A stretch of DNA of 50,777 bases from NCBI GenBank assembly GCA_023334545.1, contig JAADVB010000132.1, positions 1-50,777 on the forward strand. Reading direction: 5' to 3'. Every line of letters begins with the position of its first letter. Within the stretch, counting starts at the first letter, position 1. This DNA comes from Salisapilia sapeloensis CBS 127946. Lineage: Eukaryota > Protista > Oomycota. Below, piece after piece: positions 1-50,777 of this stretch. The translations under genes and the position numbers were made by a program. Below the pieces are notes generated by a model. It had not been told where the DNA came from, made no database searches, and saw nothing but the letters and a program-made list of their open reading frames with translations.

Positions 1-321
1 AGACTCTCCCCGACCAAAATCCTCGTCTTTGCCCTTTCGAGCCATGGCGTTGAATCGCTCGACGGTCGACTGGAGGCCTTGGTCGTCGACGCCGATCTGT
101 TTGGCGAGATCCTCCAGCGTGTCTGCCTTGTAGATGAATCCGTTCTTAAGACCTTCCTTTGGCTCTAGTCTTGGCATCAGCGTCGCCATCATGTATCGAT
201 TGCGGTGTTTCGTGTCCACGATGAGCCATGCAGGGATAGCAGCCACTTCCTCATGACGAGCGTACTGATCTTGACCAGCGTTCGTGTATGACTGCGACTC
301 GTTCCTGCAACGAAATCCATT
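1..321 (-). pseudogene. 5'-truncated fragment of a 3-ketosteroid-delta1-dehydrogenase (KstD)-like FAD-binding flavoprotein; 3' part runs off the window
   Basis: The minus strand translates to NGFRCRNESQSYTNAGQDQYARHEEVAAIPAWLIVDTKHRNRYMMATLMPRLEPKEGLKNGFIYKADTLEDLAKQIGVDDQGLQSTVERFNAMARKGKDEDFGRGES. This matches the C-terminal half of KstD/FAD_binding_2 proteins (G.RF.NES, PAWLI.D, KADTLEELA, D.DFGRG). An in-frame stop lies shortly upstream and the next gene starts at 606, leaving no room for the N-terminal FAD-binding half. Confidence 0.6.
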
Positions 322-605
322 GCAGCCACCAAAAGACGGATCACGTCATCACGATACCTAAATTCTGGGTACATGTGTTGCACCCTACTCCAATCTACCT
401 TCGCCTGCCTTCCTCCATCATCTCATAGCACGTGGGATGTGTCGATCAGCATGATGTCGCATACTCAAGTCAAGAGAATCCATCTGCCAGAAATCCTATC
501 CAAAGCATACTCAACTCGAGTCCGTTATTTTTGAAGTTACTGGACACATATAAAGCAACCTGATCGCAACATTCTTCATCTTGCGTCGAGACTAACAAGA
601 CACGA

Positions 606-2108
606 ATGAATACACTCCAAACCATGTACTTGTACACAGCAATACTTGCCACTAGTCTGCTCGTATCCTCTGTCTCGAGTAAAGCATTCTGTGAGTACGA
701 TGGCAAGAATAAATGTCCATTAGCAGGTCTCCCAGCAACCAATGCCAATGGAAGTATCAAAATCTACCCCGGAGGCGATACCAGGTACCATCAAACAGTC
801 GTACGATATTGAAATCAAGTCCTTATATTGTATGACACTCTAGATGTGCTTTCAACGACTACCAAAGTGACCGTACGGGCTTTTCAAGCAATAAAACATA
901 CTTCTTCCAGGTCTTCCCGAACCAGAGCGGTTTCAAGAAGAAGCTTCTGATCAACTTTGAAGGTGGAGGAGCCTGTGTCGATGACCTGACCTGCAGCTTT
1001 GCACTCCAATGCTCTAACCCACCAGGCCTCTTCACACACAACGCCACGACCACGTACACTGGCATCCTCAATCGCTCTAAATCGGACAATGTCTTCAGCG
1101 ACTGGAATGTCGTACATCTACCCTACTGCACGGGTGACTTGCACGTTGGCAATCGCATCCGAGAAGCCTCTGTCCCAGAGGAAATCGGAGCCTTTGGCAT
1201 CGACACATGCCTCACCACGAGCGAACCATTGTATCATAATGGTTACAATAACTCGATCGCAGCTTTGCAATGGGCTGCAGAAAACTTTGCTGATCCAGAC
1301 GAGATCGTTCTAGCAGGCGAGAGCGCTGGATCGCTTGGAGCTCAGCTCCTAAGCGCCTATGTCGGTGACTTGTGGAATATCAAGGAGAAGCCGATCAAGT
1401 TTTCACTACTTTTAGATAGCTACGTCGGTGTCTTGCCGCCCGGACATACTGGTGGCGAGATTCTAGGCTTGTATGATGCATGCAGCGTTGATCTAAAGAT
1501 GGATCAAGCCTATGTTGACAGCTGTGAGGACGGTAGTGCCAGCGTCGTGGACCTCGTGGAGCCTCTGCTAAAGAATCTGTATCCGTATCAGTGGCTCTTC
1601 ATTAACAGCAATGGGGATGCCACCCAACGGTACTTTTACGAGCTAGTAGACAGTGGTGTCACGGATATACTTACGGATACTGTGCTGGACGCCGGCGGCA
1701 TCACGCTCTTTGACGACGATCTGATCGTGTCTCCCGAGACGTTTAACAGTGTATGTATATTCTTTTCTAGGACTCAAACATGTCTAATGTATAGAGTAGA
1801 GTATGCGCGAGATGCTGGACCAGTATAAAAGCTACAGTGACCTCGTCTCGACGTTCTTCGTCGAGGGCGAAACGCACGTGTTCACGCGACGAAATAATTA
1901 TACCGACTACACTGGCACGAACGGTAAGACGCTCGGCAAATACCTCTCGTCATGGCTCGCGAACGCCACTTCCGCCGCGAACTCTCCTCAAGAACCTAAA
2001 AGCAGTAGTTCAGACAACTTTGGCTCGTCTTCTCAAGACAATGACGCTGCCACGACCGTCTTGCCATCCATCTCCCTCCTCCTCCTCGCCTTCTTCCTCT
2101 CCAACTAA
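606..2108 (+). CDS. Secreted, probably GPI-anchored pectin acetylesterase (CE13/Notum family); exons ~606-784, 844-1750, 1800-2108
   Basis: Hydrophobic N-terminus. Spliced translation gives FEGGGAC, YCTGDLHVG and nucleophile GESAG motifs. Ser-rich spacer followed by a hydrophobic C-terminal tail (TTVLPSISLLLLAFFLSN). GT-AG introns at 785-843 and ~1751-1799 restore the frame. Confidence 0.85.
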
Positions 2109-2361
2109 AGATACTCAGATCAATCTAAAGATACTCAGAACGAATCTGATAATTTGCCAATCTGCTGTTTTGTACGCTGCTAGTAAAGTGAACTGGTCGC
2201 ATTGTATACAGTTTCTGTCGGACGGAAGTGAGACATGTTGACTAGAAGTTTGTAGGGCGGCCGGTCCATCTTCTCGACCAAAGAGGAGAATCGCTCGATA
2301 GATCGATTGAGCGTCGTACGTGTGCTCTTGCTAGTTAGAACCCGTCGATCGATCACGGCGT

Positions 2362-5300
2362 ATGAATGGCAAAATGAGACCCGCGCAGCCTGCTAGTCGG
2401 ACGCAGCAGCCACCGGCACAGGCGCCTCCGCACGCGCCACAGGCGAATCAGACGCACCAGGGGCCGCGACCGCAGAGACCGCCCGCCAGCCATCCGCACC
2501 ACGGGTACAATGGACCTCACGCCCAGACCTTTGTCCCACGAGGTTCAAGTCATCCAGTTGGTACTTGTATTCGCATTTCCATCCATCCTAGCATCACTTG
2601 ACTAAAGCATATCTTTCCTAGTCGAATTCCGTCCCAAGGGAGGTGCACGCCCTCCCCCGCCGCAGCAGCACACGCCACCACCAAATGCCCAAGGAGACAA
2701 TGCGGAGGTATGCAAAAAACCTTTTACAATCGTCTATCTCGTCCTTAACATCTTGGTCACACTAGACGAACGGAGAGCACGGACACATGTCCCCGCAGCA
2801 GTATGGAGGCTATAGAGGCAATTATCCGCGTCCATACCAGCCGTATAATCCCTATAGCACCGGTGGTCCGCCATATCAGCCGCGTGGACCGTACAATGGC
2901 GGCTACGGTCGCGGCGGAAGAGGTCCTCGAGGCCCTGCGTCCCAGTACGTTCCTCGCGGCCAGCCTCCTCGCAACCAGCAAATGTTCTACCCTCAGATGT
3001 ACCCTGGCATGGGCTACATGCCACCTGAGATGATGTACGGCCAGCCGAATGCCTATGGCGCCTACTATGGTCCTCCCGTCGGCAGCGCGACGCCCACGAG
3101 CGACGCTCCCTCAACGCACACGCAAGCGCGTCCAGTCAAGCGAGAGAGCAAGGCGCTTCCGATCCTCAACCCCGAAACGAATGAGCAGATCAAGCTCTTT
3201 GGCGACGACAAGCCTGCGAGTAAGAAATCCGACACGCCTCGTAGCGACGAAACTGCCTCGGAAGTCCCTACGGCTGCTTCCACCCCTGAGAAACAAGACA
3301 AGCCATCGTCTCCAGAACCCAAGGATTCTACTCCTGAGCCAGAAGCTCCTACTCCTGAGCCAGAAGCTCCTACTCCTGAACCAGAAGCTCCTACACCCGA
3401 ACCAGAAGCTCCTACACCTGAACCAGAAGCTCCTAAGACGGAAGAAAAGGTGGAAGATCCGGAGGAATTGAAAAGACGGAATGTCGAGGTGAAGAAGGAT
3501 GCAACGACGGGTAAGATCACGTACTCGATCTCCGACCTACTGCTCTTCAAGGACGTCGAACGAGCGCTTCCGAGTGCCGAGTCTGGTCGAGAAGGCGAGT
3601 GGCCGTCGATGGAGATCACGAGGGAAGAGTTCCATAAGACACGAGGTGGACGTGGTGGCAATTGGGAACGTGGCAACGACAAACAAGGTGGTCGTGGCAA
3701 CGGACGGAATCGTAATGGCGAAAGCAGTTGGAATCGCGGTCAAGAACCTCCACGCCGTGGAGGTCGAGGTGGTCGTGGAAGAGGTCGTGGGCAACCAGAA
3801 CCTCTGCTTGAAGGTCCTGTGAAACCTCTGGAACGTAGTGAGAACCGATGGGTGCCATCCAAGAGCACGAGTAACTTGGAAAAGACGGAGAAGATGGTCA
3901 AGAGCATTTTGAATAAAATGACGAGAGAAAAGTTTGCTCGACTGGCGCAGCAGATGACCGAGATCAAGGTCGAGAGCGTCGAGATGCTGCAAGCTGTCAT
4001 CCATATCATCTTTGACAAAGCCATCTCGGAGCCGCACTTCTCCGACCTCTATGGAGACCTTTGCGTCCACTTGGAGAATAACTGGAAAGTCCATAGTTTC
4101 GTCAAGATTGTCCAGAACGACGACGATGGACACTTCTATTGGACAGCCATTCCAGAGAGTGATAACGACGTCGTCGGACCCTTTGACTCGGTCTCGGAGA
4201 CACTGGCGTCGGCACATACAGAAGACTTTGAGCCGATGCCGTCGCCGGAAGGCATGCGGCTCATGGAAGTCCACATCCAGCATCAGAAGTTTATCAAAGT
4301 GTGGACGCTTCCATCCGAGACGACGGACGCGTCGCAGTTCTACTGGTCTGGACAGATGCTGCAGGACATTCCGAAGAACGAAGGACCCGTCGGACCGTTC
4401 GAGTCGCATGACAGCGCTTCTCACAATGCTCTGAAGACGAACTCCTTCCGTCGTCTCTTGCTGAATGCCTGTCAGGAAGAGTTTGAGAAGGGGAACATGT
4501 ATCAGGAACTAGAAGAGACGCTTCGGAAGGCTCGTGCGGAGAAGTCGTTGACGCCGGATAAAGAGACGGAGCTCGAGGAGCGGCGGCTGGTGCTGAAGCA
4601 GAGGATGCTCGGGAACATTCGCTTCATTGGAGAAGTGTTCCGCAAAGGCATGCTGCGAGAACAGATTATGCACGAGTGTATCTTGAAGCTCATGGGGGTG
4701 GAAATCAAGAAGGGGGCGCTCGTGCGTACGCATCCGGAAGAAGCGCCGGATGAAGAGAACATCGAGTCCTTGTGCAAACTGCTGTCGACCATGGGCAAGG
4801 ACTTGGATAAGAACAAGAGCGGAAGCCTCGACGTCTACTTTAGCTTTATGGAAAAGATCTTGCTCAAGGACAAACGCATGTCGTCTCGCATTCGATTCAT
4901 GATACAAGACCTCATCGACTTGAGAGGCAACAAGTGGATCCCGAGACGGAAACAGCTGCAGCAGAAGACGATTGCCGAGATTCGGAAGGAAGCAGAGAGG
5001 GAGCAGAGACAGGCACCGGCGAGTGCGCCTGGAGGACCTCGGCCGGACAACTTTCGAGATAATCGACGTGGTGGTGGTGGATCCCAGAGGCAGACGACGG
5101 CGCCGGTGTATAACAATGCTTCCATGCGCAACAACTCGTCGTTGCGTATGCCACTGCCGGAGCGTAAGACTGCACGAGATGAGTCGGTGAAATCTGGTTT
5201 GCAGGGACGACCGAGTTCCTTTGGCTCGACGCCAAAACGAGCAGGAAATACAACCACAACCACGACGACAACCACGACCACGACCAAATCAGTCAAGAAG

Positions 5301-6406
5301 TTAGATGAAGAAAGTCTGAACAAGGTCAAGCGAGAGGCCAAAGTCACGAGTGACGAATACGTCGAGAATAAGGATATCGACGAAGCTTCAACTTGTCTCG
5401 AAGAGTTGCAAAAGTCGCTCGAGAGTAAAGACGAAGCGACGAAACACTTTGTGAAGCATACGCTCCTCTATGCCGTCGAAGCAAAGGATGCGACGCGTAC
5501 AGCTGTCTTCGACATGATCACGCAGCTCGTCAAGAAACAGCTTATTCCTTCTGCATGTCTTCAATTCGCGCTAGCACATACTTGTAGTGCTGGTGTCCTG
5601 ATCTGGTGTGACGTCCCTAAGATGGACGCTCACGTCGCGGACTTGATCCTACGTTTCATGCCCGACAAGAAGAACTACATTTCCTTTGATTGGCTCGTCT
5701 GCTTCTGTGGACGAGAGATGGATGCTGATGCACAGGAAGAAGCGATTGACTCTGGGTTCCTAGCTGCTGTCGCTGGACGAGTCCTCCAGCATTTAGCTCT
5801 AGAAGACCCGACGCGCGCGAAAGAACAAGTGCATGCCACGTACGTCTCGCCCCTCTCACTCCTACCATCCTACAAGCGTACACCAGTAGATTTCAAAAAG
5901 TGGATCGATACGTATGGTCTGGAAGACATTTTGCAACTCAATCTGGCCGTCGACCTCGCGACACAGCTCGAAAAGTCGGACAATGTGACCGAGTGGATCC
6001 AAGAGAACATCCCACAGAGTCGTCTCCAAGACAGTGTCTTTGCCACCCACGCTAGTCTCTTCATCCTCAATGCGACTAAAGACGACCAAGTCCCGTCGTC
6101 TGAAAGCTGCTTCCTTGTCCTCGGATTCAGCGGCCATCAAGAGACTCAAGCGCGACTCATCTCGGCCCTCGTGCAGACCAAGAAGAGCAACGGTACGTCT
6201 CTTGACGAAATCCACTCTGTATATATGTACTCATGTCGATTATAGAACACTTGGAGAAGACTTTACGACAATTGCAAAAGGAAGGCACGATGCGCGGACC
6301 GGCGTTTGCCAAGTGGATGGAGCTCCAGGCGGATCATAGCGTCGCGAGGCAAAAGGCACTTGCGGACCTCGGCAACGTCTGGCAGGAATTGGCCAAAGCC
6401 AAGTAG
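2362..6406 (+). CDS. EIF4G: Eukaryotic translation initiation factor 4G; exons 2362-2542, 2622-2707, 2766-6192, 6246-6406
   Basis: eIF4E-binding motif YSISDLL, RGG-rich segment, MIF4G domain (VKSILNKMTREKF...RMLGNIRFIGEVF...SRIRFMIQDLIDLR..KW) and helical MA3/W2-like C-terminus. Three GT-AG introns give an uninterrupted frame. Confidence 0.92.
3330..3434 (+). repeat. Five tandem 21-nt units (actcctgagccagaagctcct) encoding TPEPEAP repeats in eIF4G
   Basis: Units start at 3330, 3351, 3372, 3393 and 3414, differing mostly at synonymous positions. Confidence 0.95.
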
Positions 6407-6532
6407 GACAATCGTCGTGTCCATCTGAAAATCGTTCGAAACGAGATAAAGTGGACGGTAGCAGGTCCGTTGGAAAAGACAATAAGACCGACAGTTGCTG
6501 TGATAAAAGGATTCTTGCATTTGTATATACAC

Positions 6533-8362
6533 TTAACTCTTGTCCCGACGTGCGAGATACGACTTCTCATGCTGCTGCAGCTACTTCCTCTACGTCAGTA
6601 TGCTGTCGAGGTGCTAGATACGAGTGATGAACGTACCTCTTTGGACCGATGCTGCGTCTCTGACACGACGTTCTCGCCATTCTTTTGCTTCGTCCCGGCC
6701 TCTTGGTGCAGTTTATCCAGTAACTTGGCATTCAGTTCCAGCTCCAACGGCGTCTGATCCGGCAGAAGCATACGACGCTCCTTCTCTTGAATCCTATCGA
6801 TATATATAAGCTCCTGTCTAGATGTACCTCCGATCAAATTGTACGTACTGCTGCTTGAGTATCTCCTGTTGTTGCTTGTTCCGAGCAGCGCGTTGCATCA
6901 CCACCATCTTCTCCTTGTGCTCTGCTTCCTGACGCTCTTGACGCCATAGCTCTGCCTGTTTGCTCAAGTCCTTCCTGAACGCTTCCTCTCGCTGCTTCTT
7001 TTCGATCACTTGCTGATGCAACGTCTCTTGCTGAAGACGAATGCGGATCTCGGCGTTCGCTTTACGCTTCTTCTCCGCCTCAGCTTCTCGACGAGCATGC
7101 TCTTCCTGAAATTTCCGATTCATCTCGGCCTCGGCCTTCTCACGAGCTTCCATGTCTGCTTTCGCCGTGTCCTCAAAGAACTTCATCTTGGACATGACGT
7201 TCGCGGAGATCTGCTCCAGCTGCTTCTGACGAGCCTCTTCCTTGGCTGCCTCCATCTCGTTGTATTGCTTCACCAGACGCATGTCCACCTCATGCTCATG
7301 CTCCTTCTGACGTCGCTTGGCTGCAATCTGCTCCTCATTCTCCTTCTTGACACGAGCAATCCGCTCCTTTTCAGCTTCTTTCTTGGCCTTATCGCGCTCT
7401 AGCTGCTCCAACTGCTGCTGCTTGATGTTCTCCATCATCCGAGCCTCCTGCTTCCGCTTCGCTTCGGCCTCACGCGCCAGACGCTCCGCCTTTTGACGAC
7501 GTTGCTCCGTCTGAATCTCAATAAGCCTCTTCTCTTTCTCGAGACGTTCGGCTTCTGCCTGGCGCTCCTTCTCGTCATGCTCCTTCCAGTTCTTGACCTG
7601 GCGCTGATAAAACTCGGCACTTGCGCCTCGATCAGCCTCTCGACGGTGGCTCTTGTCCTTGACTTGAGCTTCGAGGCTTTTGGCCAGTTCATCTCGCTGT
7701 CTGCGCTTCAGCTCCTCCTTCTTCCGCTGCTCCTCCGCTTCCTCGACCGATGCGAACTTCACGATCTCCTCCCAAACGCTAGAGCTACGAGCCTTCTTCG
7801 GAGATACCTTTGGAGGCAAGTGGAAGCCAGTACTTTGCTGCTGTACCTGGGTTTCCGTCATGTACATACTAGCGGTAACCTCGTCATCTTCATTGTTGTC
7901 CTTTTTCTTGTCACGAGCTCGTTCCTTCGATCGCACTACTCTACGGCTTCGAGACTCACGAGACCTCTGCTTGCTTGCGATGCTCAATGCTCGAGCATTT
8001 GAAACGGTAGGATGATGGGAAGACGTCGAGCTGTCGGCTGCCAACTTTAGCTGATGCGACCGTCGATCACAAATCTCTTTGACCAGCGCTTGTAATCGGT
8101 CATTCGTGAGCTCACTCGCAGCAATATTTCTTTGTGGAAGCAAACGAAGTAGCTCTGCTGCAAGTTCCTCAGCTACCTTTGGTGGCTTCTTGCATACGCG
8201 TTGTATGCGAGCACACACAGCCAGCCGAAGCTCTTCTTTCAGCTTAAACAACCTCGCTCGTTCACGCAGTTTTTCACGATCTGCCGAGACGATCGATGTC
8301 ATGGACATTATCGACTTATTGTCAGAGCTTCTAGCCGTACGATTCGGTAGCTTGGACGCCAT
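6533..8362 (-). CDS. Long charged coiled-coil protein (trichohyalin/TPH-like, possible ciliary microtubule-associated protein); two short 3' introns inferred
   Basis: 514-aa E/K/R/Q-rich ORF. GT-AG splicing continues it into IQEKERRMLLPDQTPLELELNAKLL...HRSKE and then LQQHEKSYLARRDKS* (stop at 6533). The family is not firmly recognised. Confidence 0.7.
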
Positions 8363-8570
8363 GCTTCGAGCCTGCCTTCAGTCAAGTAAAGCTAAATCGG
8401 TCTCAGCAGAGACTTATGCTATTAATAGTCAGCATCTCTTCAAGATCCAAAAACTTCAAGGAGATATCAAAGAAGACAGGTTTACAATTATACAACTTTC
8501 AAGATATATTAATAAGACCGTGTGGATCAGTCGGATTAAAGTGTCTGAACCATCCTTTTCAAACGCGAAA

Positions 8571-9379
8571 ATGGCGGCAGCAGTAGGTAGTATCCAAGAG
8601 GACATTGATGCGAAGCGAAAGCAAGTAGAAGTACTTGAGCGAAAGGTAGATGATCTCGAGAACGTGACTCGAGTGCGACAACACTTGTCTAGTGAAAAAG
8701 TGTCCAGCGGATACTTGAAAATCGCTCCAAGCGACTACTACTCGTGGTCTCTCGAACAACGCGCGTACGCTACCTTCTTATCTCCCCGCTACATTCCTAC
8801 ACTTAGACCCTCCTAGAAACTTTCTCCAGTGCCAAATTCCGCATCTATGCAAGAGCATCATTGTCGAAAACACGTCCTGCACGCAATCCGGCACCCAAGA
8901 TCGACGTAATAGCAAGTACTATTGCGTCGTGCTCCAGTACAATTCCAAGCTGAACACTGAGCACCTCATGCGTTTCGTCCGAGACTTGCTCCCAGAATCC
9001 GAACGTCCTGGTCGCAAGTCTTACAACTTCCAGCACGCTCCTGCTCAGGTACCTCCTACCTCTCATCCATAATATCAATCAATCTCACATCGTCCGTAGG
9101 TTTCCGATGACCTCACTGGATTCAAGCACAATGGCGTGTCTCCCTTCGGCATGAAAACCTCCATTCCCGTATAAATAGCAAATTCAAGTAGACTCGTACA
9201 TGTCCATATTCATTTCCTATTCTCAGGTCATCGTGGCGGGTGACGTCTCCAAGTTACCATTCCTCTGGCTCGGCGGTGGCGCCGAAAGCGTCAAGCTGCG
9301 CATCAGCGTCCAGGACCTCATTCGCTCCCTCCACGCTGACGTCGCGCCCAACGTCACGACGCTCCGGACGGACATATAA
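8571..9379 (+). CDS. YbaK/prolyl-tRNA synthetase-associated (aminoacyl-tRNA deacylase-like) domain protein; introns 8765-8816, 9049-9099, 9169-9226
   Basis: The spliced product contains CKSIIVEN, TGFKHNGVSPFG and FLWLGGG, the hallmark YbaK-fold motifs. All three introns are canonical and frame-preserving. Confidence 0.85.
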
Positions 9380-9428
9380 AAGAAAGAAAAGAAAAAATCA
9401 TTTCCATTCTCCTTATCCTCGGCAACGA

Positions 9429-10727
9429 TCAGAAAGCAGACGCAGGGCAACGCTGCACCATGCGAGCCACAAACTTCCCCATACACTGCATCCCCAGGTC
9501 GGATGCAGGCAAGATGTGCGGCGGCAAGGCAGTGAATACGTGCGGCATGCTCCTAAACTCTTGGTGATCCACCTGAACGCCATCAGCAGACGCTTGCTTC
9601 ACGAGCAAGTGGGACTGTCTGCGGAGGACGTCGAACTCCCCACCGACGATCAGGAGCGGCGGTAAGCCCTGGAACTTCTTTCCGAGCACCACAGCCTCCT
9701 CCCACTCACTATCCTTGGTCATGGTCGCGTTACGCACCGACGCGAGCATGGCGGGTGTGATGTAGCACTGCTCAGATGCCGGTTCGACTGTGACGGCATC
9801 TACGTACGGGCAGACGCTAAGACCAGCGAGAGGCATCTCTCGCTTGGCGTCTCGTAGTCGTAGTAACACTGACAGCGCAAGGCCTCCACCGGCCGAGTCG
9901 CCACTTACGAGCACATCTTTCATATCGAATCTATCTCCTACGTAGTCTATCGCCTTCATGGCGTCATCCACGGGTACTGGGAAGCATACAGTAGGCACCT
10001 TGCGGTAGTTGGCGATCAGTACTTGACACTGCACTCGCTCTCCCAAGCCTACAGAGGCCAGAGAGGCATGTACAGCATAGGCTAGTCGACAGCAGTAGTT
10101 CACAAACGTCGGAGGGGCGAGGAGAGCATACCCTCCGCCATGGTAGTAGACGAGTACGATCTGCCGAGCACTTGTATCTACTCTCTTCGGCCGTAGCCAA
10201 ATGTGCTTTAAGTCGTTAAACTCGACCTCTTCCTGCTGCATGCCATGCTGCCAGCACGAGAGGGGATTGTGTAGGTAGGAAGCTCTCGCGAGCACTCGCC
10301 TCATGGCCTCGTCATTCCGACGCTTGGCGAGGTGGATACCATTCGGTTCCCCCACGGCCACCGCCACGGCCTGGAAGCTCTCATAGGCAAACGTCCATCC
10401 AGGGAACTTGGGTTCACATCCGCGATAGACGTAGGCATACGTAGCTTGTAGGGAGGCACATATAGACTTTGAAAGTAACATCCAAAAGTCCATGAAGGAT
10501 CCACAGAAGCATGAGAGGATATCATGTGCGAGTACTAGCGCCAGGTAGGTACCTATCGCCATCAAGATCCATCCAGACGATAGATACGAGGAAGCATGGA
10601 CTAGAAACGCAGCAAGGCAAGGGAAAAAGATGGTGGCAGCATGACCAGCATACCCGTCGTCCATCCTGACAGACATACAGCAGATTTCAAAGTGATTTCT
10701 TCCATCTACACGTAAAAAGATCTCCAA
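9429..10727 (-). CDS. Alpha/beta hydrolase fold-3 (HSL-like esterase/lipase); true start probably downstream of 10727 (e.g. Met at 10562)
   Basis: YYHGGGY oxyanion motif, GDSAGG nucleophile elbow, EFD and HVF acid/His motifs. The ORF start is only 30 nt from the stop codon of the upstream tandem gene, so the first codons are doubtful. Confidence 0.85.
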   Translation of the reverse strand: MEIFLRVDGRNHFEICCMSVRMDDGYAGHAATIFFPCLAAFLVHASSYLSSGWILMAIGTYLALVLAHDILSCFCGSFMDFWMLLSKSICASLQATYAYVYRGCEPKFPGWTFAYESFQAVAVAVGEPNGIHLAKRRNDEAMRRVLARASYLHNPLSCWQHGMQQEEVEFNDLKHIWLRPKRVDTSARQIVLVYYHGGGYALLAPPTFVNYCCRLAYAVHASLASVGLGERVQCQVLIANYRKVPTVCFPVPVDDAMKAIDYVGDRFDMKDVLVSGDSAGGGLALSVLLRLRDAKREMPLAGLSVCPYVDAVTVEPASEQCYITPAMLASVRNATMTKDSEWEEAVVLGKKFQGLPPLLIVGGEFDVLRRQSHLLVKQASADGVQVDHQEFRSMPHVFTALPPHILPASDLGMQCMGKFVARMVQRCPASAF

Positions 10728-10756
10728 AGCAGTTTCATATTCTCTCTCTCCCTCTC

Positions 10757-11911
10757 TTATGCCGCCAAAGCGAATCCGACGCGAGGATGACGTGTGTCTG
10801 TGCCCCAGTCAAAGACCGTATAATGCTTGCGCATGAAGACGTCGCCGAGGATCCACAACGGACCTGCAGGCGCAGGGATGTCAATACCCATGAAAGCAAA
10901 GAGACAGATAGGTCCGTTCTTAATGATGTACTCTTCCTTCCGCAGCGTATACGTCTTCCCGCCAAGCACGAACGAAATGTCCGGCGCATCGGCTTGGCAA
11001 CTGATAATGTACTCGCCCAAAATGAACTTGTGCGCACCTGCAAGTGCCGCCAGCTTCGCCACTTGGTCTTTCGGACCGGCAATGAGCGACGTGCCGGAGT
11101 CGATGATCGCCGTGTGCGTATCGCCGATCGTCTGGCCCTTGGCCTCGACCGCGTCCAAATGCACCGCCCAGTACGTCTTGCTCGTCACGTTCACGTACGT
11201 CAGCTCGCCCTTGTAGTGTTTCTTGTCCGTGCCGCCAAACATGAGCTCGCCGTCTTTGCTGTCGCCCAAGTAGAAGGCAAACACCGGCTCGTCCAACACG
11301 CCTTGCTCCACCATGTTGTGGAACGGCGTCGTCATGTGGTTGACGCTAATGGTATCAAACGCGAGGCCAAAGATGCCGTCGAACTTGCCCAAGTAGTAGG
11401 CCGGACCAAGACCCTTGGTCACGTTCACCTCGGCAAAGAACTGATCAGGCACGTGCAGCTCGCCCACATGCAGCAGGTCCTGCGAGACGTAGCCGGACAC
11501 AGGTCCGCTGCCGTACATGATGCTGAACTCCGTCCCGTTCGCCTTGTACGTCGACGACTTGCTGTGGTCGTACGTGTGGTGAGAACCGAATTTCTTGTTC
11601 GGCACCCACAGGTTACTCGATCCGGTGTCAAAAATCACGTCGAACGTCTGCGCAGGAGAGCCGAGCGTGACTTGGCCGTAGTACTGTGCGTTCTGGAAGT
11701 CTCGGATCACGACGCTCGAGTGGTCTTGGAGATCGGGTGAGACAACGTCGGGGTTCCACACCGACGGACTGTGGCGCTGGTGCACCGTGGATAGGAGAGA
11801 GGAGACGAACGTGTCGTCATCGATCTTGCGCATAGGGACGCGAAGGACGTCTCCAGCGACCGTGGAGACGGCTGCAATGCTTAGCGCCAGTAGCGTATGG
11901 ACGGAAGGCAT
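10757..11911 (-). CDS. Secreted pepsin/cathepsin D-like aspartic protease (A1), intronless
   Basis: Signal peptide MPSVHTLLALSIAAVS, propeptide, catalytic DTGSSNLW and DSGTSLI motifs, flap YGSG and WILGDVF. Confidence 0.95.
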   Translation of the reverse strand: MPSVHTLLALSIAAVSTVAGDVLRVPMRKIDDDTFVSSLLSTVHQRHSPSVWNPDVVSPDLQDHSSVVIRDFQNAQYYGQVTLGSPAQTFDVIFDTGSSNLWVPNKKFGSHHTYDHSKSSTYKANGTEFSIMYGSGPVSGYVSQDLLHVGELHVPDQFFAEVNVTKGLGPAYYLGKFDGIFGLAFDTISVNHMTTPFHNMVEQGVLDEPVFAFYLGDSKDGELMFGGTDKKHYKGELTYVNVTSKTYWAVHLDAVEAKGQTIGDTHTAIIDSGTSLIAGPKDQVAKLAALAGAHKFILGEYIISCQADAPDISFVLGGKTYTLRKEEYIIKNGPICLFAFMGIDIPAPAGPLWILGDVFMRKHYTVFDWGTDTRHPRVGFALAA

Positions 11912-12286
11912 GGCGAAGAGTAGGCTCCTCGTAGATCTTTTCCGAATGGAGAAAGCACCTGACGCAGCGGCACTGGAATCATGTGCCAAGTGTCCATAGA
12001 CTTGTGGGATGAACGGAGTACTAGTTCGATAAGAGGTCGGAGGAGGGGTATTAATAGAATACTTGTTGGTAGGATTGGTAGTTATAGATAGAGCTTATCT
12101 TTATGGAAAGAGTGTGGGTGGTAGGGAGAAGAGAGAAAGAGGGTTTGATTGGGATGAGATGGACGGATTGGACATGGAGGAAAGATGTCTCGTTTGTATG
12201 AACTTGAAGATAGGAAAGAGAAGCCGGATGGGTTTTTTACCTCTATACGCCATGCTTTCCGTAATGTCTTTTGTTATTTAATTACT

Positions 12287-12487
12287 CTACTTATACGGCA
12301 TACCGACTCGCAGACGTCGCTGTGCCAAACGAGACTCTTCTCTTGTTTCTTGCTTTGCTTCTTCCTCTTGTGGCAAGCCTGCCTTCTCTTCCTCCATCGA
12401 TACACCTTTCTTTCGCTGCAAATATTCGTCGTACTCTTCTCTAACGTTCGGTCGGTCTTGCACGCGAGAAGGAGGTCGGCGAAGCAT
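12287..12487 (-). CDS. CDC26: Probable anaphase-promoting complex subunit CDC26/APC12
   Basis: 66-aa ORF with a true ATG, starting MLRRPPSRVQDRPNVREEYDEYL. This resembles the conserved CDC26 N-terminus (MLRRKPTRLEL..DDIEEF) and is followed by a low-complexity acidic tail. Size is typical. Confidence 0.6.
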   Translation of the reverse strand: MLRRPPSRVQDRPNVREEYDEYLQRKKGVSMEEEKAGLPQEEEAKQETREESRLAQRRLRVGMPYK

Positions 12488-13137
12488 GATTAAAGCCGAG
12501 TACTAGTACCGAGTCACCAAATGGTGATTCGATGCGTCTTGATGGAGCTTGTTATGAAAGACATACTACAACTAAGTTAGAAAAACAACAAAAGTAGACA
12601 ACAAGTATTCAAATCGATGTCCAGCACTCCTCGGATGGATTTATAGGCATAGCATCCACTTGTTAGAATTATAGAGTTAATCAGACCGTTGGTTTTGAAA
12701 GAAGAATCAGTGGTATGGCTGTGTGCGTTAATAACAGCAGAAGACGTTGCTCTAGCTACTCGTTTTCGAGCATAGACACTCGTAGATGTTCAGATGAGGA
12801 GCAAAGATATTCCTAAAATATGGTCCATGCTTTGAAACCTTGATTGCAAGCGTTTCTACTGTTGTTAACAGTTGGTGATATCTTCATTAAAGCCGACAAG
12901 AGTTGCTTTTATAGTTCCATTTCGTTGCCTTTGCGCCTACCATCTTCGAATACTCGCTTCTCTTTGCTCTGTTTCTTCAGTTGAAAAGGTGCAAAAGGAT
13001 GCAAAGTCCAGCTATAAGTGCACAGACAAACTGAAAGAGACGTAGACACTAGAAAAATATCCTTTAAGCACATTAATAAAAGAAAATGGACCATTGGATA
13101 GTGGTCAGCCTCGTTTTCCCCGCTCGCATCCGTCAAC

Positions 13138-14142
13138 CTACGCCACTCCATCCGATCCTAGATTATCCTGAATCCAGTAATAGATAGACCCGACCCGAGT
13201 AAAAACCACGGGTTTGTGTCCGCATTGCGTCGAATCTGCTTTTGCCATAATCCCGACGACTTTCTCTTTGTAGATGAGTGGTGCACCGGTGTCACCAACA
13301 CATAACGAACTTCCAGGATTCGATTTCAATAACTTTATGCGAACTGGTTTCGTGCGAGCTTCAGCACAGACCATGGTAGATGTAATCTGAAAGCCGTAGG
13401 ATTTCTGGCATTTCTCTCTAGTTATCAACGACAGTTCCGCTTTCTTTAGTTCTTTAGAAGGTGTCATCCCGATTCGGATCCACGTAGCCATCGATTCATA
13501 CGGATCTACTTGACCCCACCCGTAGGCTGTAGCTTTAGGCCTCAATAAAAGCGCAAATCGATTTACGGTACGATACTTTTTATCAAAGTTCGCAAAGTGC
13601 CGATACGCTTCCGACACGCGACGCGCGAGCACGAGGATCATAATGTCATATTCTTCACCATCAAAGTCAATGGGTGGAGGTATGATCTCATGAACTTTGA
13701 TTTGCTCGCCACTATCACGACCTTTGTTCTCTGCTGATCCAATCGAAACGTAGATCGGATCATTATCCGACGGTTCTGGAGACGTATCTGACAATGGTCT
13801 TGATAGTTTCCCTAGCATGTCGTTGCTACGCATATTCCTGCAACTCGCCGCTGTGAGCACGCGTGCTTCAGATATCAGGACGCCTCCACAATAGTTTAAT
13901 CCGTCTATGCTTGCTCGCAAACCGACCATGTAGGGAACATCTTTGGTCATATTAGCACTTTTGCCATTATAGATGCGATTTTCTCCTTCCACCGGTACGT
14001 CTTGGTTGGTTTCATCCACCACACGAATATCATGGAAACCTTTTAAGTGTCTTATACTTGCTCCATGAGCCACAATAGTCAGATTGGGAATAAACGTCAG
14101 GATAGCTACTGATACGGCACGTAGTATAGTTGTGCTTTTCAT
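13138..14142 (-). CDS. Secreted catalytically inactive trypsin-like protein (glucanase inhibitor protein, GIP-like)
   Basis: Signal peptide, IYNG mature start, CGGVLI, TAASC (catalytic His to Ser), YDIMIL and GDTGAPL (catalytic Ser to Thr). Loss of the catalytic triad is the defining feature of oomycete GIPs. Confidence 0.85.
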   Translation of the reverse strand: MKSTTILRAVSVAILTFIPNLTIVAHGASIRHLKGFHDIRVVDETNQDVPVEGENRIYNGKSANMTKDVPYMVGLRASIDGLNYCGGVLISEARVLTAASCRNMRSNDMLGKLSRPLSDTSPEPSDNDPIYVSIGSAENKGRDSGEQIKVHEIIPPPIDFDGEEYDIMILVLARRVSEAYRHFANFDKKYRTVNRFALLLRPKATAYGWGQVDPYESMATWIRIGMTPSKELKKAELSLITREKCQKSYGFQITSTMVCAEARTKPVRIKLLKSNPGSSLCVGDTGAPLIYKEKVVGIMAKADSTQCGHKPVVFTRVGSIYYWIQDNLGSDGVA

Positions 14143-14147
14143 TTCTT

Positions 14148-14166
14148 AAATGAGTGTGAATGATGC
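14148..14166 (-). promoter_or_regulatory. Oomycete initiator (INR/FPR-like) element upstream of the GIP-like gene
   Basis: The minus strand reads gcatcattcacactcattt immediately 5' of the ATG, resembling the YCATTYY-type oomycete initiator. Confidence 0.35.
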
Positions 14167-15448
14167 TTGGCAAGTACTGAATTGATTTTGATACTGGTGT
14201 CTGCTGCTCACACGTATTATAGGTCTTGTGTACCTACATAGTAATCATGGAAATTCGAAAGCTTTTGCAATCTCTGGTTTCTTTGTATTTTCGGATGCCA
14301 TGATGTGAGGTTTCAAGTGAATATGGTCTTGTTCCTAATGACGCCATACGACAAAATGGCATTGACTGGTCTAAAGATCCATAGCACTGTCTACCTATAC
14401 TTGCTGTTATGATCAGCATGAATGCTGTCTACAAAATTCGTGTGTTCCAATTTTAAACTCACGTCGATATTACGTGGCTAGTGATGTAGAAATCAAGTTC
14501 AATCAGGTCACACCTGCATTTGCTACCAGCATAATTGAACCTATTTGTCCATCACGGTTCGAAATGTCGTCCACCGCAAGTTCGGTTTTGTAACTGCCAT
14601 CGATTACATCGATAGTCTATTTTAGATCACATCCACAATGCTCCTTGAGCTGTATCGCCAGGATCTACTTTAATTGTCGAATCGTGACGCTCTCTTCGAC
14701 AGTGCACTGCTTCGACAGTAGTAAGCTCCGGGTTGTAATAATCTGGATGAGGAAGAGCTCTGATTCGAAGCTACGATAGGAATGGATACAAGGAACCTAG
14801 TGTGTGGTAGCTGTCATGCCTTAAGAACTGCTACGCGCTGGAGCAACTAGGCTCGTCCGAAGAGGAAGAGGCTGTTGACAAACAAGGCTACAGAGGTAAA
14901 AGAAGGCTGGGACAGTCGTTAGAATAGCTTCATCATAAGTTTAGCTATACGTCTAGAGACAGAAGAATATCCTTATAGGGTGAACGCTTTCCTCAAGGTT
15001 TTAGTCACGGCGGTTCATCTAAACATTAGTTGAGGTTTCAATGTCAACTCTCACTCGCAGTGTTATAGAGACTTCTAGATACCGCCAAATCCTAAGTTTC
15101 CATTGTCCATTTCGTGCCAACTACGAATGGGCATGAGCTATCATTTGTACTTGCAGCTAGGAGGAAGTACTTCCCCAGCTTTGATAAGAAAACGATGTTC
15201 TGTTGCTCAGCAAGTCACTACGCGCACAATGTTGGGCCTTTGTCAGTTGCAATTGTTAAAGAAAGATAAGGATTACACAATAGATGATATGACACAGCAG
15301 TACTCCAACATGGAACTAGCATGGGAACAAAACAAAGTGTTTATTTAATGTATTTAGTTGCAGTAAATAAATCCGAAAACAAAATGTGGAAACAAAATGA
15401 GATCAGGGACGAATGTAAGATCGATGGGTAGACGATTGACGCTATCGA

Positions 15449-15730
15449 TCACGGTCCAATTCGAGCAACTCGTGCCTGTAGTATTGCTGCGGCGCTTACA
15501 ATGGTTGCTATCGCCGACAATACAGATGGAGCGCGCTCCAGAAAAGCATGCATCTTGGCGCGTCTCGACTTTTGATGATTCGTATCTCTTTCGATGACAG
15601 CCGAGGCTTGGTGAGTGAAGCCTTCCTCAAAGAAAGAAAATTCTTCATAAGCCAAGTAGAGCTGAGTTTCACTTAGCTCGGCTTGATGGAAACCTTCTTT
15701 TCTCGTATCTGTTTCTGAGGGACTGAAATC
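15449..15730 (-). pseudogene. Partial paralog of the orphan gene at 16561-17463 (3' portion only)
   Basis: The C-terminus ASAVIERDTNHQKSRRAKMHAFLERAPSVLSAIATIVSAAAIL aligns with ASAIVQGDANCQQRKRDKVMSLMKGIGTVLTAAGAIVSLIQML. The upstream exons of the paralog are not found; a dispersed repeat sits there instead. Confidence 0.55.
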
Positions 15731-15734
15731 TACA

Positions 15735-16095
15735 GTGCGAGTCGTGGATATCAACCAATTCTTCCTTCTACCACTGTACGATACCTGTTTCGAAATAATA
15801 ACGAAGCGCTCACTAGCGCAAGTAGAGCGAAAAACTCATCAAGTCGAGCGACTGTTTCGCGCGCTTTTTTAAATGTGCACATTTCGAGACCCAGGCATGC
15901 CTTGAAGTCTTCACGGAGATGATTTTCTTCTAATTCCATACAAGAAGAACGATCGGTTGCTTTTGTACTCCTAAATTGGCAGGAAATTTATACTGAAGTG
16001 ATCTGTTAAGTTTCCAATGGCAAGAGACAAACCACAATCGTATATTCTCAACGAATGAAGAGTTGTCCGATTCAGTTACCATTGATAAAATTACA
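15735..16095 (-). repeat. Dispersed repeat, copy 1 (inverted homolog of 46085-46435)
   Basis: For example, gaagacttcaaggcatgcctgggtctcgaaatgtgcacatttaaaaaagcgcgcgaaacagtcgctcgacttg (minus strand here) vs gaagactttaaggcacgcctggtcctcgaaatgtgcaaattgaaaaagcgcgcgaagcagtcgctcgacttg (plus strand, ~46270-46345). Similarity continues for about 350 bp. Confidence 0.85.
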
Positions 16096-16560
16096 AGAGG
16101 CTCATCCCTGATTATGTCGATTCAGTAATCAGCGCGAATACGGCCTTAGGAATTCGACAAGCTTTCTATGTCGATTCTCACCCGTACTGTTGGAAGGATC
16201 TCTAAATATCACACCAATCCTAGGTGCCTACTGTCCCATTTCCAGCGAGCTTTAATTTGTATTTGCATTCAGGAGGAAGTACGCCCCCAGCTGTGTTAGC
16301 AGAGCAATGTCCTTTTGCTTGTCAAGTTCCTATACGTGCAATGCTGAGACTTCGCTGCAATTAGCTAAGAAGGATGAGGACTGTAGATGAATGGCGATAC
16401 CTTACAGCAGAACCCAACGCAGAACCAGCGCTGGTATAAAATAGAAAAATGCATTTGTTGCACTTGTGTGCATGTGAAACTTGTGATGACAAAATGCAGT
16501 AGAGAAAGCAAGGTCTATCGACAGACTAGTCATGCTGTCACCATGCCAGAGTCAAGCAGC

Positions 16561-17463
16561 TCATTCCAGCATTTGAATGAGGCTTACGATCGCGCCCGCG
16601 GCTGTCAGCACAGTTCCAATGCCTTTCATCAAACTCATGACCTTGTCGCGCTTCCGTTGTTGACAATTGGCATCTCCTTGGACGATCGCCGATGCTGGTT
16701 CAAAGGCAACTTGTTCGGTGGAAGGCATTTCTTGATAAGCGGATTGATACACCGTTTCAACCGATTCCTGTTGAACGAAGCCTTCCGCGGTGGAAGGATG
16801 TTCTTCATCAGCGAATTGATACTCAGTTTCATCTGGTACCATTTCAGGTAAGCCGTCCTCGCGGCTGCAGATCCTTTGGCGAATGGAGGCTTCCTCACTG
16901 TCAATCGCTTCAGTCTTGGCATCGTCGTCGCTCGGTCGAAAGTAAATAATTCGTAACATGACTTTAAAATGGTCCTTACAAGTCATCTTACGAGGCACCA
17001 TGGAGAAGCGGAGGGCGGAAGAGGACTGTGTAAATGTTGTCGTCTTCATCACAAAAGTCAAGGAGGAAGCAGTTTCCGCCACAACTTCAAAAGATGCATG
17101 TAGCGCAGGTGTTATCAGGTGGTTCTACAAAACGACGGATTAGGCGGCCGGTAACCTTCATAGTCGATAAACGAACCTACCTTCACAGTCGCGACAGATG
17201 TCTCAACATCTAGAGGGGTGTCAGTATGAGGGTCTTGCTGGACGTTACGTGCGTTTACGATGCAAAACCTGTGGCAACGTAAGTGGCAAGAAATAGAGTA
17301 GGCGAATGCACCGGTACCATTTCTTCTTGTTCTCCGAGAGCAAGCACAGTGTGGTTTCGTATCCGCTGGATTGCAGATGAACGATGCAGCGTTGTCCGCT
17401 CGGCTCCAATGCGATGCAGACTTTTACTTTAATGGAGCTCTTATTAGTGAATGTTCCCACCAT
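16561..17463 (-). CDS. Orphan 3-exon gene (~265 aa) with a C-terminal hydrophobic segment; exons 17463-17318, 17268-17181, 17124-16561
   Basis: Two canonical GT-AG introns (49 and 56 nt, typical for this genome) join ORFs 17245-17463 and 16561-17082 into one open frame. An INR-like element lies 21 nt upstream. No family recognised. Confidence 0.7.
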
Positions 17464-17483
17464 GTCGCTTGAGTAGTTAAAGG

Positions 17484-17500
17484 AAGATGGGGAAGTGAGG
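17484..17500 (-). promoter_or_regulatory. INR/FPR-like core promoter element
   Basis: The minus strand reads cctcacttccccatctt just upstream of the ATG at 17463. Confidence 0.4.
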
Positions 17501-17719
17501 TGTTAGCTGAGAATTGTAGACTGGGAATACAGTCCGACATAGCTCGTTGTCCTCTCCGTGCACTACGAGCGCGTAGGCGGAATATTAGCTGCTTTTAGAT
17601 TGTATCGTGTTATTGGTTGTTTTAATGCAAGCGGATGTTTATATATCTGCGCCAATATAGGGTAGGCGTGTAAAAACTAGCTGTTAATATACTTCCGCCT
17701 TTGCCACAACAAAATATTT

Positions 17720-17825
17720 GCGCGCGCACAATCCTCCATCTGTCCTCAATTCAAACGAAAGTGGGACCCGCGCGCTCAATCGTCCATCTGTCCTCAATTC
17801 AAACGAAAGTGGGACCCGCGCGCAC
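17720..17825. repeat. Tandem direct repeat, 48-nt period, two copies
   Basis: An identical 41-mer tccatctgtcctcaattcaaacgaaagtgggacccgcgcgc occurs at 17735 and 17783, with a gcgcgc motif also preceding the first copy. Confidence 0.95.
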
Positions 17826-18658
17826 GCACGCTTCAGCGAATTTTAGCTAATCAGTGCATTCGAACCGATCAAAATGGGATTTTAGTGGCAAATAATTGTT
17901 AATCTATTTTGATGTTCGTTGACCAATGATATATGACACACCTCAATAGGCTATAACAGTACTTACGACCGTGGGCAGCAAACCCTGAGCAATTTTTTGC
18001 TAAAAGTAACAAGACAGAGCAAAAGAAAAATAAAGACGCGCAAGAACATGAGTTCTTCGGGCTCAAGCAAAGCAGTAGTCACCAGAAACGCGCTTTTGCC
18101 GATTCGATTCGATTTGATATAGCGCTTGTGCTGCGCTCGGTCGAGTCCACGGATTTCTAAAGTTATCCAGCGTTTTCGCCTTCATCCACGCTAACTAGAC
18201 AGACAAATTTTGGAGAAAACTATTATCCTCATACTCGTCCATTTTATCTATCTAGTGTAGCTCCATCGATGTGTCTATACAAATCCAAGGTATTTACATC
18301 TTTACAGTTGTGTGTCTGCAAAAATCACTCGATAACATAGCATTATTTTCGTTTAATCCTTGTTTTCTAACCTTTCTCGTTTCATAATTCAAATATGTAC
18401 AATGATGGTTACGGCTTAACTTGAAGCAAATGCTTTTGATGAGCAAACTACTACGTTTTAAGTTTGCTGTCCACAACTGTCAGGCAATTTCATTTCTAGC
18501 TATGGTCTAGCTAAAATCGAAAAGCTTTTTGTCAATAAAGCAACATCACTTTCACTCCGCAGCAGACTATTGTCATGCCTTCACTATCTACTTTTACCTA
18601 GTACCGATAGCCACGACGAAAACGTTCGATATTATGACCGTGTAGAGCTACAGCATGG

Positions 18659-18742
18659 CCCAAATCAGCAATCCGCATGTTTTGGACGCACACGACTTCA
18701 CCCAAATCAGCAATCCGCATGTCTGGTCGCGCACAACTTGGT
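18659..18742. repeat. Tandem direct repeat, 42-nt period, two diverged copies
   Basis: cccaaatcagcaatccgcatgt occurs at 18659 and 18701 with partially conserved tails. Confidence 0.9.
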
Positions 18743-18983
18743 TCAACTCGGCGACGATCGCATGTAACTCCTTCATTTCGTCGAGTAAATCCTCAATATG
18801 AGCGCTTAAGACGCCAGCACTAGAGAGTTGAGCGTATTCAACTGGCACTGCGTAGGCTGGTGTTAGGCCATGACCAAAGTTTAGCTGGAAAACCAACTTT
18901 AGACTGACATCTCGAAATTGGAAAAAAATTATGGGAACCCTGGCATTCTTTCTCCACGTTCTGGAACGATTCCTAATGAGCAA
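18740..18983 (-). mobile_element. Possible decayed Ty3/Gypsy integrase C-terminal remnant
   Basis: WRKNARVPIIFFQFRDVSLKLVFQLNFGH...AHIEDLLDEMKELHAIVAE weakly resembles the integrase tail W..LP.+LFAYR....STGFSPFEL.FG followed by an amphipathic helix. No DDE core is visible. Confidence 0.25.
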
Positions 18984-20478
18984 GAAGTGTCAGTCATGAG
19001 GATTCGGGTCAAAAGTCAAGTCAAGGTACGATGATAAAGGCAGTGAGAGTGGTATGTGGAATCTGCATGCTGCATGGTCCGCACTCCTGAAGGGTATCTT
19101 CGTTCACGACACACTTCCTGCATTGCATTAAGCCCACTCACGATGTCGAGACCATCGCGAGCAGAGCTTACCACTGGTTTTTGGACGCTTTATCTTGCAG
19201 CTTGATGACAGTTTCGCGTTCATCGGCTGCGATGTGAAACTTGAACGGGTCAGTAGGCATGTGCTCGACCCTGTGTCCCCAGGACAAGTTCAAGAAACCT
19301 TCTACCTCTTTAAGCTGCGCTTGCGAGTGGTCGTTATTCATCTTCAAGTGTGTGTTAGGCTTCACCTCGGCGTGGGGAATAGATTAGTGCGCCTAGGACA
19401 TCGATCTGCAAGAGAAATCTAGGAAATGCTCGGCAGGATCATAATCTGTCATAGTCATGAGCTATCATGGTCGAACCTAATCATGACCCGAAACTTCTTC
19501 TAATGATCTATCTATAGCTGTCAATCCGTACAATTTCGTTGCTAACTGTATCATATCCATGCGAAGCTACGCAAAGAATTTAGATAAAGCATTGCTTTAG
19601 TTAGCCATCCAGCGAGTCTGCGAAGAGATCATGCATCATCGGGGAGCATATTGTAACCGTGGGCGAGATCCAGAAGATAAATTGATACTTCATTATGAAG
19701 TCACCAAGGAGCCGGGTGGAGGGACTAAGACGAAGTGGATTATAAGCAAAGTGAGTGAAATGCAAACGAAACATGAATTGCAAGCCGTCTCGTCAGTAAA
19801 GGTTAAACAGCCTGCCTAGATTCGCGAAATACGAACACGCTTCCTCTAAAAAGCTGTCGTAGAAGCCAAAAAATATTTCAGAGAGCAATCGGTAGCATTG
19901 CATCTTATCTACAGCTGCTTTTTTAAAAGAATAAACCTCGAGCCATGAACAACCGAGGGTCATTCAAGCATAATGGAGGGCGAGCGTGATTAAAGGCACT
20001 CCACTGGGCTCACAAAGAGATCGGAGAACGCAGTTTAGTAGTGGAAGCACTATTGAATGCGACACCTGTTTCGATTGTCATCAATAAAGGGCAACAGCCA
20101 CAGCATCAGGAGCTCTGGAATCAGCCAGCGGTCTCTTTCCAGTCACCAGACTCCGGAGGAATCGACCACGTACAAGACCACCTTCGGAATGGTTCAGCCC
20201 ATCTCCAGTGAGCTCCAATATAGGCGTAGATTAATCTTTAGTTAAAATACCTCTGCCTTTGCAACAACAAAAACATAACGTGCTCTGAATGCACGAATTG
20301 ATGTATTCTGCTGAATACAAATAAGCTACATTACCGGTAACCTAGTCAATTCGCCACATGTTTCTACGACTACGTTATGATTATATTTGTTCTAAAAGAC
20401 ATACTAAGAATAAGACTGACGAACACGTCAGTAAACATCAACTGACAAACTCGACGTCAGGAGCTCTGACTGCCTCTC

Positions 20479-22572
20479 ATGGCCACGAGGAGTCAGTTAA
20501 GGACTCTGCTGCTGTTATTAATAGCTTGGACATGTATCCACCCACTTGGTGTACAAGCGATCATCCATGACTCGGAGCGACAGCACCTCCAGCAGCGAGC
20601 TCGTGACATGTTCTATCATGGCTATAATAACTACCTCACTCACGCCTATCCGTGGGACGAGCTACAGCCTCTCTCGTGCAGTGGGAGGAGGTGGGATCAG
20701 CGTTCTCGAGGCGACATTGACGACGTCCTCGGAGGCTTTTCACTCACCCTCATCGACTCTTTGGACACTCTCGCTGTGCTTGGCGATCGAGACGAGTTCG
20801 CTCGAGCTGTCCAATTGGTTATCTCTGACGTCACGTTCGATCGAGACATCACCGTCTCGCTATTCGAAACCACCATCCGAGTCGTTGGAGGACTCGTATC
20901 GGCCCATGTACTCGCCTCTCCGTCCCACATCGGTATGCTGTCTGATGACGAATACGATGGCGAGCTACTAGGCATGGCGAATGAATTAGCACTACGCCTC
21001 CTACCTGCGTTTGATACACCTACAGGCATCCCAGTCCACCGTGTCAACCTCCGCCACGGACTCGTAGATCCGTCGCCTAGAATCACATGCCCAGCAGCTG
21101 CAGGTTCCTTACTGGTAGAACTCTCCTACCTCTCCCGTCTCACAGGCAACTCCATCTTCGAAGCTAAGGCGCGTCAAGCCGTGACAGAGCTCTGGTCTCG
21201 ACGCTCATCTCTCAACCTCCTCGGCAGTGCCATTGACGTGTACTCTGGCAAATGGACAGCGAGGCATAGCAGCATCGGTGCTGGCGTCGACTCTTTCTTT
21301 GAATACTTGCTTAAATACCACCTCCTGAGCGGAGATACAACGTTTGAATACATGTTTAACGCTAGCTACCATGCCGTGGAAGAGCACATGCGCCATAGCG
21401 ACTTCCATTTCGAAGTCGACATGGCTGTCGGTCGGCCGTCCGTCCGCTCTTTACGCGTATCGGCGCTCCAGGCCTTTTGGCCTGGGCTCCAAGTGTTAGC
21501 GGGCGACGTCTCTAGTGCCGTTCGTAGTCATGATAACTTGTTCGGTCTGTGGGACCGCTTCGGTGCCATGCCAGAGCTCTTCGACCTGAATGGCAAAGGG
21601 AGTGTCGTCGAGTGGGCACGCACCTCCCCTCTCCGTCCTGAACTCATCGAAAGCACATATCATCTCTACCAGGCTACACGAGACCCCAAGTACCTCAAGA
21701 TCGGCCGTAAGATCCTCGAAGATATCGAGATGGTGTCCAAAGTACCATGTGGATACGCCGGCATCAAGGACATCCAGTTGCTCACGATCGAAGACCGTAT
21801 GGACAGCTTTGTCCTGTCTGAAACAGCCAAATACCTCTACTTGCTCTTCAGTGACGAACCGGATGTTGTCGTTCCGTCCGTCAACGTTTCATACGACGAA
21901 ACGTCTCGACTTCGTTCACGTCCTTTACGGACATCCGAAGTGCTTTTCAGTACTGAAGGACACTTGTTCCCAATCGACCATCACCTCTTCCCACAATCGA
22001 CATCCGAGGACGCTAGATCAAGTATCGACTTTTGTGAGAATGGAAACCTCGTGGCCAATAGAGTAGCAAAGGGTAGAAACGTAAAAGCTAGTACATCCTT
22101 CCGTCAACGTAGTGTCTCCGTTCGAGCAGGAGACTCGCACCTCATGACTATGGTCGCTTCGCCTGGAAACTTTGGACTGCAGGTAAACGAAAGTGTCCAT
22201 GTCGAAGCACCTCTAGTCTTTCCATCTAAAGCCATTGGGAATGCCTGTCGAGCTCTGTCGAGAACCAACAAGGAGATTGTCCGAGGCAGATTCGTCATGG
22301 TGCGGAGAGGCCAGTGCTCTTTTGTTGAAAAGGCGCTGACGTTGCAACGAGCAGGAGCAGCAGGTGTCATCCTCATTAACAACAAGGACATCGTCAGAAC
22401 GCCAAGTGCGCGTCCCTACCTCATCACAGACGATGGCTACGGTCGAGGCAAACTCGTCACCATTCCTCTTGTCATGGTGTACTATGCAGACGCGCGAGAC
22501 CTCATCCGACGCAGCAGCTTGGCTTCATCCGAGGAAGAAATCACGGCAGTGATATCTGCGTGGCTTCATTAG
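20479..22572 (+). CDS. ER degradation-enhancing alpha-mannosidase-like protein (GH47) with C-terminal PA domain, intronless
   Basis: Signal peptide, MFYHGYNNYL..AYPWDEL.PLSC, SLFETTIRVVGGL, GAGVDSFFEYLLK, PLRPELIESTY, RMDSFVLSETAKYLYLLF and PA-domain VRRGQCSFVEKA..LQRAGAAGVI. Confidence 0.93.
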   Translation: MATRSQLRTLLLLLIAWTCIHPLGVQAIIHDSERQHLQQRARDMFYHGYNNYLTHAYPWDELQPLSCSGRRWDQRSRGDIDDVLGGFSLTLIDSLDTLAVLGDRDEFARAVQLVISDVTFDRDITVSLFETTIRVVGGLVSAHVLASPSHIGMLSDDEYDGELLGMANELALRLLPAFDTPTGIPVHRVNLRHGLVDPSPRITCPAAAGSLLVELSYLSRLTGNSIFEAKARQAVTELWSRRSSLNLLGSAIDVYSGKWTARHSSIGAGVDSFFEYLLKYHLLSGDTTFEYMFNASYHAVEEHMRHSDFHFEVDMAVGRPSVRSLRVSALQAFWPGLQVLAGDVSSAVRSHDNLFGLWDRFGAMPELFDLNGKGSVVEWARTSPLRPELIESTYHLYQATRDPKYLKIGRKILEDIEMVSKVPCGYAGIKDIQLLTIEDRMDSFVLSETAKYLYLLFSDEPDVVVPSVNVSYDETSRLRSRPLRTSEVLFSTEGHLFPIDHHLFPQSTSEDARSSIDFCENGNLVANRVAKGRNVKASTSFRQRSVSVRAGDSHLMTMVASPGNFGLQVNESVHVEAPLVFPSKAIGNACRALSRTNKEIVRGRFVMVRRGQCSFVEKALTLQRAGAAGVILINNKDIVRTPSARPYLITDDGYGRGKLVTIPLVMVYYADARDLIRRSSLASSEEEITAVISAWLH

Positions 22573-22659
22573 ACCTGTAGAGAGTGACATGTATGCATTC
22601 CAGAAATATAACAAGAACTTGTACAAAGCAAAGTAGACGTAGAAACCATTAAAGTTATC

Positions 22660-25441
22660 TTAGGAAGCAGCCGATGGGACTTCAATCCCCAGGTCGCGAC
22701 AGAACTCGTCCTCCAAGTGGTGGAACGCATCGCTCTCTGCATTTGCTTCTTCGCCATTGCCGCCGCTAGCACTTGTTTGTCCACTTGGCTGCGATGGCAC
22801 GGCGCTCGATGAGTCCTGAAAGGCTTCATTATCCTCTACTAGTGCCACGTTCGTCTGGTTGAGCGAGCTTATCGTCTTGCCACTCGTCGCTCGCGTGCTC
22901 TCTCGCTGGAAAAACGTTTCCATCGCTTGCTTCTCGCCACCCAACGGCCTCGATAAGGACGGAGGGATACTCAGTATATGCAGGTTTCCCGTCTCGTCAC
23001 CCACAGCCACGACCTGCTGCTTCGCTATGCTACTGGAACTAGCGCCGGTGCCTCCAGCACCACTTTGTCCAGGTCGCTGGCTTCCAAAAGTACTGAAGGC
23101 TTGGTGGACAGACGGGTGGTGCCGAAATTCTATCGACGTCAGTTGGCATGCTGCCACTGGCGCAGACAGACTAGGTTGATGAGACTGGTCCATGAAGTCC
23201 CAGACGTCCAGTGTGCCGGTGGACTTGCCAACGAAGAAGACGCCTGGACGCGTAGGCGAGAACACAGCGCACGTGATGGTACCGATGGAAACAGGAGAGT
23301 TGAAGATAGGGCCATTCGACTTCCTCTGTCGGCTCTCGGCATCCTCGGACGATGCCTTGTGCTGGGCTAAGTTCCAGATATTCACGTGGGTCTCACTTAC
23401 GCTGAGGTAGATGGACGAAAAGAACGGAGATACAGCCAGGTGGAGTATCGGACGAGCATGGTCACGACAGATCCATTGAACGTACTCGACGCTACCATCA
23501 CCACCATCGTCTCGACTGCCGTTGCTCCCCTTTGCGTTCCCTGTATGCGGTCGCCAGTCTGTATATAGTAACTGTCCTTCTTCCGTTCCGCAGTAGAACC
23601 GCGTTGATAGCGTATGCTCGTCCTTTGAGTTCTCGAGAGACATGCGCGTAAGAGTTAGCTCTCCTGTCGTCTCCACTTTGGACAACGAGATGGAATAGAT
23701 GGGTGTAAAATGCACTTCCGGAGCGACGTCTTTCGATGCATTCTTGTCGACTTTGATGCGAGTGAGACCACGATACTTTGGGTCTTTAAAGCGCAAGTCC
23801 CAGAACGCCACTTGTCCGTCTCCAGCGATCGTCATGAACTGATGTACGCTGTCCTCCTCCATCGCGACAAAGTGGCCTCGATTCGTTACTTCCGTGCTGA
23901 TAGGTAGCCACGTCAAGTCGGACACGGGTCGACGATGGCTTACGTCAATGTACGAAACGTACAAAGGTTTCACTGGCGGCAACCTCTTCTTTGGTTCTTC
24001 ATCCTCCTCGTCTTTCTCTGGAGCTCCGCCAGCAGTGTTTCTCGGGGTCTTGACAGGAGATCTACTTGTCATTTGCTCCGCTTTAGACAAGTCCCACACG
24101 AGCACCTGTCCGTTGCTTAGTCCGCCAGCTACGAGATGGGGCTGAAATGGATTGAACCGCACGGCCAGCACGTCCTGAGGTGCCTCGAGCATCAGCTGAG
24201 GATGGATCATGTCTCCAAAGTTCCAGATGAGCACGTAGGAATTATCGACTTTATCCAACAAGTCGAGACGCTTCTGGAAACTCACATTGGCGGTTGCTGC
24301 GACTGCTATCACACCATTTTTCTTCGGATGCCAATCAATCGCTGGAAGTGCCTTGTTCTTGCTATAAACAAGATCCGTAAAGCTTCGTAACTCTTTAATC
24401 GTGTTCTCGTTCTTGTTTGTAGAAGTAGAGTCGGTATCATTAAGATTGGCGAAGGGATCTAGGAACACATCCAGCGTCTCATTCTGCTGCAAAGCTTGCT
24501 CCACTACCGGTACCATCTTGTCCAAGAAAGCTTGAACCTTTTCGTTCTCCAGCTCTTCTTCTCTTGCCTCGGGCGTCATCACAATCGGTTCATACTGCAC
24601 GGCACTGTTAACCGAGCGGAACCATGCTGTCTGCGTCGATCCGTCTACAGGTTGTGGATGTCCTTGCAGCCCAACATCTTGCTCCATGCGTGAGAGGTCA
24701 TAGTTCGGATCCTTGTGCTGCCTCCACTCGACGAAGCCTGGCCATGTATCAAACAAATTTAAATCATTAGCAAGGAGAGAGTCGGAAGCACTTGATGCTA
24801 CGTACATTGGTCCGCATCTCGGTCACTGAACTTGTAGTCCGCATTCAGCTCATCTGACATCTTGGTCACGGACATGCGTACCTAGAGACGGATACAAAGT
24901 TAGCTTTATAGAAGGATATATGTCTAACAGAGCGTACGAGAGGACGGCTACTACTCATAGTGAGCGAGTTGACATCCGCTTCTGTCTCTTTGGCCGTGTC
25001 GGATGTCCACGGTTGCGCCACGATCGGAACGTCTTCATACACGAGGTTACTAGTATCCTCTTCTGCTTCAGCTGCATCTGCACTCTGCATCGCTTCCTCT
25101 CGCTCTCGAGCTCGTTGCTGGAGGATGTCCATCTGAGTCTCGAATGCCTTTGGTGTAAGACATAGCAGCCAGTTCTCACCGTACACTTCTTCTGGGTCGG
25201 CAATGATCAGTATCTCGGTGCCTTGCATCGCTTGGATATCTGTGCGAAACTCATGAAATGGGCACATGAAGCCGACCTTGCTGATTTGATCCAGTATGTC
25301 GGCCTTATCAAAGACCTTGTGTTCGAGGGTATCTCGCAGACCGCTGCCGGTCTTCAAGCCGAGCGTCTCCATCTCTCTCATGGAGATCATCATAGGTCGA
25401 GTACCCTCTGGAGGAGGCAGCTTTTCTTTCGCGGATGCCAT
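22660..25441 (-). CDS. Axonemal dynein intermediate chain, WDR63/DNAI3 (IC140)-like; introns 24882-24937 and 24738-24805
   Basis: WD40 repeats with SFTDLVYSKNKALPAIDWHP, LVAGGLSNGQVLVWDL, FYCGTEEGQL and SPTRPGVFF..K..G.LDVWD motifs typical of axonemal dynein intermediate chains. Two canonical introns link the N-terminal exon starting at 25441. Confidence 0.85.
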
Positions 25442-25598
25442 GTTCTGGATCACTAGAGAGGGAGGAATCAGACGCAATGCTGGACAGGAAGGATCGCACA
25501 GAGTGACCGTTCGAGTCCCAACGTAAGCAAAGTAACTGCTATAGATGTAGGATCAAGTAAATCGTTTTATTCATCACCAAGCATCACGTATCCACAAG

Positions 25599-28500
25599 CT
25601 AGAAGTGGTCTATCCAATCTAAGTCGGTATCCCATGGCTCCATCTCCGGTGGATCCTGGTGGCTCGTGGCTAGAGATTCTTCAAACATCTTCGTCACGGT
25701 ATCCGACTGACTACACGGACTTGTCTTGGAGGCAAGTTTCACCCAGTCGATGGACGCAAACCACGGATGAGAGCGTACGACAGAGCCTCCCAGTCGAATG
25801 TCGACCATGCCTTGGCCACCGAGCCGTGTGTCTGGAAATGGATCGAGTAGGTTCTGTATTAAATCCTGGGCTTCTGCAGACACCGTGCTGCTTCCGAACG
25901 TTAAGCAGCCCTTCTGGTGGCGAGAGATCTTAGAATACACAGCCATCGTTTCATCCTTCTCATTCAACGTCCCCTTGTCCGTGATCGCGAATGGAGTTTG
26001 TCCACACAGCATCTCATAAATAAGTACGCCTAAGGACCAAAAGTCAGACGCGTGCATATGCCCTCTTGCCGACACCATCTCTGGTGACATGTACTCTGGC
26101 GTGCCACAGATCGTATATGTCTTCGTCTCGTCCGGCAGCTTTTTCGCGTGCCTAGACTCCACACGTATCAAGATTATGCAGGAAGAGATGGAAGAGATAG
26201 TAAACGTACCGAAAGTCGTGGAACTGGATGTAACCTTGTGTGTCAATCATGAGACTGTCGCTGCTCAAGTTCCGGTACGCAAAGCCAGCATTATGAACAT
26301 ACTCCAGCATCAGCAGGACCTGTGCAGCGAACTCACGAGCGATTGCTTCCGTGAACCTACCGTCTTGCTGGTCGGTCAAGAGCGCTGCAATGTCGGTAAC
26401 AAAGATCGTATCGAATGACAAGTACACTGCGACATTATCCTTCCAAGTGGACGTGAAGTCTGAGATGAGAGGAGTATCCAGTCGCATGGCCCGGTGGTTA
26501 GTCACGTACTTGACAGCTTCGTCTGCCCGCTTTTCCTTCTCTACTTGGGCAAATGAAAAGGCACTGACTGTATGGAATCGATGGCTCTCCGTTATACCCT
26601 GATACACGGCCAAGTACCCGAGCTCAGACGTCTGGACAGCAAACCGAAAGACCAGGTCCTGCGGTCGGAGTGGTCCGAATCCAGACGACTTTCGACGGCT
26701 GGAAGGATCGAAGATGAGGTTCTTGACTGCCATTTCAAAGTTGTGTCTGGCTTCCCGCTGCTGCCGATCTGCTTCAATCATCTCTTGGAGAGACCCCAAG
26801 ACTTCCTCAAACTCTCGTCTCCCGATCTGAAGGAGCTTGGTGCGGCCCACGGAAATGACGTTGGCGGCTCGAGGCGCGTCATTCAGCAGTGCTCTCTCGC
26901 CAAAGTACTGGTTCTTCTTCAGCCGCAGCACTTCTCTCGACGTCCGAGTGTCTGACACAAGATCCTCATCCCATATCGTACACACCACAGCTCCGTCCTG
27001 AATGACGTAAAAGGTATTCCCGACGTCGCCCTGGTTGATAATGTAGTCTCCATCCTCGAACGTGACTTCTGTCAGATTGTCCGCCAGGCGTTCCAATTGT
27101 GTCTGGGTAAGCGACTTGAGGACGTCTACTTTCTTCAGCGTCTGAACCAACACCGACGTCGGTGCTTTGATGAAGACACGACGGAAGGCTCGGCAGTCAA
27201 TCGCCCACAGGACGCCCTGCACCAATGCCTTCACAGATGATGACCGAGGACTGTTATGCATGAGTGCCAACTCTCCGAAGGACGCAGGCTCATTCCCTAG
27301 TCCGTCTTCCACGTACGTATGCAATATATTCTCTTGTGGCGGGTCATCGGTACTCAGGACACTCACCTGGTACTCTCCGTACTCGACAATGTAAAACTTG
27401 TCTCCCGGGTCTCCCTGCCGGATGACGTACTCCCCCGGCTGCACCTCGACTCTTTCCATGACCGCAAAGATGTCGTCCTTCTGGATCTGAGTAAGCTGTC
27501 GGAACAACCAGTTGCGTGCAGTCATCCGCTGGAGTGTCGCCATTTGATCCGGCGTTTTCGGGATGACGTGGTCCCGGACGCGGTAAGCCAGGTCCTCGGC
27601 CTTGACGAGCTCTGCCATATCCTTGCGCATCTGCGCTCGGCGCTTCTCCTTGGACATACCGCGACGAACAGGACGTAGCTGCGTCTGAGTCGCAGGACCG
27701 ACGTTCCAGTTGCTATTCATCCGCTGCATGGCTGGCTTACCAGTGCCAGAGAACTTGAGCTGGACGATGATGATCGTAATGTCATCCGTCCGGAGCTCAT
27801 ACGTGAGCCATAACTTGTAGGATTCCGCCACCACTCTCTGGCAAGCCTCCAATGGATCTTTGTACTGACTTACGAGGTCCACGACGGCCTGACTGGTCAG
27901 GAACTCAAACACACCGTCGGACGCGATCACCACGAACTTGTCATCTTCCGTTAGCTGCAGCGTCGTGATCTCCGGAACAGAAATCACACCAAGCGTCTCG
28001 GCAATCTCGTCGCCTATGCTACGCGTGAAGGCGGTTCCGGGGAACGCGCCGTAAGGTGACCAGATACGTGGTGGATCTCCCTCTTCATCCACTTGCTCGT
28101 TCAGGTCGGCGGCCCAATTGTCATGTACAGGCACAATGCCCTCTAGCTGATCCATCGTCAGCACTCGTGCGCCAGCTCTCCTCACTCGCTCCCGTTCGTC
28201 TGATCTATACGGCGTTTGATCTACCGATAGAGGCTGTGCCAGCAGTTTTCCTCCGCTCATCGTAGCGATGACAGCTCGAGAGTCGCCGACGTTGGCAACA
28301 TGGATAGTGTCTCCGTCTAGGAACATGCAGATGGCAGTGGTGCCACTGAGACTGTCGTCGACGCGAGAAGCATGGAGCTTGGCGTTCGTGTCTTCGAACG
28401 ACCGAGAGTACGCTTCGAGGAAGCTCAAGTTTTTCTTGTCGATCATCCGTGCGAGGCGCTCCGGACACTCTTTCTTAGCGAATTGCGCACACAAGTCTCC

Positions 28501-28882
28501 CGTGCTGCCATGTCCGTCGTAGATGCCAAAGTAGATTTTGCTGCTGTCGTCATTAAAGTTCGGGACGATCGTGTAACTGTCCTGATTCGGTTTATCCAGA
28601 GCTACACGTAGGGATAAGCTACCTTGCTATGACTTGAGAGAAGGGGTAGATCGTACCGTCCGGGTAGTACCCTCGTTGAGACACGAAGGCATACTTGATC
28701 TGCAGTTGGCTATCGATCTTGGCGTCCACGGCCTTGGTCGAGCACACGATTCGACTGCTGATCTGTTCGTCCGTTAGCGGCGATCGAGGTGCCTTGTTCT
28801 GCGTCTGCCCTTGCACCGGAGCACTCTTCTCTTGAACCGTCCGTCCGTCCTCCCGCTTCGGCACCGATGCTCCACATCCCAT
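25599..28882 (-). CDS. PP2C phosphatase - two cNMP-binding domains - protein kinase-like domain fusion; introns 28602-28656 and 26152-26209
   Basis: MGCGAS start, PP2C motifs (YDGHG, ANVGDSRAV, ASDGVFEF, DDITII), two cNMP domains (FGELAL...PRSSSV; FGERALL..APRAANV) and a kinase C-lobe (TICGTPEYMSPE, DFWSLGVLIYEM). Confidence 0.92.
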
Positions 28883-29083
28883 CGTACAGCAAGGTGTAGC
28901 TCCTAGTTCTACGAGGCGGTAACGTCGACCTTTAGCTTTCGAGGCAAGATTAACGTCCGTTTCCGATAAATGAAAATAGATGCAGAGTAATAAAAACTTA
29001 TGGATGTCCATGTACCTCTAGGTTTCCACGTAGATCAAGAAAAAGTATCTAGGTAGAAACGAGTATGCATCACAATTTAAATG

Positions 29084-30007
29084 TCAATTATCCTCTTCTC
29101 TCCCTCCTTCAGTGCCGACAAGCGTCATGTCGGTCTTGATCTCGTTCGAAAACCCTTTCTGCATACGCACGAGCGTCGTGGAGGTGGCGATCTCCTTGTT
29201 ATTAAACCACTTGCAGCTGACGTACTGGGCGCCACACTTGTTGAAATGGAGCATCTTGCCCACCGTCTTGTCCTCGCCAAAGTCTAGTCCGTCCAACTCG
29301 ACGTACGTGGGATGGCTGACGAGACACTGGAGCAATTGACTGCCGACAAAGTAACTCCCGCCCGTCGCGAAGACGTATGAGTTGGCATTGGAGGCGTCTC
29401 CAATGTTCACGTGCATATCTCCGGCGTAGCAATTGTCTAGACTATGGCACTGGGCAAGACACTCTGCATAGTGCGGCCAGTATACGATCGCATCGTCGTC
29501 CTGTTTGAGCAAGTGCTGCCCATGCGTCTTGGCGACGTGGTGCATGATCGAAAGGGTTTTATTATGAAGGTTCAAGTAGCTATCTACACCTTCGTGTCGG
29601 ACGACAGGAAGCAGTTGCTGGAGACCAGTCGGGATGAAGACGCTTTCGTGGGCGAAGAGCGTCACGCCAGGCGTGGCGGCCACCAGTCCGACGTAATCCC
29701 AATTCGTCCCATTGCTCACAAACAAGATGTGTCGTGTAGACTCATGGATAGTCGTTAGCGACTGCTTCTTTGCAGGAAGCGCATAGCCTGTAAAGCCCAT
29801 TCGAACATGCATAAAGAAGACGAGGAGCTGGGCATAGTACCCGAGGACGAACGCCCCGAGGGCGATAGCCACAAGTACATACTTTTGCTTGTTAGTTCTT
29901 ATAATAGAGGTCTTTTTAGTCTTATGTTCATGCTGTCGGTCCTGCAACGTCGTCGGGAGTAAGGTGCTGTTCGCTGGCTTGCGCCGAGCGACCGGCGGTC
30001 TCTCCAT
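29084..30007 (-). CDS. Type II membrane glycosyltransferase, GT31/galactosyltransferase-like
   Basis: Basic N-terminal tail, single transmembrane helix (YVLVAIALGAFVLGYY), LLKQDDD (DxD), ATGGSY and EDKTVG motifs. Confidence 0.75.
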   Translation of the reverse strand: MERPPVARRKPANSTLLPTTLQDRQHEHKTKKTSIIRTNKQKYVLVAIALGAFVLGYYAQLLVFFMHVRMGFTGYALPAKKQSLTTIHESTRHILFVSNGTNWDYVGLVAATPGVTLFAHESVFIPTGLQQLLPVVRHEGVDSYLNLHNKTLSIMHHVAKTHGQHLLKQDDDAIVYWPHYAECLAQCHSLDNCYAGDMHVNIGDASNANSYVFATGGSYFVGSQLLQCLVSHPTYVELDGLDFGEDKTVGKMLHFNKCGAQYVSCKWFNNKEIATSTTLVRMQKGFSNEIKTDMTLVGTEGGREEDN

Positions 30008-30079
30008 CAGACTCCTGTCGGCGGATTTTTCAAGTTAAATGACTTGGTTTTTATATGCTCTCAACTTGAAGTAGCCGAA

Positions 30080-32400
30080 ATGACCAGCACGGACGTCCAA
30101 CAGCTCTCGCTCGTGGAGGAGGACGTAGACAAGAAGCGACACCTTCGAGACCCGTTTAAACAAGCCTACGTGCAGCTAGTCGTCTCCCCTTTTCCATCCG
30201 TACCACCACAGGCACAGCAGGAAGAGGAGGAGATGCCTGCTGGCATGCTTCGACGAGGTCCGACTCGGTCGATAGATAGATGCGTAGCGACTAGTTCATG
30301 GATAGGAATGTGTAGAAATACTCTCTAGGTCGCATCAAGTCCATCTGCGTGTTGGTAAGTTGTCTTGGTCGTTCCGAGCATGCGCGAATGGGAATTTGAC
30401 GCTTCCTACTTCCTGCGCATTGAATAGAACTACTGCGAAGACAAGTGGAGAAGCTGTACACTGCGAGCGCTACTGTACAGTCTACCTATTTCTTGTCTCT
30501 TGCATGCAAGCTACAGAGTACTTTTGAATACACACTAGGCACTCGATCATTCTACCGAGAACCAATTACCATCATCAAGATGCACACGAAGAGCATCTCG
30601 TGGTAACCTTCGTTGACTTTGTATGCAGGCAGCGGATAGTAACGGCGTCTCTCTTGCTCGTAGCCGAACAGCACAAAGAGGAAGGAGACACAGCGATGGA
30701 GTCGGAGATAGATCGACTATCCAAGTCGCTATCCGATCTAGAAACGTAAGATAGAGCTTTCATTCCTAAAGAACAGACTAAGACACCAATCGGTAGAGGA
30801 CATGTGTCTCCTGGTCAAGCGCTTCGTGCATGTAGCTTTAGCTGCGACTGCAAGCAGCACGCTTTCACGACAATCAGGAAGAACCTCGAATCTAGAGTGC
30901 GCTCACGTGAACAAGAGGCAGCTGACGAGACATCCACCTCTTCCCTACTGTCTCCACTCCAAAAGTATGGCATGTGGGATGACAAACCAATGGAGCATTC
31001 GCTCTTTCGTAAGCCAAGCATCACAGTCGCTCAGTAAGATCTGTAGCTCTAACTGCTTGTCAATACTGCAGTGGAAGAGTGCATGCAGTCAATCCCTCCC
31101 TTGCCTCAAACGCATGACATTTGCATGTCGTCTGAATCCGATGCAAGTGACCAAGAGAGCATTGCATCAAGTGATCAAGGTAGGCTTCAAGCAAGTCGCT
31201 CCATCCTCTTTCTAGTACCTATCTTACATGTATACTACGCAGCACACGACGGTGGTGTCGTACTTGACACTGACACCACAGTCATGCACCCTACAAAGCA
31301 ATCCGAGCCTCTCGAGCCCCAAGAGCCATGCGACCTGTCAGACGACATCTCCGATATCGAGTACCCACCAAGTGTCGGTGTCAGTCGTCTACACCAAAAG
31401 TCCTCGAGTAACACGCATCCGCTCTCGTTGAGTGGAGACACTACCTCCCACGAGCCTCCTAGAAACGTAGAACTGTCGACTAGAAGCCTCGTGCTGCATC
31501 CTTGTCTTTGTTTATATTGATACCACTTCTTCCCTAGTCACATGTACCAGAGGCGTCCTCTAGAAGCTCCATCCAAGGGCCTTTACGTCCACCTACTGCA
31601 GGTAGGACCAAGACGAAAAAAAAACTGCTGAGCTTCCCTCGACCAACGCAGCTCCAGAAGAGCATCATCTGTCACGGAGAGAACCTCCTCCGACTGCGCA
31701 TACGTCTGCAGACGCTCTTCCCGCTGCCAGAAGAGTCCTCTGCTGTACTCCAGTTGCCTACAGCCGTCGGGTCGGAATGTGGCTGGAGTTCAAGCGCCTT
31801 GGATGTGGTCGACAGCAGTAATCTGGAGGATACTGCATCTTTGTCACCAACACTCTCCACCACTCTCCTGCCGTCTAAACGGTTTGGCCAGAGTGACGAT
31901 AGGGAAGTAGCGAAGAAGCGGAGAACTCGACACAGTCGTCCTCTATCTCTACGGAAGATCACTAAGCAGGTGACAGACCTACTAGTAAAAGCTGCCGAGA
32001 CGACGCAGATGAGGTAAGTGACGTAGATGCCGATCGGATCGTTCCTCCTATGACTTTACCGGTATCTCTCTAGCCACCTGAGCTCCATCCAGCACGCTAT
32101 CCATGGCGAAACATCACCACAGAGGTCTCATTCCTTCGACTACTCTTTCCATAGCAGTAGCAGTAACCACTCCAGCAGGGTATTCGTCGCTCTAATCTTC
32201 ATCGCTTCTAAAGCTCCTAAGCAAAGCAAAGCCTCGACACCGAACAAGGTCCTCCGTGCTACTCTACACACCTACTGGTAGAACTCTAAGTACATTGCAT
32301 TCCTTGTAGCTAGCAGGACTCTCTCTAGCGTCCATCGCGTCCAAGACCGACATCAAGATCTCTTTCCAATCTTAATTCCATTCTACTACCCTTTCATTAC
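30080..32400 (+). CDS. Multi-exon, Ser-rich protein of unknown function; exon structure and 3' end uncertain
   Basis: Successive short plus-strand ORFs end at strong donors (gtaagt at ~30356 and ~32014, gtaagc near 31010) and resume after pyrimidine-rich AG acceptors, with genic composition. No recognisable domain. Confidence 0.45.
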
Positions 32401-32559
32401 ACTACTCTATGCCTTCCAATTCATCTACCAAGCCTCTTGTCGCTATCGTATTGTTTCTACTTCCATACGTCTCTGGAGGATGCGCCTCCCTCTGCTATGA
32501 ACACGACAGATTTTTTCAAGGACAGAGGTTCTTCCAACTACAGTAGACGAGGAGATACT

Positions 32560-33147
32560 ATGACTGACGTATCAGAAGATGGACTACGTCGGTGCTGGTG
32601 GTGCGGAGACGACCCGATGTACATGGCGTATCATGACGAAGAGTGGGGCGTGCCCAAGCACGACGACCAGACTCTCTTTGAGATGCTCATCCTCGAAGGA
32701 GCCCAGGCCGGCTTATCCTGGCTTACTATCCTCAAGAAACGAGAGAACTACCGCAGAGCCTACGACCACTTTGATATCGCGACTGTCGCGGCGTACACGG
32801 ACGCAGACTACAAGAGACTGCTGGCAGATCCAGGCATCGTCCGGAATAAACTAAAACTCGCGTCCAGCATATCGAACGCCAAAGCTACGCTAGCTGTCCA
32901 AGAGGAGTGTGGGAGCCTAGACCAGTACCTCTGGTCCTTTGTCGACCATACCCCTGTGCGCAACCAGTTTCAAAGTAAGTCGGAAGTACCGACAGAGACC
33001 GCCGTTTCACGTGCCTTAAGCAAAGATCTAAAAAAGCGGGGGTTCAAGTTCGTCGGTCCGACCATCATGTACGCATTCATGCAGTCCGTCGGGATGGTAC
33101 AAGACCATCTAGTCGACTGCCATCGCCACCAAGTACCGGGTGTCTAG
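32560..33147 (+). CDS. tag: DNA-3-methyladenine glycosylase I (Tag family), intronless
   Basis: RCWW...YMAYHDEEWG, LFEMLILEGAQAGLSWLTILKKRENYR, GIVRNKLK, SKDLKKRGFKFVGPTIMYAFMQSVG and DHLVDC. Zn ligands C/H/H/C are present. An alternative start at 32497 is possible. Confidence 0.95.
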   Translation: MTDVSEDGLRRCWWCGDDPMYMAYHDEEWGVPKHDDQTLFEMLILEGAQAGLSWLTILKKRENYRRAYDHFDIATVAAYTDADYKRLLADPGIVRNKLKLASSISNAKATLAVQEECGSLDQYLWSFVDHTPVRNQFQSKSEVPTETAVSRALSKDLKKRGFKFVGPTIMYAFMQSVGMVQDHLVDCHRHQVPGV

Positions 33148-33309
33148 ATGAGACGAAAGAGACCGAAGAGACCAAACCATGCGTCTCTTCATGGTGCATA
33201 CAATTGCCAAGAGTAAATTGTTGGCCAGGAATGGCCATCACGACGTCTGGACACTTGGGAGATCACTTTTGCATTTGAGTCTCAGTCCTTTGCATCCTCT
33301 ATAAACACC

Positions 33310-33807
33310 ATGGGTCCCCCTCCTCCGCCAGGCGAAGAAAAAGTTGTCATCCTGCGAACGGTCGGGGGTGAGGTCGCTCCGGCTTCGGCTCTCGCGCCTA
33401 AGGTCGGTCCGCTCGGTCTGTCGCCGAAGAAAATCGGTGACGACATCTGCAAGGCCACGGGCGACTGGAAGGGCTTGAACGTCACGGTCAAGCTTACCAT
33501 CGTCAACCGTCAGGCGACCGTCTCCGTCATCCCGTCTGCTTCCTCGCTCCTCGTTAAGGAGCTCAAGGAGCCGCCGCGTGACCGCAAGAAGGTGAAGAAC
33601 ATCAAGCACGACGGTAACCTGTCGCTTGACCAGGTCATCGGTGTCGCTCGCATCATGCGCGAACGATCCATGGCCCGATTCCTCTCCGGAACGGTTAAGG
33701 AGATCCTCGGCACGGCCAGCTCCCTAGGCTGCACCGTCGACGGTGAGACGCCGGCTGAGATTCAGCGTCGTATCACCGACGGAGAGCTCGAGATCCCGGA
33801 AGAATAA
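33310..33807 (+). CDS. RPL12: 60S ribosomal protein L12 (uL11)
   Basis: [58 protein letters not shown] and [18 protein letters not shown]. Confidence 0.97.
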
Positions 33808-33995
33808 GCTCAAGGCAAATCAAGTGGTCTTCCGCGCTGCGGACCGATCAAATTCCATTGTTTCTCGTTCATTTTCTTATCTAGTAGGATGCCTGTCGTG
33901 TATGCATGTACTAGGTGAAGGAGAGACGACGTCGTACACATACCAAAGAGAAGAGGAATGAATTAAAGAGTACGATTCAAAGGCACGTCTTCAGC

Positions 33996-35597
33996 CTACC
34001 CAAAGACGATGGACGATGGACCTCCGCCGTAGTTTCGGCTCATGCGCGAGCGAGAGCCTGGAGTCTTGGTCTGTTCGTTTTTCGACTCGGCGCTTCCCGC
34101 CAGACTAACCTTATCCGCATCGATCCCCTGGTTCTTCAGGTTGCTCTTGATCGCCTCCGTGTCGCTGCCCTTGATGTTTAAGTCATCCTTGACCTCCTCA
34201 ACTGTCTGTCTGCCGTCCTCATGCGTCACCAGCACTCGTCTACAAGTGGAGTTCTCGCTCCAGCCTTCGCCTCCGCTGATGTGCCACGCATTCCGGATGA
34301 TCAGCTCAAAGTAGTCGTCGTCGTCGATAGAGGCGCTGATGGTGGCGTAGTACCGGAGGAACTCCCCTGGATAAACCTTGCCATCCTTGTCTCCACCGTC
34401 GAAAGTGTCCAAAAAGTCTGCTAGAACGTCCTCCCGTCTCTTCTTTCCAGCCTTCACGTCCGGATGATTCATAGCAGAGTACTTTTGCTTGAGATCCTCG
34501 ACGTCCACCACCCCGTTCTTGTCTGCATCCAGTCGTTCGAATGCTATCAGAGCCATCTCCTTCCGACGCTCGTTCATCTCTCCTCGCAAAGCAACTAGAA
34601 ACTCGTCGTAGTCGATCTCGCCAGATCCATCGGCATCAATAAACCTGAATAAGTCTTCCACCGCCTACTCCCATGTCCTTGAGATTATTAATTGACTATT
34701 ATATTATAATGTAAAAAGTACCTTGGACGAGAGACCGAGATGATGCTCCTCGATGGCTTTGGAGAACTCGTCCAGGTCCAGTCGACGGTTCCCGTTGTCG
34801 TCGATGATGCGGAACTTGCGGCCGAACGTCGCGACGCTCCTTGCGCCATGTTCGTAAAGCGACTGGCGAACTACTTCCAGCGTCTCTTGGACGTCTGCAG
34901 GGGCGTTAATGATCTTCTCAGGTAGGACGTTGCTCAGCTTCACTGGCTGGTGACTCGATGCCGACTGCCAGTCGCTCAAGCCTCCGAGTCGGATCAGGTC
35001 CTCCAAGTGATCCGCTACGTCCTTACCGTATCCGCTCTTGGCCGTCTGGATGGCACTCGACGAGTCTTCCATCAGCACTTTGCGCACCACTGGCTTCAGT
35101 GTCTGCATGCTGATCTCCATCAGCGACTGCGTCAGACTAGACGCGACGGCCTGGAATACCACGTCATTCGGATCCAACACACCGACGCAGACGACAGCAT
35201 GGAATCCGTTTTCACTGGCGTTGCTCAGAAGCTTGTTAGCAGCATACGGCAGCAAGTCTACGGACGGAACGACGAAAGTCTCATGTGCGAACCCCTTGAG
35301 ATTCTTCAAACAGTTCTCCTCGATTTGGTCCACACAGTCTCCAGGCCCTCCTGCCTTTAAGATTCCGACGCGAAGCTTGGAGGCTGATACTACAGAAGTA
35401 GGTACAGCAGTCGCCACCTCAACCGATGGCTTGGCTACCGGATCTTGAGCTGGGATGGGTGGAGACGCAGGCGCTGGAGCTTGCTTAGGAGCTACTTGGT
35501 CATATCCGAAACTGACATTGGATCCGCCACCAGGGGGTGCCTGTACTCGAGTCGTAGGTCGCTTGAGCGAGAGATCGGAAGAAGTGAGCGTGGACAT
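33996..35597 (-). CDS. Fusion protein: PGG motif - lumazine synthase (RibH)-like domain - calcyphosin-like EF-hand domain - GGG motif; intron 34665-34721
   Basis: RVQAPPGGGSNVSFG. RibH-like VVPSVDLLPYAANKLL, HAVVCVGVL and FQAVASSLTQSLMEISMQTLKPVVRKVL. EF-hands DDNGNRRLDLDEF, DADGSGEIDYDEF, DADKNGVVDVED and DGGDKDGKVYPGEF. Calcyphosin motif YATISASIDDDDYFELIIRNAWH. A canonical 57-nt intron joins the two ORFs in frame. Confidence 0.88.
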
Positions 35598-36996
35598 CTT
35601 GGTCGAAGCAGCCAAATCCAGTTTGATCTCATCTCCTGCTCGTACTTAGTGGCGCCATATGGACACCTGGAATCATAACTGATACATTGGATAGAAACAT
35701 GGCAACTATTTGATCGAGTACGACGAGGTTTTCTGTAAGTATAACTCCTAGAACTTATTCATATTGCTGTCTATGGATATACTTGATCATTCCTTCCTAG
35801 GATCGCCATGTCCACAGCAGAAGTACAAGAGGTAGGATCTATTTCAGTCGACTTTCATATGTATACTAGACTCAGAGAGATAAGTGTCTTTTTGAAGCGA
35901 GCTGATTGCATTTACTATCGATTCTATAAAGAGCTTTCAATCGTCCTTTGTATCTCTCTCGCTACGGGTTTACGATGGGTACCTCTTGAAACGATAGCCA
36001 CTTATGAAAGGCATAGGAAATTGCATCGACTTGATCAGCGCTTTCATTCGGTGCTAGTACGCATCAAGCGTAGCTTGCTTTTCATCCACGATAGAAGGCA
36101 ACGGCATGCAACTGGACAGTCATTTCGACACCTCTTTGATCCAAGAGAGATACAACTTCCGTATCTCTCGTTTCGATTGCCGACGCACGGAATAAATCTG
36201 CAGCAAGTATCAACGGTTGAATAGAGTGAACTCTCCTTATTCCTCAGGCTCTTTCAGTCCAGCTCCTAATTCAACGGTCACATTTGGAGTGCAAGCACAA
36301 CCCACGTCCCAGACGGTTGGGACCTAATTCGAACAATCTACTAGCACTCACACATGCCAGTAGACCGTCCGGACTTTCGACAAGCCAAGTCACTGGAAGA
36401 ATCGACAACTAATACGAACACCAATAATGTAATCACGATCATCCTAAGTGTCATTTCATTTCTACTCACTCGATTCTTTCCAATCCTCTACCCTGCTCCG
36501 TTCTTATCCTAGTAAAGATGCAGGAGATGCACACGCTGACGCATTCGCCTCAAGCACGTGAACGCTTGGCCATGCTTCGAAGAACAAAGTCGATCTAGAA
36601 TCCCAGAACCAGAATCAATGCGGGTAGTTTATTAATAAATCCAGCATAGCACATCGTAATCTCCCAAGACGGACTCGTTTGCTTGTAGCTAAGAGCCATT
36701 CACAGCCTCTTAATGGAGAATCGATGAGTAGAACCCTCTCGACATGCTACGGAAAAGATCGATTCCAACGGAACTGAAGTCAGTAGCGAATTTCGAGCCT
36801 TCCTTCGTTCACGTACGAAAAGGTCTCGTCATGCATTCGGCGTCCGTTTCATCTTTTCGGTCGCGTGGAAATGAAAGGTCGCGAGGTCAAGGGCAGGAAA
36901 AGATTTGCAGCGACCCCTGCGTCCCAGATCTACAACTGCTAGCGAGCTCCCACATCGACGACAAAGAAGGTCGCATTTGGTATCTCTCAGCAGAAC

Positions 36997-38447
36997 ATGG
37001 AAGACGCGTTGCTTTCCAACGACATGTTTCAAAAGATGCTCAGTGACGACATGAACCACGGGTCCGTCCCAAAGCTAGATAAGCGCCGACAGTGGAGTAA
37101 GGCAGACGACCTAGTCATTCTCAAGTTCGTACGCGAGTATGGGACCAAGCGCTGGTCCAAGATCGCCGAGTTACTACCGGGAAGGACGCCCAAACAATGT
37201 CGGACGAGGTAACACATTTTATTCTGTGATACTTGACATCAAGTGCTCACGTGTCTCCTTCATCCTTTTAGATGGCTTAACTTTCTTGATCCGAGCATCG
37301 ACAAGGCGCCGTGGCGGCCGGAAGAGACGCAACTGATCTTTGCAGCGCAGAAGAAAATGGGGAACAAATGGGCGGAAATCGCCAAACTACTTCCTGGAAG
37401 GTGGCTACAGTCAGTTCATCAGCCCGATAAATTCTCTCTAACAAGCCTATGAACTGTAGGACGGATAATGCGATCAAAAATCACTGGTACTCGACCCATC
37501 GACGTCACTTGCGTCAGGCAGCCAAACACCGAGATAAGCCAGAGGCGAGCGGAAAAATGGGCGGCAGAAAGAGAGAAGGCGGAGCACTTCGGGAGTCTGG
37601 GATGAAGACCACCAAGCGACCTCGTAAGAAAAGCTCCGCTGACAGCCATGGAGATCAGAACCACACAGACGACTGCAGTGAAGAGAACTCGAATCCTGCA
37701 GCTGGCCACTCCACGTTCGAGATGGATTTATTTGCGGAGCATCTGTGTGGGTCGCTCACATCGCCCATTTCTGTCAGTTCTCTCGGATCACCTGTCAACG
37801 GAGGTACTCTTAACCTACTGTCCGGACGTCCAGACACGTTGACAGTACCACCTCTTGTCTCCAATCTGCATCCTCATTCGCAGCACCAGAATCCATCGAC
37901 AATAGGCCATCTCCCCACAGGATGGTACTCTCCGTGCGTCATCAATTCTACGCACCTGTCCACGTACTCTTTCTCGGACGCACTCTCTGCATCCGGCCTG
38001 CTAGATCAGAGCAGTCCTCACGATGGACCTAGTCTTCACAACGACCAGTCAGCTTGGAAGGACCTTGGACTGCGTTCGAACGACAAAGACATCGCGAGGC
38101 AAAGTGCGTCGTCTACGTCCCCAGTATCTGCTAAGGTTGAAGACGAGATCAAGAGCGATCAACCAACAACTCGTGAAAGCTCTAAAAAATTTGAAGAGAG
38201 TACTGAGAAAGGAAGAGGGAAGAGCACTAATAAATCTCGCGTCGCGGCCCTTAGACTCAGTGAGCCTCGAAGTCGGAGTAATTCCGCGGATCTCTTCCTC
38301 GACTGCGTACACATGCTCTCCTCGAAGAAGAGAGAAGTCAGCGACAGTGTTGCGAGCAGAAGTTGGCGTGCGAGGGTTCAGGAACAGGCACAAAAGAACA
38401 AGCTAGCGAAAGAGCTAACAAGACCACAGGCATCTGAGTCAGCGTGA
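36997..38447 (+). CDS. R2R3-Myb transcription factor; introns 37209-37271 and 37401-37459
   Basis: WSKADD..ILKFVREYGTKRWSKIAELLPGRTPKQCRTRWLNFLDP and WRPEE..[33 protein letters not shown] after splicing. Confidence 0.93.
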
Positions 38448-38499
38448 GACTAGTAATACAATACTACACAACATTTAAATAGGCAATCCTTCGCACTTG

Positions 38500-41400
38500 C
38501 GACTATTTTGAGGTGTTGCTATCTAGATTAGTTGTACTGACACAAAATGTTGCCTAAACTTTCAATATACAAGAAGATCACTGCAAGCTCTACCAAAGCT
38601 TAAACTCTGACGACTGCAAAAGCCTCCTACACAGCTCTCACATCGTAAAGTAGGCAATCAGAATCTCCAAAAACTAGCCTAACTCAGCGAATTTCAAATA
38701 AATAAATCTTATGAATATAAACTTCAACAACATGATTTTCTAAGTTTTTTTTGTTACAATGTAACTTTTTATAAAAGTACACCAGTCAAAACCTTTGCTC
38801 TAAGAACATAAAGCTACGTGACTATAGACGGTATCTTAAATTCAAACACTGATATAGTTACGCTATGAGAACATTAAACGTACGTTCGTAACTTTTTAAG
38901 TTGAAAATAAGGACTTCAAAAGATTCATACTCAAAACGTTTCTGATTCAAACCTACTACACTGTGTAGCAAGAACAACTAATACGTTATTAAAAGCACTT
39001 GTACATAGCAGACTCTAACATCGAAGGAGAAATTGAAAAAATGTAATTTCATTTACTTATATAAGCTAATAAGTGTAGGCTAATATTTATCAAAAGTTCT
39101 AAGAATAATGACTACTTCTATAAAAACAATACAGAAAGATTTAAACTTTGTACATGTAATCAACAAACTAAAATACAGCTTATTTATTAAATTTCAATAA
39201 ATTGATATAATAATCTACGTGTTAAACAAGTACTAAACAGTTTTTGATTCTTACATATTCGCTTCGTGTAGAACGTAATTATTCAAATTCTTATGACACA
39301 AACAAAATCTAAATCAAATTTGTACTAATGTATAAAATAAAAATAAATGTACATACTACAGTAAAAATACATATTTAAATATTTCTTTAAAAACTTTTTT
39401 GCTATATATGAGTGTGCAATTACAATGACTTTCCATACTATCTTGTTTGCGAAAATCAGCTAAATTTTTACTTATACATGATAGAAAAGTAAAAAAAAGA
39501 AGTTATAAGGCAAAAGGCTTATATTGTTTTTAGTTATATTGATATTATGTAATAAAAATCATAAAACCTTTAAAATTAGATTATAAATACCATACATAAG
39601 TCTTGTTTGTCAACATGTATTTAAACGTACAAGAAACAGTAAACTCTTAGTTAAAAAAAATTTACAAGTGTCAAAATTGTATTTAGCTTTGTACAATTTA
39701 TGTTGCAAAAATAATAAAATAAAATGTTAGAAAAATAACCAAAAATATTATAACACTGTTTATTATTTACCATTTTTTTTAGACTTTATATCAACATACA
39801 AAAATAAATTATTAATGTTAATGATCTTTTAATGAATAATTATTAATGTTAAAAAGCCACTGCACTCATAAAAATTTTTACAATGGACAAATACAGTTTA
39901 CTATCTTTATCTATTTTAAACTTGTGTCAAACAAAAGTTATGTTGTTTTTTAAAAAAAGCATGTTAGATAAGAACATTTGCGCATTTTAAATTTAGATAC
40001 CCAACAACACAGTCAACGAATACCAACTTAGAATAACACAAAGGTTGCTTTCTGTTTATAAGTTACGAATGCAAAGAAAGCTCAAATTTTACTTTAATTT
40101 CCTTGTATTATTTTATTATTATACCTATTTTTATATCAAAGTAGTTTCTTATCATACCATAGTCTTTTCAACTTTATAATATATATATATTTAAAGTTCA
40201 TCAACGTAGACAGGCGCACATTAGATAATTATAAATACTTATAATTTTTAATCTTTTTTGGTCATTAATAGAGTAAACGTAGGTGCCTAATTAAAGATTA
40301 TATTTTTATACCGTGCAGATAAAAAACAAATCTTATCAGTAAAAAACAAATCATAAAACTGGTTGACACAAACAAATTAGCTTACATTTCAATTAGAATT
40401 AAAAACGAACTCTGTTTATATTTGCTATGATAGTTGTGTTTAGCTTTTGAAAATAAATTGTTTAAGTAAACTATATAAAGCAATTAGACAAACACATAAA
40501 ATTTATTGTAAAGTAATATATTAGTTTTAGTAAAAACTAAATTAAGAAGGATTAACATCTTTATTGGAATTAAAACACGCAGTCTTTAATACACGTACAA
40601 ATAAACAACTAAAATATGATTTAGTATGCAGTTTGATTTTGAGACTAAATATTATAACGCGTATCTTTGTTTTGTTCCACTTTAAATATTATTTTGTTGA
40701 CAAAGTAATTACTGCAAATAACTTATGTAAGAATTGCTTTTTGAAACAAAATTCAGTCTATGCTGTTTTATAGAAATCATTATTTTAATTAAGTACTAAT
40801 AAAACGTTTAAATTATTTATTATTATAGCATAAAAAATTTTGTATACAAAATATACGTCATTTTTAGTTTAAATATTTTCCAATATACTTCTTTTGTTAT
40901 CCTTTGCGTTTACACGATTTCTATATTAACTTTGTACAACTTACCACTTTCATTTTAAAACCTTTTGTTTATTATACTTTTTTTTTAACAATGCTGAAGT
41001 TTTCTTTTATATTTTTGGACCGAATAAAGTATTTATGTAGGAATTATTTAAACTTAAAAGGGTTTATGTTTTAAATCACAATTTTGGTAATATGTCTTTA
41101 CTATTTAATTTTTTTGCGTTTTTTGCTTATAATACATTATACTGATTATGCTTATTTTGTACAGCACACTAGTGATATTATTGTTAACTTTAGCTACTTA
41201 ATTTAAAGACTAGTTGTATGTACAAACAAACAAAACATAAAAATTTTAACACTGTTTTGTTTTGTTAATGTACACTAATTTAAACTTACTGTTTCGATTA
41301 TTATAAGAATTAGGGTATGCTTTGACTTGTTTTTAATGAAAAAAATTGATATTTGATTTATACGCATGTTTTACATTTAAAACATTTTTCTTACATTTTA

Positions 41401-41800
41401 AACATACTACGGAATTTATAAACTGATGCTGTGTTCAATTTAATCTACTTGGTCATATAACAAAATCAAAAAAAATTTAAAACTTTGTTTACTTTGTAAT
41501 TAACTGTTTAATAATCTAATGTTGTTTTAGTTTGACGCAAATGATATTGAATAACATGTTTTCTGTATACTATGTGAAAAGCATCTATTCTATATTTTTA
41601 TTTCAATTCATAGCAGATAAACTTAATTAAGCTTATGTTAAAAATTTTGGAAAATCATGAAAAAAAGCATGTTGTAGCATTTGTACATCAATTTAATGAA
41701 AAGTATCAGTATGTAGTGCAATGTTTAAGCTTGGCGCAACAAAAAAAAATAATGCAAACAGCCGCAATTTAGACGTGCAACTTTCATGGACAATTTGAAA
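38500..41800. other. Extremely AT-rich, ORF-free island with TpC/GpA depletion (probable hypermutated sequence)
   Basis: Sampled 60-nt lines are about 15-28% GC against roughly 50-55% in genes. A hand count over nine lines gave about 23 TC+GA vs about 71 AC+GT. CA/TG are retained. Composition grades into both flanks. Confidence 0.85.
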
Positions 41801-43829
41801 GACCTAATCGACCTACCACTGTATAAATCGTTCGTATTGAATGGTAACAAAAGATCAGCTAGTACGTCTGTGGACGTTTGGCACGTTTTGGGACGGATAT
41901 AAAATATCCGAGGTTGGTTGACGTTATGTAAGAAGCTTTTAACTCGGTACTTTTTTTATATTGATGAAGAGTGGATGAAAAGTATAATTTAAGGGCAATC
42001 ATTTGTTGAAATTTGACTTTATGGTTAAGTATTGAGCTTATCAGTAGCCACAGCCTTGACTGCTTTTAACTCGTCCGAACATGAAGCTGACTCGTAAAAA
42101 GACACCTTGTCTTTATGCCCCTTCGATATGTGTAAGCTATCATCGTCTACAATGATGCATGCGTATATAAAACAACCAAAAGACACGGATTGTACATGTT
42201 GATAATTGTTACACGGTCAATTAGAATACGTTACGAATCTCTTCGAGATATGGTTTATAGAAAAGAGAAGAGCTGGCAGCTTTGAAACACAGGTAATATA
42301 AGAACTGCTCGAAGAGCTCTATGTATAGTCAAAGAGGACGAATTAAATCCTGAAATACGATCGCGAAATCACTCTTTGAAGGATATGCTGTAAGTAGGTT
42401 TCTAGTTTATTTTAATAGCTACTGTTTGACCCCGAGATACCAACAACCAATTTTGGCTGCCGCTATTTCACAATATCTAAGCTGAAGACAATATTCGTGG
42501 TAATGCCATCTGCATCTTCTTTTGTACATGTCCTTCTGACTCGTGACATAGTCTATAGACAGTCCCACCTTTGAGGCTTTATCCCATTTTCCCAAAGATA
42601 GGGCAAGATAGGCCACATTCATTACCTGAATTAGCATAAAATAGTTCTGACGATTGCTGAAGTATCATATCTGTCCTTTCAGTCATGCTGTGCCTATGAC
42701 ACGAAGGCAAAACATTATTCTATGTGCAAATAACGCACCGATATTCATCCCTTGATTAGTCGTTTCACAGTGAAACTTTGACACCTATCGAATGAAGTAA
42801 AAGATGCATTGCTATCGCTAGAAACAGCTACGACGGAAAGCTCTTACATCTGCTGTAGATTTATAGGTTGGTTGGCGCTACGTATTTTGTTCAGATTAGA
42901 TTCTCTCTTGGTATCACACTGGTTGTTCAACCGATTATAGAATGCCATGATCTTGAAAACATCAGTCGGAGCTCTCTCGAGTTCACTTGTTAGTAGGTAT
43001 CGAGTCTCAATTTCATTTCCCAACTTGAGTTCCACATCTAAGATTTGTTCATCACTAGATTTAATGTAATGTTTTAAAAATATGGGCAGGAAGCTATGAA
43101 AGTATAAGAAGGCAAGGGGTACACAAAATGCTCCAAAATGGTTCAAATAGATGGTGTTCAGAACTGTATGAACGAACAGAGCGAGGAATATGCATCACCA
43201 GCTTGATAGCGGTTCACCTCCGCAAGCAATGAAGTGATTGCCTTGATATTCTAAAATGGACCAGGTTCGAATACACCTACTGGCTGATATTTGACATCGT
43301 TTCGTCCCACTTTTCAGCTTGGAAAAGCGGAAACTGCTATCAGAGCATAGTGCTAGTCCAGAAGTATAGGTTTTTGACAGGTGGGCACCACCTTGTTACA
43401 ATTGAAAAGACAGGTATCTGGATATGCTAAATGTATTACTACAAAATGGTGCAGGTTTTCATATCGGTGATGGAGATGATAGTGACACTCCACTTCAGGA
43501 CGCAATCGAACAGTACCTTTTAAAATGAGGAGAATATTTGTCGAATGAGGAGCAGCTCCAACTGAGTACAACGACAAGCTTAAAAACGCGAGGACTATGC
43601 CGAGAAAAAACCTGATTGAAAGCGTTTTGAGTGTCCTTTGAACCATTAGCAAGACTTCCAAGAGCCATAGAATTCGAAAACCAAAAGACTGTGGACAGCC
43701 TCTTACGCCGATCAACCGTTTGAAAGGATATTGATAAAATGAAGCTTAGATACAAGAATTTTAAGGGGAAATGGCAAGGCAGAATGGGAGTAAAAGCGTC
43801 CACTCAGCCAAACCATCGGCAGCTACAAG

Positions 43830-44260
43830 TTTGGCGTAGTATGTTTTGCACTTTAGACAAAAGATGTCGATAAGCGGAATGGCATTATCAATTGGATTGA
43901 CGAAAAGAGCTGGATTCATAAAGAGAAATGTGAGAGTGGACCGTCATTGATCGTTATTACTTTCAGGGTAATCAATTAGATAACAACTCATGCTCTCCAG
44001 TGCGTTCAGATTGTGCAAATTTATAGCTCGTTGTCTCCTCAGATAGGTTTAAAATCGGTTAAATGGATAAGCTAACAAATGGAATACGATACAAATTCAG
44101 AGAAGTATGAAGCGCGAACACGGACACTGCGTCGAAAACCTTTCAAAAGCCAAGAGCTGTCGATAAACAAGAGGTATGCCTTCATATAACTGATGATCTT
44201 CTTATCAACATTTTTGCAAAAAGTTTGCTCCGCCATGGTATGGCTGTTAAACACTTCTAG
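43830..44260 (-). mobile_element. Heavily decayed non-LTR (LINE-like) reverse transcriptase remnant
   Basis: One minus frame reads SKLFAKMLIRR...ALGF*KVFDAVSVFALHTSLNLYRIP (cf. YKI.AK.LA.RL and LD..KAFD.V). A downstream frame reads DGPLS (cf. QGDPLSP). Many stops and frameshifts. Confidence 0.4.
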
Positions 44261-46084
44261 CCCCAACGAACAAATGCACTTAATCACGAATGCCTTTATA
44301 TGGTAGTGCGTCGCTGCTTTGTCCGCGAAAGGTATAACCGAATGCTATTGATCTATCTTTTAGTCGAACTGGGAAATCAAAAAGTTCTTTTAGCGAAAAT
44401 AAACTTAGCATATAGGCAGAAACAACTGCAGTGAGTAGAGAGGGCAAGGATCGGGGGTGTGGCATAATAGCTTCCATGCAATAGCTCAATGAGCGTCTCA
44501 CTGTTACTATATCAGCATCAAGCACACTCCAACACAGGTTCAGCGTCATGGTGAAAATTCTTCAAAAGCAAGCAAGCAAGAATAGGGGGATTAAGGGTTC
44601 ATTTCGCTATAACACTTCTATGTGCAATCCTCGCTCTCTTCGGTGGTGTTGCCGTTGAAGAACTGCTAAAAGCTGTGGTCTTTCCGAGTGCTCTGAGACT
44701 CATACCTGATATCATCACAGAAACTTCAAATAAATTTATGGAAGAGATGGTGACCTAAGAAGAAATGAAGCATGTGCGTGAAAGTGTAGGCTTCTCTTCT
44801 AAGCACTTATCCGCGTTGCAAGAAGCTAGCGTGAGGTTCAAGACTAAAAGTGAGTGCGTGCTTTCGATAAAGGATAGTCACAAAGCCGATAAGCGGACTG
44901 GTGATATCATCTCTTCCTTTTTATTGCAAGACCAAAAGTAACCCAGAGTCATGTACGAAGAAGGTCATGGGAACAACTATCGAAGTCAACACAATGATTT
45001 CGAAAAGGAAGATTCCTATAATGAGACACGTTTTCAGCAGTATCACGTTTCGGACTTCAACTGCAGAAAACCTACTGAGTTTCTGTATTTGGTGTCTGCT
45101 GCTTCATGCGGCGCCGGGTATAGTCAGTCGTCGTAACCAGTAAAATTCCTAATCAAAGCATATTCACGTATCTACATGACATTCGCGGCTCTGTTCACGG
45201 ACTATATGAATGTTTAGGCTTATTAAGTGGACACACAACAATGCTTTTTTCGTATAGTTGAAGCGACTGTTCGACAGTGAAGGTAGCGGGCGGATCTGTA
45301 TTATCAATCATTTATTAACTGTGTCATACTACGCATATGGTACCGTCTCATATTAAAATGACAATACAGAATATCTAGGAAGTTTGGCCATTGCTGTAAG
45401 CCCAGACGATCTTCAATGTGCCACTCTTAACTTCCACGGAAGGGCGGCTAGCAGTTAATTCACATTTTGAGCCCAGCAAACTATCTGTTACGTGTGACCA
45501 CGGCTATCGTCTACAACTGGCGAAATAATCTGATCTTTCAAAGTTGAGCTCCCCCTATTTAAACTCCGATAGTCTGTTGTGGGTATCAAAGTTGGCTTTA
45601 CTTTTAGTCCTAAATATATTCTATCATCTATACACTGTATCTAATCATCGACATGCCATGTAGAAGGTACGGCGCTTAATGTCACTTCATTGGAGTGCGA
45701 TAAACATACCTGAATCCAAAGATATACAAACAGCGGCCATTCTCACCTTTGGTCAAGTGTGCTTACTGCCCTCTACTATATTTATTTGAGAGATTTCAAC
45801 CTTTCAAACTATCAGCAGCCGAATTTTCGATATCAGTTACCTCCTAAGGTAGCTGGGTCGAATCATCGGGCACATAAGCTTAAAACTTGGAGGGTAAAGA
45901 GATCAGTAAATAAAGTAAAAGCTTATCTAACGATTTTCGGTAATCTTTAACGTTAATTTGAAGTATTATGACTCGATCGGAGGATGACAAGTAGTTGTGC
46001 AAAGGATCCTTGGATGTATTTTTTGTGAAATTCTTTACGCTGTGCTCGCGCTAAATACCAATTCCGCAAAAATTGGGATTCGAA

Positions 46085-46435
46085 TGTTGTTATTCTAGTC
46101 ATGATAATCGAATTGGGCAATTCCGTGTTCGCTGCGAATAGCCGATTTTGCTTTGCCAGTTGCCATTTATAACCTCACGTAACGCTTCAATAAAGATTTT
46201 CTGCCAAACGAGGAGTACATAAGCAAGTGTTCTTTCGTTTTTTAAGCAATCAGGAGGAAAACATCCTGGAGAAGACTTTAAGGCACGCCTGGTCCTCGAA
46301 ATGTGCAAATTGAAAAAGCGCGCGAAGCAGTCGCTCGACTTGGTGAGCTCTTCGCTTTTATTTCGGAACAGACAGAGTACTGTGGTGAACGAAATAATTG
46401 GGCGATATTTGCGACTCACACTGTACTCGTTCCAC
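46085..46435 (+). repeat. Dispersed repeat, copy 2 (inverted homolog of 15735-16095)
   Basis: Colinear nucleotide similarity over about 350 bp, with one internal deletion of ~20 nt relative to copy 1. Confidence 0.85.
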
Positions 46436-47135
46436 TGAAATGGCGAAGAGCTCAATGTTGCAAGTAAATCGGATGACACTTCAATCTGAATGGCTTTTGG
46501 CGATCTACCACGATCTACTCGACACTATTCCCGCTAAAGCGTGGCAGAGGACCGGACGATATACGTGGAGAGAACTATAAAGGTGGATAGCGACTTAAGA
46601 ATAAGAAGAACCGCCAAAGACTCAGACATCTAGTTCTTTTACTGTTTTTGCGTGTTTGTTTTCATAATGCCCAGTATTCCTTGCATGATACCCGGTTATC
46701 TGCTCAACGAACACGACTCTTTATCCACTATTTTTTGCTATCGTCGTATATGTTGACTCAAGTGCAAATAGTACATTCTTGAAAAGAAATTAGGCGTTCT
46801 CCGGCTACGTGCACAGCAAATATGATTTACGCGTGCACATTAGTGAGAGTTTGCTAGCGTTGGCACGCACGTGTTTAGCCTCCGGTGAGAGGACGCACAC
46901 GAAAGGTCAATCTGAGATGCAGGGGATTATCCATTGTCATATGCATTTCGAGAGGGGTGTATCTGTACCCTCAGTCGGTACAAAGTCAGCTCATGAAAAG
47001 CGAAATCGGAATCATTGCCTTCAGTTCGATAGCTAGAGTCAAGAGAGTTGCGCTCACAATTGATCGTGAATGTCGCGGGTGACGCCATGAGCTAGATAGC
47101 CGTCGAGGGGATCTTCAGCTCTACGAAGCTACGAT

Positions 47136-47369
47136 TTACACGTACATTATGGATGTCGTCCATTTGAGGACTTCAACAATAGGCAATCCAGGTCGAACTA
47201 CCTCCGTCAAATCCGCTCGTTTCAATGCATCTCTCTCAAGGCAAGACAAAGTAAATGTACAGACCTTGCTCTTCAGCTCTACTCTACGTTCTATATGTAT
47301 TGCAGGACGTCTGATAGGCATGGGAAGTAGTTCCGGTGGTAACTGATAAAATCGAATGTACCGTTTCAA
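47136..47369 (-). mobile_element. Decayed Ty3/Gypsy pol fragment (region at the start of RT)
   Basis: YQLPPELLP...FTLSCLERDALK...KWTTSIMYV resembles the Gypsy pattern LP..LPP.R...(F)RLS..E.DAL....SPW.S.+..V. Stops follow immediately. Confidence 0.4.
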
Positions 47370-47533
47370 TATCCGTTTCTATAGCACGTGCAGAGGTGGG
47401 TTTACCTAGCCAGTGTTTGTGTATGCATTGTGGTATTTCTACCCCTCCGCTGGTCTGAACTCAAAATCCAAAAGTGATTGCGCCGAGCACGCGTCCGTTG
47501 GCATCAAGTACCATCCGACACCGACCGAGCAAG

Positions 47534-48556
47534 ATGCTAGAGTCCCATAACTCAACCATGGACACACCCGTTAGGGACCATACCATCCAGGCCGAAGTCT
47601 CGACGACAGAAGACCATCCCAAGGACCTAGAGCTCAAGGCCTCATCTCACCGGATTGCGTACGGCGTAGCGGCCGCCATGGTCCTCATTACGCTCATTAG
47701 CATCCCAAGTAGAGCCACCGGGAAGGACGCTGCGTACGTGTGGTGGTGTGGGTGGCTCACAGCCGTCGCGACGGGTCTGGGCGCCCTCCCGTTCTACTTT
47801 CTCCAGTCCGTCGATAAGTTCTGGCTCGGCATCTGCAACGGTACAGCGTCTACATGCATAGAATAGACGCAGGAAGAGACTTATATTGTGACGATAGGAC
47901 TGGCGGCGGGTATGATGCTAGCAGCTACAGGATGCCTGTTCTACGAGGCGTGGACTCTTCCCCATCAGCTGGACTATGCCGTGAGCGTCAGCTATCGGCT
48001 AGGAGTCGGCGTCTTGCTCGGCATCCTCTTCATCAAGGTCACCAAGATCTTCCTGGAGGACTATGACGACGTCACTGTGGCTGGGCTCAAGGGACTGGAC
48101 GCACGCCGAGCGCTCTTGATCATGGCCGTCATGACGCTGCACAGCGTGTCGGAGGGCGTCGGCGTCGGCGTCTCGTTCGGAGGCGAAGGCGGCGTGCGTC
48201 GAGGTCTTATCGTGACGACGACCATGGCAGTGCACAACATCCCGGAAGGTGTCGCCATCAGCCTCGCTCTCGTGCCGCGTGGCCTGAGCGTCTTCCTCGC
48301 CAGCCTCTGGTGCATCCTGTCCAGCCTCCCGCAGCCGATCTTTGCCGTCCCAGCCTTTATGTTCGTGGAGCAGTGGCTACCGATCCTCCCCGCCGGACTA
48401 GGATTCGCCGGTGGCGCAATGGCACATGTGGCTGTCCAGGAGCTGCTGCCCGAGTCTCTCGAGGACACCAAGTCTCTCCCGACGACGATTTCGGCCACTG
48501 CGCTGGCGTTTGTGGTGTTCCTGACGCTCCAACTGGTGCTCAGTGGAGGTCTGTAG
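47534..48556 (+). CDS. ZIP family metal transporter (ZupT/GufA/ZIP11-like); intron 47841-47897
   Basis: ATGLGALPF, LAAGMML, MTLHSVSEGVGVGVSFG, MAVHNIPEGVAISL, SSLPQP and GFAGGAM..V...ELLPE, with multiple transmembrane helices. Confidence 0.92.
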
Positions 48557-48732
48557 ATGTCTTCTAGTGTGTACCATAGACCTGTGGGTGTTATCAAGAT
48601 ACCTTTGCATGTTCTGAATACAGCCGCCTGTGTTTGCTGCTCGTTCCTTCCTCCCAAGTGTCTCCAGGTCGATGGGTTGTACCTGTACCTCTTCCGTACC
48701 ACACGACCACGAGCTCCGTCCCCAGAACCGAC

Positions 48733-50777
48733 ATGGACGACAGGACGGAGCACAGTCTCCTGCACTGGGTTCGTCCTTCGCCTAGTCTTTTCACCCATGC
48801 CTAGGTAGATGTTGACGTTGCTTGCTGCTGTATGACTAGGTGCAGAGCTTCCGGGAGGAGCTGGAGCCGAATGGACGCCTCGAGAGCTTGCGTGATTTAA
48901 GAGACGGCGTCTTCCTCGCCAAGTTACTGCACCGCATGTGAGTTTGCATTGCAAGTCGAGATACCATTCTACCGGATACTACTGTCATGCACACAGAGAA
49001 CCAGAGTACATGCCGATGGACCAGATCCAGCAAGACGTTGGGGACAGTTGGGCGCTCGGGAGTCGGAATTTACAAGCGCTCTTGCGGTCGCTCGACCTGT
49101 ACTTTCAAGAAGAGCTCAGTCAGAACGTTGATTGGGATGCAGAGATAGACGTGTCTCGCATCGCCCAGCACGGGGACGTGGAGCAGATTGGAAAAGTGGT
49201 GGAGCTCTTGCTCGGTGCCGCCGTCCAGTGCCCGGACAAGTCGGACTACATCCACGCCATCATGCAGCTAGACTCGGAAGAGCAGGCGTGTCTAATGCAC
49301 TTAATCGAAGACATGATGCAGCGTCTGAGCAGCTCTTCTCCGACGCGCGACCGAGAGACGAGTGTGGATCGAGTGCGAGGGTCCTTCGCCTACTTTGCCC
49401 AGCACGAAGGCCAGTCGTCCCCCTCCTCTTCTCTGGAGCAGCAGCTGAAGGAGGCACTAGATAAGGCTTCCGAGATGGAGCTTAAGCGCATGGACGCCGA
49501 GACAGACCGGAGAGAGGCGATGGCGCAGCTGGAGAGATCTCGAGACGAGACGCGAGCGCTGAGGGACGAGAACAGGGCGCTACGAGAGGAGCGAGACAAG
49601 CTGCGTGCTGAGCGACAGAGTACTCTTACCAAGGACAACAAGAAGATTACGCAGATCGTGGAAGGCGAGACGCACTTGTTGACGCAGCAGGTGGAGGAGA
49701 AGGAGCAGGAGCTGCATCGGACGAAGAAGGAGCTGGGGGAGCGTCTGGAGACGCTGGAGAACGAAGTCCGTCGGCAGAACGACGAGCTGGACATTGCCAG
49801 GTCGAAGCTGACGCAGTTACCGAAGCTGGAGGCGACGGTGGACAAGTACAAGCGTCGGCTGGAGGAGATGCAGTCGCTTCGAAACCAAGTGAAGGACTTG
49901 GAGAGCCACAATGCGCAGTACCTGGACAAGGTGCTGGACTTGGAGAGCACTGTCAAGAGCATCCCTTCCCTCAAGTCTCTCGTCGAGAGGTACAAGAACC
50001 AGGTGGTGGATCTCGAGACGGACAACGTCGAGGCGGAGTCGACGCTTCGAATTCGAGAAGACAAGATCGGGAGGCTGCAGGAAGAGCTGGACAGTGCGTT
50101 GGCTGCGAAGGACTTTCTAGAGTCCGAGGTGGAGGAGCTTCGGTCGCAAGTGGCCAACTTCCGATCAGATGGGCTGGACGACGAACAGAACTTGGAGCTG
50201 GTGCTCGGCTCGGACTCGACGAGCAAGCTCAAGGAGCAGCTGGCGAGGCTGGAGAGGGAGAACACAGAGCTGCGGTCTGGGGAGGAGAACGCAGAGCTGA
50301 CGCACGTGCGGAACGAGCTGGATGATGCGCTCCGGCAGAAGGAGGCGCTGCAGACGTCTCTCCAGCAGTCTAGACAAGAGTGCGCTCAGCTGAGGGAGGA
50401 AGTTGAACACCTGGCTAGGAAGATGGAGGAGCGTAGTCAGGAACAAGTGCCAGCTCCTGAAGCCAAAGCTCCTGAAGCTAGAGCTGAACCGGAAGCGACT
50501 GCTGCGGACATTCTGGCTCAAGCAGAGCCAAAGCCTGAGGTTGAGCCAAAGCCTGAGGTTGAGCCAAAGCCTGAGGTAGACTCGACGGCCCCTTCACCTC
50601 CTGTGGAGCTTACTCCACCGCAAGAAGAACCGAAGGAAGAGGAGAAGGTAGAAGAGCTACAACGGGAAGTCCCGAAAACCGAAGTACAAAAAAAGGAAGA
50701 GCCGAAGGAAGCGAAGGAGGAAGCGAAGGAGGAAGTGAAGGAGGAAGTGAAGGAAGCGAAGGCGGAAGTGAAGGAGG
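48733..50777 (+). CDS. HOOK family dynein adaptor (CH-like N-domain plus long coiled coil), 3' end beyond window; introns 48769-48839 and 48938-48996
   Basis: Spliced N-terminus LLHWVQSF...LRDGVFLAKLLHRIEPEY...DVGDSWALGSRNL...ELLLGAAVQCPDKSDYIHAIMQLD, then YKRRLEE and a heptad coiled coil. Absent from the ORF track because the window ends before a stop codon. Confidence 0.9.
50525..50578 (+). repeat. Three 18-nt units (gagccaaagcctgaggtt) encoding EPKPEV in HOOK; 12-nt KEEA/KEEV repeats follow near 50705-50777
   Basis: Directly visible tandem units. Confidence 0.9.

What the first reader, a model, noticed from the sequence alone, without database searches (positions are those of the whole stretch)
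33996..35597. Lumazine-synthase fold repurposed in a Ca2+-binding, microtubule-motif-bearing protein
Seen: an N-terminal RVQAPPGGGSNVSFG and a C-terminal GGGPSSIVFG bracket a RibH-like domain (~35000-35378) and four EF-hand-like loops with the calcyphosin signature. RibH substrate-binding segments look degenerate: no (F/W)N after the first strand, and DPNDVV where RG.T.H is expected. Known: RibH assembles into pentamers or icosahedra; PGG/GGG-SS motifs occur in SPIRAL1 and Jupiter/HN1 microtubule-associated proteins; calcyphosins are EF-hand proteins. Inference: a pseudoenzyme pentamer displaying multiple Ca2+ sensors and tubulin-binding tails, i.e. a candidate Ca2+-switched cytoskeletal or flagellar cross-linker.
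Basis: partly seen in the sequence, partly recalled or inferred. Interest (0 to 1): 0.75.

Follow-up and report, generated by a model that had tools for sequence, protein, structure and literature searches.

The report
Dead lumazine-synthase domain in microtubule protein
This oomycete gene encodes a roughly 514-residue protein that joins a catalytically dead copy of a vitamin-B2 enzyme fold to a calcium-binding module and two short end motifs, both of which are known from proteins inside microtubules, so it is most likely an undescribed, lineage-specific microtubule (probably lumen) protein rather than an enzyme.

Summary
On the minus strand, 35597..33996 is one two-exon gene with a 57-nt GT..AG intron at 34721..34665. 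Spliced RNA contigs from this organism and from a roughly 94%-identical relative cover both exons.

The protein has five parts:
- an N-terminal Jupiter/SPIRAL1-type PPGG motif;
- a lumazine-synthase (RibH) fold (Pfam 43 bits; Foldseek hits are all RibH, TM up to 0.8) that has lost the stacking aromatic, the phosphate loop, His88, Arg127 and Lys135;
- a calcyphosin module with four EF-hands;
- a 54-residue extension shared with trypanosomatid DMIP21;
- a C-terminal GGGPSSIVFG motif.

Oomycetes carry a separate canonical RibH, so this domain is a pseudoenzyme. The architecture is conserved across stramenopiles (oomycetes, Tribonema, a brown alga). No paper on it was found.

Calcyphosin modules (CAPSL, RIB22/35/57, DMIP17-23) and the PPGG motif (JPT2) have each been placed in the microtubule lumen. 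A luminal protein is therefore more likely than an external cross-linker. Two aflagellate downy mildews keep the gene intact (dN/dS about 0.1), so it is not flagellum-specific. Pentamer formation, calcium switching and microtubule binding remain untested. The scan had not noted this family on other DNA.

The parts
33996..35597 (-). Whole coding region of the gene (ATG 35597 to TAG 33998-33996), two exons, about 514 aa. RNA contigs reach to about 35629 at the 5' end.
35505..35597 (-). N-terminal Jupiter/SPIRAL1-type motif, aa 1-31 (MSTLTSSDLSLKRPTTRVQAPPGGGSNVSFG).
   Evidence: Invariant core in 37 homologues. The profile finds multi-repeat proteins that pass Pfam JUPITER or are named SPIRAL1-like. 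The only PDB matches are CRMP1-5 tails.
35376..35504 (-). Pro/Ala-rich linker, aa 32-74, predicted disordered.
   Evidence: pLDDT 43-56. Variable in length and sequence among homologues. dN/dS 0.6 in downy mildews.
34983..35375 (-). Lumazine-synthase (RibH) fold domain, aa 75-205, catalytically degenerate.
   Evidence: Pfam DMRL_synthase 43 bits. AlphaFold2 pLDDT 80-96. Foldseek hits essentially all RibH. Catalytic positions lost.
34722..34898 (-). First part of the calcyphosin module, aa 234-292 of exon 1, with the EF1 loop at 34767-34802.
   Evidence: Aligns to CAPSL 24-72 and calcyphosin 17-65.
34665..34721 (-). Intron, 57 nt, GT..AG, AT-rich, with in-frame stop codons.
   Evidence: Skipped by one contig in each of 4 RNA assemblies. 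Sequence.
34281..34664 (-). Rest of the calcyphosin module, exon 2 aa 1-128. EF2 is at 34602-34637, EF3 at 34494-34529 and the 13-residue EF4 loop at 34362-34400.
   Evidence: CAPSL 11yj E 1.7e-34, RIB22 5e-31, calcyphosin 3e3r 3e-28. Loops located.
34119..34280 (-). Conserved 54-aa extension (ISGGEGW..CRRVLVTH.DG.QTVEEVK..).
   Evidence: Near-invariant across stramenopile homologues. Matches the same segment of trypanosomatid doublet-microtubule inner protein DMIP21 (9e78_3D, E 4e-12) and 9e2g_0T (E 3e-14).
33999..34118 (-). Disordered tail ending in the C-terminal motif ..SRNYGGGPSSIVFG (motif at 33999-34040).
   Evidence: The C-terminal (S/T)(S/N/T)(I/L)(V/I/T)(F/L)G is conserved in the full-length homologues whose C-terminus is complete; Bremia P0049 and P0055 depart. 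Tribonema has PGGKSNLVLG. dN/dS 0.05 for tail plus motif.

Best explanation
The gene encodes a non-enzymatic, calcium-binding microtubule protein specific to stramenopiles, and it most likely resides in the microtubule lumen.

It is built like a Jupiter/SPIRAL1-type two-motif protein, with one PPGG-type tubulin-binding motif at each end. Two modules sit between the motifs:
- a lumazine-synthase-fold domain that has lost its substrate-binding and catalytic residues;
- a calcyphosin-type four-EF-hand module with a 54-residue extension.

Proposed mechanism (inferred): the calcyphosin module docks on the inner face of tubulin, as CAPSL, RIB22/35/57 and DMIP21 do, with its EF-hands facing the lumen. 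The terminal motifs add flexible contacts to tubulin, as proposed for JPT2. The dead RibH domain acts as a structural spacer or oligomerisation hub.

The protein is not flagellum-specific. It probably also, or mainly, serves cytoplasmic and spindle singlet microtubules.

Shown here: gene structure and splicing, fold, loss of the active site, homologies, taxonomic spread, a separate canonical RibH, and retention in aflagellates. Inferred: microtubule binding, luminal site, Ca2+ binding and the role of the RibH domain.
For: - One spliced mRNA is seen in two organisms.
- The RibH fold is supported with confidence.
- The Phe22/Trp27, Thr86, His88, Arg127 and Lys135 equivalents are replaced in the window by G, D or V, V, T or A, and D or Y.
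- The same oomycete species carry a canonical roughly 215-aa RibH with all motifs. Examples are P. belbahrii P0209, Bremia P0219, Saprolegnia P0239 and Albugo P0234.
- The best solved relatives of exon 2 are all microtubule inner proteins: CAPSL, Tetrahymena RIB22/RIB57/RIB35/CFAP161A, and trypanosomatid DMIP17/18/20/21/23 (PMC7617938).
- CAPSL binds luminal alpha-tubulin 1:1, also in vitro on singlet microtubules (bioRxiv 10.64898/2026.06.11.731632).
- The end motifs belong to the Jupiter/SPIRAL1 motif family.
- JPT2 is luminal and needs its PPGG motifs for microtubule localisation (PMC12773733).
- The same motif ends the microtubule-tethering tail of CRMPs (PMC5587665).
- Small stramenopile proteins with the same MSTLTS.D..R.(S/T)T..HAPPGG start and a second motif at the C-terminus exist, for example Epipyxis P0148. 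This fits an insertion into a two-motif ancestor.
- The architecture is conserved in Saprolegnia, Bremia, Phytophthora, Tribonema, Choristocarpus and environmental sequences.
- Aflagellate downy mildews keep intact syntenic copies. dN/dS is 0.11 overall, 0.10 for the RibH-like domain and 0.07 for calcyphosin.
Against: - There is no localisation or binding data for any member of the family.
- The window's N-terminal piece does not itself reach Pfam JUPITER. The link is transitive.
- In JPT2 the repeat without Lys (PPGG-x-S, as here: PPGGGS) was not sufficient for microtubule localisation. The oomycete C-terminal motif has lost PP and K (GGGPSS / GAGASS).
- The luminal placement of JPT2 rests on one study, and its pocket model is an AlphaFold3 prediction.
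- Calcyphosin itself was first known as a soluble signalling protein.
- If the RibH domain still forms pentamers, a particle of roughly 280 kDa would have to enter or co-assemble into a 15-17 nm lumen.
- dS between the two downy mildews is saturated (about 1.6), so the dN/dS values are rough.
Confidence: 0.5

Rival explanations
1. First reader's model. The RibH-like domain forms a pentamer that displays five Ca2+ sensors and ten tubulin-binding tails on the outside of microtubules. It acts as a Ca2+-switched cross-linker or bundler of cytoskeletal or flagellar microtubules.
For: - The RibH fold is retained with high confidence, and real RibH proteins are pentamers or multiples of pentamers (established knowledge).
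- CRMP2, an oligomeric pseudoenzyme, tethers to the microtubule lattice through a tail ending in the same motif.
- SPIRAL1 and Jupiter are classically described as lattice-associated MAPs.
- A paralogue with only the motif plus the RibH-like domain exists, which suggests the RibH domain has a role of its own.
Against: - Oligomerisation could not be tested.
- Every solved calcyphosin-type relative sits inside microtubules.
- JPT2 was assigned to the lumen.
- A flagellar restriction is contradicted by retention in aflagellate downy mildews.
- Across ochrophyte members the RibH-like domain is poorly conserved beyond the core.
Confidence: 0.17
2. A soluble Ca2+-signalling adaptor unrelated to microtubules. 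The calcyphosin module senses Ca2+, and the RibH-like domain binds a small ligand (a pterin, flavin or lumazine-like metabolite) or a partner protein. The end motifs are low-complexity tails.
For: - Calcyphosin was first described as a cytosolic Ca2+-binding phosphoprotein (established knowledge).
- The most conserved oomycete segments of the RibH-like domain (LPYAANKL, GFL.., KPVV, GEPRVASVKAKGGWGAEFA) line the former active-site and interface region.
- Retention in aflagellates fits a general cellular role.
Against: - The stacking aromatic, the ribityl contacts and the phosphate loop are all gone.
- Both end motifs are the most strongly conserved parts of the protein. The N-motif is invariant and the tail has dN/dS 0.05.
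- These motifs belong to a motif family tied to microtubules.
- The extension is shared with a structurally resolved axonemal inner protein.
Confidence: 0.15
3. An axoneme-only doublet-microtubule inner protein, the stramenopile counterpart of DMIP21/RIB22. The copies in aflagellate downy mildews would be relics that have not yet decayed.
For: Closest solved relatives are axonemal or transition-zone inner proteins. All named lineages with the full fusion descend from flagellate ancestors.
Against: - Both aflagellate species keep both paralogues intact with conserved motifs and dN/dS about 0.1. By contrast, H. arabidopsidis lost 211 of 257 flagellar genes and all surveyed centriole genes.
- Bremia also keeps a near-complete copy.
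Confidence: 0.12
4. A working lumazine synthase fused to regulatory domains.
For: The Pfam DMRL_synthase score is above the gathering threshold. Several databases name homologues '6,7-dimethyl-8-ribityllumazine synthase'.
Against: - Five of the catalytic and binding positions are lost, and the phosphate-loop Thr aligns to Asp or Val depending on the alignment.
- A canonical RibH is present in the same species.
- An unchecked note reports one on another piece of this genome.
Confidence: 0.02

Closest known systems
Calcyphosin-like protein CAPSL (PDB 11yj) and calcyphosin CAPS (3e3r)
   Same: The four-EF-hand module aligns over its whole length (exon 1 tail to CAPSL 24-72, exon 2 to CAPSL 80-207, E 1.7e-34). 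It has the same loop pattern, including the 13-residue EF4. CAPSL is a luminal alpha-tubulin binder that also decorates singlet microtubules in vitro.
   Different: CAPSL is a stand-alone 208-aa protein. It has no RibH-like domain, no PPGG motifs and no 54-aa extension.
Trypanosomatid DMIP21 (9e78_3D) / 9e2g_0T, and Tetrahymena RIB22, RIB35, RIB57
   Same: These share the calcyphosin-type module. For DMIP21 and 9e2g_0T the following extension (NxWHxSGGxG..CRRxxVxHxxGR..xEVKxDL) is also shared (E 4e-12 to 3e-14). All are resolved inside doublet microtubules (PMC7617938).
   Different: They have other N-terminal parts. Neither the RibH-like profile nor the motif profile hits these chains. They are axonemal with 48-nm periodicity, whereas the present family persists in aflagellates.
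Jupiter / JPT1 / JPT2 (HN1, HN1L) and plant SPIRAL1
   Same: They carry the same short motif (R..APPGG.S..S(F/L)G), placed at both ends of the chain. Relatives retrieved with the family's profile pass Pfam JUPITER or are named SPIRAL1-like. The JPT2 motifs mediate microtubule localisation.
   Different: Those proteins are small, fully disordered and have no folded domains. The window's motifs lack the Lys of PPGGK*S, and the window's N-terminus alone does not reach Pfam JUPITER.
CRMP/DPYSL proteins (for example CRMP2)
   Same: A metabolic-enzyme fold without activity forms the body, and a disordered tail ends in ..R(I/V).APPGGRS.. CRMP1-5 are the only PDB sequences matching the motif profile. 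The tail tethers the oligomer to microtubules.
   Different: The fold is different (dihydropyrimidinase versus RibH). CRMPs are metazoan, have no EF-hands and have one motif per chain. The resemblance is in design, not descent, and the motif match is short (E 0.005-0.4).
Canonical lumazine synthase RibH (EC 2.5.1.78), including the oomycete enzyme (P0094, P0209, P0239)
   Same: Same fold. The ELPYAA segment resembles the eukaryotic-type enzyme.
   Different: The substrate-binding and catalytic residues are lost. The domain is embedded in a roughly 514-aa multidomain protein. The canonical oomycete enzyme is a separate roughly 215-aa protein with a C-terminal hydrophobic tail.

Membership tests
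Lumazine synthase (RibH, Pfam PF00885) | Flavodoxin-like alpha/beta fold of RibH. | tested here: met
   Pfam 43 bits against a 26.7 cut-off. AlphaFold2 pLDDT 80-96. Foldseek top hits are essentially all RibH, target TM 0.7-0.8.
Lumazine synthase (RibH, Pfam PF00885) | Aromatic residue stacking on the pyrimidinedione ring (Phe22 in Aquifex/Bacillus numbering; Trp in fungal and oomycete enzymes, in the (F/W)N segment). | tested here: not met
   The window has KAGGPGD and the oomycete relatives have KT(K/S)(A/S)D, where canonical oomycete RibH has TKWN.
Lumazine synthase (RibH, Pfam PF00885) | Phosphate-binding loop and catalytic His (..(K/R)G.T.H(F/Y)(D/E)..; Thr86, His88). | tested here: not met
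   The window has LDPNDVVFQ and relatives have LN..DPLF. The Thr aligns to Asp or Val and the His to Val or Leu, depending on the alignment.
Lumazine synthase (RibH, Pfam PF00885) | Arg127 and Lys135 contributed by the neighbouring subunit. | tested here: not met
   In the window these are T or A, and D or Y, depending on the alignment. Other oomycetes have Lys at or next to the Arg127 column. Only the Glu138-like acidic residue is kept.
Lumazine synthase (RibH, Pfam PF00885) | Being the organism's riboflavin-pathway enzyme. | tested here: not met
   A separate canonical RibH occurs in the same oomycete species that carry the fusion. An unchecked scan note reports one elsewhere in this genome.
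Lumazine synthase (RibH, Pfam PF00885) | Pentameric (or higher) assembly. | not testable with these tools
   Only single-chain prediction was available.
Calcyphosin / CAPSL family | Four EF-hands in the calcyphosin arrangement, alignable over the whole protein. | tested here: met
   Exon 1 tail aligns to CAPSL 24-72 and exon 2 to CAPSL 80-207 at E 1.7e-34.
Calcyphosin / CAPSL family | Ca2+-ligating residues in the loops. | tested here: met
   EF1-3 have Asp/Asn/Ser at loop positions 1, 3 and 5 and Glu/Asp at position 12. EF4 is a 13-residue loop, as in calcyphosin. Binding itself was not measured.
Calcyphosin / CAPSL family | Binding to the luminal face of alpha-tubulin. | not testable with these tools
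   Known for CAPSL. Inferred here from homology only.
Jupiter/JPT/SPIRAL1 motif proteins (Pfam PF17054 JUPITER) | Motif R..APPGG.S..S(F/L)G at both the N- and the C-terminus. | tested here: met
   The N-motif is invariant in 37 homologues. The C-motif is conserved in the full-length homologues with a complete C-terminus. The profile retrieves proteins that pass Pfam JUPITER (P0062, 35.7 bits) or are named SPIRAL1-like.
Jupiter/JPT/SPIRAL1 motif proteins (Pfam PF17054 JUPITER) | Direct match of this protein to the Pfam JUPITER model. | tested here: not met
   No hit at E up to 10 for the window's N- or C-terminal pieces.
Jupiter/JPT/SPIRAL1 motif proteins (Pfam PF17054 JUPITER) | PPGGK*S form of the motif, which in JPT2 is the form sufficient for microtubule localisation. 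| tested here: not met
   The window has PPGGGS at the N-terminus and GGGPSS at the C-terminus. Tribonema's C-motif has PGGKS.
Microtubule inner proteins (MIPs) | Physical location in the microtubule lumen. | not testable with these tools
   Inferred from two modules whose relatives are luminal.

The most novel reading that the evidence does not exclude
The dead RibH domain still assembles into a pentamer. The protein would then form a particle of roughly 280 kDa with five calcyphosin modules and ten PPGG-type motifs, of a size that could just span the 15-17 nm microtubule lumen. It would be a defined, lineage-specific 'luminal particle' of ordinary singlet microtubules whose contacts with the wall respond to Ca2+.
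Probability: 0.15. Interest if true: 0.8.

Novelty: new variant of a known kind. Interest (0 to 1): 0.6.

Why it matters
Two modules were only recently placed inside microtubules: calcyphosin-like CAPSL (2026 preprint) and the PPGG motif of JPT2 (late 2025). Here they occur naturally fused in one polypeptide that is conserved across stramenopiles. Such a 'Rosetta-stone' fusion is independent evolutionary evidence that both modules work in the same compartment.

The fusion also offers a tractable protein for studying the lumen of ordinary, non-ciliary microtubules. As far as the searched literature shows, it adds the first case of a lumazine-synthase fold recycled as a non-enzymatic cytoskeletal domain.

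The family is currently mis-annotated in public databases as '6,7-dimethyl-8-ribityllumazine synthase' or simply as an 'EF-hand protein'. It is lineage-specific to a group that includes major plant and fish pathogens, which makes its cell biology worth knowing.

Tried and rejected
- **Pfam on the terminal pieces.** Scans of the isolated N- and C-terminal pieces gave nothing at E up to 10. The Jupiter link had to be made through the family profile.
- **PDB search with a small two-motif relative (P0107).** It gave only a chance hit.
- **AlphaFold2 of exon 2 alone.** The model was poor (mean pLDDT 55), probably because EF1 lies in exon 1 and the alignment had 17 rows. It was not used for fold searching. 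Only its secondary structure for the extension (beta-hairpin plus helix) is noted, at low confidence.
- **Short paralogue next to the gene.** A search as in Peronosporales found none in the 50.8-kb window.
- **Literature searches.** Searches for calcyphosin with lumazine synthase, and calcyphosin with Phytophthora, found nothing. The table of P. infestans flagellar candidates does not list a calcyphosin or lumazine entry.
- **ESM Atlas.** It returned only the family's own, mostly oomycete, cluster.
- **Flavin or lumazine binding.** A chromophore-binding role, as in the riboflavin-binding fungal RibH, was considered and judged unlikely because the stacking aromatic and the ribityl and phosphate contacts are gone.
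- **Organism names.** Organism names for the sequencing runs are coded, and the exact species of the window was not determined. A tree of the exon 2 region places it inside the oomycete clade on a long branch.
Full report
**1. What is in the sequence**

The finding lies on the minus strand. The first ATG at 35597 opens a reading frame that starts MSTLTS. This start is conserved in every homologue.

The frame ends its first exon at 34722 (..HHLGLSSK). A 57-nt AT-rich GT..AG intron (34721..34665) carries in-frame stops. Exon 2 (34664..33999) starts AVEDLFRFIDADGSG and ends ..GGGPSSIVFG before TAG.

Four public assemblies each contain one contig that skips exactly these 57 nt and runs from about 33984 to about 35629. 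Two are from the same organism at 100% identity and two from a relative at about 94%. Nothing lies on 35691-36392 in them, so they are RNA assemblies and the two exons are one mRNA.

Homologues without an intron, for example the single 542-codon ORF of Hyaloperonospora brassicae, run straight through the junction with no residue missing or added.

The two exon products were analysed separately. Natural full-length orthologues were used where the whole chain was needed.

**2. The domains**

*(a) N-terminal motif, aa 1-31.* The sequence is MSTLTSSDLSLKRPTTRVQAPPGGGSNVSFG. Its core is invariant in 37 homologues.

*(b) Linker, aa 32-74.* This Pro/Ala-rich stretch is predicted disordered.

*(c) RibH fold, aa 75-205.*
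- Pfam DMRL_synthase scores 43 bits against a cut-off of 26.7.
- The AlphaFold2 pLDDT is 80-96, with the beta-alpha order of RibH.
- The 50 best Foldseek PDB matches are all lumazine synthases apart from one archaeal riboflavin synthase, with target TM 0.7-0.8.

*(d) Calcyphosin module, aa 234-292 of exon 1 plus aa 1-128 of exon 2.*
- The exon 1 tail aligns to CAPSL residues 24-72 and exon 2 to residues 80-207 (E 1.7e-34).
- It also matches human calcyphosin 3e3r.
- EF1-3 have proper ligand positions. EF4 is a 13-residue loop, as in calcyphosin.

*(e) Extension, 54 aa.* The segment ISGGEGW..CRRVLVTH.DG.QTVEEVK.. is almost invariant across the family. It is shared with trypanosomatid DMIP21 and 9e2g_0T (E 4e-12 and 3e-14).

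*(f) Tail.* A disordered tail ends in GGGPSSIVFG.

**3. The RibH domain is a pseudoenzyme**

The family profile was aligned to the Aquifex enzyme (chain numbering from HMMER). The domain was also aligned to canonical RibH proteins, including those of oomycetes.

| Canonical feature | Window | Other oomycete family members |
|---|---|---|
| Stacking aromatic (Phe22; Trp in TKWN of oomycete RibH) | Gly | Ala/Ser/Thr |
| VPG(A/S)(F/Y)ELP | VPSVDLLP | - |
| LIKGETxHF (phosphate-loop Thr86, catalytic His88) | LDPNDVVF (Thr to Asp or Val, His to Val) | LN..DPLF |
| Arg127 | Thr or Ala | Lys at or next to the column |
| Lys135 | Asp or Tyr | - |
| Glu138-like acidic residue | kept | kept |

The residue numbering and roles are established knowledge of the enzyme. 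The papers found with these terms were not read.

Oomycetes possess a separate canonical RibH of about 215 aa with all motifs. It occurs in the same species that carry the fusion: Peronospora belbahrii P0209, Bremia P0219, Saprolegnia parasitica P0239, Albugo laibachii P0234 and Globisporangium ultimum P0218.

An earlier, unchecked scan note reports a 'lumazine synthase with a C-terminal tail anchor and two Cys-Pro motifs' on another piece of this genome. The canonical oomycete enzymes aligned here indeed end in such a tail.

**4. Relatives and distribution**

A word search with exon 1 found the family throughout oomycetes at about 40% identity. The entries were named variously 'calcyphosin-like', 'EF-hand protein' or 'lumazine synthase'.

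A profile search of 1.84 billion representatives gave 880 hits. The full architecture (motif, RibH-like, calcyphosin, extension, motif) occurs in:
- Saprolegnia (545 aa), Bremia and Phytophthora;
- the xanthophyte Tribonema (510-519 aa);
- a partial model from the brown alga Choristocarpus;
- several environmental sequences.

A tree of the exon 2 region puts the window's protein inside a 100/100-supported oomycete clade, on a long branch.

Peronosporales also have a tandem short paralogue with the motif plus the RibH-like domain only (217-220 aa). The synteny there is Zip, short, long, RPL12. The window has only the long gene, next to RPL12.

The Albugo models have motif, RibH-like and motif without calcyphosin.

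No paper mentioning this family was found.

**5. The end motifs**

The same profile search retrieved many proteins that consist only of repeats of ..(D/E)R(P/S)(S/T)TRVHAPPGG.S..(S/T)(F/L)G.
- One of these (P0062) passes Pfam JUPITER at 35.7 bits against a cut-off of 27.
- A word search from another (P0090) lists proteins that JGI names 'SPIRAL1-like' and others with a precomputed JUPITER domain.
- Small stramenopile proteins, for example Epipyxis P0148 (94 aa), begin MSTL(T/M)S.D... like the present family and carry a second motif at their C-terminus. This suggests that the RibH-like and calcyphosin modules were inserted into a two-motif ancestor.

A motif-only profile searched against all PDB sequences hit nothing but the extreme C-terminal tails of CRMP1-5, for example KRASARILAPPGGRSS (E 0.005-0.4). 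CRMP2 is an oligomeric dihydropyrimidinase-fold protein that needs this tail to sit on microtubules (PMC5587665).

**6. Where and how it probably works**

Every solved relative of the calcyphosin module is a microtubule inner protein:
- CAPSL lines the lumen of transition-zone doublets. Recombinant CAPSL binds luminal alpha-tubulin 1:1 on singlet microtubules, with its EF-hands pointing away from tubulin (bioRxiv 10.64898/2026.06.11.731632).
- Tetrahymena RIB22, RIB35, RIB57 and CFAP161A are inner proteins.
- So are trypanosomatid DMIP17, 18, 20, 21 and 23 (PMC7617938).

JPT2 was reported as a resident of the lumen of singlet microtubules. Its PPGG motifs are needed for microtubule localisation, and it is displaced by taxanes (PMC12773733).

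Two independent modules of this one protein therefore point to the inner face of microtubules. That is the basis for the preferred explanation.

Caveats:
- The window's motifs are the Lys-less kind, which in JPT2 was not sufficient alone.
- The oomycete C-motif has lost the prolines.
- The link to Pfam JUPITER is transitive.
- No member of the family has been localised.

**7. Not flagellum-specific**

Hyaloperonospora and Peronospora form no zoospores. H. arabidopsidis has lost 211 of 257 flagellar genes and all centriole genes surveyed (PMC3471859).

Yet H. brassicae and P. belbahrii keep both paralogues intact and syntenic. The pairwise values are:

| Region or gene | dN/dS |
|---|---|
| Long gene, overall | 0.11 |
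| RibH-like domain | 0.10 |
| Calcyphosin module | 0.07 |
| Extension | 0.08 |
| Tail plus C-motif | 0.05 |
| First linker | 0.6 |
| RPL12 (comparison) | 0.04 |

dS is saturated, so the values are approximate. This argues for a role on cytoplasmic or spindle microtubules, possibly in addition to axonemes.

**8. What remains open**

Still untested are whether the RibH-like domain oligomerises, whether Ca2+ changes anything, and whether the protein binds tubulin at all. Only single-chain prediction was available.

Its 'flagellar' qualifier is contradicted.

**9. Verdict**

The gene belongs to an undescribed, stramenopile-wide family best read as a composite microtubule (probably luminal) protein with a dead lumazine-synthase domain. 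It is a new variant of known kinds (calcyphosin-type inner proteins, Jupiter/SPIRAL1 motif proteins, pseudoenzyme scaffolds).

Noticed in passing
P0209, P0219, P0239, P0234, P0218 (canonical oomycete RibH; not in the window): The canonical oomycete lumazine synthase carries a C-terminal extension of about 55 aa, with two Cys-Pro motifs (GC-PMR.., ..CPFF) followed by a hydrophobic tail-anchor-like helix. Capsaspora and Hondaea RibH lack it. This matches an earlier scan note on another piece of this genome.
   Followed up: partly
L001:4001-4654 and L002:4001-4663 (Hyaloperonospora brassicae, Peronospora belbahrii): A tandem short paralogue (217-220 aa: N-terminal PPGG motif plus RibH-like domain, no calcyphosin, no C-motif) lies directly upstream of the long gene. 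It is under purifying selection (dN/dS 0.13). It is absent from the window.
   Followed up: partly
P0038, P0035 (Albugo), P0025, P0040: A third architecture has N-motif, RibH-like domain, linker and C-motif (..KRKQYGAGESSVVFG) without the calcyphosin module. Whether these are true genes or exon-skipping gene models was not checked.
   Followed up: no
P0095 (1147 aa), P0101 (Papus ankaliazontas, 1291 aa), P0081, P0185 (Balamuthia): RibBA (DHBP synthase / GTP cyclohydrolase II) is fused to one RibH domain (P0081, P0185) or to several RibH-like domains in a row (P0095, P0101). In P0095 some of the repeats look degenerate.
   Followed up: no
P0131, P0141, P0134: This is another divergent RibH-like group. 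It lacks the (F/W)N segment and has altered His-loop motifs. P0131 and P0141 have Cys-rich C-terminal tails (CxC repeats). Their origin is unknown.
   Followed up: no
window 33310-33996: RPL12 (33310-33807, + strand) and this gene converge with only 188 bp between their stop codons. One RNA contig of run X1 runs unbroken across both genes, so the 3' ends of the two transcripts probably overlap. The library is not known to be stranded.
   Followed up: no
window 35691-36392: No RNA contig of any of the four runs lies here, although a 138-codon ORF (35808-36224, + strand) is present. It is probably not a gene, or it is silent in these samples.
   Followed up: no
P0049 (Bremia lactucae, 563 aa): The Bremia model departs from the family after the extension and lacks the C-terminal motif. 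This is either a mis-annotated intron or a real change in this mostly aflagellate species.
   Followed up: no

What the first reader, a model, noticed from the sequence alone, without database searches (positions are those of the whole stretch)
38500..41800. AT-rich island with a TpC-specific depletion signature: candidate RIP-like hypermutation system in an oomycete
Seen: GC falls to ~15-28% with long A and T runs and no real ORFs. Hand counts in nine 60-nt lines gave ~23 TC+GA vs ~71 AC+GT (e.g. line 41221: 0 vs 12; line 41161: 2 vs 10). In genes TC/GA are at least as common as AC/GT (line 61: 13 vs 8). CA/TG and ACG/CGT contexts survive. Known: fungal RIP mainly mutates CpA, methyl-CpG decay removes CG, and APOBEC-type deaminases target TpC. 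Phytophthora is reported to lack substantial 5mC. Inference: both strands have undergone massive C-to-T change at TpC (perhaps YpC), targeted to a repeat-rich compartment. This would be a genome-defence mutator (a deaminase, or a TpC methyltransferase followed by deamination) that I am not aware of having been described in oomycetes.
Basis: partly seen in the sequence, partly recalled or inferred. Interest (0 to 1): 0.85.

Follow-up and report, generated by a model that had tools for sequence, protein, structure and literature searches.

The report
Short AT-rich island, centromere-like, in oomycete
A 3-kb, gene-free, very AT-rich stretch inserted into an otherwise conserved oomycete gene block really does lack C after pyrimidines, but the bias is mild (about 2-fold) and the stretch looks more like a small diatom-style centromere or similar chromatin domain than the product of a repeat-hunting mutator.

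Summary
From 38,651 to 41,750 GC is about 23%. TC/GA has an odds ratio of 0.68-0.70 (z -7.1) and CC/GG 0.58. AC/GT (1.28) and GC (1.55) are in excess, and CpA and CpG are not depleted. All 47 other 1-kb windows have TC/GA of at least 0.95.

Simulated C>T/G>A decay of host-like DNA fits all ten dinucleotide ratios within sampling noise, but only with a 2-2.5-fold preference for pyrimidine-C. Strict TpC or YpC rules, APOBEC-strength bias, fungal RIP and CpG decay all fail.

Nothing links the island to repeats. It is single-copy, with no TE domain, no codon periodicity and no terminal repeats. A real dispersed repeat in the window is not hypermutated (55 transitions, 49 transversions, GC 41-43%).

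The island lies in about 9 kb of lineage-specific non-coding DNA. This DNA splits the RPL12-DMRL/EF-hand-Zip block, which is contiguous in Lagenidium, Peronospora, Phytophthora and Albugo. RNA contigs stop at its edge, and AT skew switches at about 40.6 kb.

Unchecked notes from this scan report many similar 2.3-3.6 kb islands on other pieces of the same genome.

Best reading (0.4): a short AT-rich regional centromere-like domain shaped by local GC-to-AT pressure.

The parts
38651..41750 (.). AT-rich island (GC about 23%). The uninterrupted core with every 100-bp window <=32% GC is 39,001-41,750. It is depleted in YpC/RpG and enriched in ApC/GpT and GpC.
40560..40670 (.). AT-skew polarity switch at about 40,614. 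To the left A 812 : T 683. To the right A 391 : T 489.
   Evidence: permutation p<0.001 for AT skew; GC skew not significant
38448..38650 (+). Left transition zone, probably the 3' UTR of the Myb gene. GC falls from 0.40 to 0.32. RNA contigs end at 38,486.
41751..47470 (.). Gene-free 'desert' right of the island (GC 0.37-0.43). It lacks the YpC signature (GA/TC 1.01-1.11), has no Pfam domains, and has no RNA contigs as far as 43.5 kb.
46023..46425 (-). Copy of a non-coding dispersed repeat. Its partner lies at 15,731-16,160 (72-76% identity). Ts 55 : Tv 49, so it is not hypermutated.
36997..38447 (+). R2R3 Myb gene (two exons) abutting the island. Its orthologue lies on the other side of RPL12 in Lagenidium and Nothophytophthora, so it is relocated here.
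33996..35615 (-). DMRL-synthase/EF-hand gene, the left anchor of the conserved block.
33310..33807 (+). RPL12 (uL11) gene, used as the synteny anchor.
47474..48556 (+). ZIP zinc-transporter gene, the right anchor. In five other genera it lies less than about 1 kb from the DMRL gene(s).

Best explanation
The island is a discrete 3.1-kb, single-copy, ORF-free and apparently untranscribed AT-rich domain. It lies in about 9 kb of lineage-specific non-coding DNA that interrupts the ancestral RPL12-DMRL/EF-hand-Zip gene block.

I read it as one member of a genome-wide class of short AT-rich islands. These are most likely short regional centromeres of the diatom, Plasmodium or yeast 'GC-poor trough' kind, possibly with a fixed replication origin inside.

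Its composition is what host-like DNA becomes after losing about half of its G+C through C>T/G>A transitions that hit C after a pyrimidine only about 2-2.5 times more often than C after a purine. One possible cause is a domain with little recombination or GC-biased repair. Another is DNA that is often single-stranded, where an ordinary context-biased deamination spectrum can run far towards AT. In both cases flanking genes and ordinary non-coding DNA are held at 40-55% GC.

Shown: the anatomy, the signature, its restriction to the island, the derived-insertion status, and the sufficiency of the mild-bias transition model.

Inferred: that the process was mutational, why it is confined to this domain, and the centromere function.
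For: - Signature and domain limits.
- Model fit: a YpC preference of 2-2.5 gives rmsd 0.072-0.109, about equal to sampling noise.
- The island meets the published sequence criterion for diatom centromeres, which is at least ten 100-bp windows <=32% GC in 3 kb, non-repetitive and small (10.1101/096016). It has 60 such windows.
- Unique sequence: no internal or tandem repeats, and a 28.5-kb short-read contig crosses it with no differences.
- No ORFs, protein domains or RNA families. RNA contigs stop at 38,486.
- AT skew switches polarity inside the island (p<0.001), as expected around a fixed origin.
- The site is a rearrangement point in a block that is contiguous in Lagenidium, two Peronospora species, P. 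sojae and Albugo.
- Unchecked notes of this scan list many 2.3-3.6 kb AT islands on other pieces, with the same YC depletion and mid-island skew flips.
Against: - There is no direct centromere evidence. No CENP-A data or Hi-C are available, and the number of islands per chromosome is unknown. About 179 notes mention 'island', which could mean 30-45 islands. That is many for an oomycete karyotype.
- Known oomycete centromeres are 115 to >270 kb, have genome-like GC and are rich in Copia-like elements (PMC7082073; PMC11139960).
- The syntenic site is not centromeric in five other genera.
- If the mild YpC bias were simply the genome's neutral spectrum, the adjacent 5.6-kb desert should show part of it. 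It does not (GA/TC 1.01-1.11). An island-specific process or selection is therefore still needed.
- The model fit shows sufficiency, not necessity.
- The GC skew is not significant.
Confidence: 0.4

Rival explanations
1. A dedicated genome-defence mutator recognised an inserted repeat or TE and hypermutated it on both strands. The mutator would be an AID/APOBEC-like deaminase, or a cytosine methyltransferase followed by deamination.
For: - A transition model with YpC bias fits the composition.
- The signature is confined to the island and absent from neighbouring non-coding DNA.
- The island lies in derived, inserted DNA.
- Classical RIP indices are nominally positive only here.
- Unchecked notes mention deaminase-domain genes and TE fossils in other islands of this genome.
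Against: - The bias is only 2-2.5-fold, and a preference of 6-fold or more is rejected.
- No repeat partner, TE domain, terminal repeats or relic codon periodicity were found.
- The genuine dispersed repeat in the window has Ts:Tv of about 1.1 and normal GC.
- The adjoining 5.6 kb of inserted DNA is untouched.
- The reported uniform size of about 3 kb does not match TE size diversity.
- SsdA-type deaminases are context-independent (PMC12494967).
- A literature search found no RIP-like system in oomycetes.
Confidence: 0.15
2. A non-centromeric functional or neutral domain. It could be a fixed replication origin or a scaffold-attachment-type AT island. It could also be a recombination-cold, repair-poor spot that drifted to the mutational AT equilibrium without kinetochore function.
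For: - The AT-skew switch inside the island.
- The island is untranscribed and gene-free.
- The mild-bias decay model fits.
- There may be more islands than chromosomes.
Against: - Origins are normally far more frequent and smaller than one 3-kb island per several hundred kb.
- It is unclear what would give a purely neutral cold spot boundaries sharper than about 300 bp and a constant size.
Confidence: 0.2
3. Natively AT-rich inserted DNA. It would be an old non-coding mobile element family of about 3 kb, or a fragment of foreign DNA (mitochondrial, giant-virus or polinton-like). Its composition, size and internal skew pattern would be inherited rather than acquired in place.
For: - It is an insertion relative to five other genera.
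- A uniform size, a shared signature and shared skew flips across islands (unchecked notes) would follow trivially from common descent.
- One other island was noted to carry a viral-like fossil (unchecked).
Against: - No tRNA, rRNA or other RNA family was found.
- No protein domain was found in any stop-free piece.
- There is no period-3 signal and there are no terminal repeats.
- The short-read contig crosses the island unbroken, so it is unique at the 31-mer level.
- The composition is reproduced from host DNA with one free parameter.
Confidence: 0.15
4. An assembly chimera or contaminant.
For: None was found.
Against: - A 28.5-kb contig from a short-read run covers 37,600-43,500 with no differences. 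It may come from the same sample as the assembly, so it is not fully independent.
- Genes on both sides are orthologous neighbours in other oomycetes.
Confidence: 0.02

Closest known systems
Short low-GC regional centromeres of the diatom Phaeodactylum tricornutum (Diner et al. 2017; 10.1101/096016), and the similar 2-4 kb AT-rich centromeres of Plasmodium and Cyanidioschyzon
   Same: A few kb long, non-repetitive, with no conserved motif. Defined by a cluster of 100-bp windows <=32% GC inside an otherwise ~48% GC, gene-dense stramenopile genome. This island has 60 such windows.
   Different: This island is much more AT-rich (23%, against an average of about 39% over diatom ChIP peaks). CENP-A binding, one-per-chromosome distribution and episome maintenance are untested here. 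I know of no report of a YpC-depletion signature for diatom centromeres. I did not test this.
Phytophthora sojae-type oomycete centromeres (PMC7082073; PMC11139960)
   Same: Same organismal group, poorly transcribed, and associated with rearrangement points.
   Different: Those are 115 to >270 kb, have genome-like GC (52-58%) and are full of a Copia-like transposon. Here there is 3.1 kb at 23% GC with no transposon domains.
Fungal repeat-induced point mutation and its AT-rich isochores (for example Leptosphaeria maculans, PMC3105345)
   Same: AT-rich, gene-free compartment. The composition is compatible with transition decay. The classical RIP indices are nominally positive.
   Different: - CpA/TpG is not depleted (odds ratio 1.18), and a CpA model fails (rmsd 0.65-0.70).
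- No repeat is involved.
- The repeats present in the window are not mutated.
- The domain is 3 kb, not tens of kb.
APOBEC3-type (TpC/CpC) and UV-type dipyrimidine C>T signatures
   Same: The same direction of context preference (C after a pyrimidine), acting on both strands. The polarity switch is compatible with damage to the lagging-strand template.
   Different: The strength here is about 2-2.5-fold, and values of 6-fold or more are rejected. No clustered strand-coordinated runs could be shown, and no enzyme is identified.
GC-poor troughs at yeast centromeres, and A+T-rich island replication origins of fission yeast
   Same: A local AT-rich trough of a few kb with skew switches, attributed to an origin or to lack of recombination.
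   Different: A different kingdom. The fission-yeast islands are 0.5-1 kb and far more numerous.

Membership tests
Fungal RIP | The mutated DNA is, or was, a duplicated sequence | tested here: inconclusive
   The island has no second copy in the 50.8-kb window, no internal duplication, and is unique at the 31-mer level in a short-read contig. An ancient, fully diverged partner elsewhere in the genome cannot be excluded.
Fungal RIP | Repeats in the genome are hit by transition hypermutation | tested here: not met
   The dispersed repeat at 15,731-16,160 and 46,023-46,425 has Ts 55: Tv 49, and both copies are at GC 41-43%.
Fungal RIP | CpA>TpA preference (CpA/TpG depleted) | tested here: not met
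   The CA/TG odds ratio is 1.18. A CpA model gives rmsd 0.65-0.70. The RIP indices are positive only because of the ApC/GpT excess.
Fungal RIP | RID/Dim-2-type cytosine methyltransferase present | not testable with these tools
   Only this window of the genome is readable.
AID/APOBEC-type (or UV-type) hypermutation | Strong 5'-T or 5'-C preference (several-fold to more than 10-fold) | tested here: not met
   The best fit is 2-2.5-fold. Preferences of 6 and 10 give rmsd 0.33-0.51, and strict rules give 0.47-0.86.
AID/APOBEC-type (or UV-type) hypermutation | Strand-coordinated mutation | tested here: inconclusive
   AT skew switches at about 40,614 (p<0.001). However, YpC and RpG are both depleted in both halves, and GC skew is not significant.
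AID/APOBEC-type (or UV-type) hypermutation | A DNA cytosine deaminase encoded and expressed | not testable with these tools
   There are only unchecked notes of deaminase-like genes on other pieces. SsdA itself is context-independent (PMC12494967).
5-methyl-CpG decay | CpG depletion | tested here: not met
   The CG odds ratio is 0.90-0.95, ACG/CGT is 1.40 times expectation, and a CpG model gives rmsd 0.37-0.40.
Short AT-rich regional centromere (diatom/Plasmodium type) | Cluster of at least ten 100-bp windows <=32% GC within 3 kb | tested here: met
   There are 60 such windows in 38,651-41,750 and only 6 elsewhere in the window. The criterion comes from 10.1101/096016.
Short AT-rich regional centromere (diatom/Plasmodium type) | Non-repetitive, gene-free, poorly transcribed | tested here: met
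   No repeats. No ORFs, domains or RNA families. RNA contigs of three runs stop at 38,486, but contigs show presence, not absence.
Short AT-rich regional centromere (diatom/Plasmodium type) | Exactly one per chromosome | not testable with these tools
   Other pieces of the genome cannot be read. Unchecked notes suggest many islands.
Short AT-rich regional centromere (diatom/Plasmodium type) | CENP-A occupancy or the ability to maintain an episome | not testable with these tools
   This needs an experiment.
Phytophthora-type transposon-rich centromere | 100-300 kb, genome-like GC, clustered Copia-like elements | tested here: not met
   The island is 3.1 kb at GC 23%, and there are no RT, integrase or gag domains in the island or its flank. 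The criteria come from PMC7082073.
Organellar (NUMT) or viral insertion | Recognisable organellar or viral genes, tRNA or rRNA, or coding periodicity | tested here: not met
   0 tRNAs, 0 Rfam families at gathering score and none credible at E<=1. There are no Pfam hits and no period-3 signal.

The most novel reading that the evidence does not exclude
An island-restricted cytosine-deamination regime, enzymatic or coupled to a chromatin or replication state, with a pyrimidine-C preference builds and maintains about 3-kb AT islands in this oomycete lineage. These islands would serve as point-like regional centromeres and would replace the 100-300 kb transposon-rich centromeres of Phytophthora. 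That would be both a hypermutation process and a centromere type not described in oomycetes.
Probability: 0.15. Interest if true: 0.85.

Novelty: new variant of a known kind. Interest (0 to 1): 0.6.

Why it matters
The only mapped oomycete centromeres are very large, transposon-rich and of ordinary GC content. Suppose this lineage instead uses diatom-like 3-kb AT islands. Centromere architecture would then have switched within the oomycetes. The islands would also be ready-made candidates for stable episomes in a group with poor genetic tools.

Whatever the function, the island carries a clean context signature confined to one domain (YpC lost, RpC kept, CpA and CpG untouched). This makes local mutational regimes in oomycetes directly testable with resequencing.

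There is also a practical warning. The standard RIP indices call this island 'RIP-positive' for the wrong reason.

Tried and rejected
- **Internal duplication:** two short repeat pairs about 1,495 nt apart hinted at one. A diagonal scan found no elevated identity.
- **TE, mitochondrial or viral relics:** the 10 longest stop-free pieces of the island and 19 pieces of the flanks were searched against Pfam. There were only chance-level hits (DUF900, CLAG, Cas_TM1802). The 'integrase ghost' at 41,614-41,769 is not supported. An Atlas look-up of the 141-residue flank piece found nothing recognisable.
- **RNA genes:** none at gathering score or at E<=1.
- **Relic codon periodicity:** none in purine/pyrimidine coding. 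Power is low, because real genes here range from 0.1 to 26.
- **Purine/pyrimidine k-mer structure as a test of a transition-only origin:** uninformative, because all non-coding regions are near random.
- **Terminal inverted or direct repeats at the island or insert edges:** none.
- **AA/TT helical periodicity:** none.
- **A/T-only runs:** no more frequent than composition predicts. Homopolymers are mildly enriched (19 against 12).
- **Bacterial promoter and terminator scan:** at the shuffle expectation.
- **Same locus in a sister strain, through the exact RPL12 protein:** not on record. No close relative exists in the protein collection (best GH47 identity 61%), so no between-species alignment of the island was possible.
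- **SsdA-like deaminase lead:** SsdA has no strong context preference (PMC12494967), so it would not predict this signature.
- **Conserved centromere position:** rejected. The block is gene-dense and contiguous in five other genera.
Full report
**Organism and setting**

The window is 50,777 nt, 48% GC and gene-dense. A GH47 mannosidase encoded at 20.5 kb is 54-61% identical to its orthologues in Lagenidium, Pythium, Globisporangium, Phytophthora, Peronospora and Albugo, and 50-55% identical to saprolegnian ones. No closer relative exists among 5.8 billion proteins. The genome is therefore an oomycete of the peronosporomycete side, but not Phytophthora and not any sampled genus.

**The observation**

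GC drops to 0.22-0.27 in the three 1-kb windows from 39 to 42 kb, against 0.39-0.58 elsewhere. Sixty of the 66 100-bp windows with GC <=32% lie between 38,651 and 41,750. The uninterrupted core is 39,001-41,750.

Counts for 38,700-41,780 against mononucleotide shuffles:

| Dinucleotides | Observed | Expected | z |
|---|---|---|---|
| TC+GA | 187 | 275.7 +/- 12.5 | -7.1 |
| AC+GT | 354 | 276.0 | +6.3 |
| CC+GG | 49 | 84.2 | -4.3 |
| GC | 65 | 41.9 | +4.1 |

- Symmetrised odds ratios are GA/TC 0.68, CC/GG 0.58, AC/GT 1.28, GC 1.55, CA/TG 1.19, CG 0.95, AA/TT 1.14 and AT 0.79.
- The three island windows have GA/TC 0.66-0.72. All 47 other windows have at least 0.95, including the 40%-GC non-coding DNA next door at 1.01-1.11.
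- Both strands and both halves are affected.
- A first-order Markov model explains nearly all trinucleotides, so the signal is a dinucleotide one.
It is a YpC depletion, not a TpC-specific one. The full-count ratio is also less extreme (0.53) than the hand-picked lines (0.32).

**Is a mutational reading quantitatively tenable?**

I took real sequence from this window and applied random C>T/G>A changes under different context rules until GC reached 23.4%. The starting sequences were genes at 53% GC, the 41% GC desert, and the 44% GC zone at 12-20 kb.

| Rule | rmsd over the ten odds ratios |
|---|---|
| Context-free | 0.23-0.26 |
| CpG | 0.37-0.40 |
| Fungal CpA RIP | 0.65-0.70 |
| TpC only | 0.47-0.59 |
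| YpC only | 0.71-0.86 (GA/TC goes to 0-0.2, GC to 3.6-4.1) |
| YpC preferred 2-2.5-fold | 0.072-0.119 |

The last figure equals the sampling noise of a 3-kb sequence, which is 0.076. Preferences of 6 and 10 give 0.33-0.51.

However, the bias is mild, within the range of ordinary context effects and far from an APOBEC- or UV-strength specificity. Sufficiency is not proof, because no ancestral or sister sequence is available.

**Is it repeat-directed?**

- The island has no internal duplication, no tandem repeats and no second copy in the window.
- None of its stop-free pieces hits a protein family, and neither do 19 pieces of the flanks.
- It has no period-3 signal in purine/pyrimidine coding, which transitions would preserve.
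- It has no terminal repeats.
- The window does hold one real dispersed repeat, at 15,731-16,160 and 46,023-46,425 (72-76% identical). Its copies differ by 55 transitions and 49 transversions and are both at 41-43% GC. Repeats here are not RIP-like targets.
- The 'transposon graveyard' and 'integrase ghost' noted beside the island found no support.
- The classical RIP indices are nominally positive only in the island (1.15, 0.92, composite +0.22). This comes from the ApC/GpT excess and the ApT deficit, not from CpA loss.

**Is it foreign or an artefact?**

- No tRNA, no Rfam family and no organellar or viral domain were found.
- A 28.5-kb contig assembled from a public short-read run of the same organism covers 37,600-43,500 without a single difference. 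It may be the source sample, so it is not fully independent. It does show that the island is unique at the 31-mer level.
- RNA contigs from three runs cover the Myb gene up to 38,486 and nothing beyond, as far as 43,500. Contigs show presence, not absence.

**Context**

- RPL12(+), DMRL-synthase/EF-hand(-), Zip(+) and AFG1 are immediate neighbours in Lagenidium, two Peronospora species, P. sojae and Albugo candida, with spacers under about 1 kb. They are not neighbours in Aphanomyces. Orthology was confirmed by tblastn.
- In the window, the DMRL and Zip genes are separated by three things: a Myb gene that sits on the other side of RPL12 in Lagenidium and Nothophytophthora, the 3.1-kb island, and 5.6 kb of anonymous 37-43% GC DNA. 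AFG1 no longer follows Zip.
- The island therefore lies in derived, inserted DNA at a local rearrangement point. The site is not centromeric in the relatives.

**Polarity**

AT skew switches at about 40,614. To the left A:T is 812:683, and to the right it is 391:489 (permutation p<0.001). GC skew is not significant. The direction is the one expected if the lagging-strand template on each side of a central origin had suffered more C>T. The YpC depletion itself is on both strands.

**Interpretation**

Unchecked notes from this scan report many other islands of 2.3-3.6 kb on other pieces of the same genome. Independent first readers noted the same YC depletion and mid-island skew flips. So this finding has been made before in this scan, on other DNA of this genome.

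A constant size, unique sequence, sharp edges, no genes and no transcripts fit a functional chromatin domain better than decayed transposons. The closest known kind is the short, non-repetitive, low-GC centromere of diatoms (10.1101/096016), with Plasmodium and Cyanidioschyzon as further examples. This island passes its sequence criterion sixfold.

That would contrast with the 115 to >270 kb, normal-GC, Copia-rich centromeres of P. sojae and its relatives (PMC7082073; PMC11139960).

I put 0.4 on 'short regional centromere-like domain shaped by local, mildly YpC-biased GC>AT pressure'.

- The main weakness is that nothing here tests kinetochore function or one-per-chromosome distribution.
- The absence of any partial signature in the adjacent desert means the process or constraint is truly island-specific. 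This keeps a domain-targeted deamination process alive as the novel case (0.15).

**Literature**

Searches found no description of RIP-like mutation or of short AT-rich centromeres in oomycetes. SsdA-type deaminases, noted on another piece of this genome, deaminate without strong context dependence (PMC12494967).

Noticed in passing
window 39000-42528: The palindrome TGTACA occurs 9 times in the island, plus twice just to its right. A first-order Markov model of the island predicts 1.8, and there are 11 copies in the other 47 kb. The excess is marginal after multiple testing. It could be a motif shared by the islands.
   Followed up: partly
window 15731-16160 and 46023-46425: An inverted pair of a ~430-nt non-coding dispersed repeat (72-76% identity) links the two lower-GC, gene-poor zones of the window. 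It has no ORF and no recognisable family.
   Followed up: partly
window 38700-41780: The classical RIP indices (TpA/ApT 1.15; (CpA+TpG)/(ApC+GpT) 0.92) flag the island as RIP-positive although CpA is not depleted. Automated RIP scanners would mis-call such islands.
   Followed up: yes
window 33310-48556; loci L001, L003, L006, L008: The RPL12-DMRL/EF-hand-Zip-AFG1 microsynteny is conserved from Albugo to Phytophthora but broken here. Myb is relocated, AFG1 is lost from the neighbourhood, and Peronospora and P. sojae carry an extra small DMRL paralogue that is absent here.
   Followed up: partly
window 3289-3456: Six tandem 21-nt coding repeats (a Pro/Glu/Ala/Thr-rich heptapeptide) lie inside the eIF4G-like MIF4G/MA3 gene (2787-6245).
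   Followed up: no
window 50621-50777: A 12-nt-period Glu/Lys-rich coding repeat runs off the right end of the window. It belongs to the gene that follows Zip where AFG1 is expected.
   Followed up: no
window 17721-17816: A 48-nt tandem duplication (96% identity) lies in the 42-46% GC zone at 12-20 kb. That zone also holds a trypsin-family gene (13138-14142).
   Followed up: no
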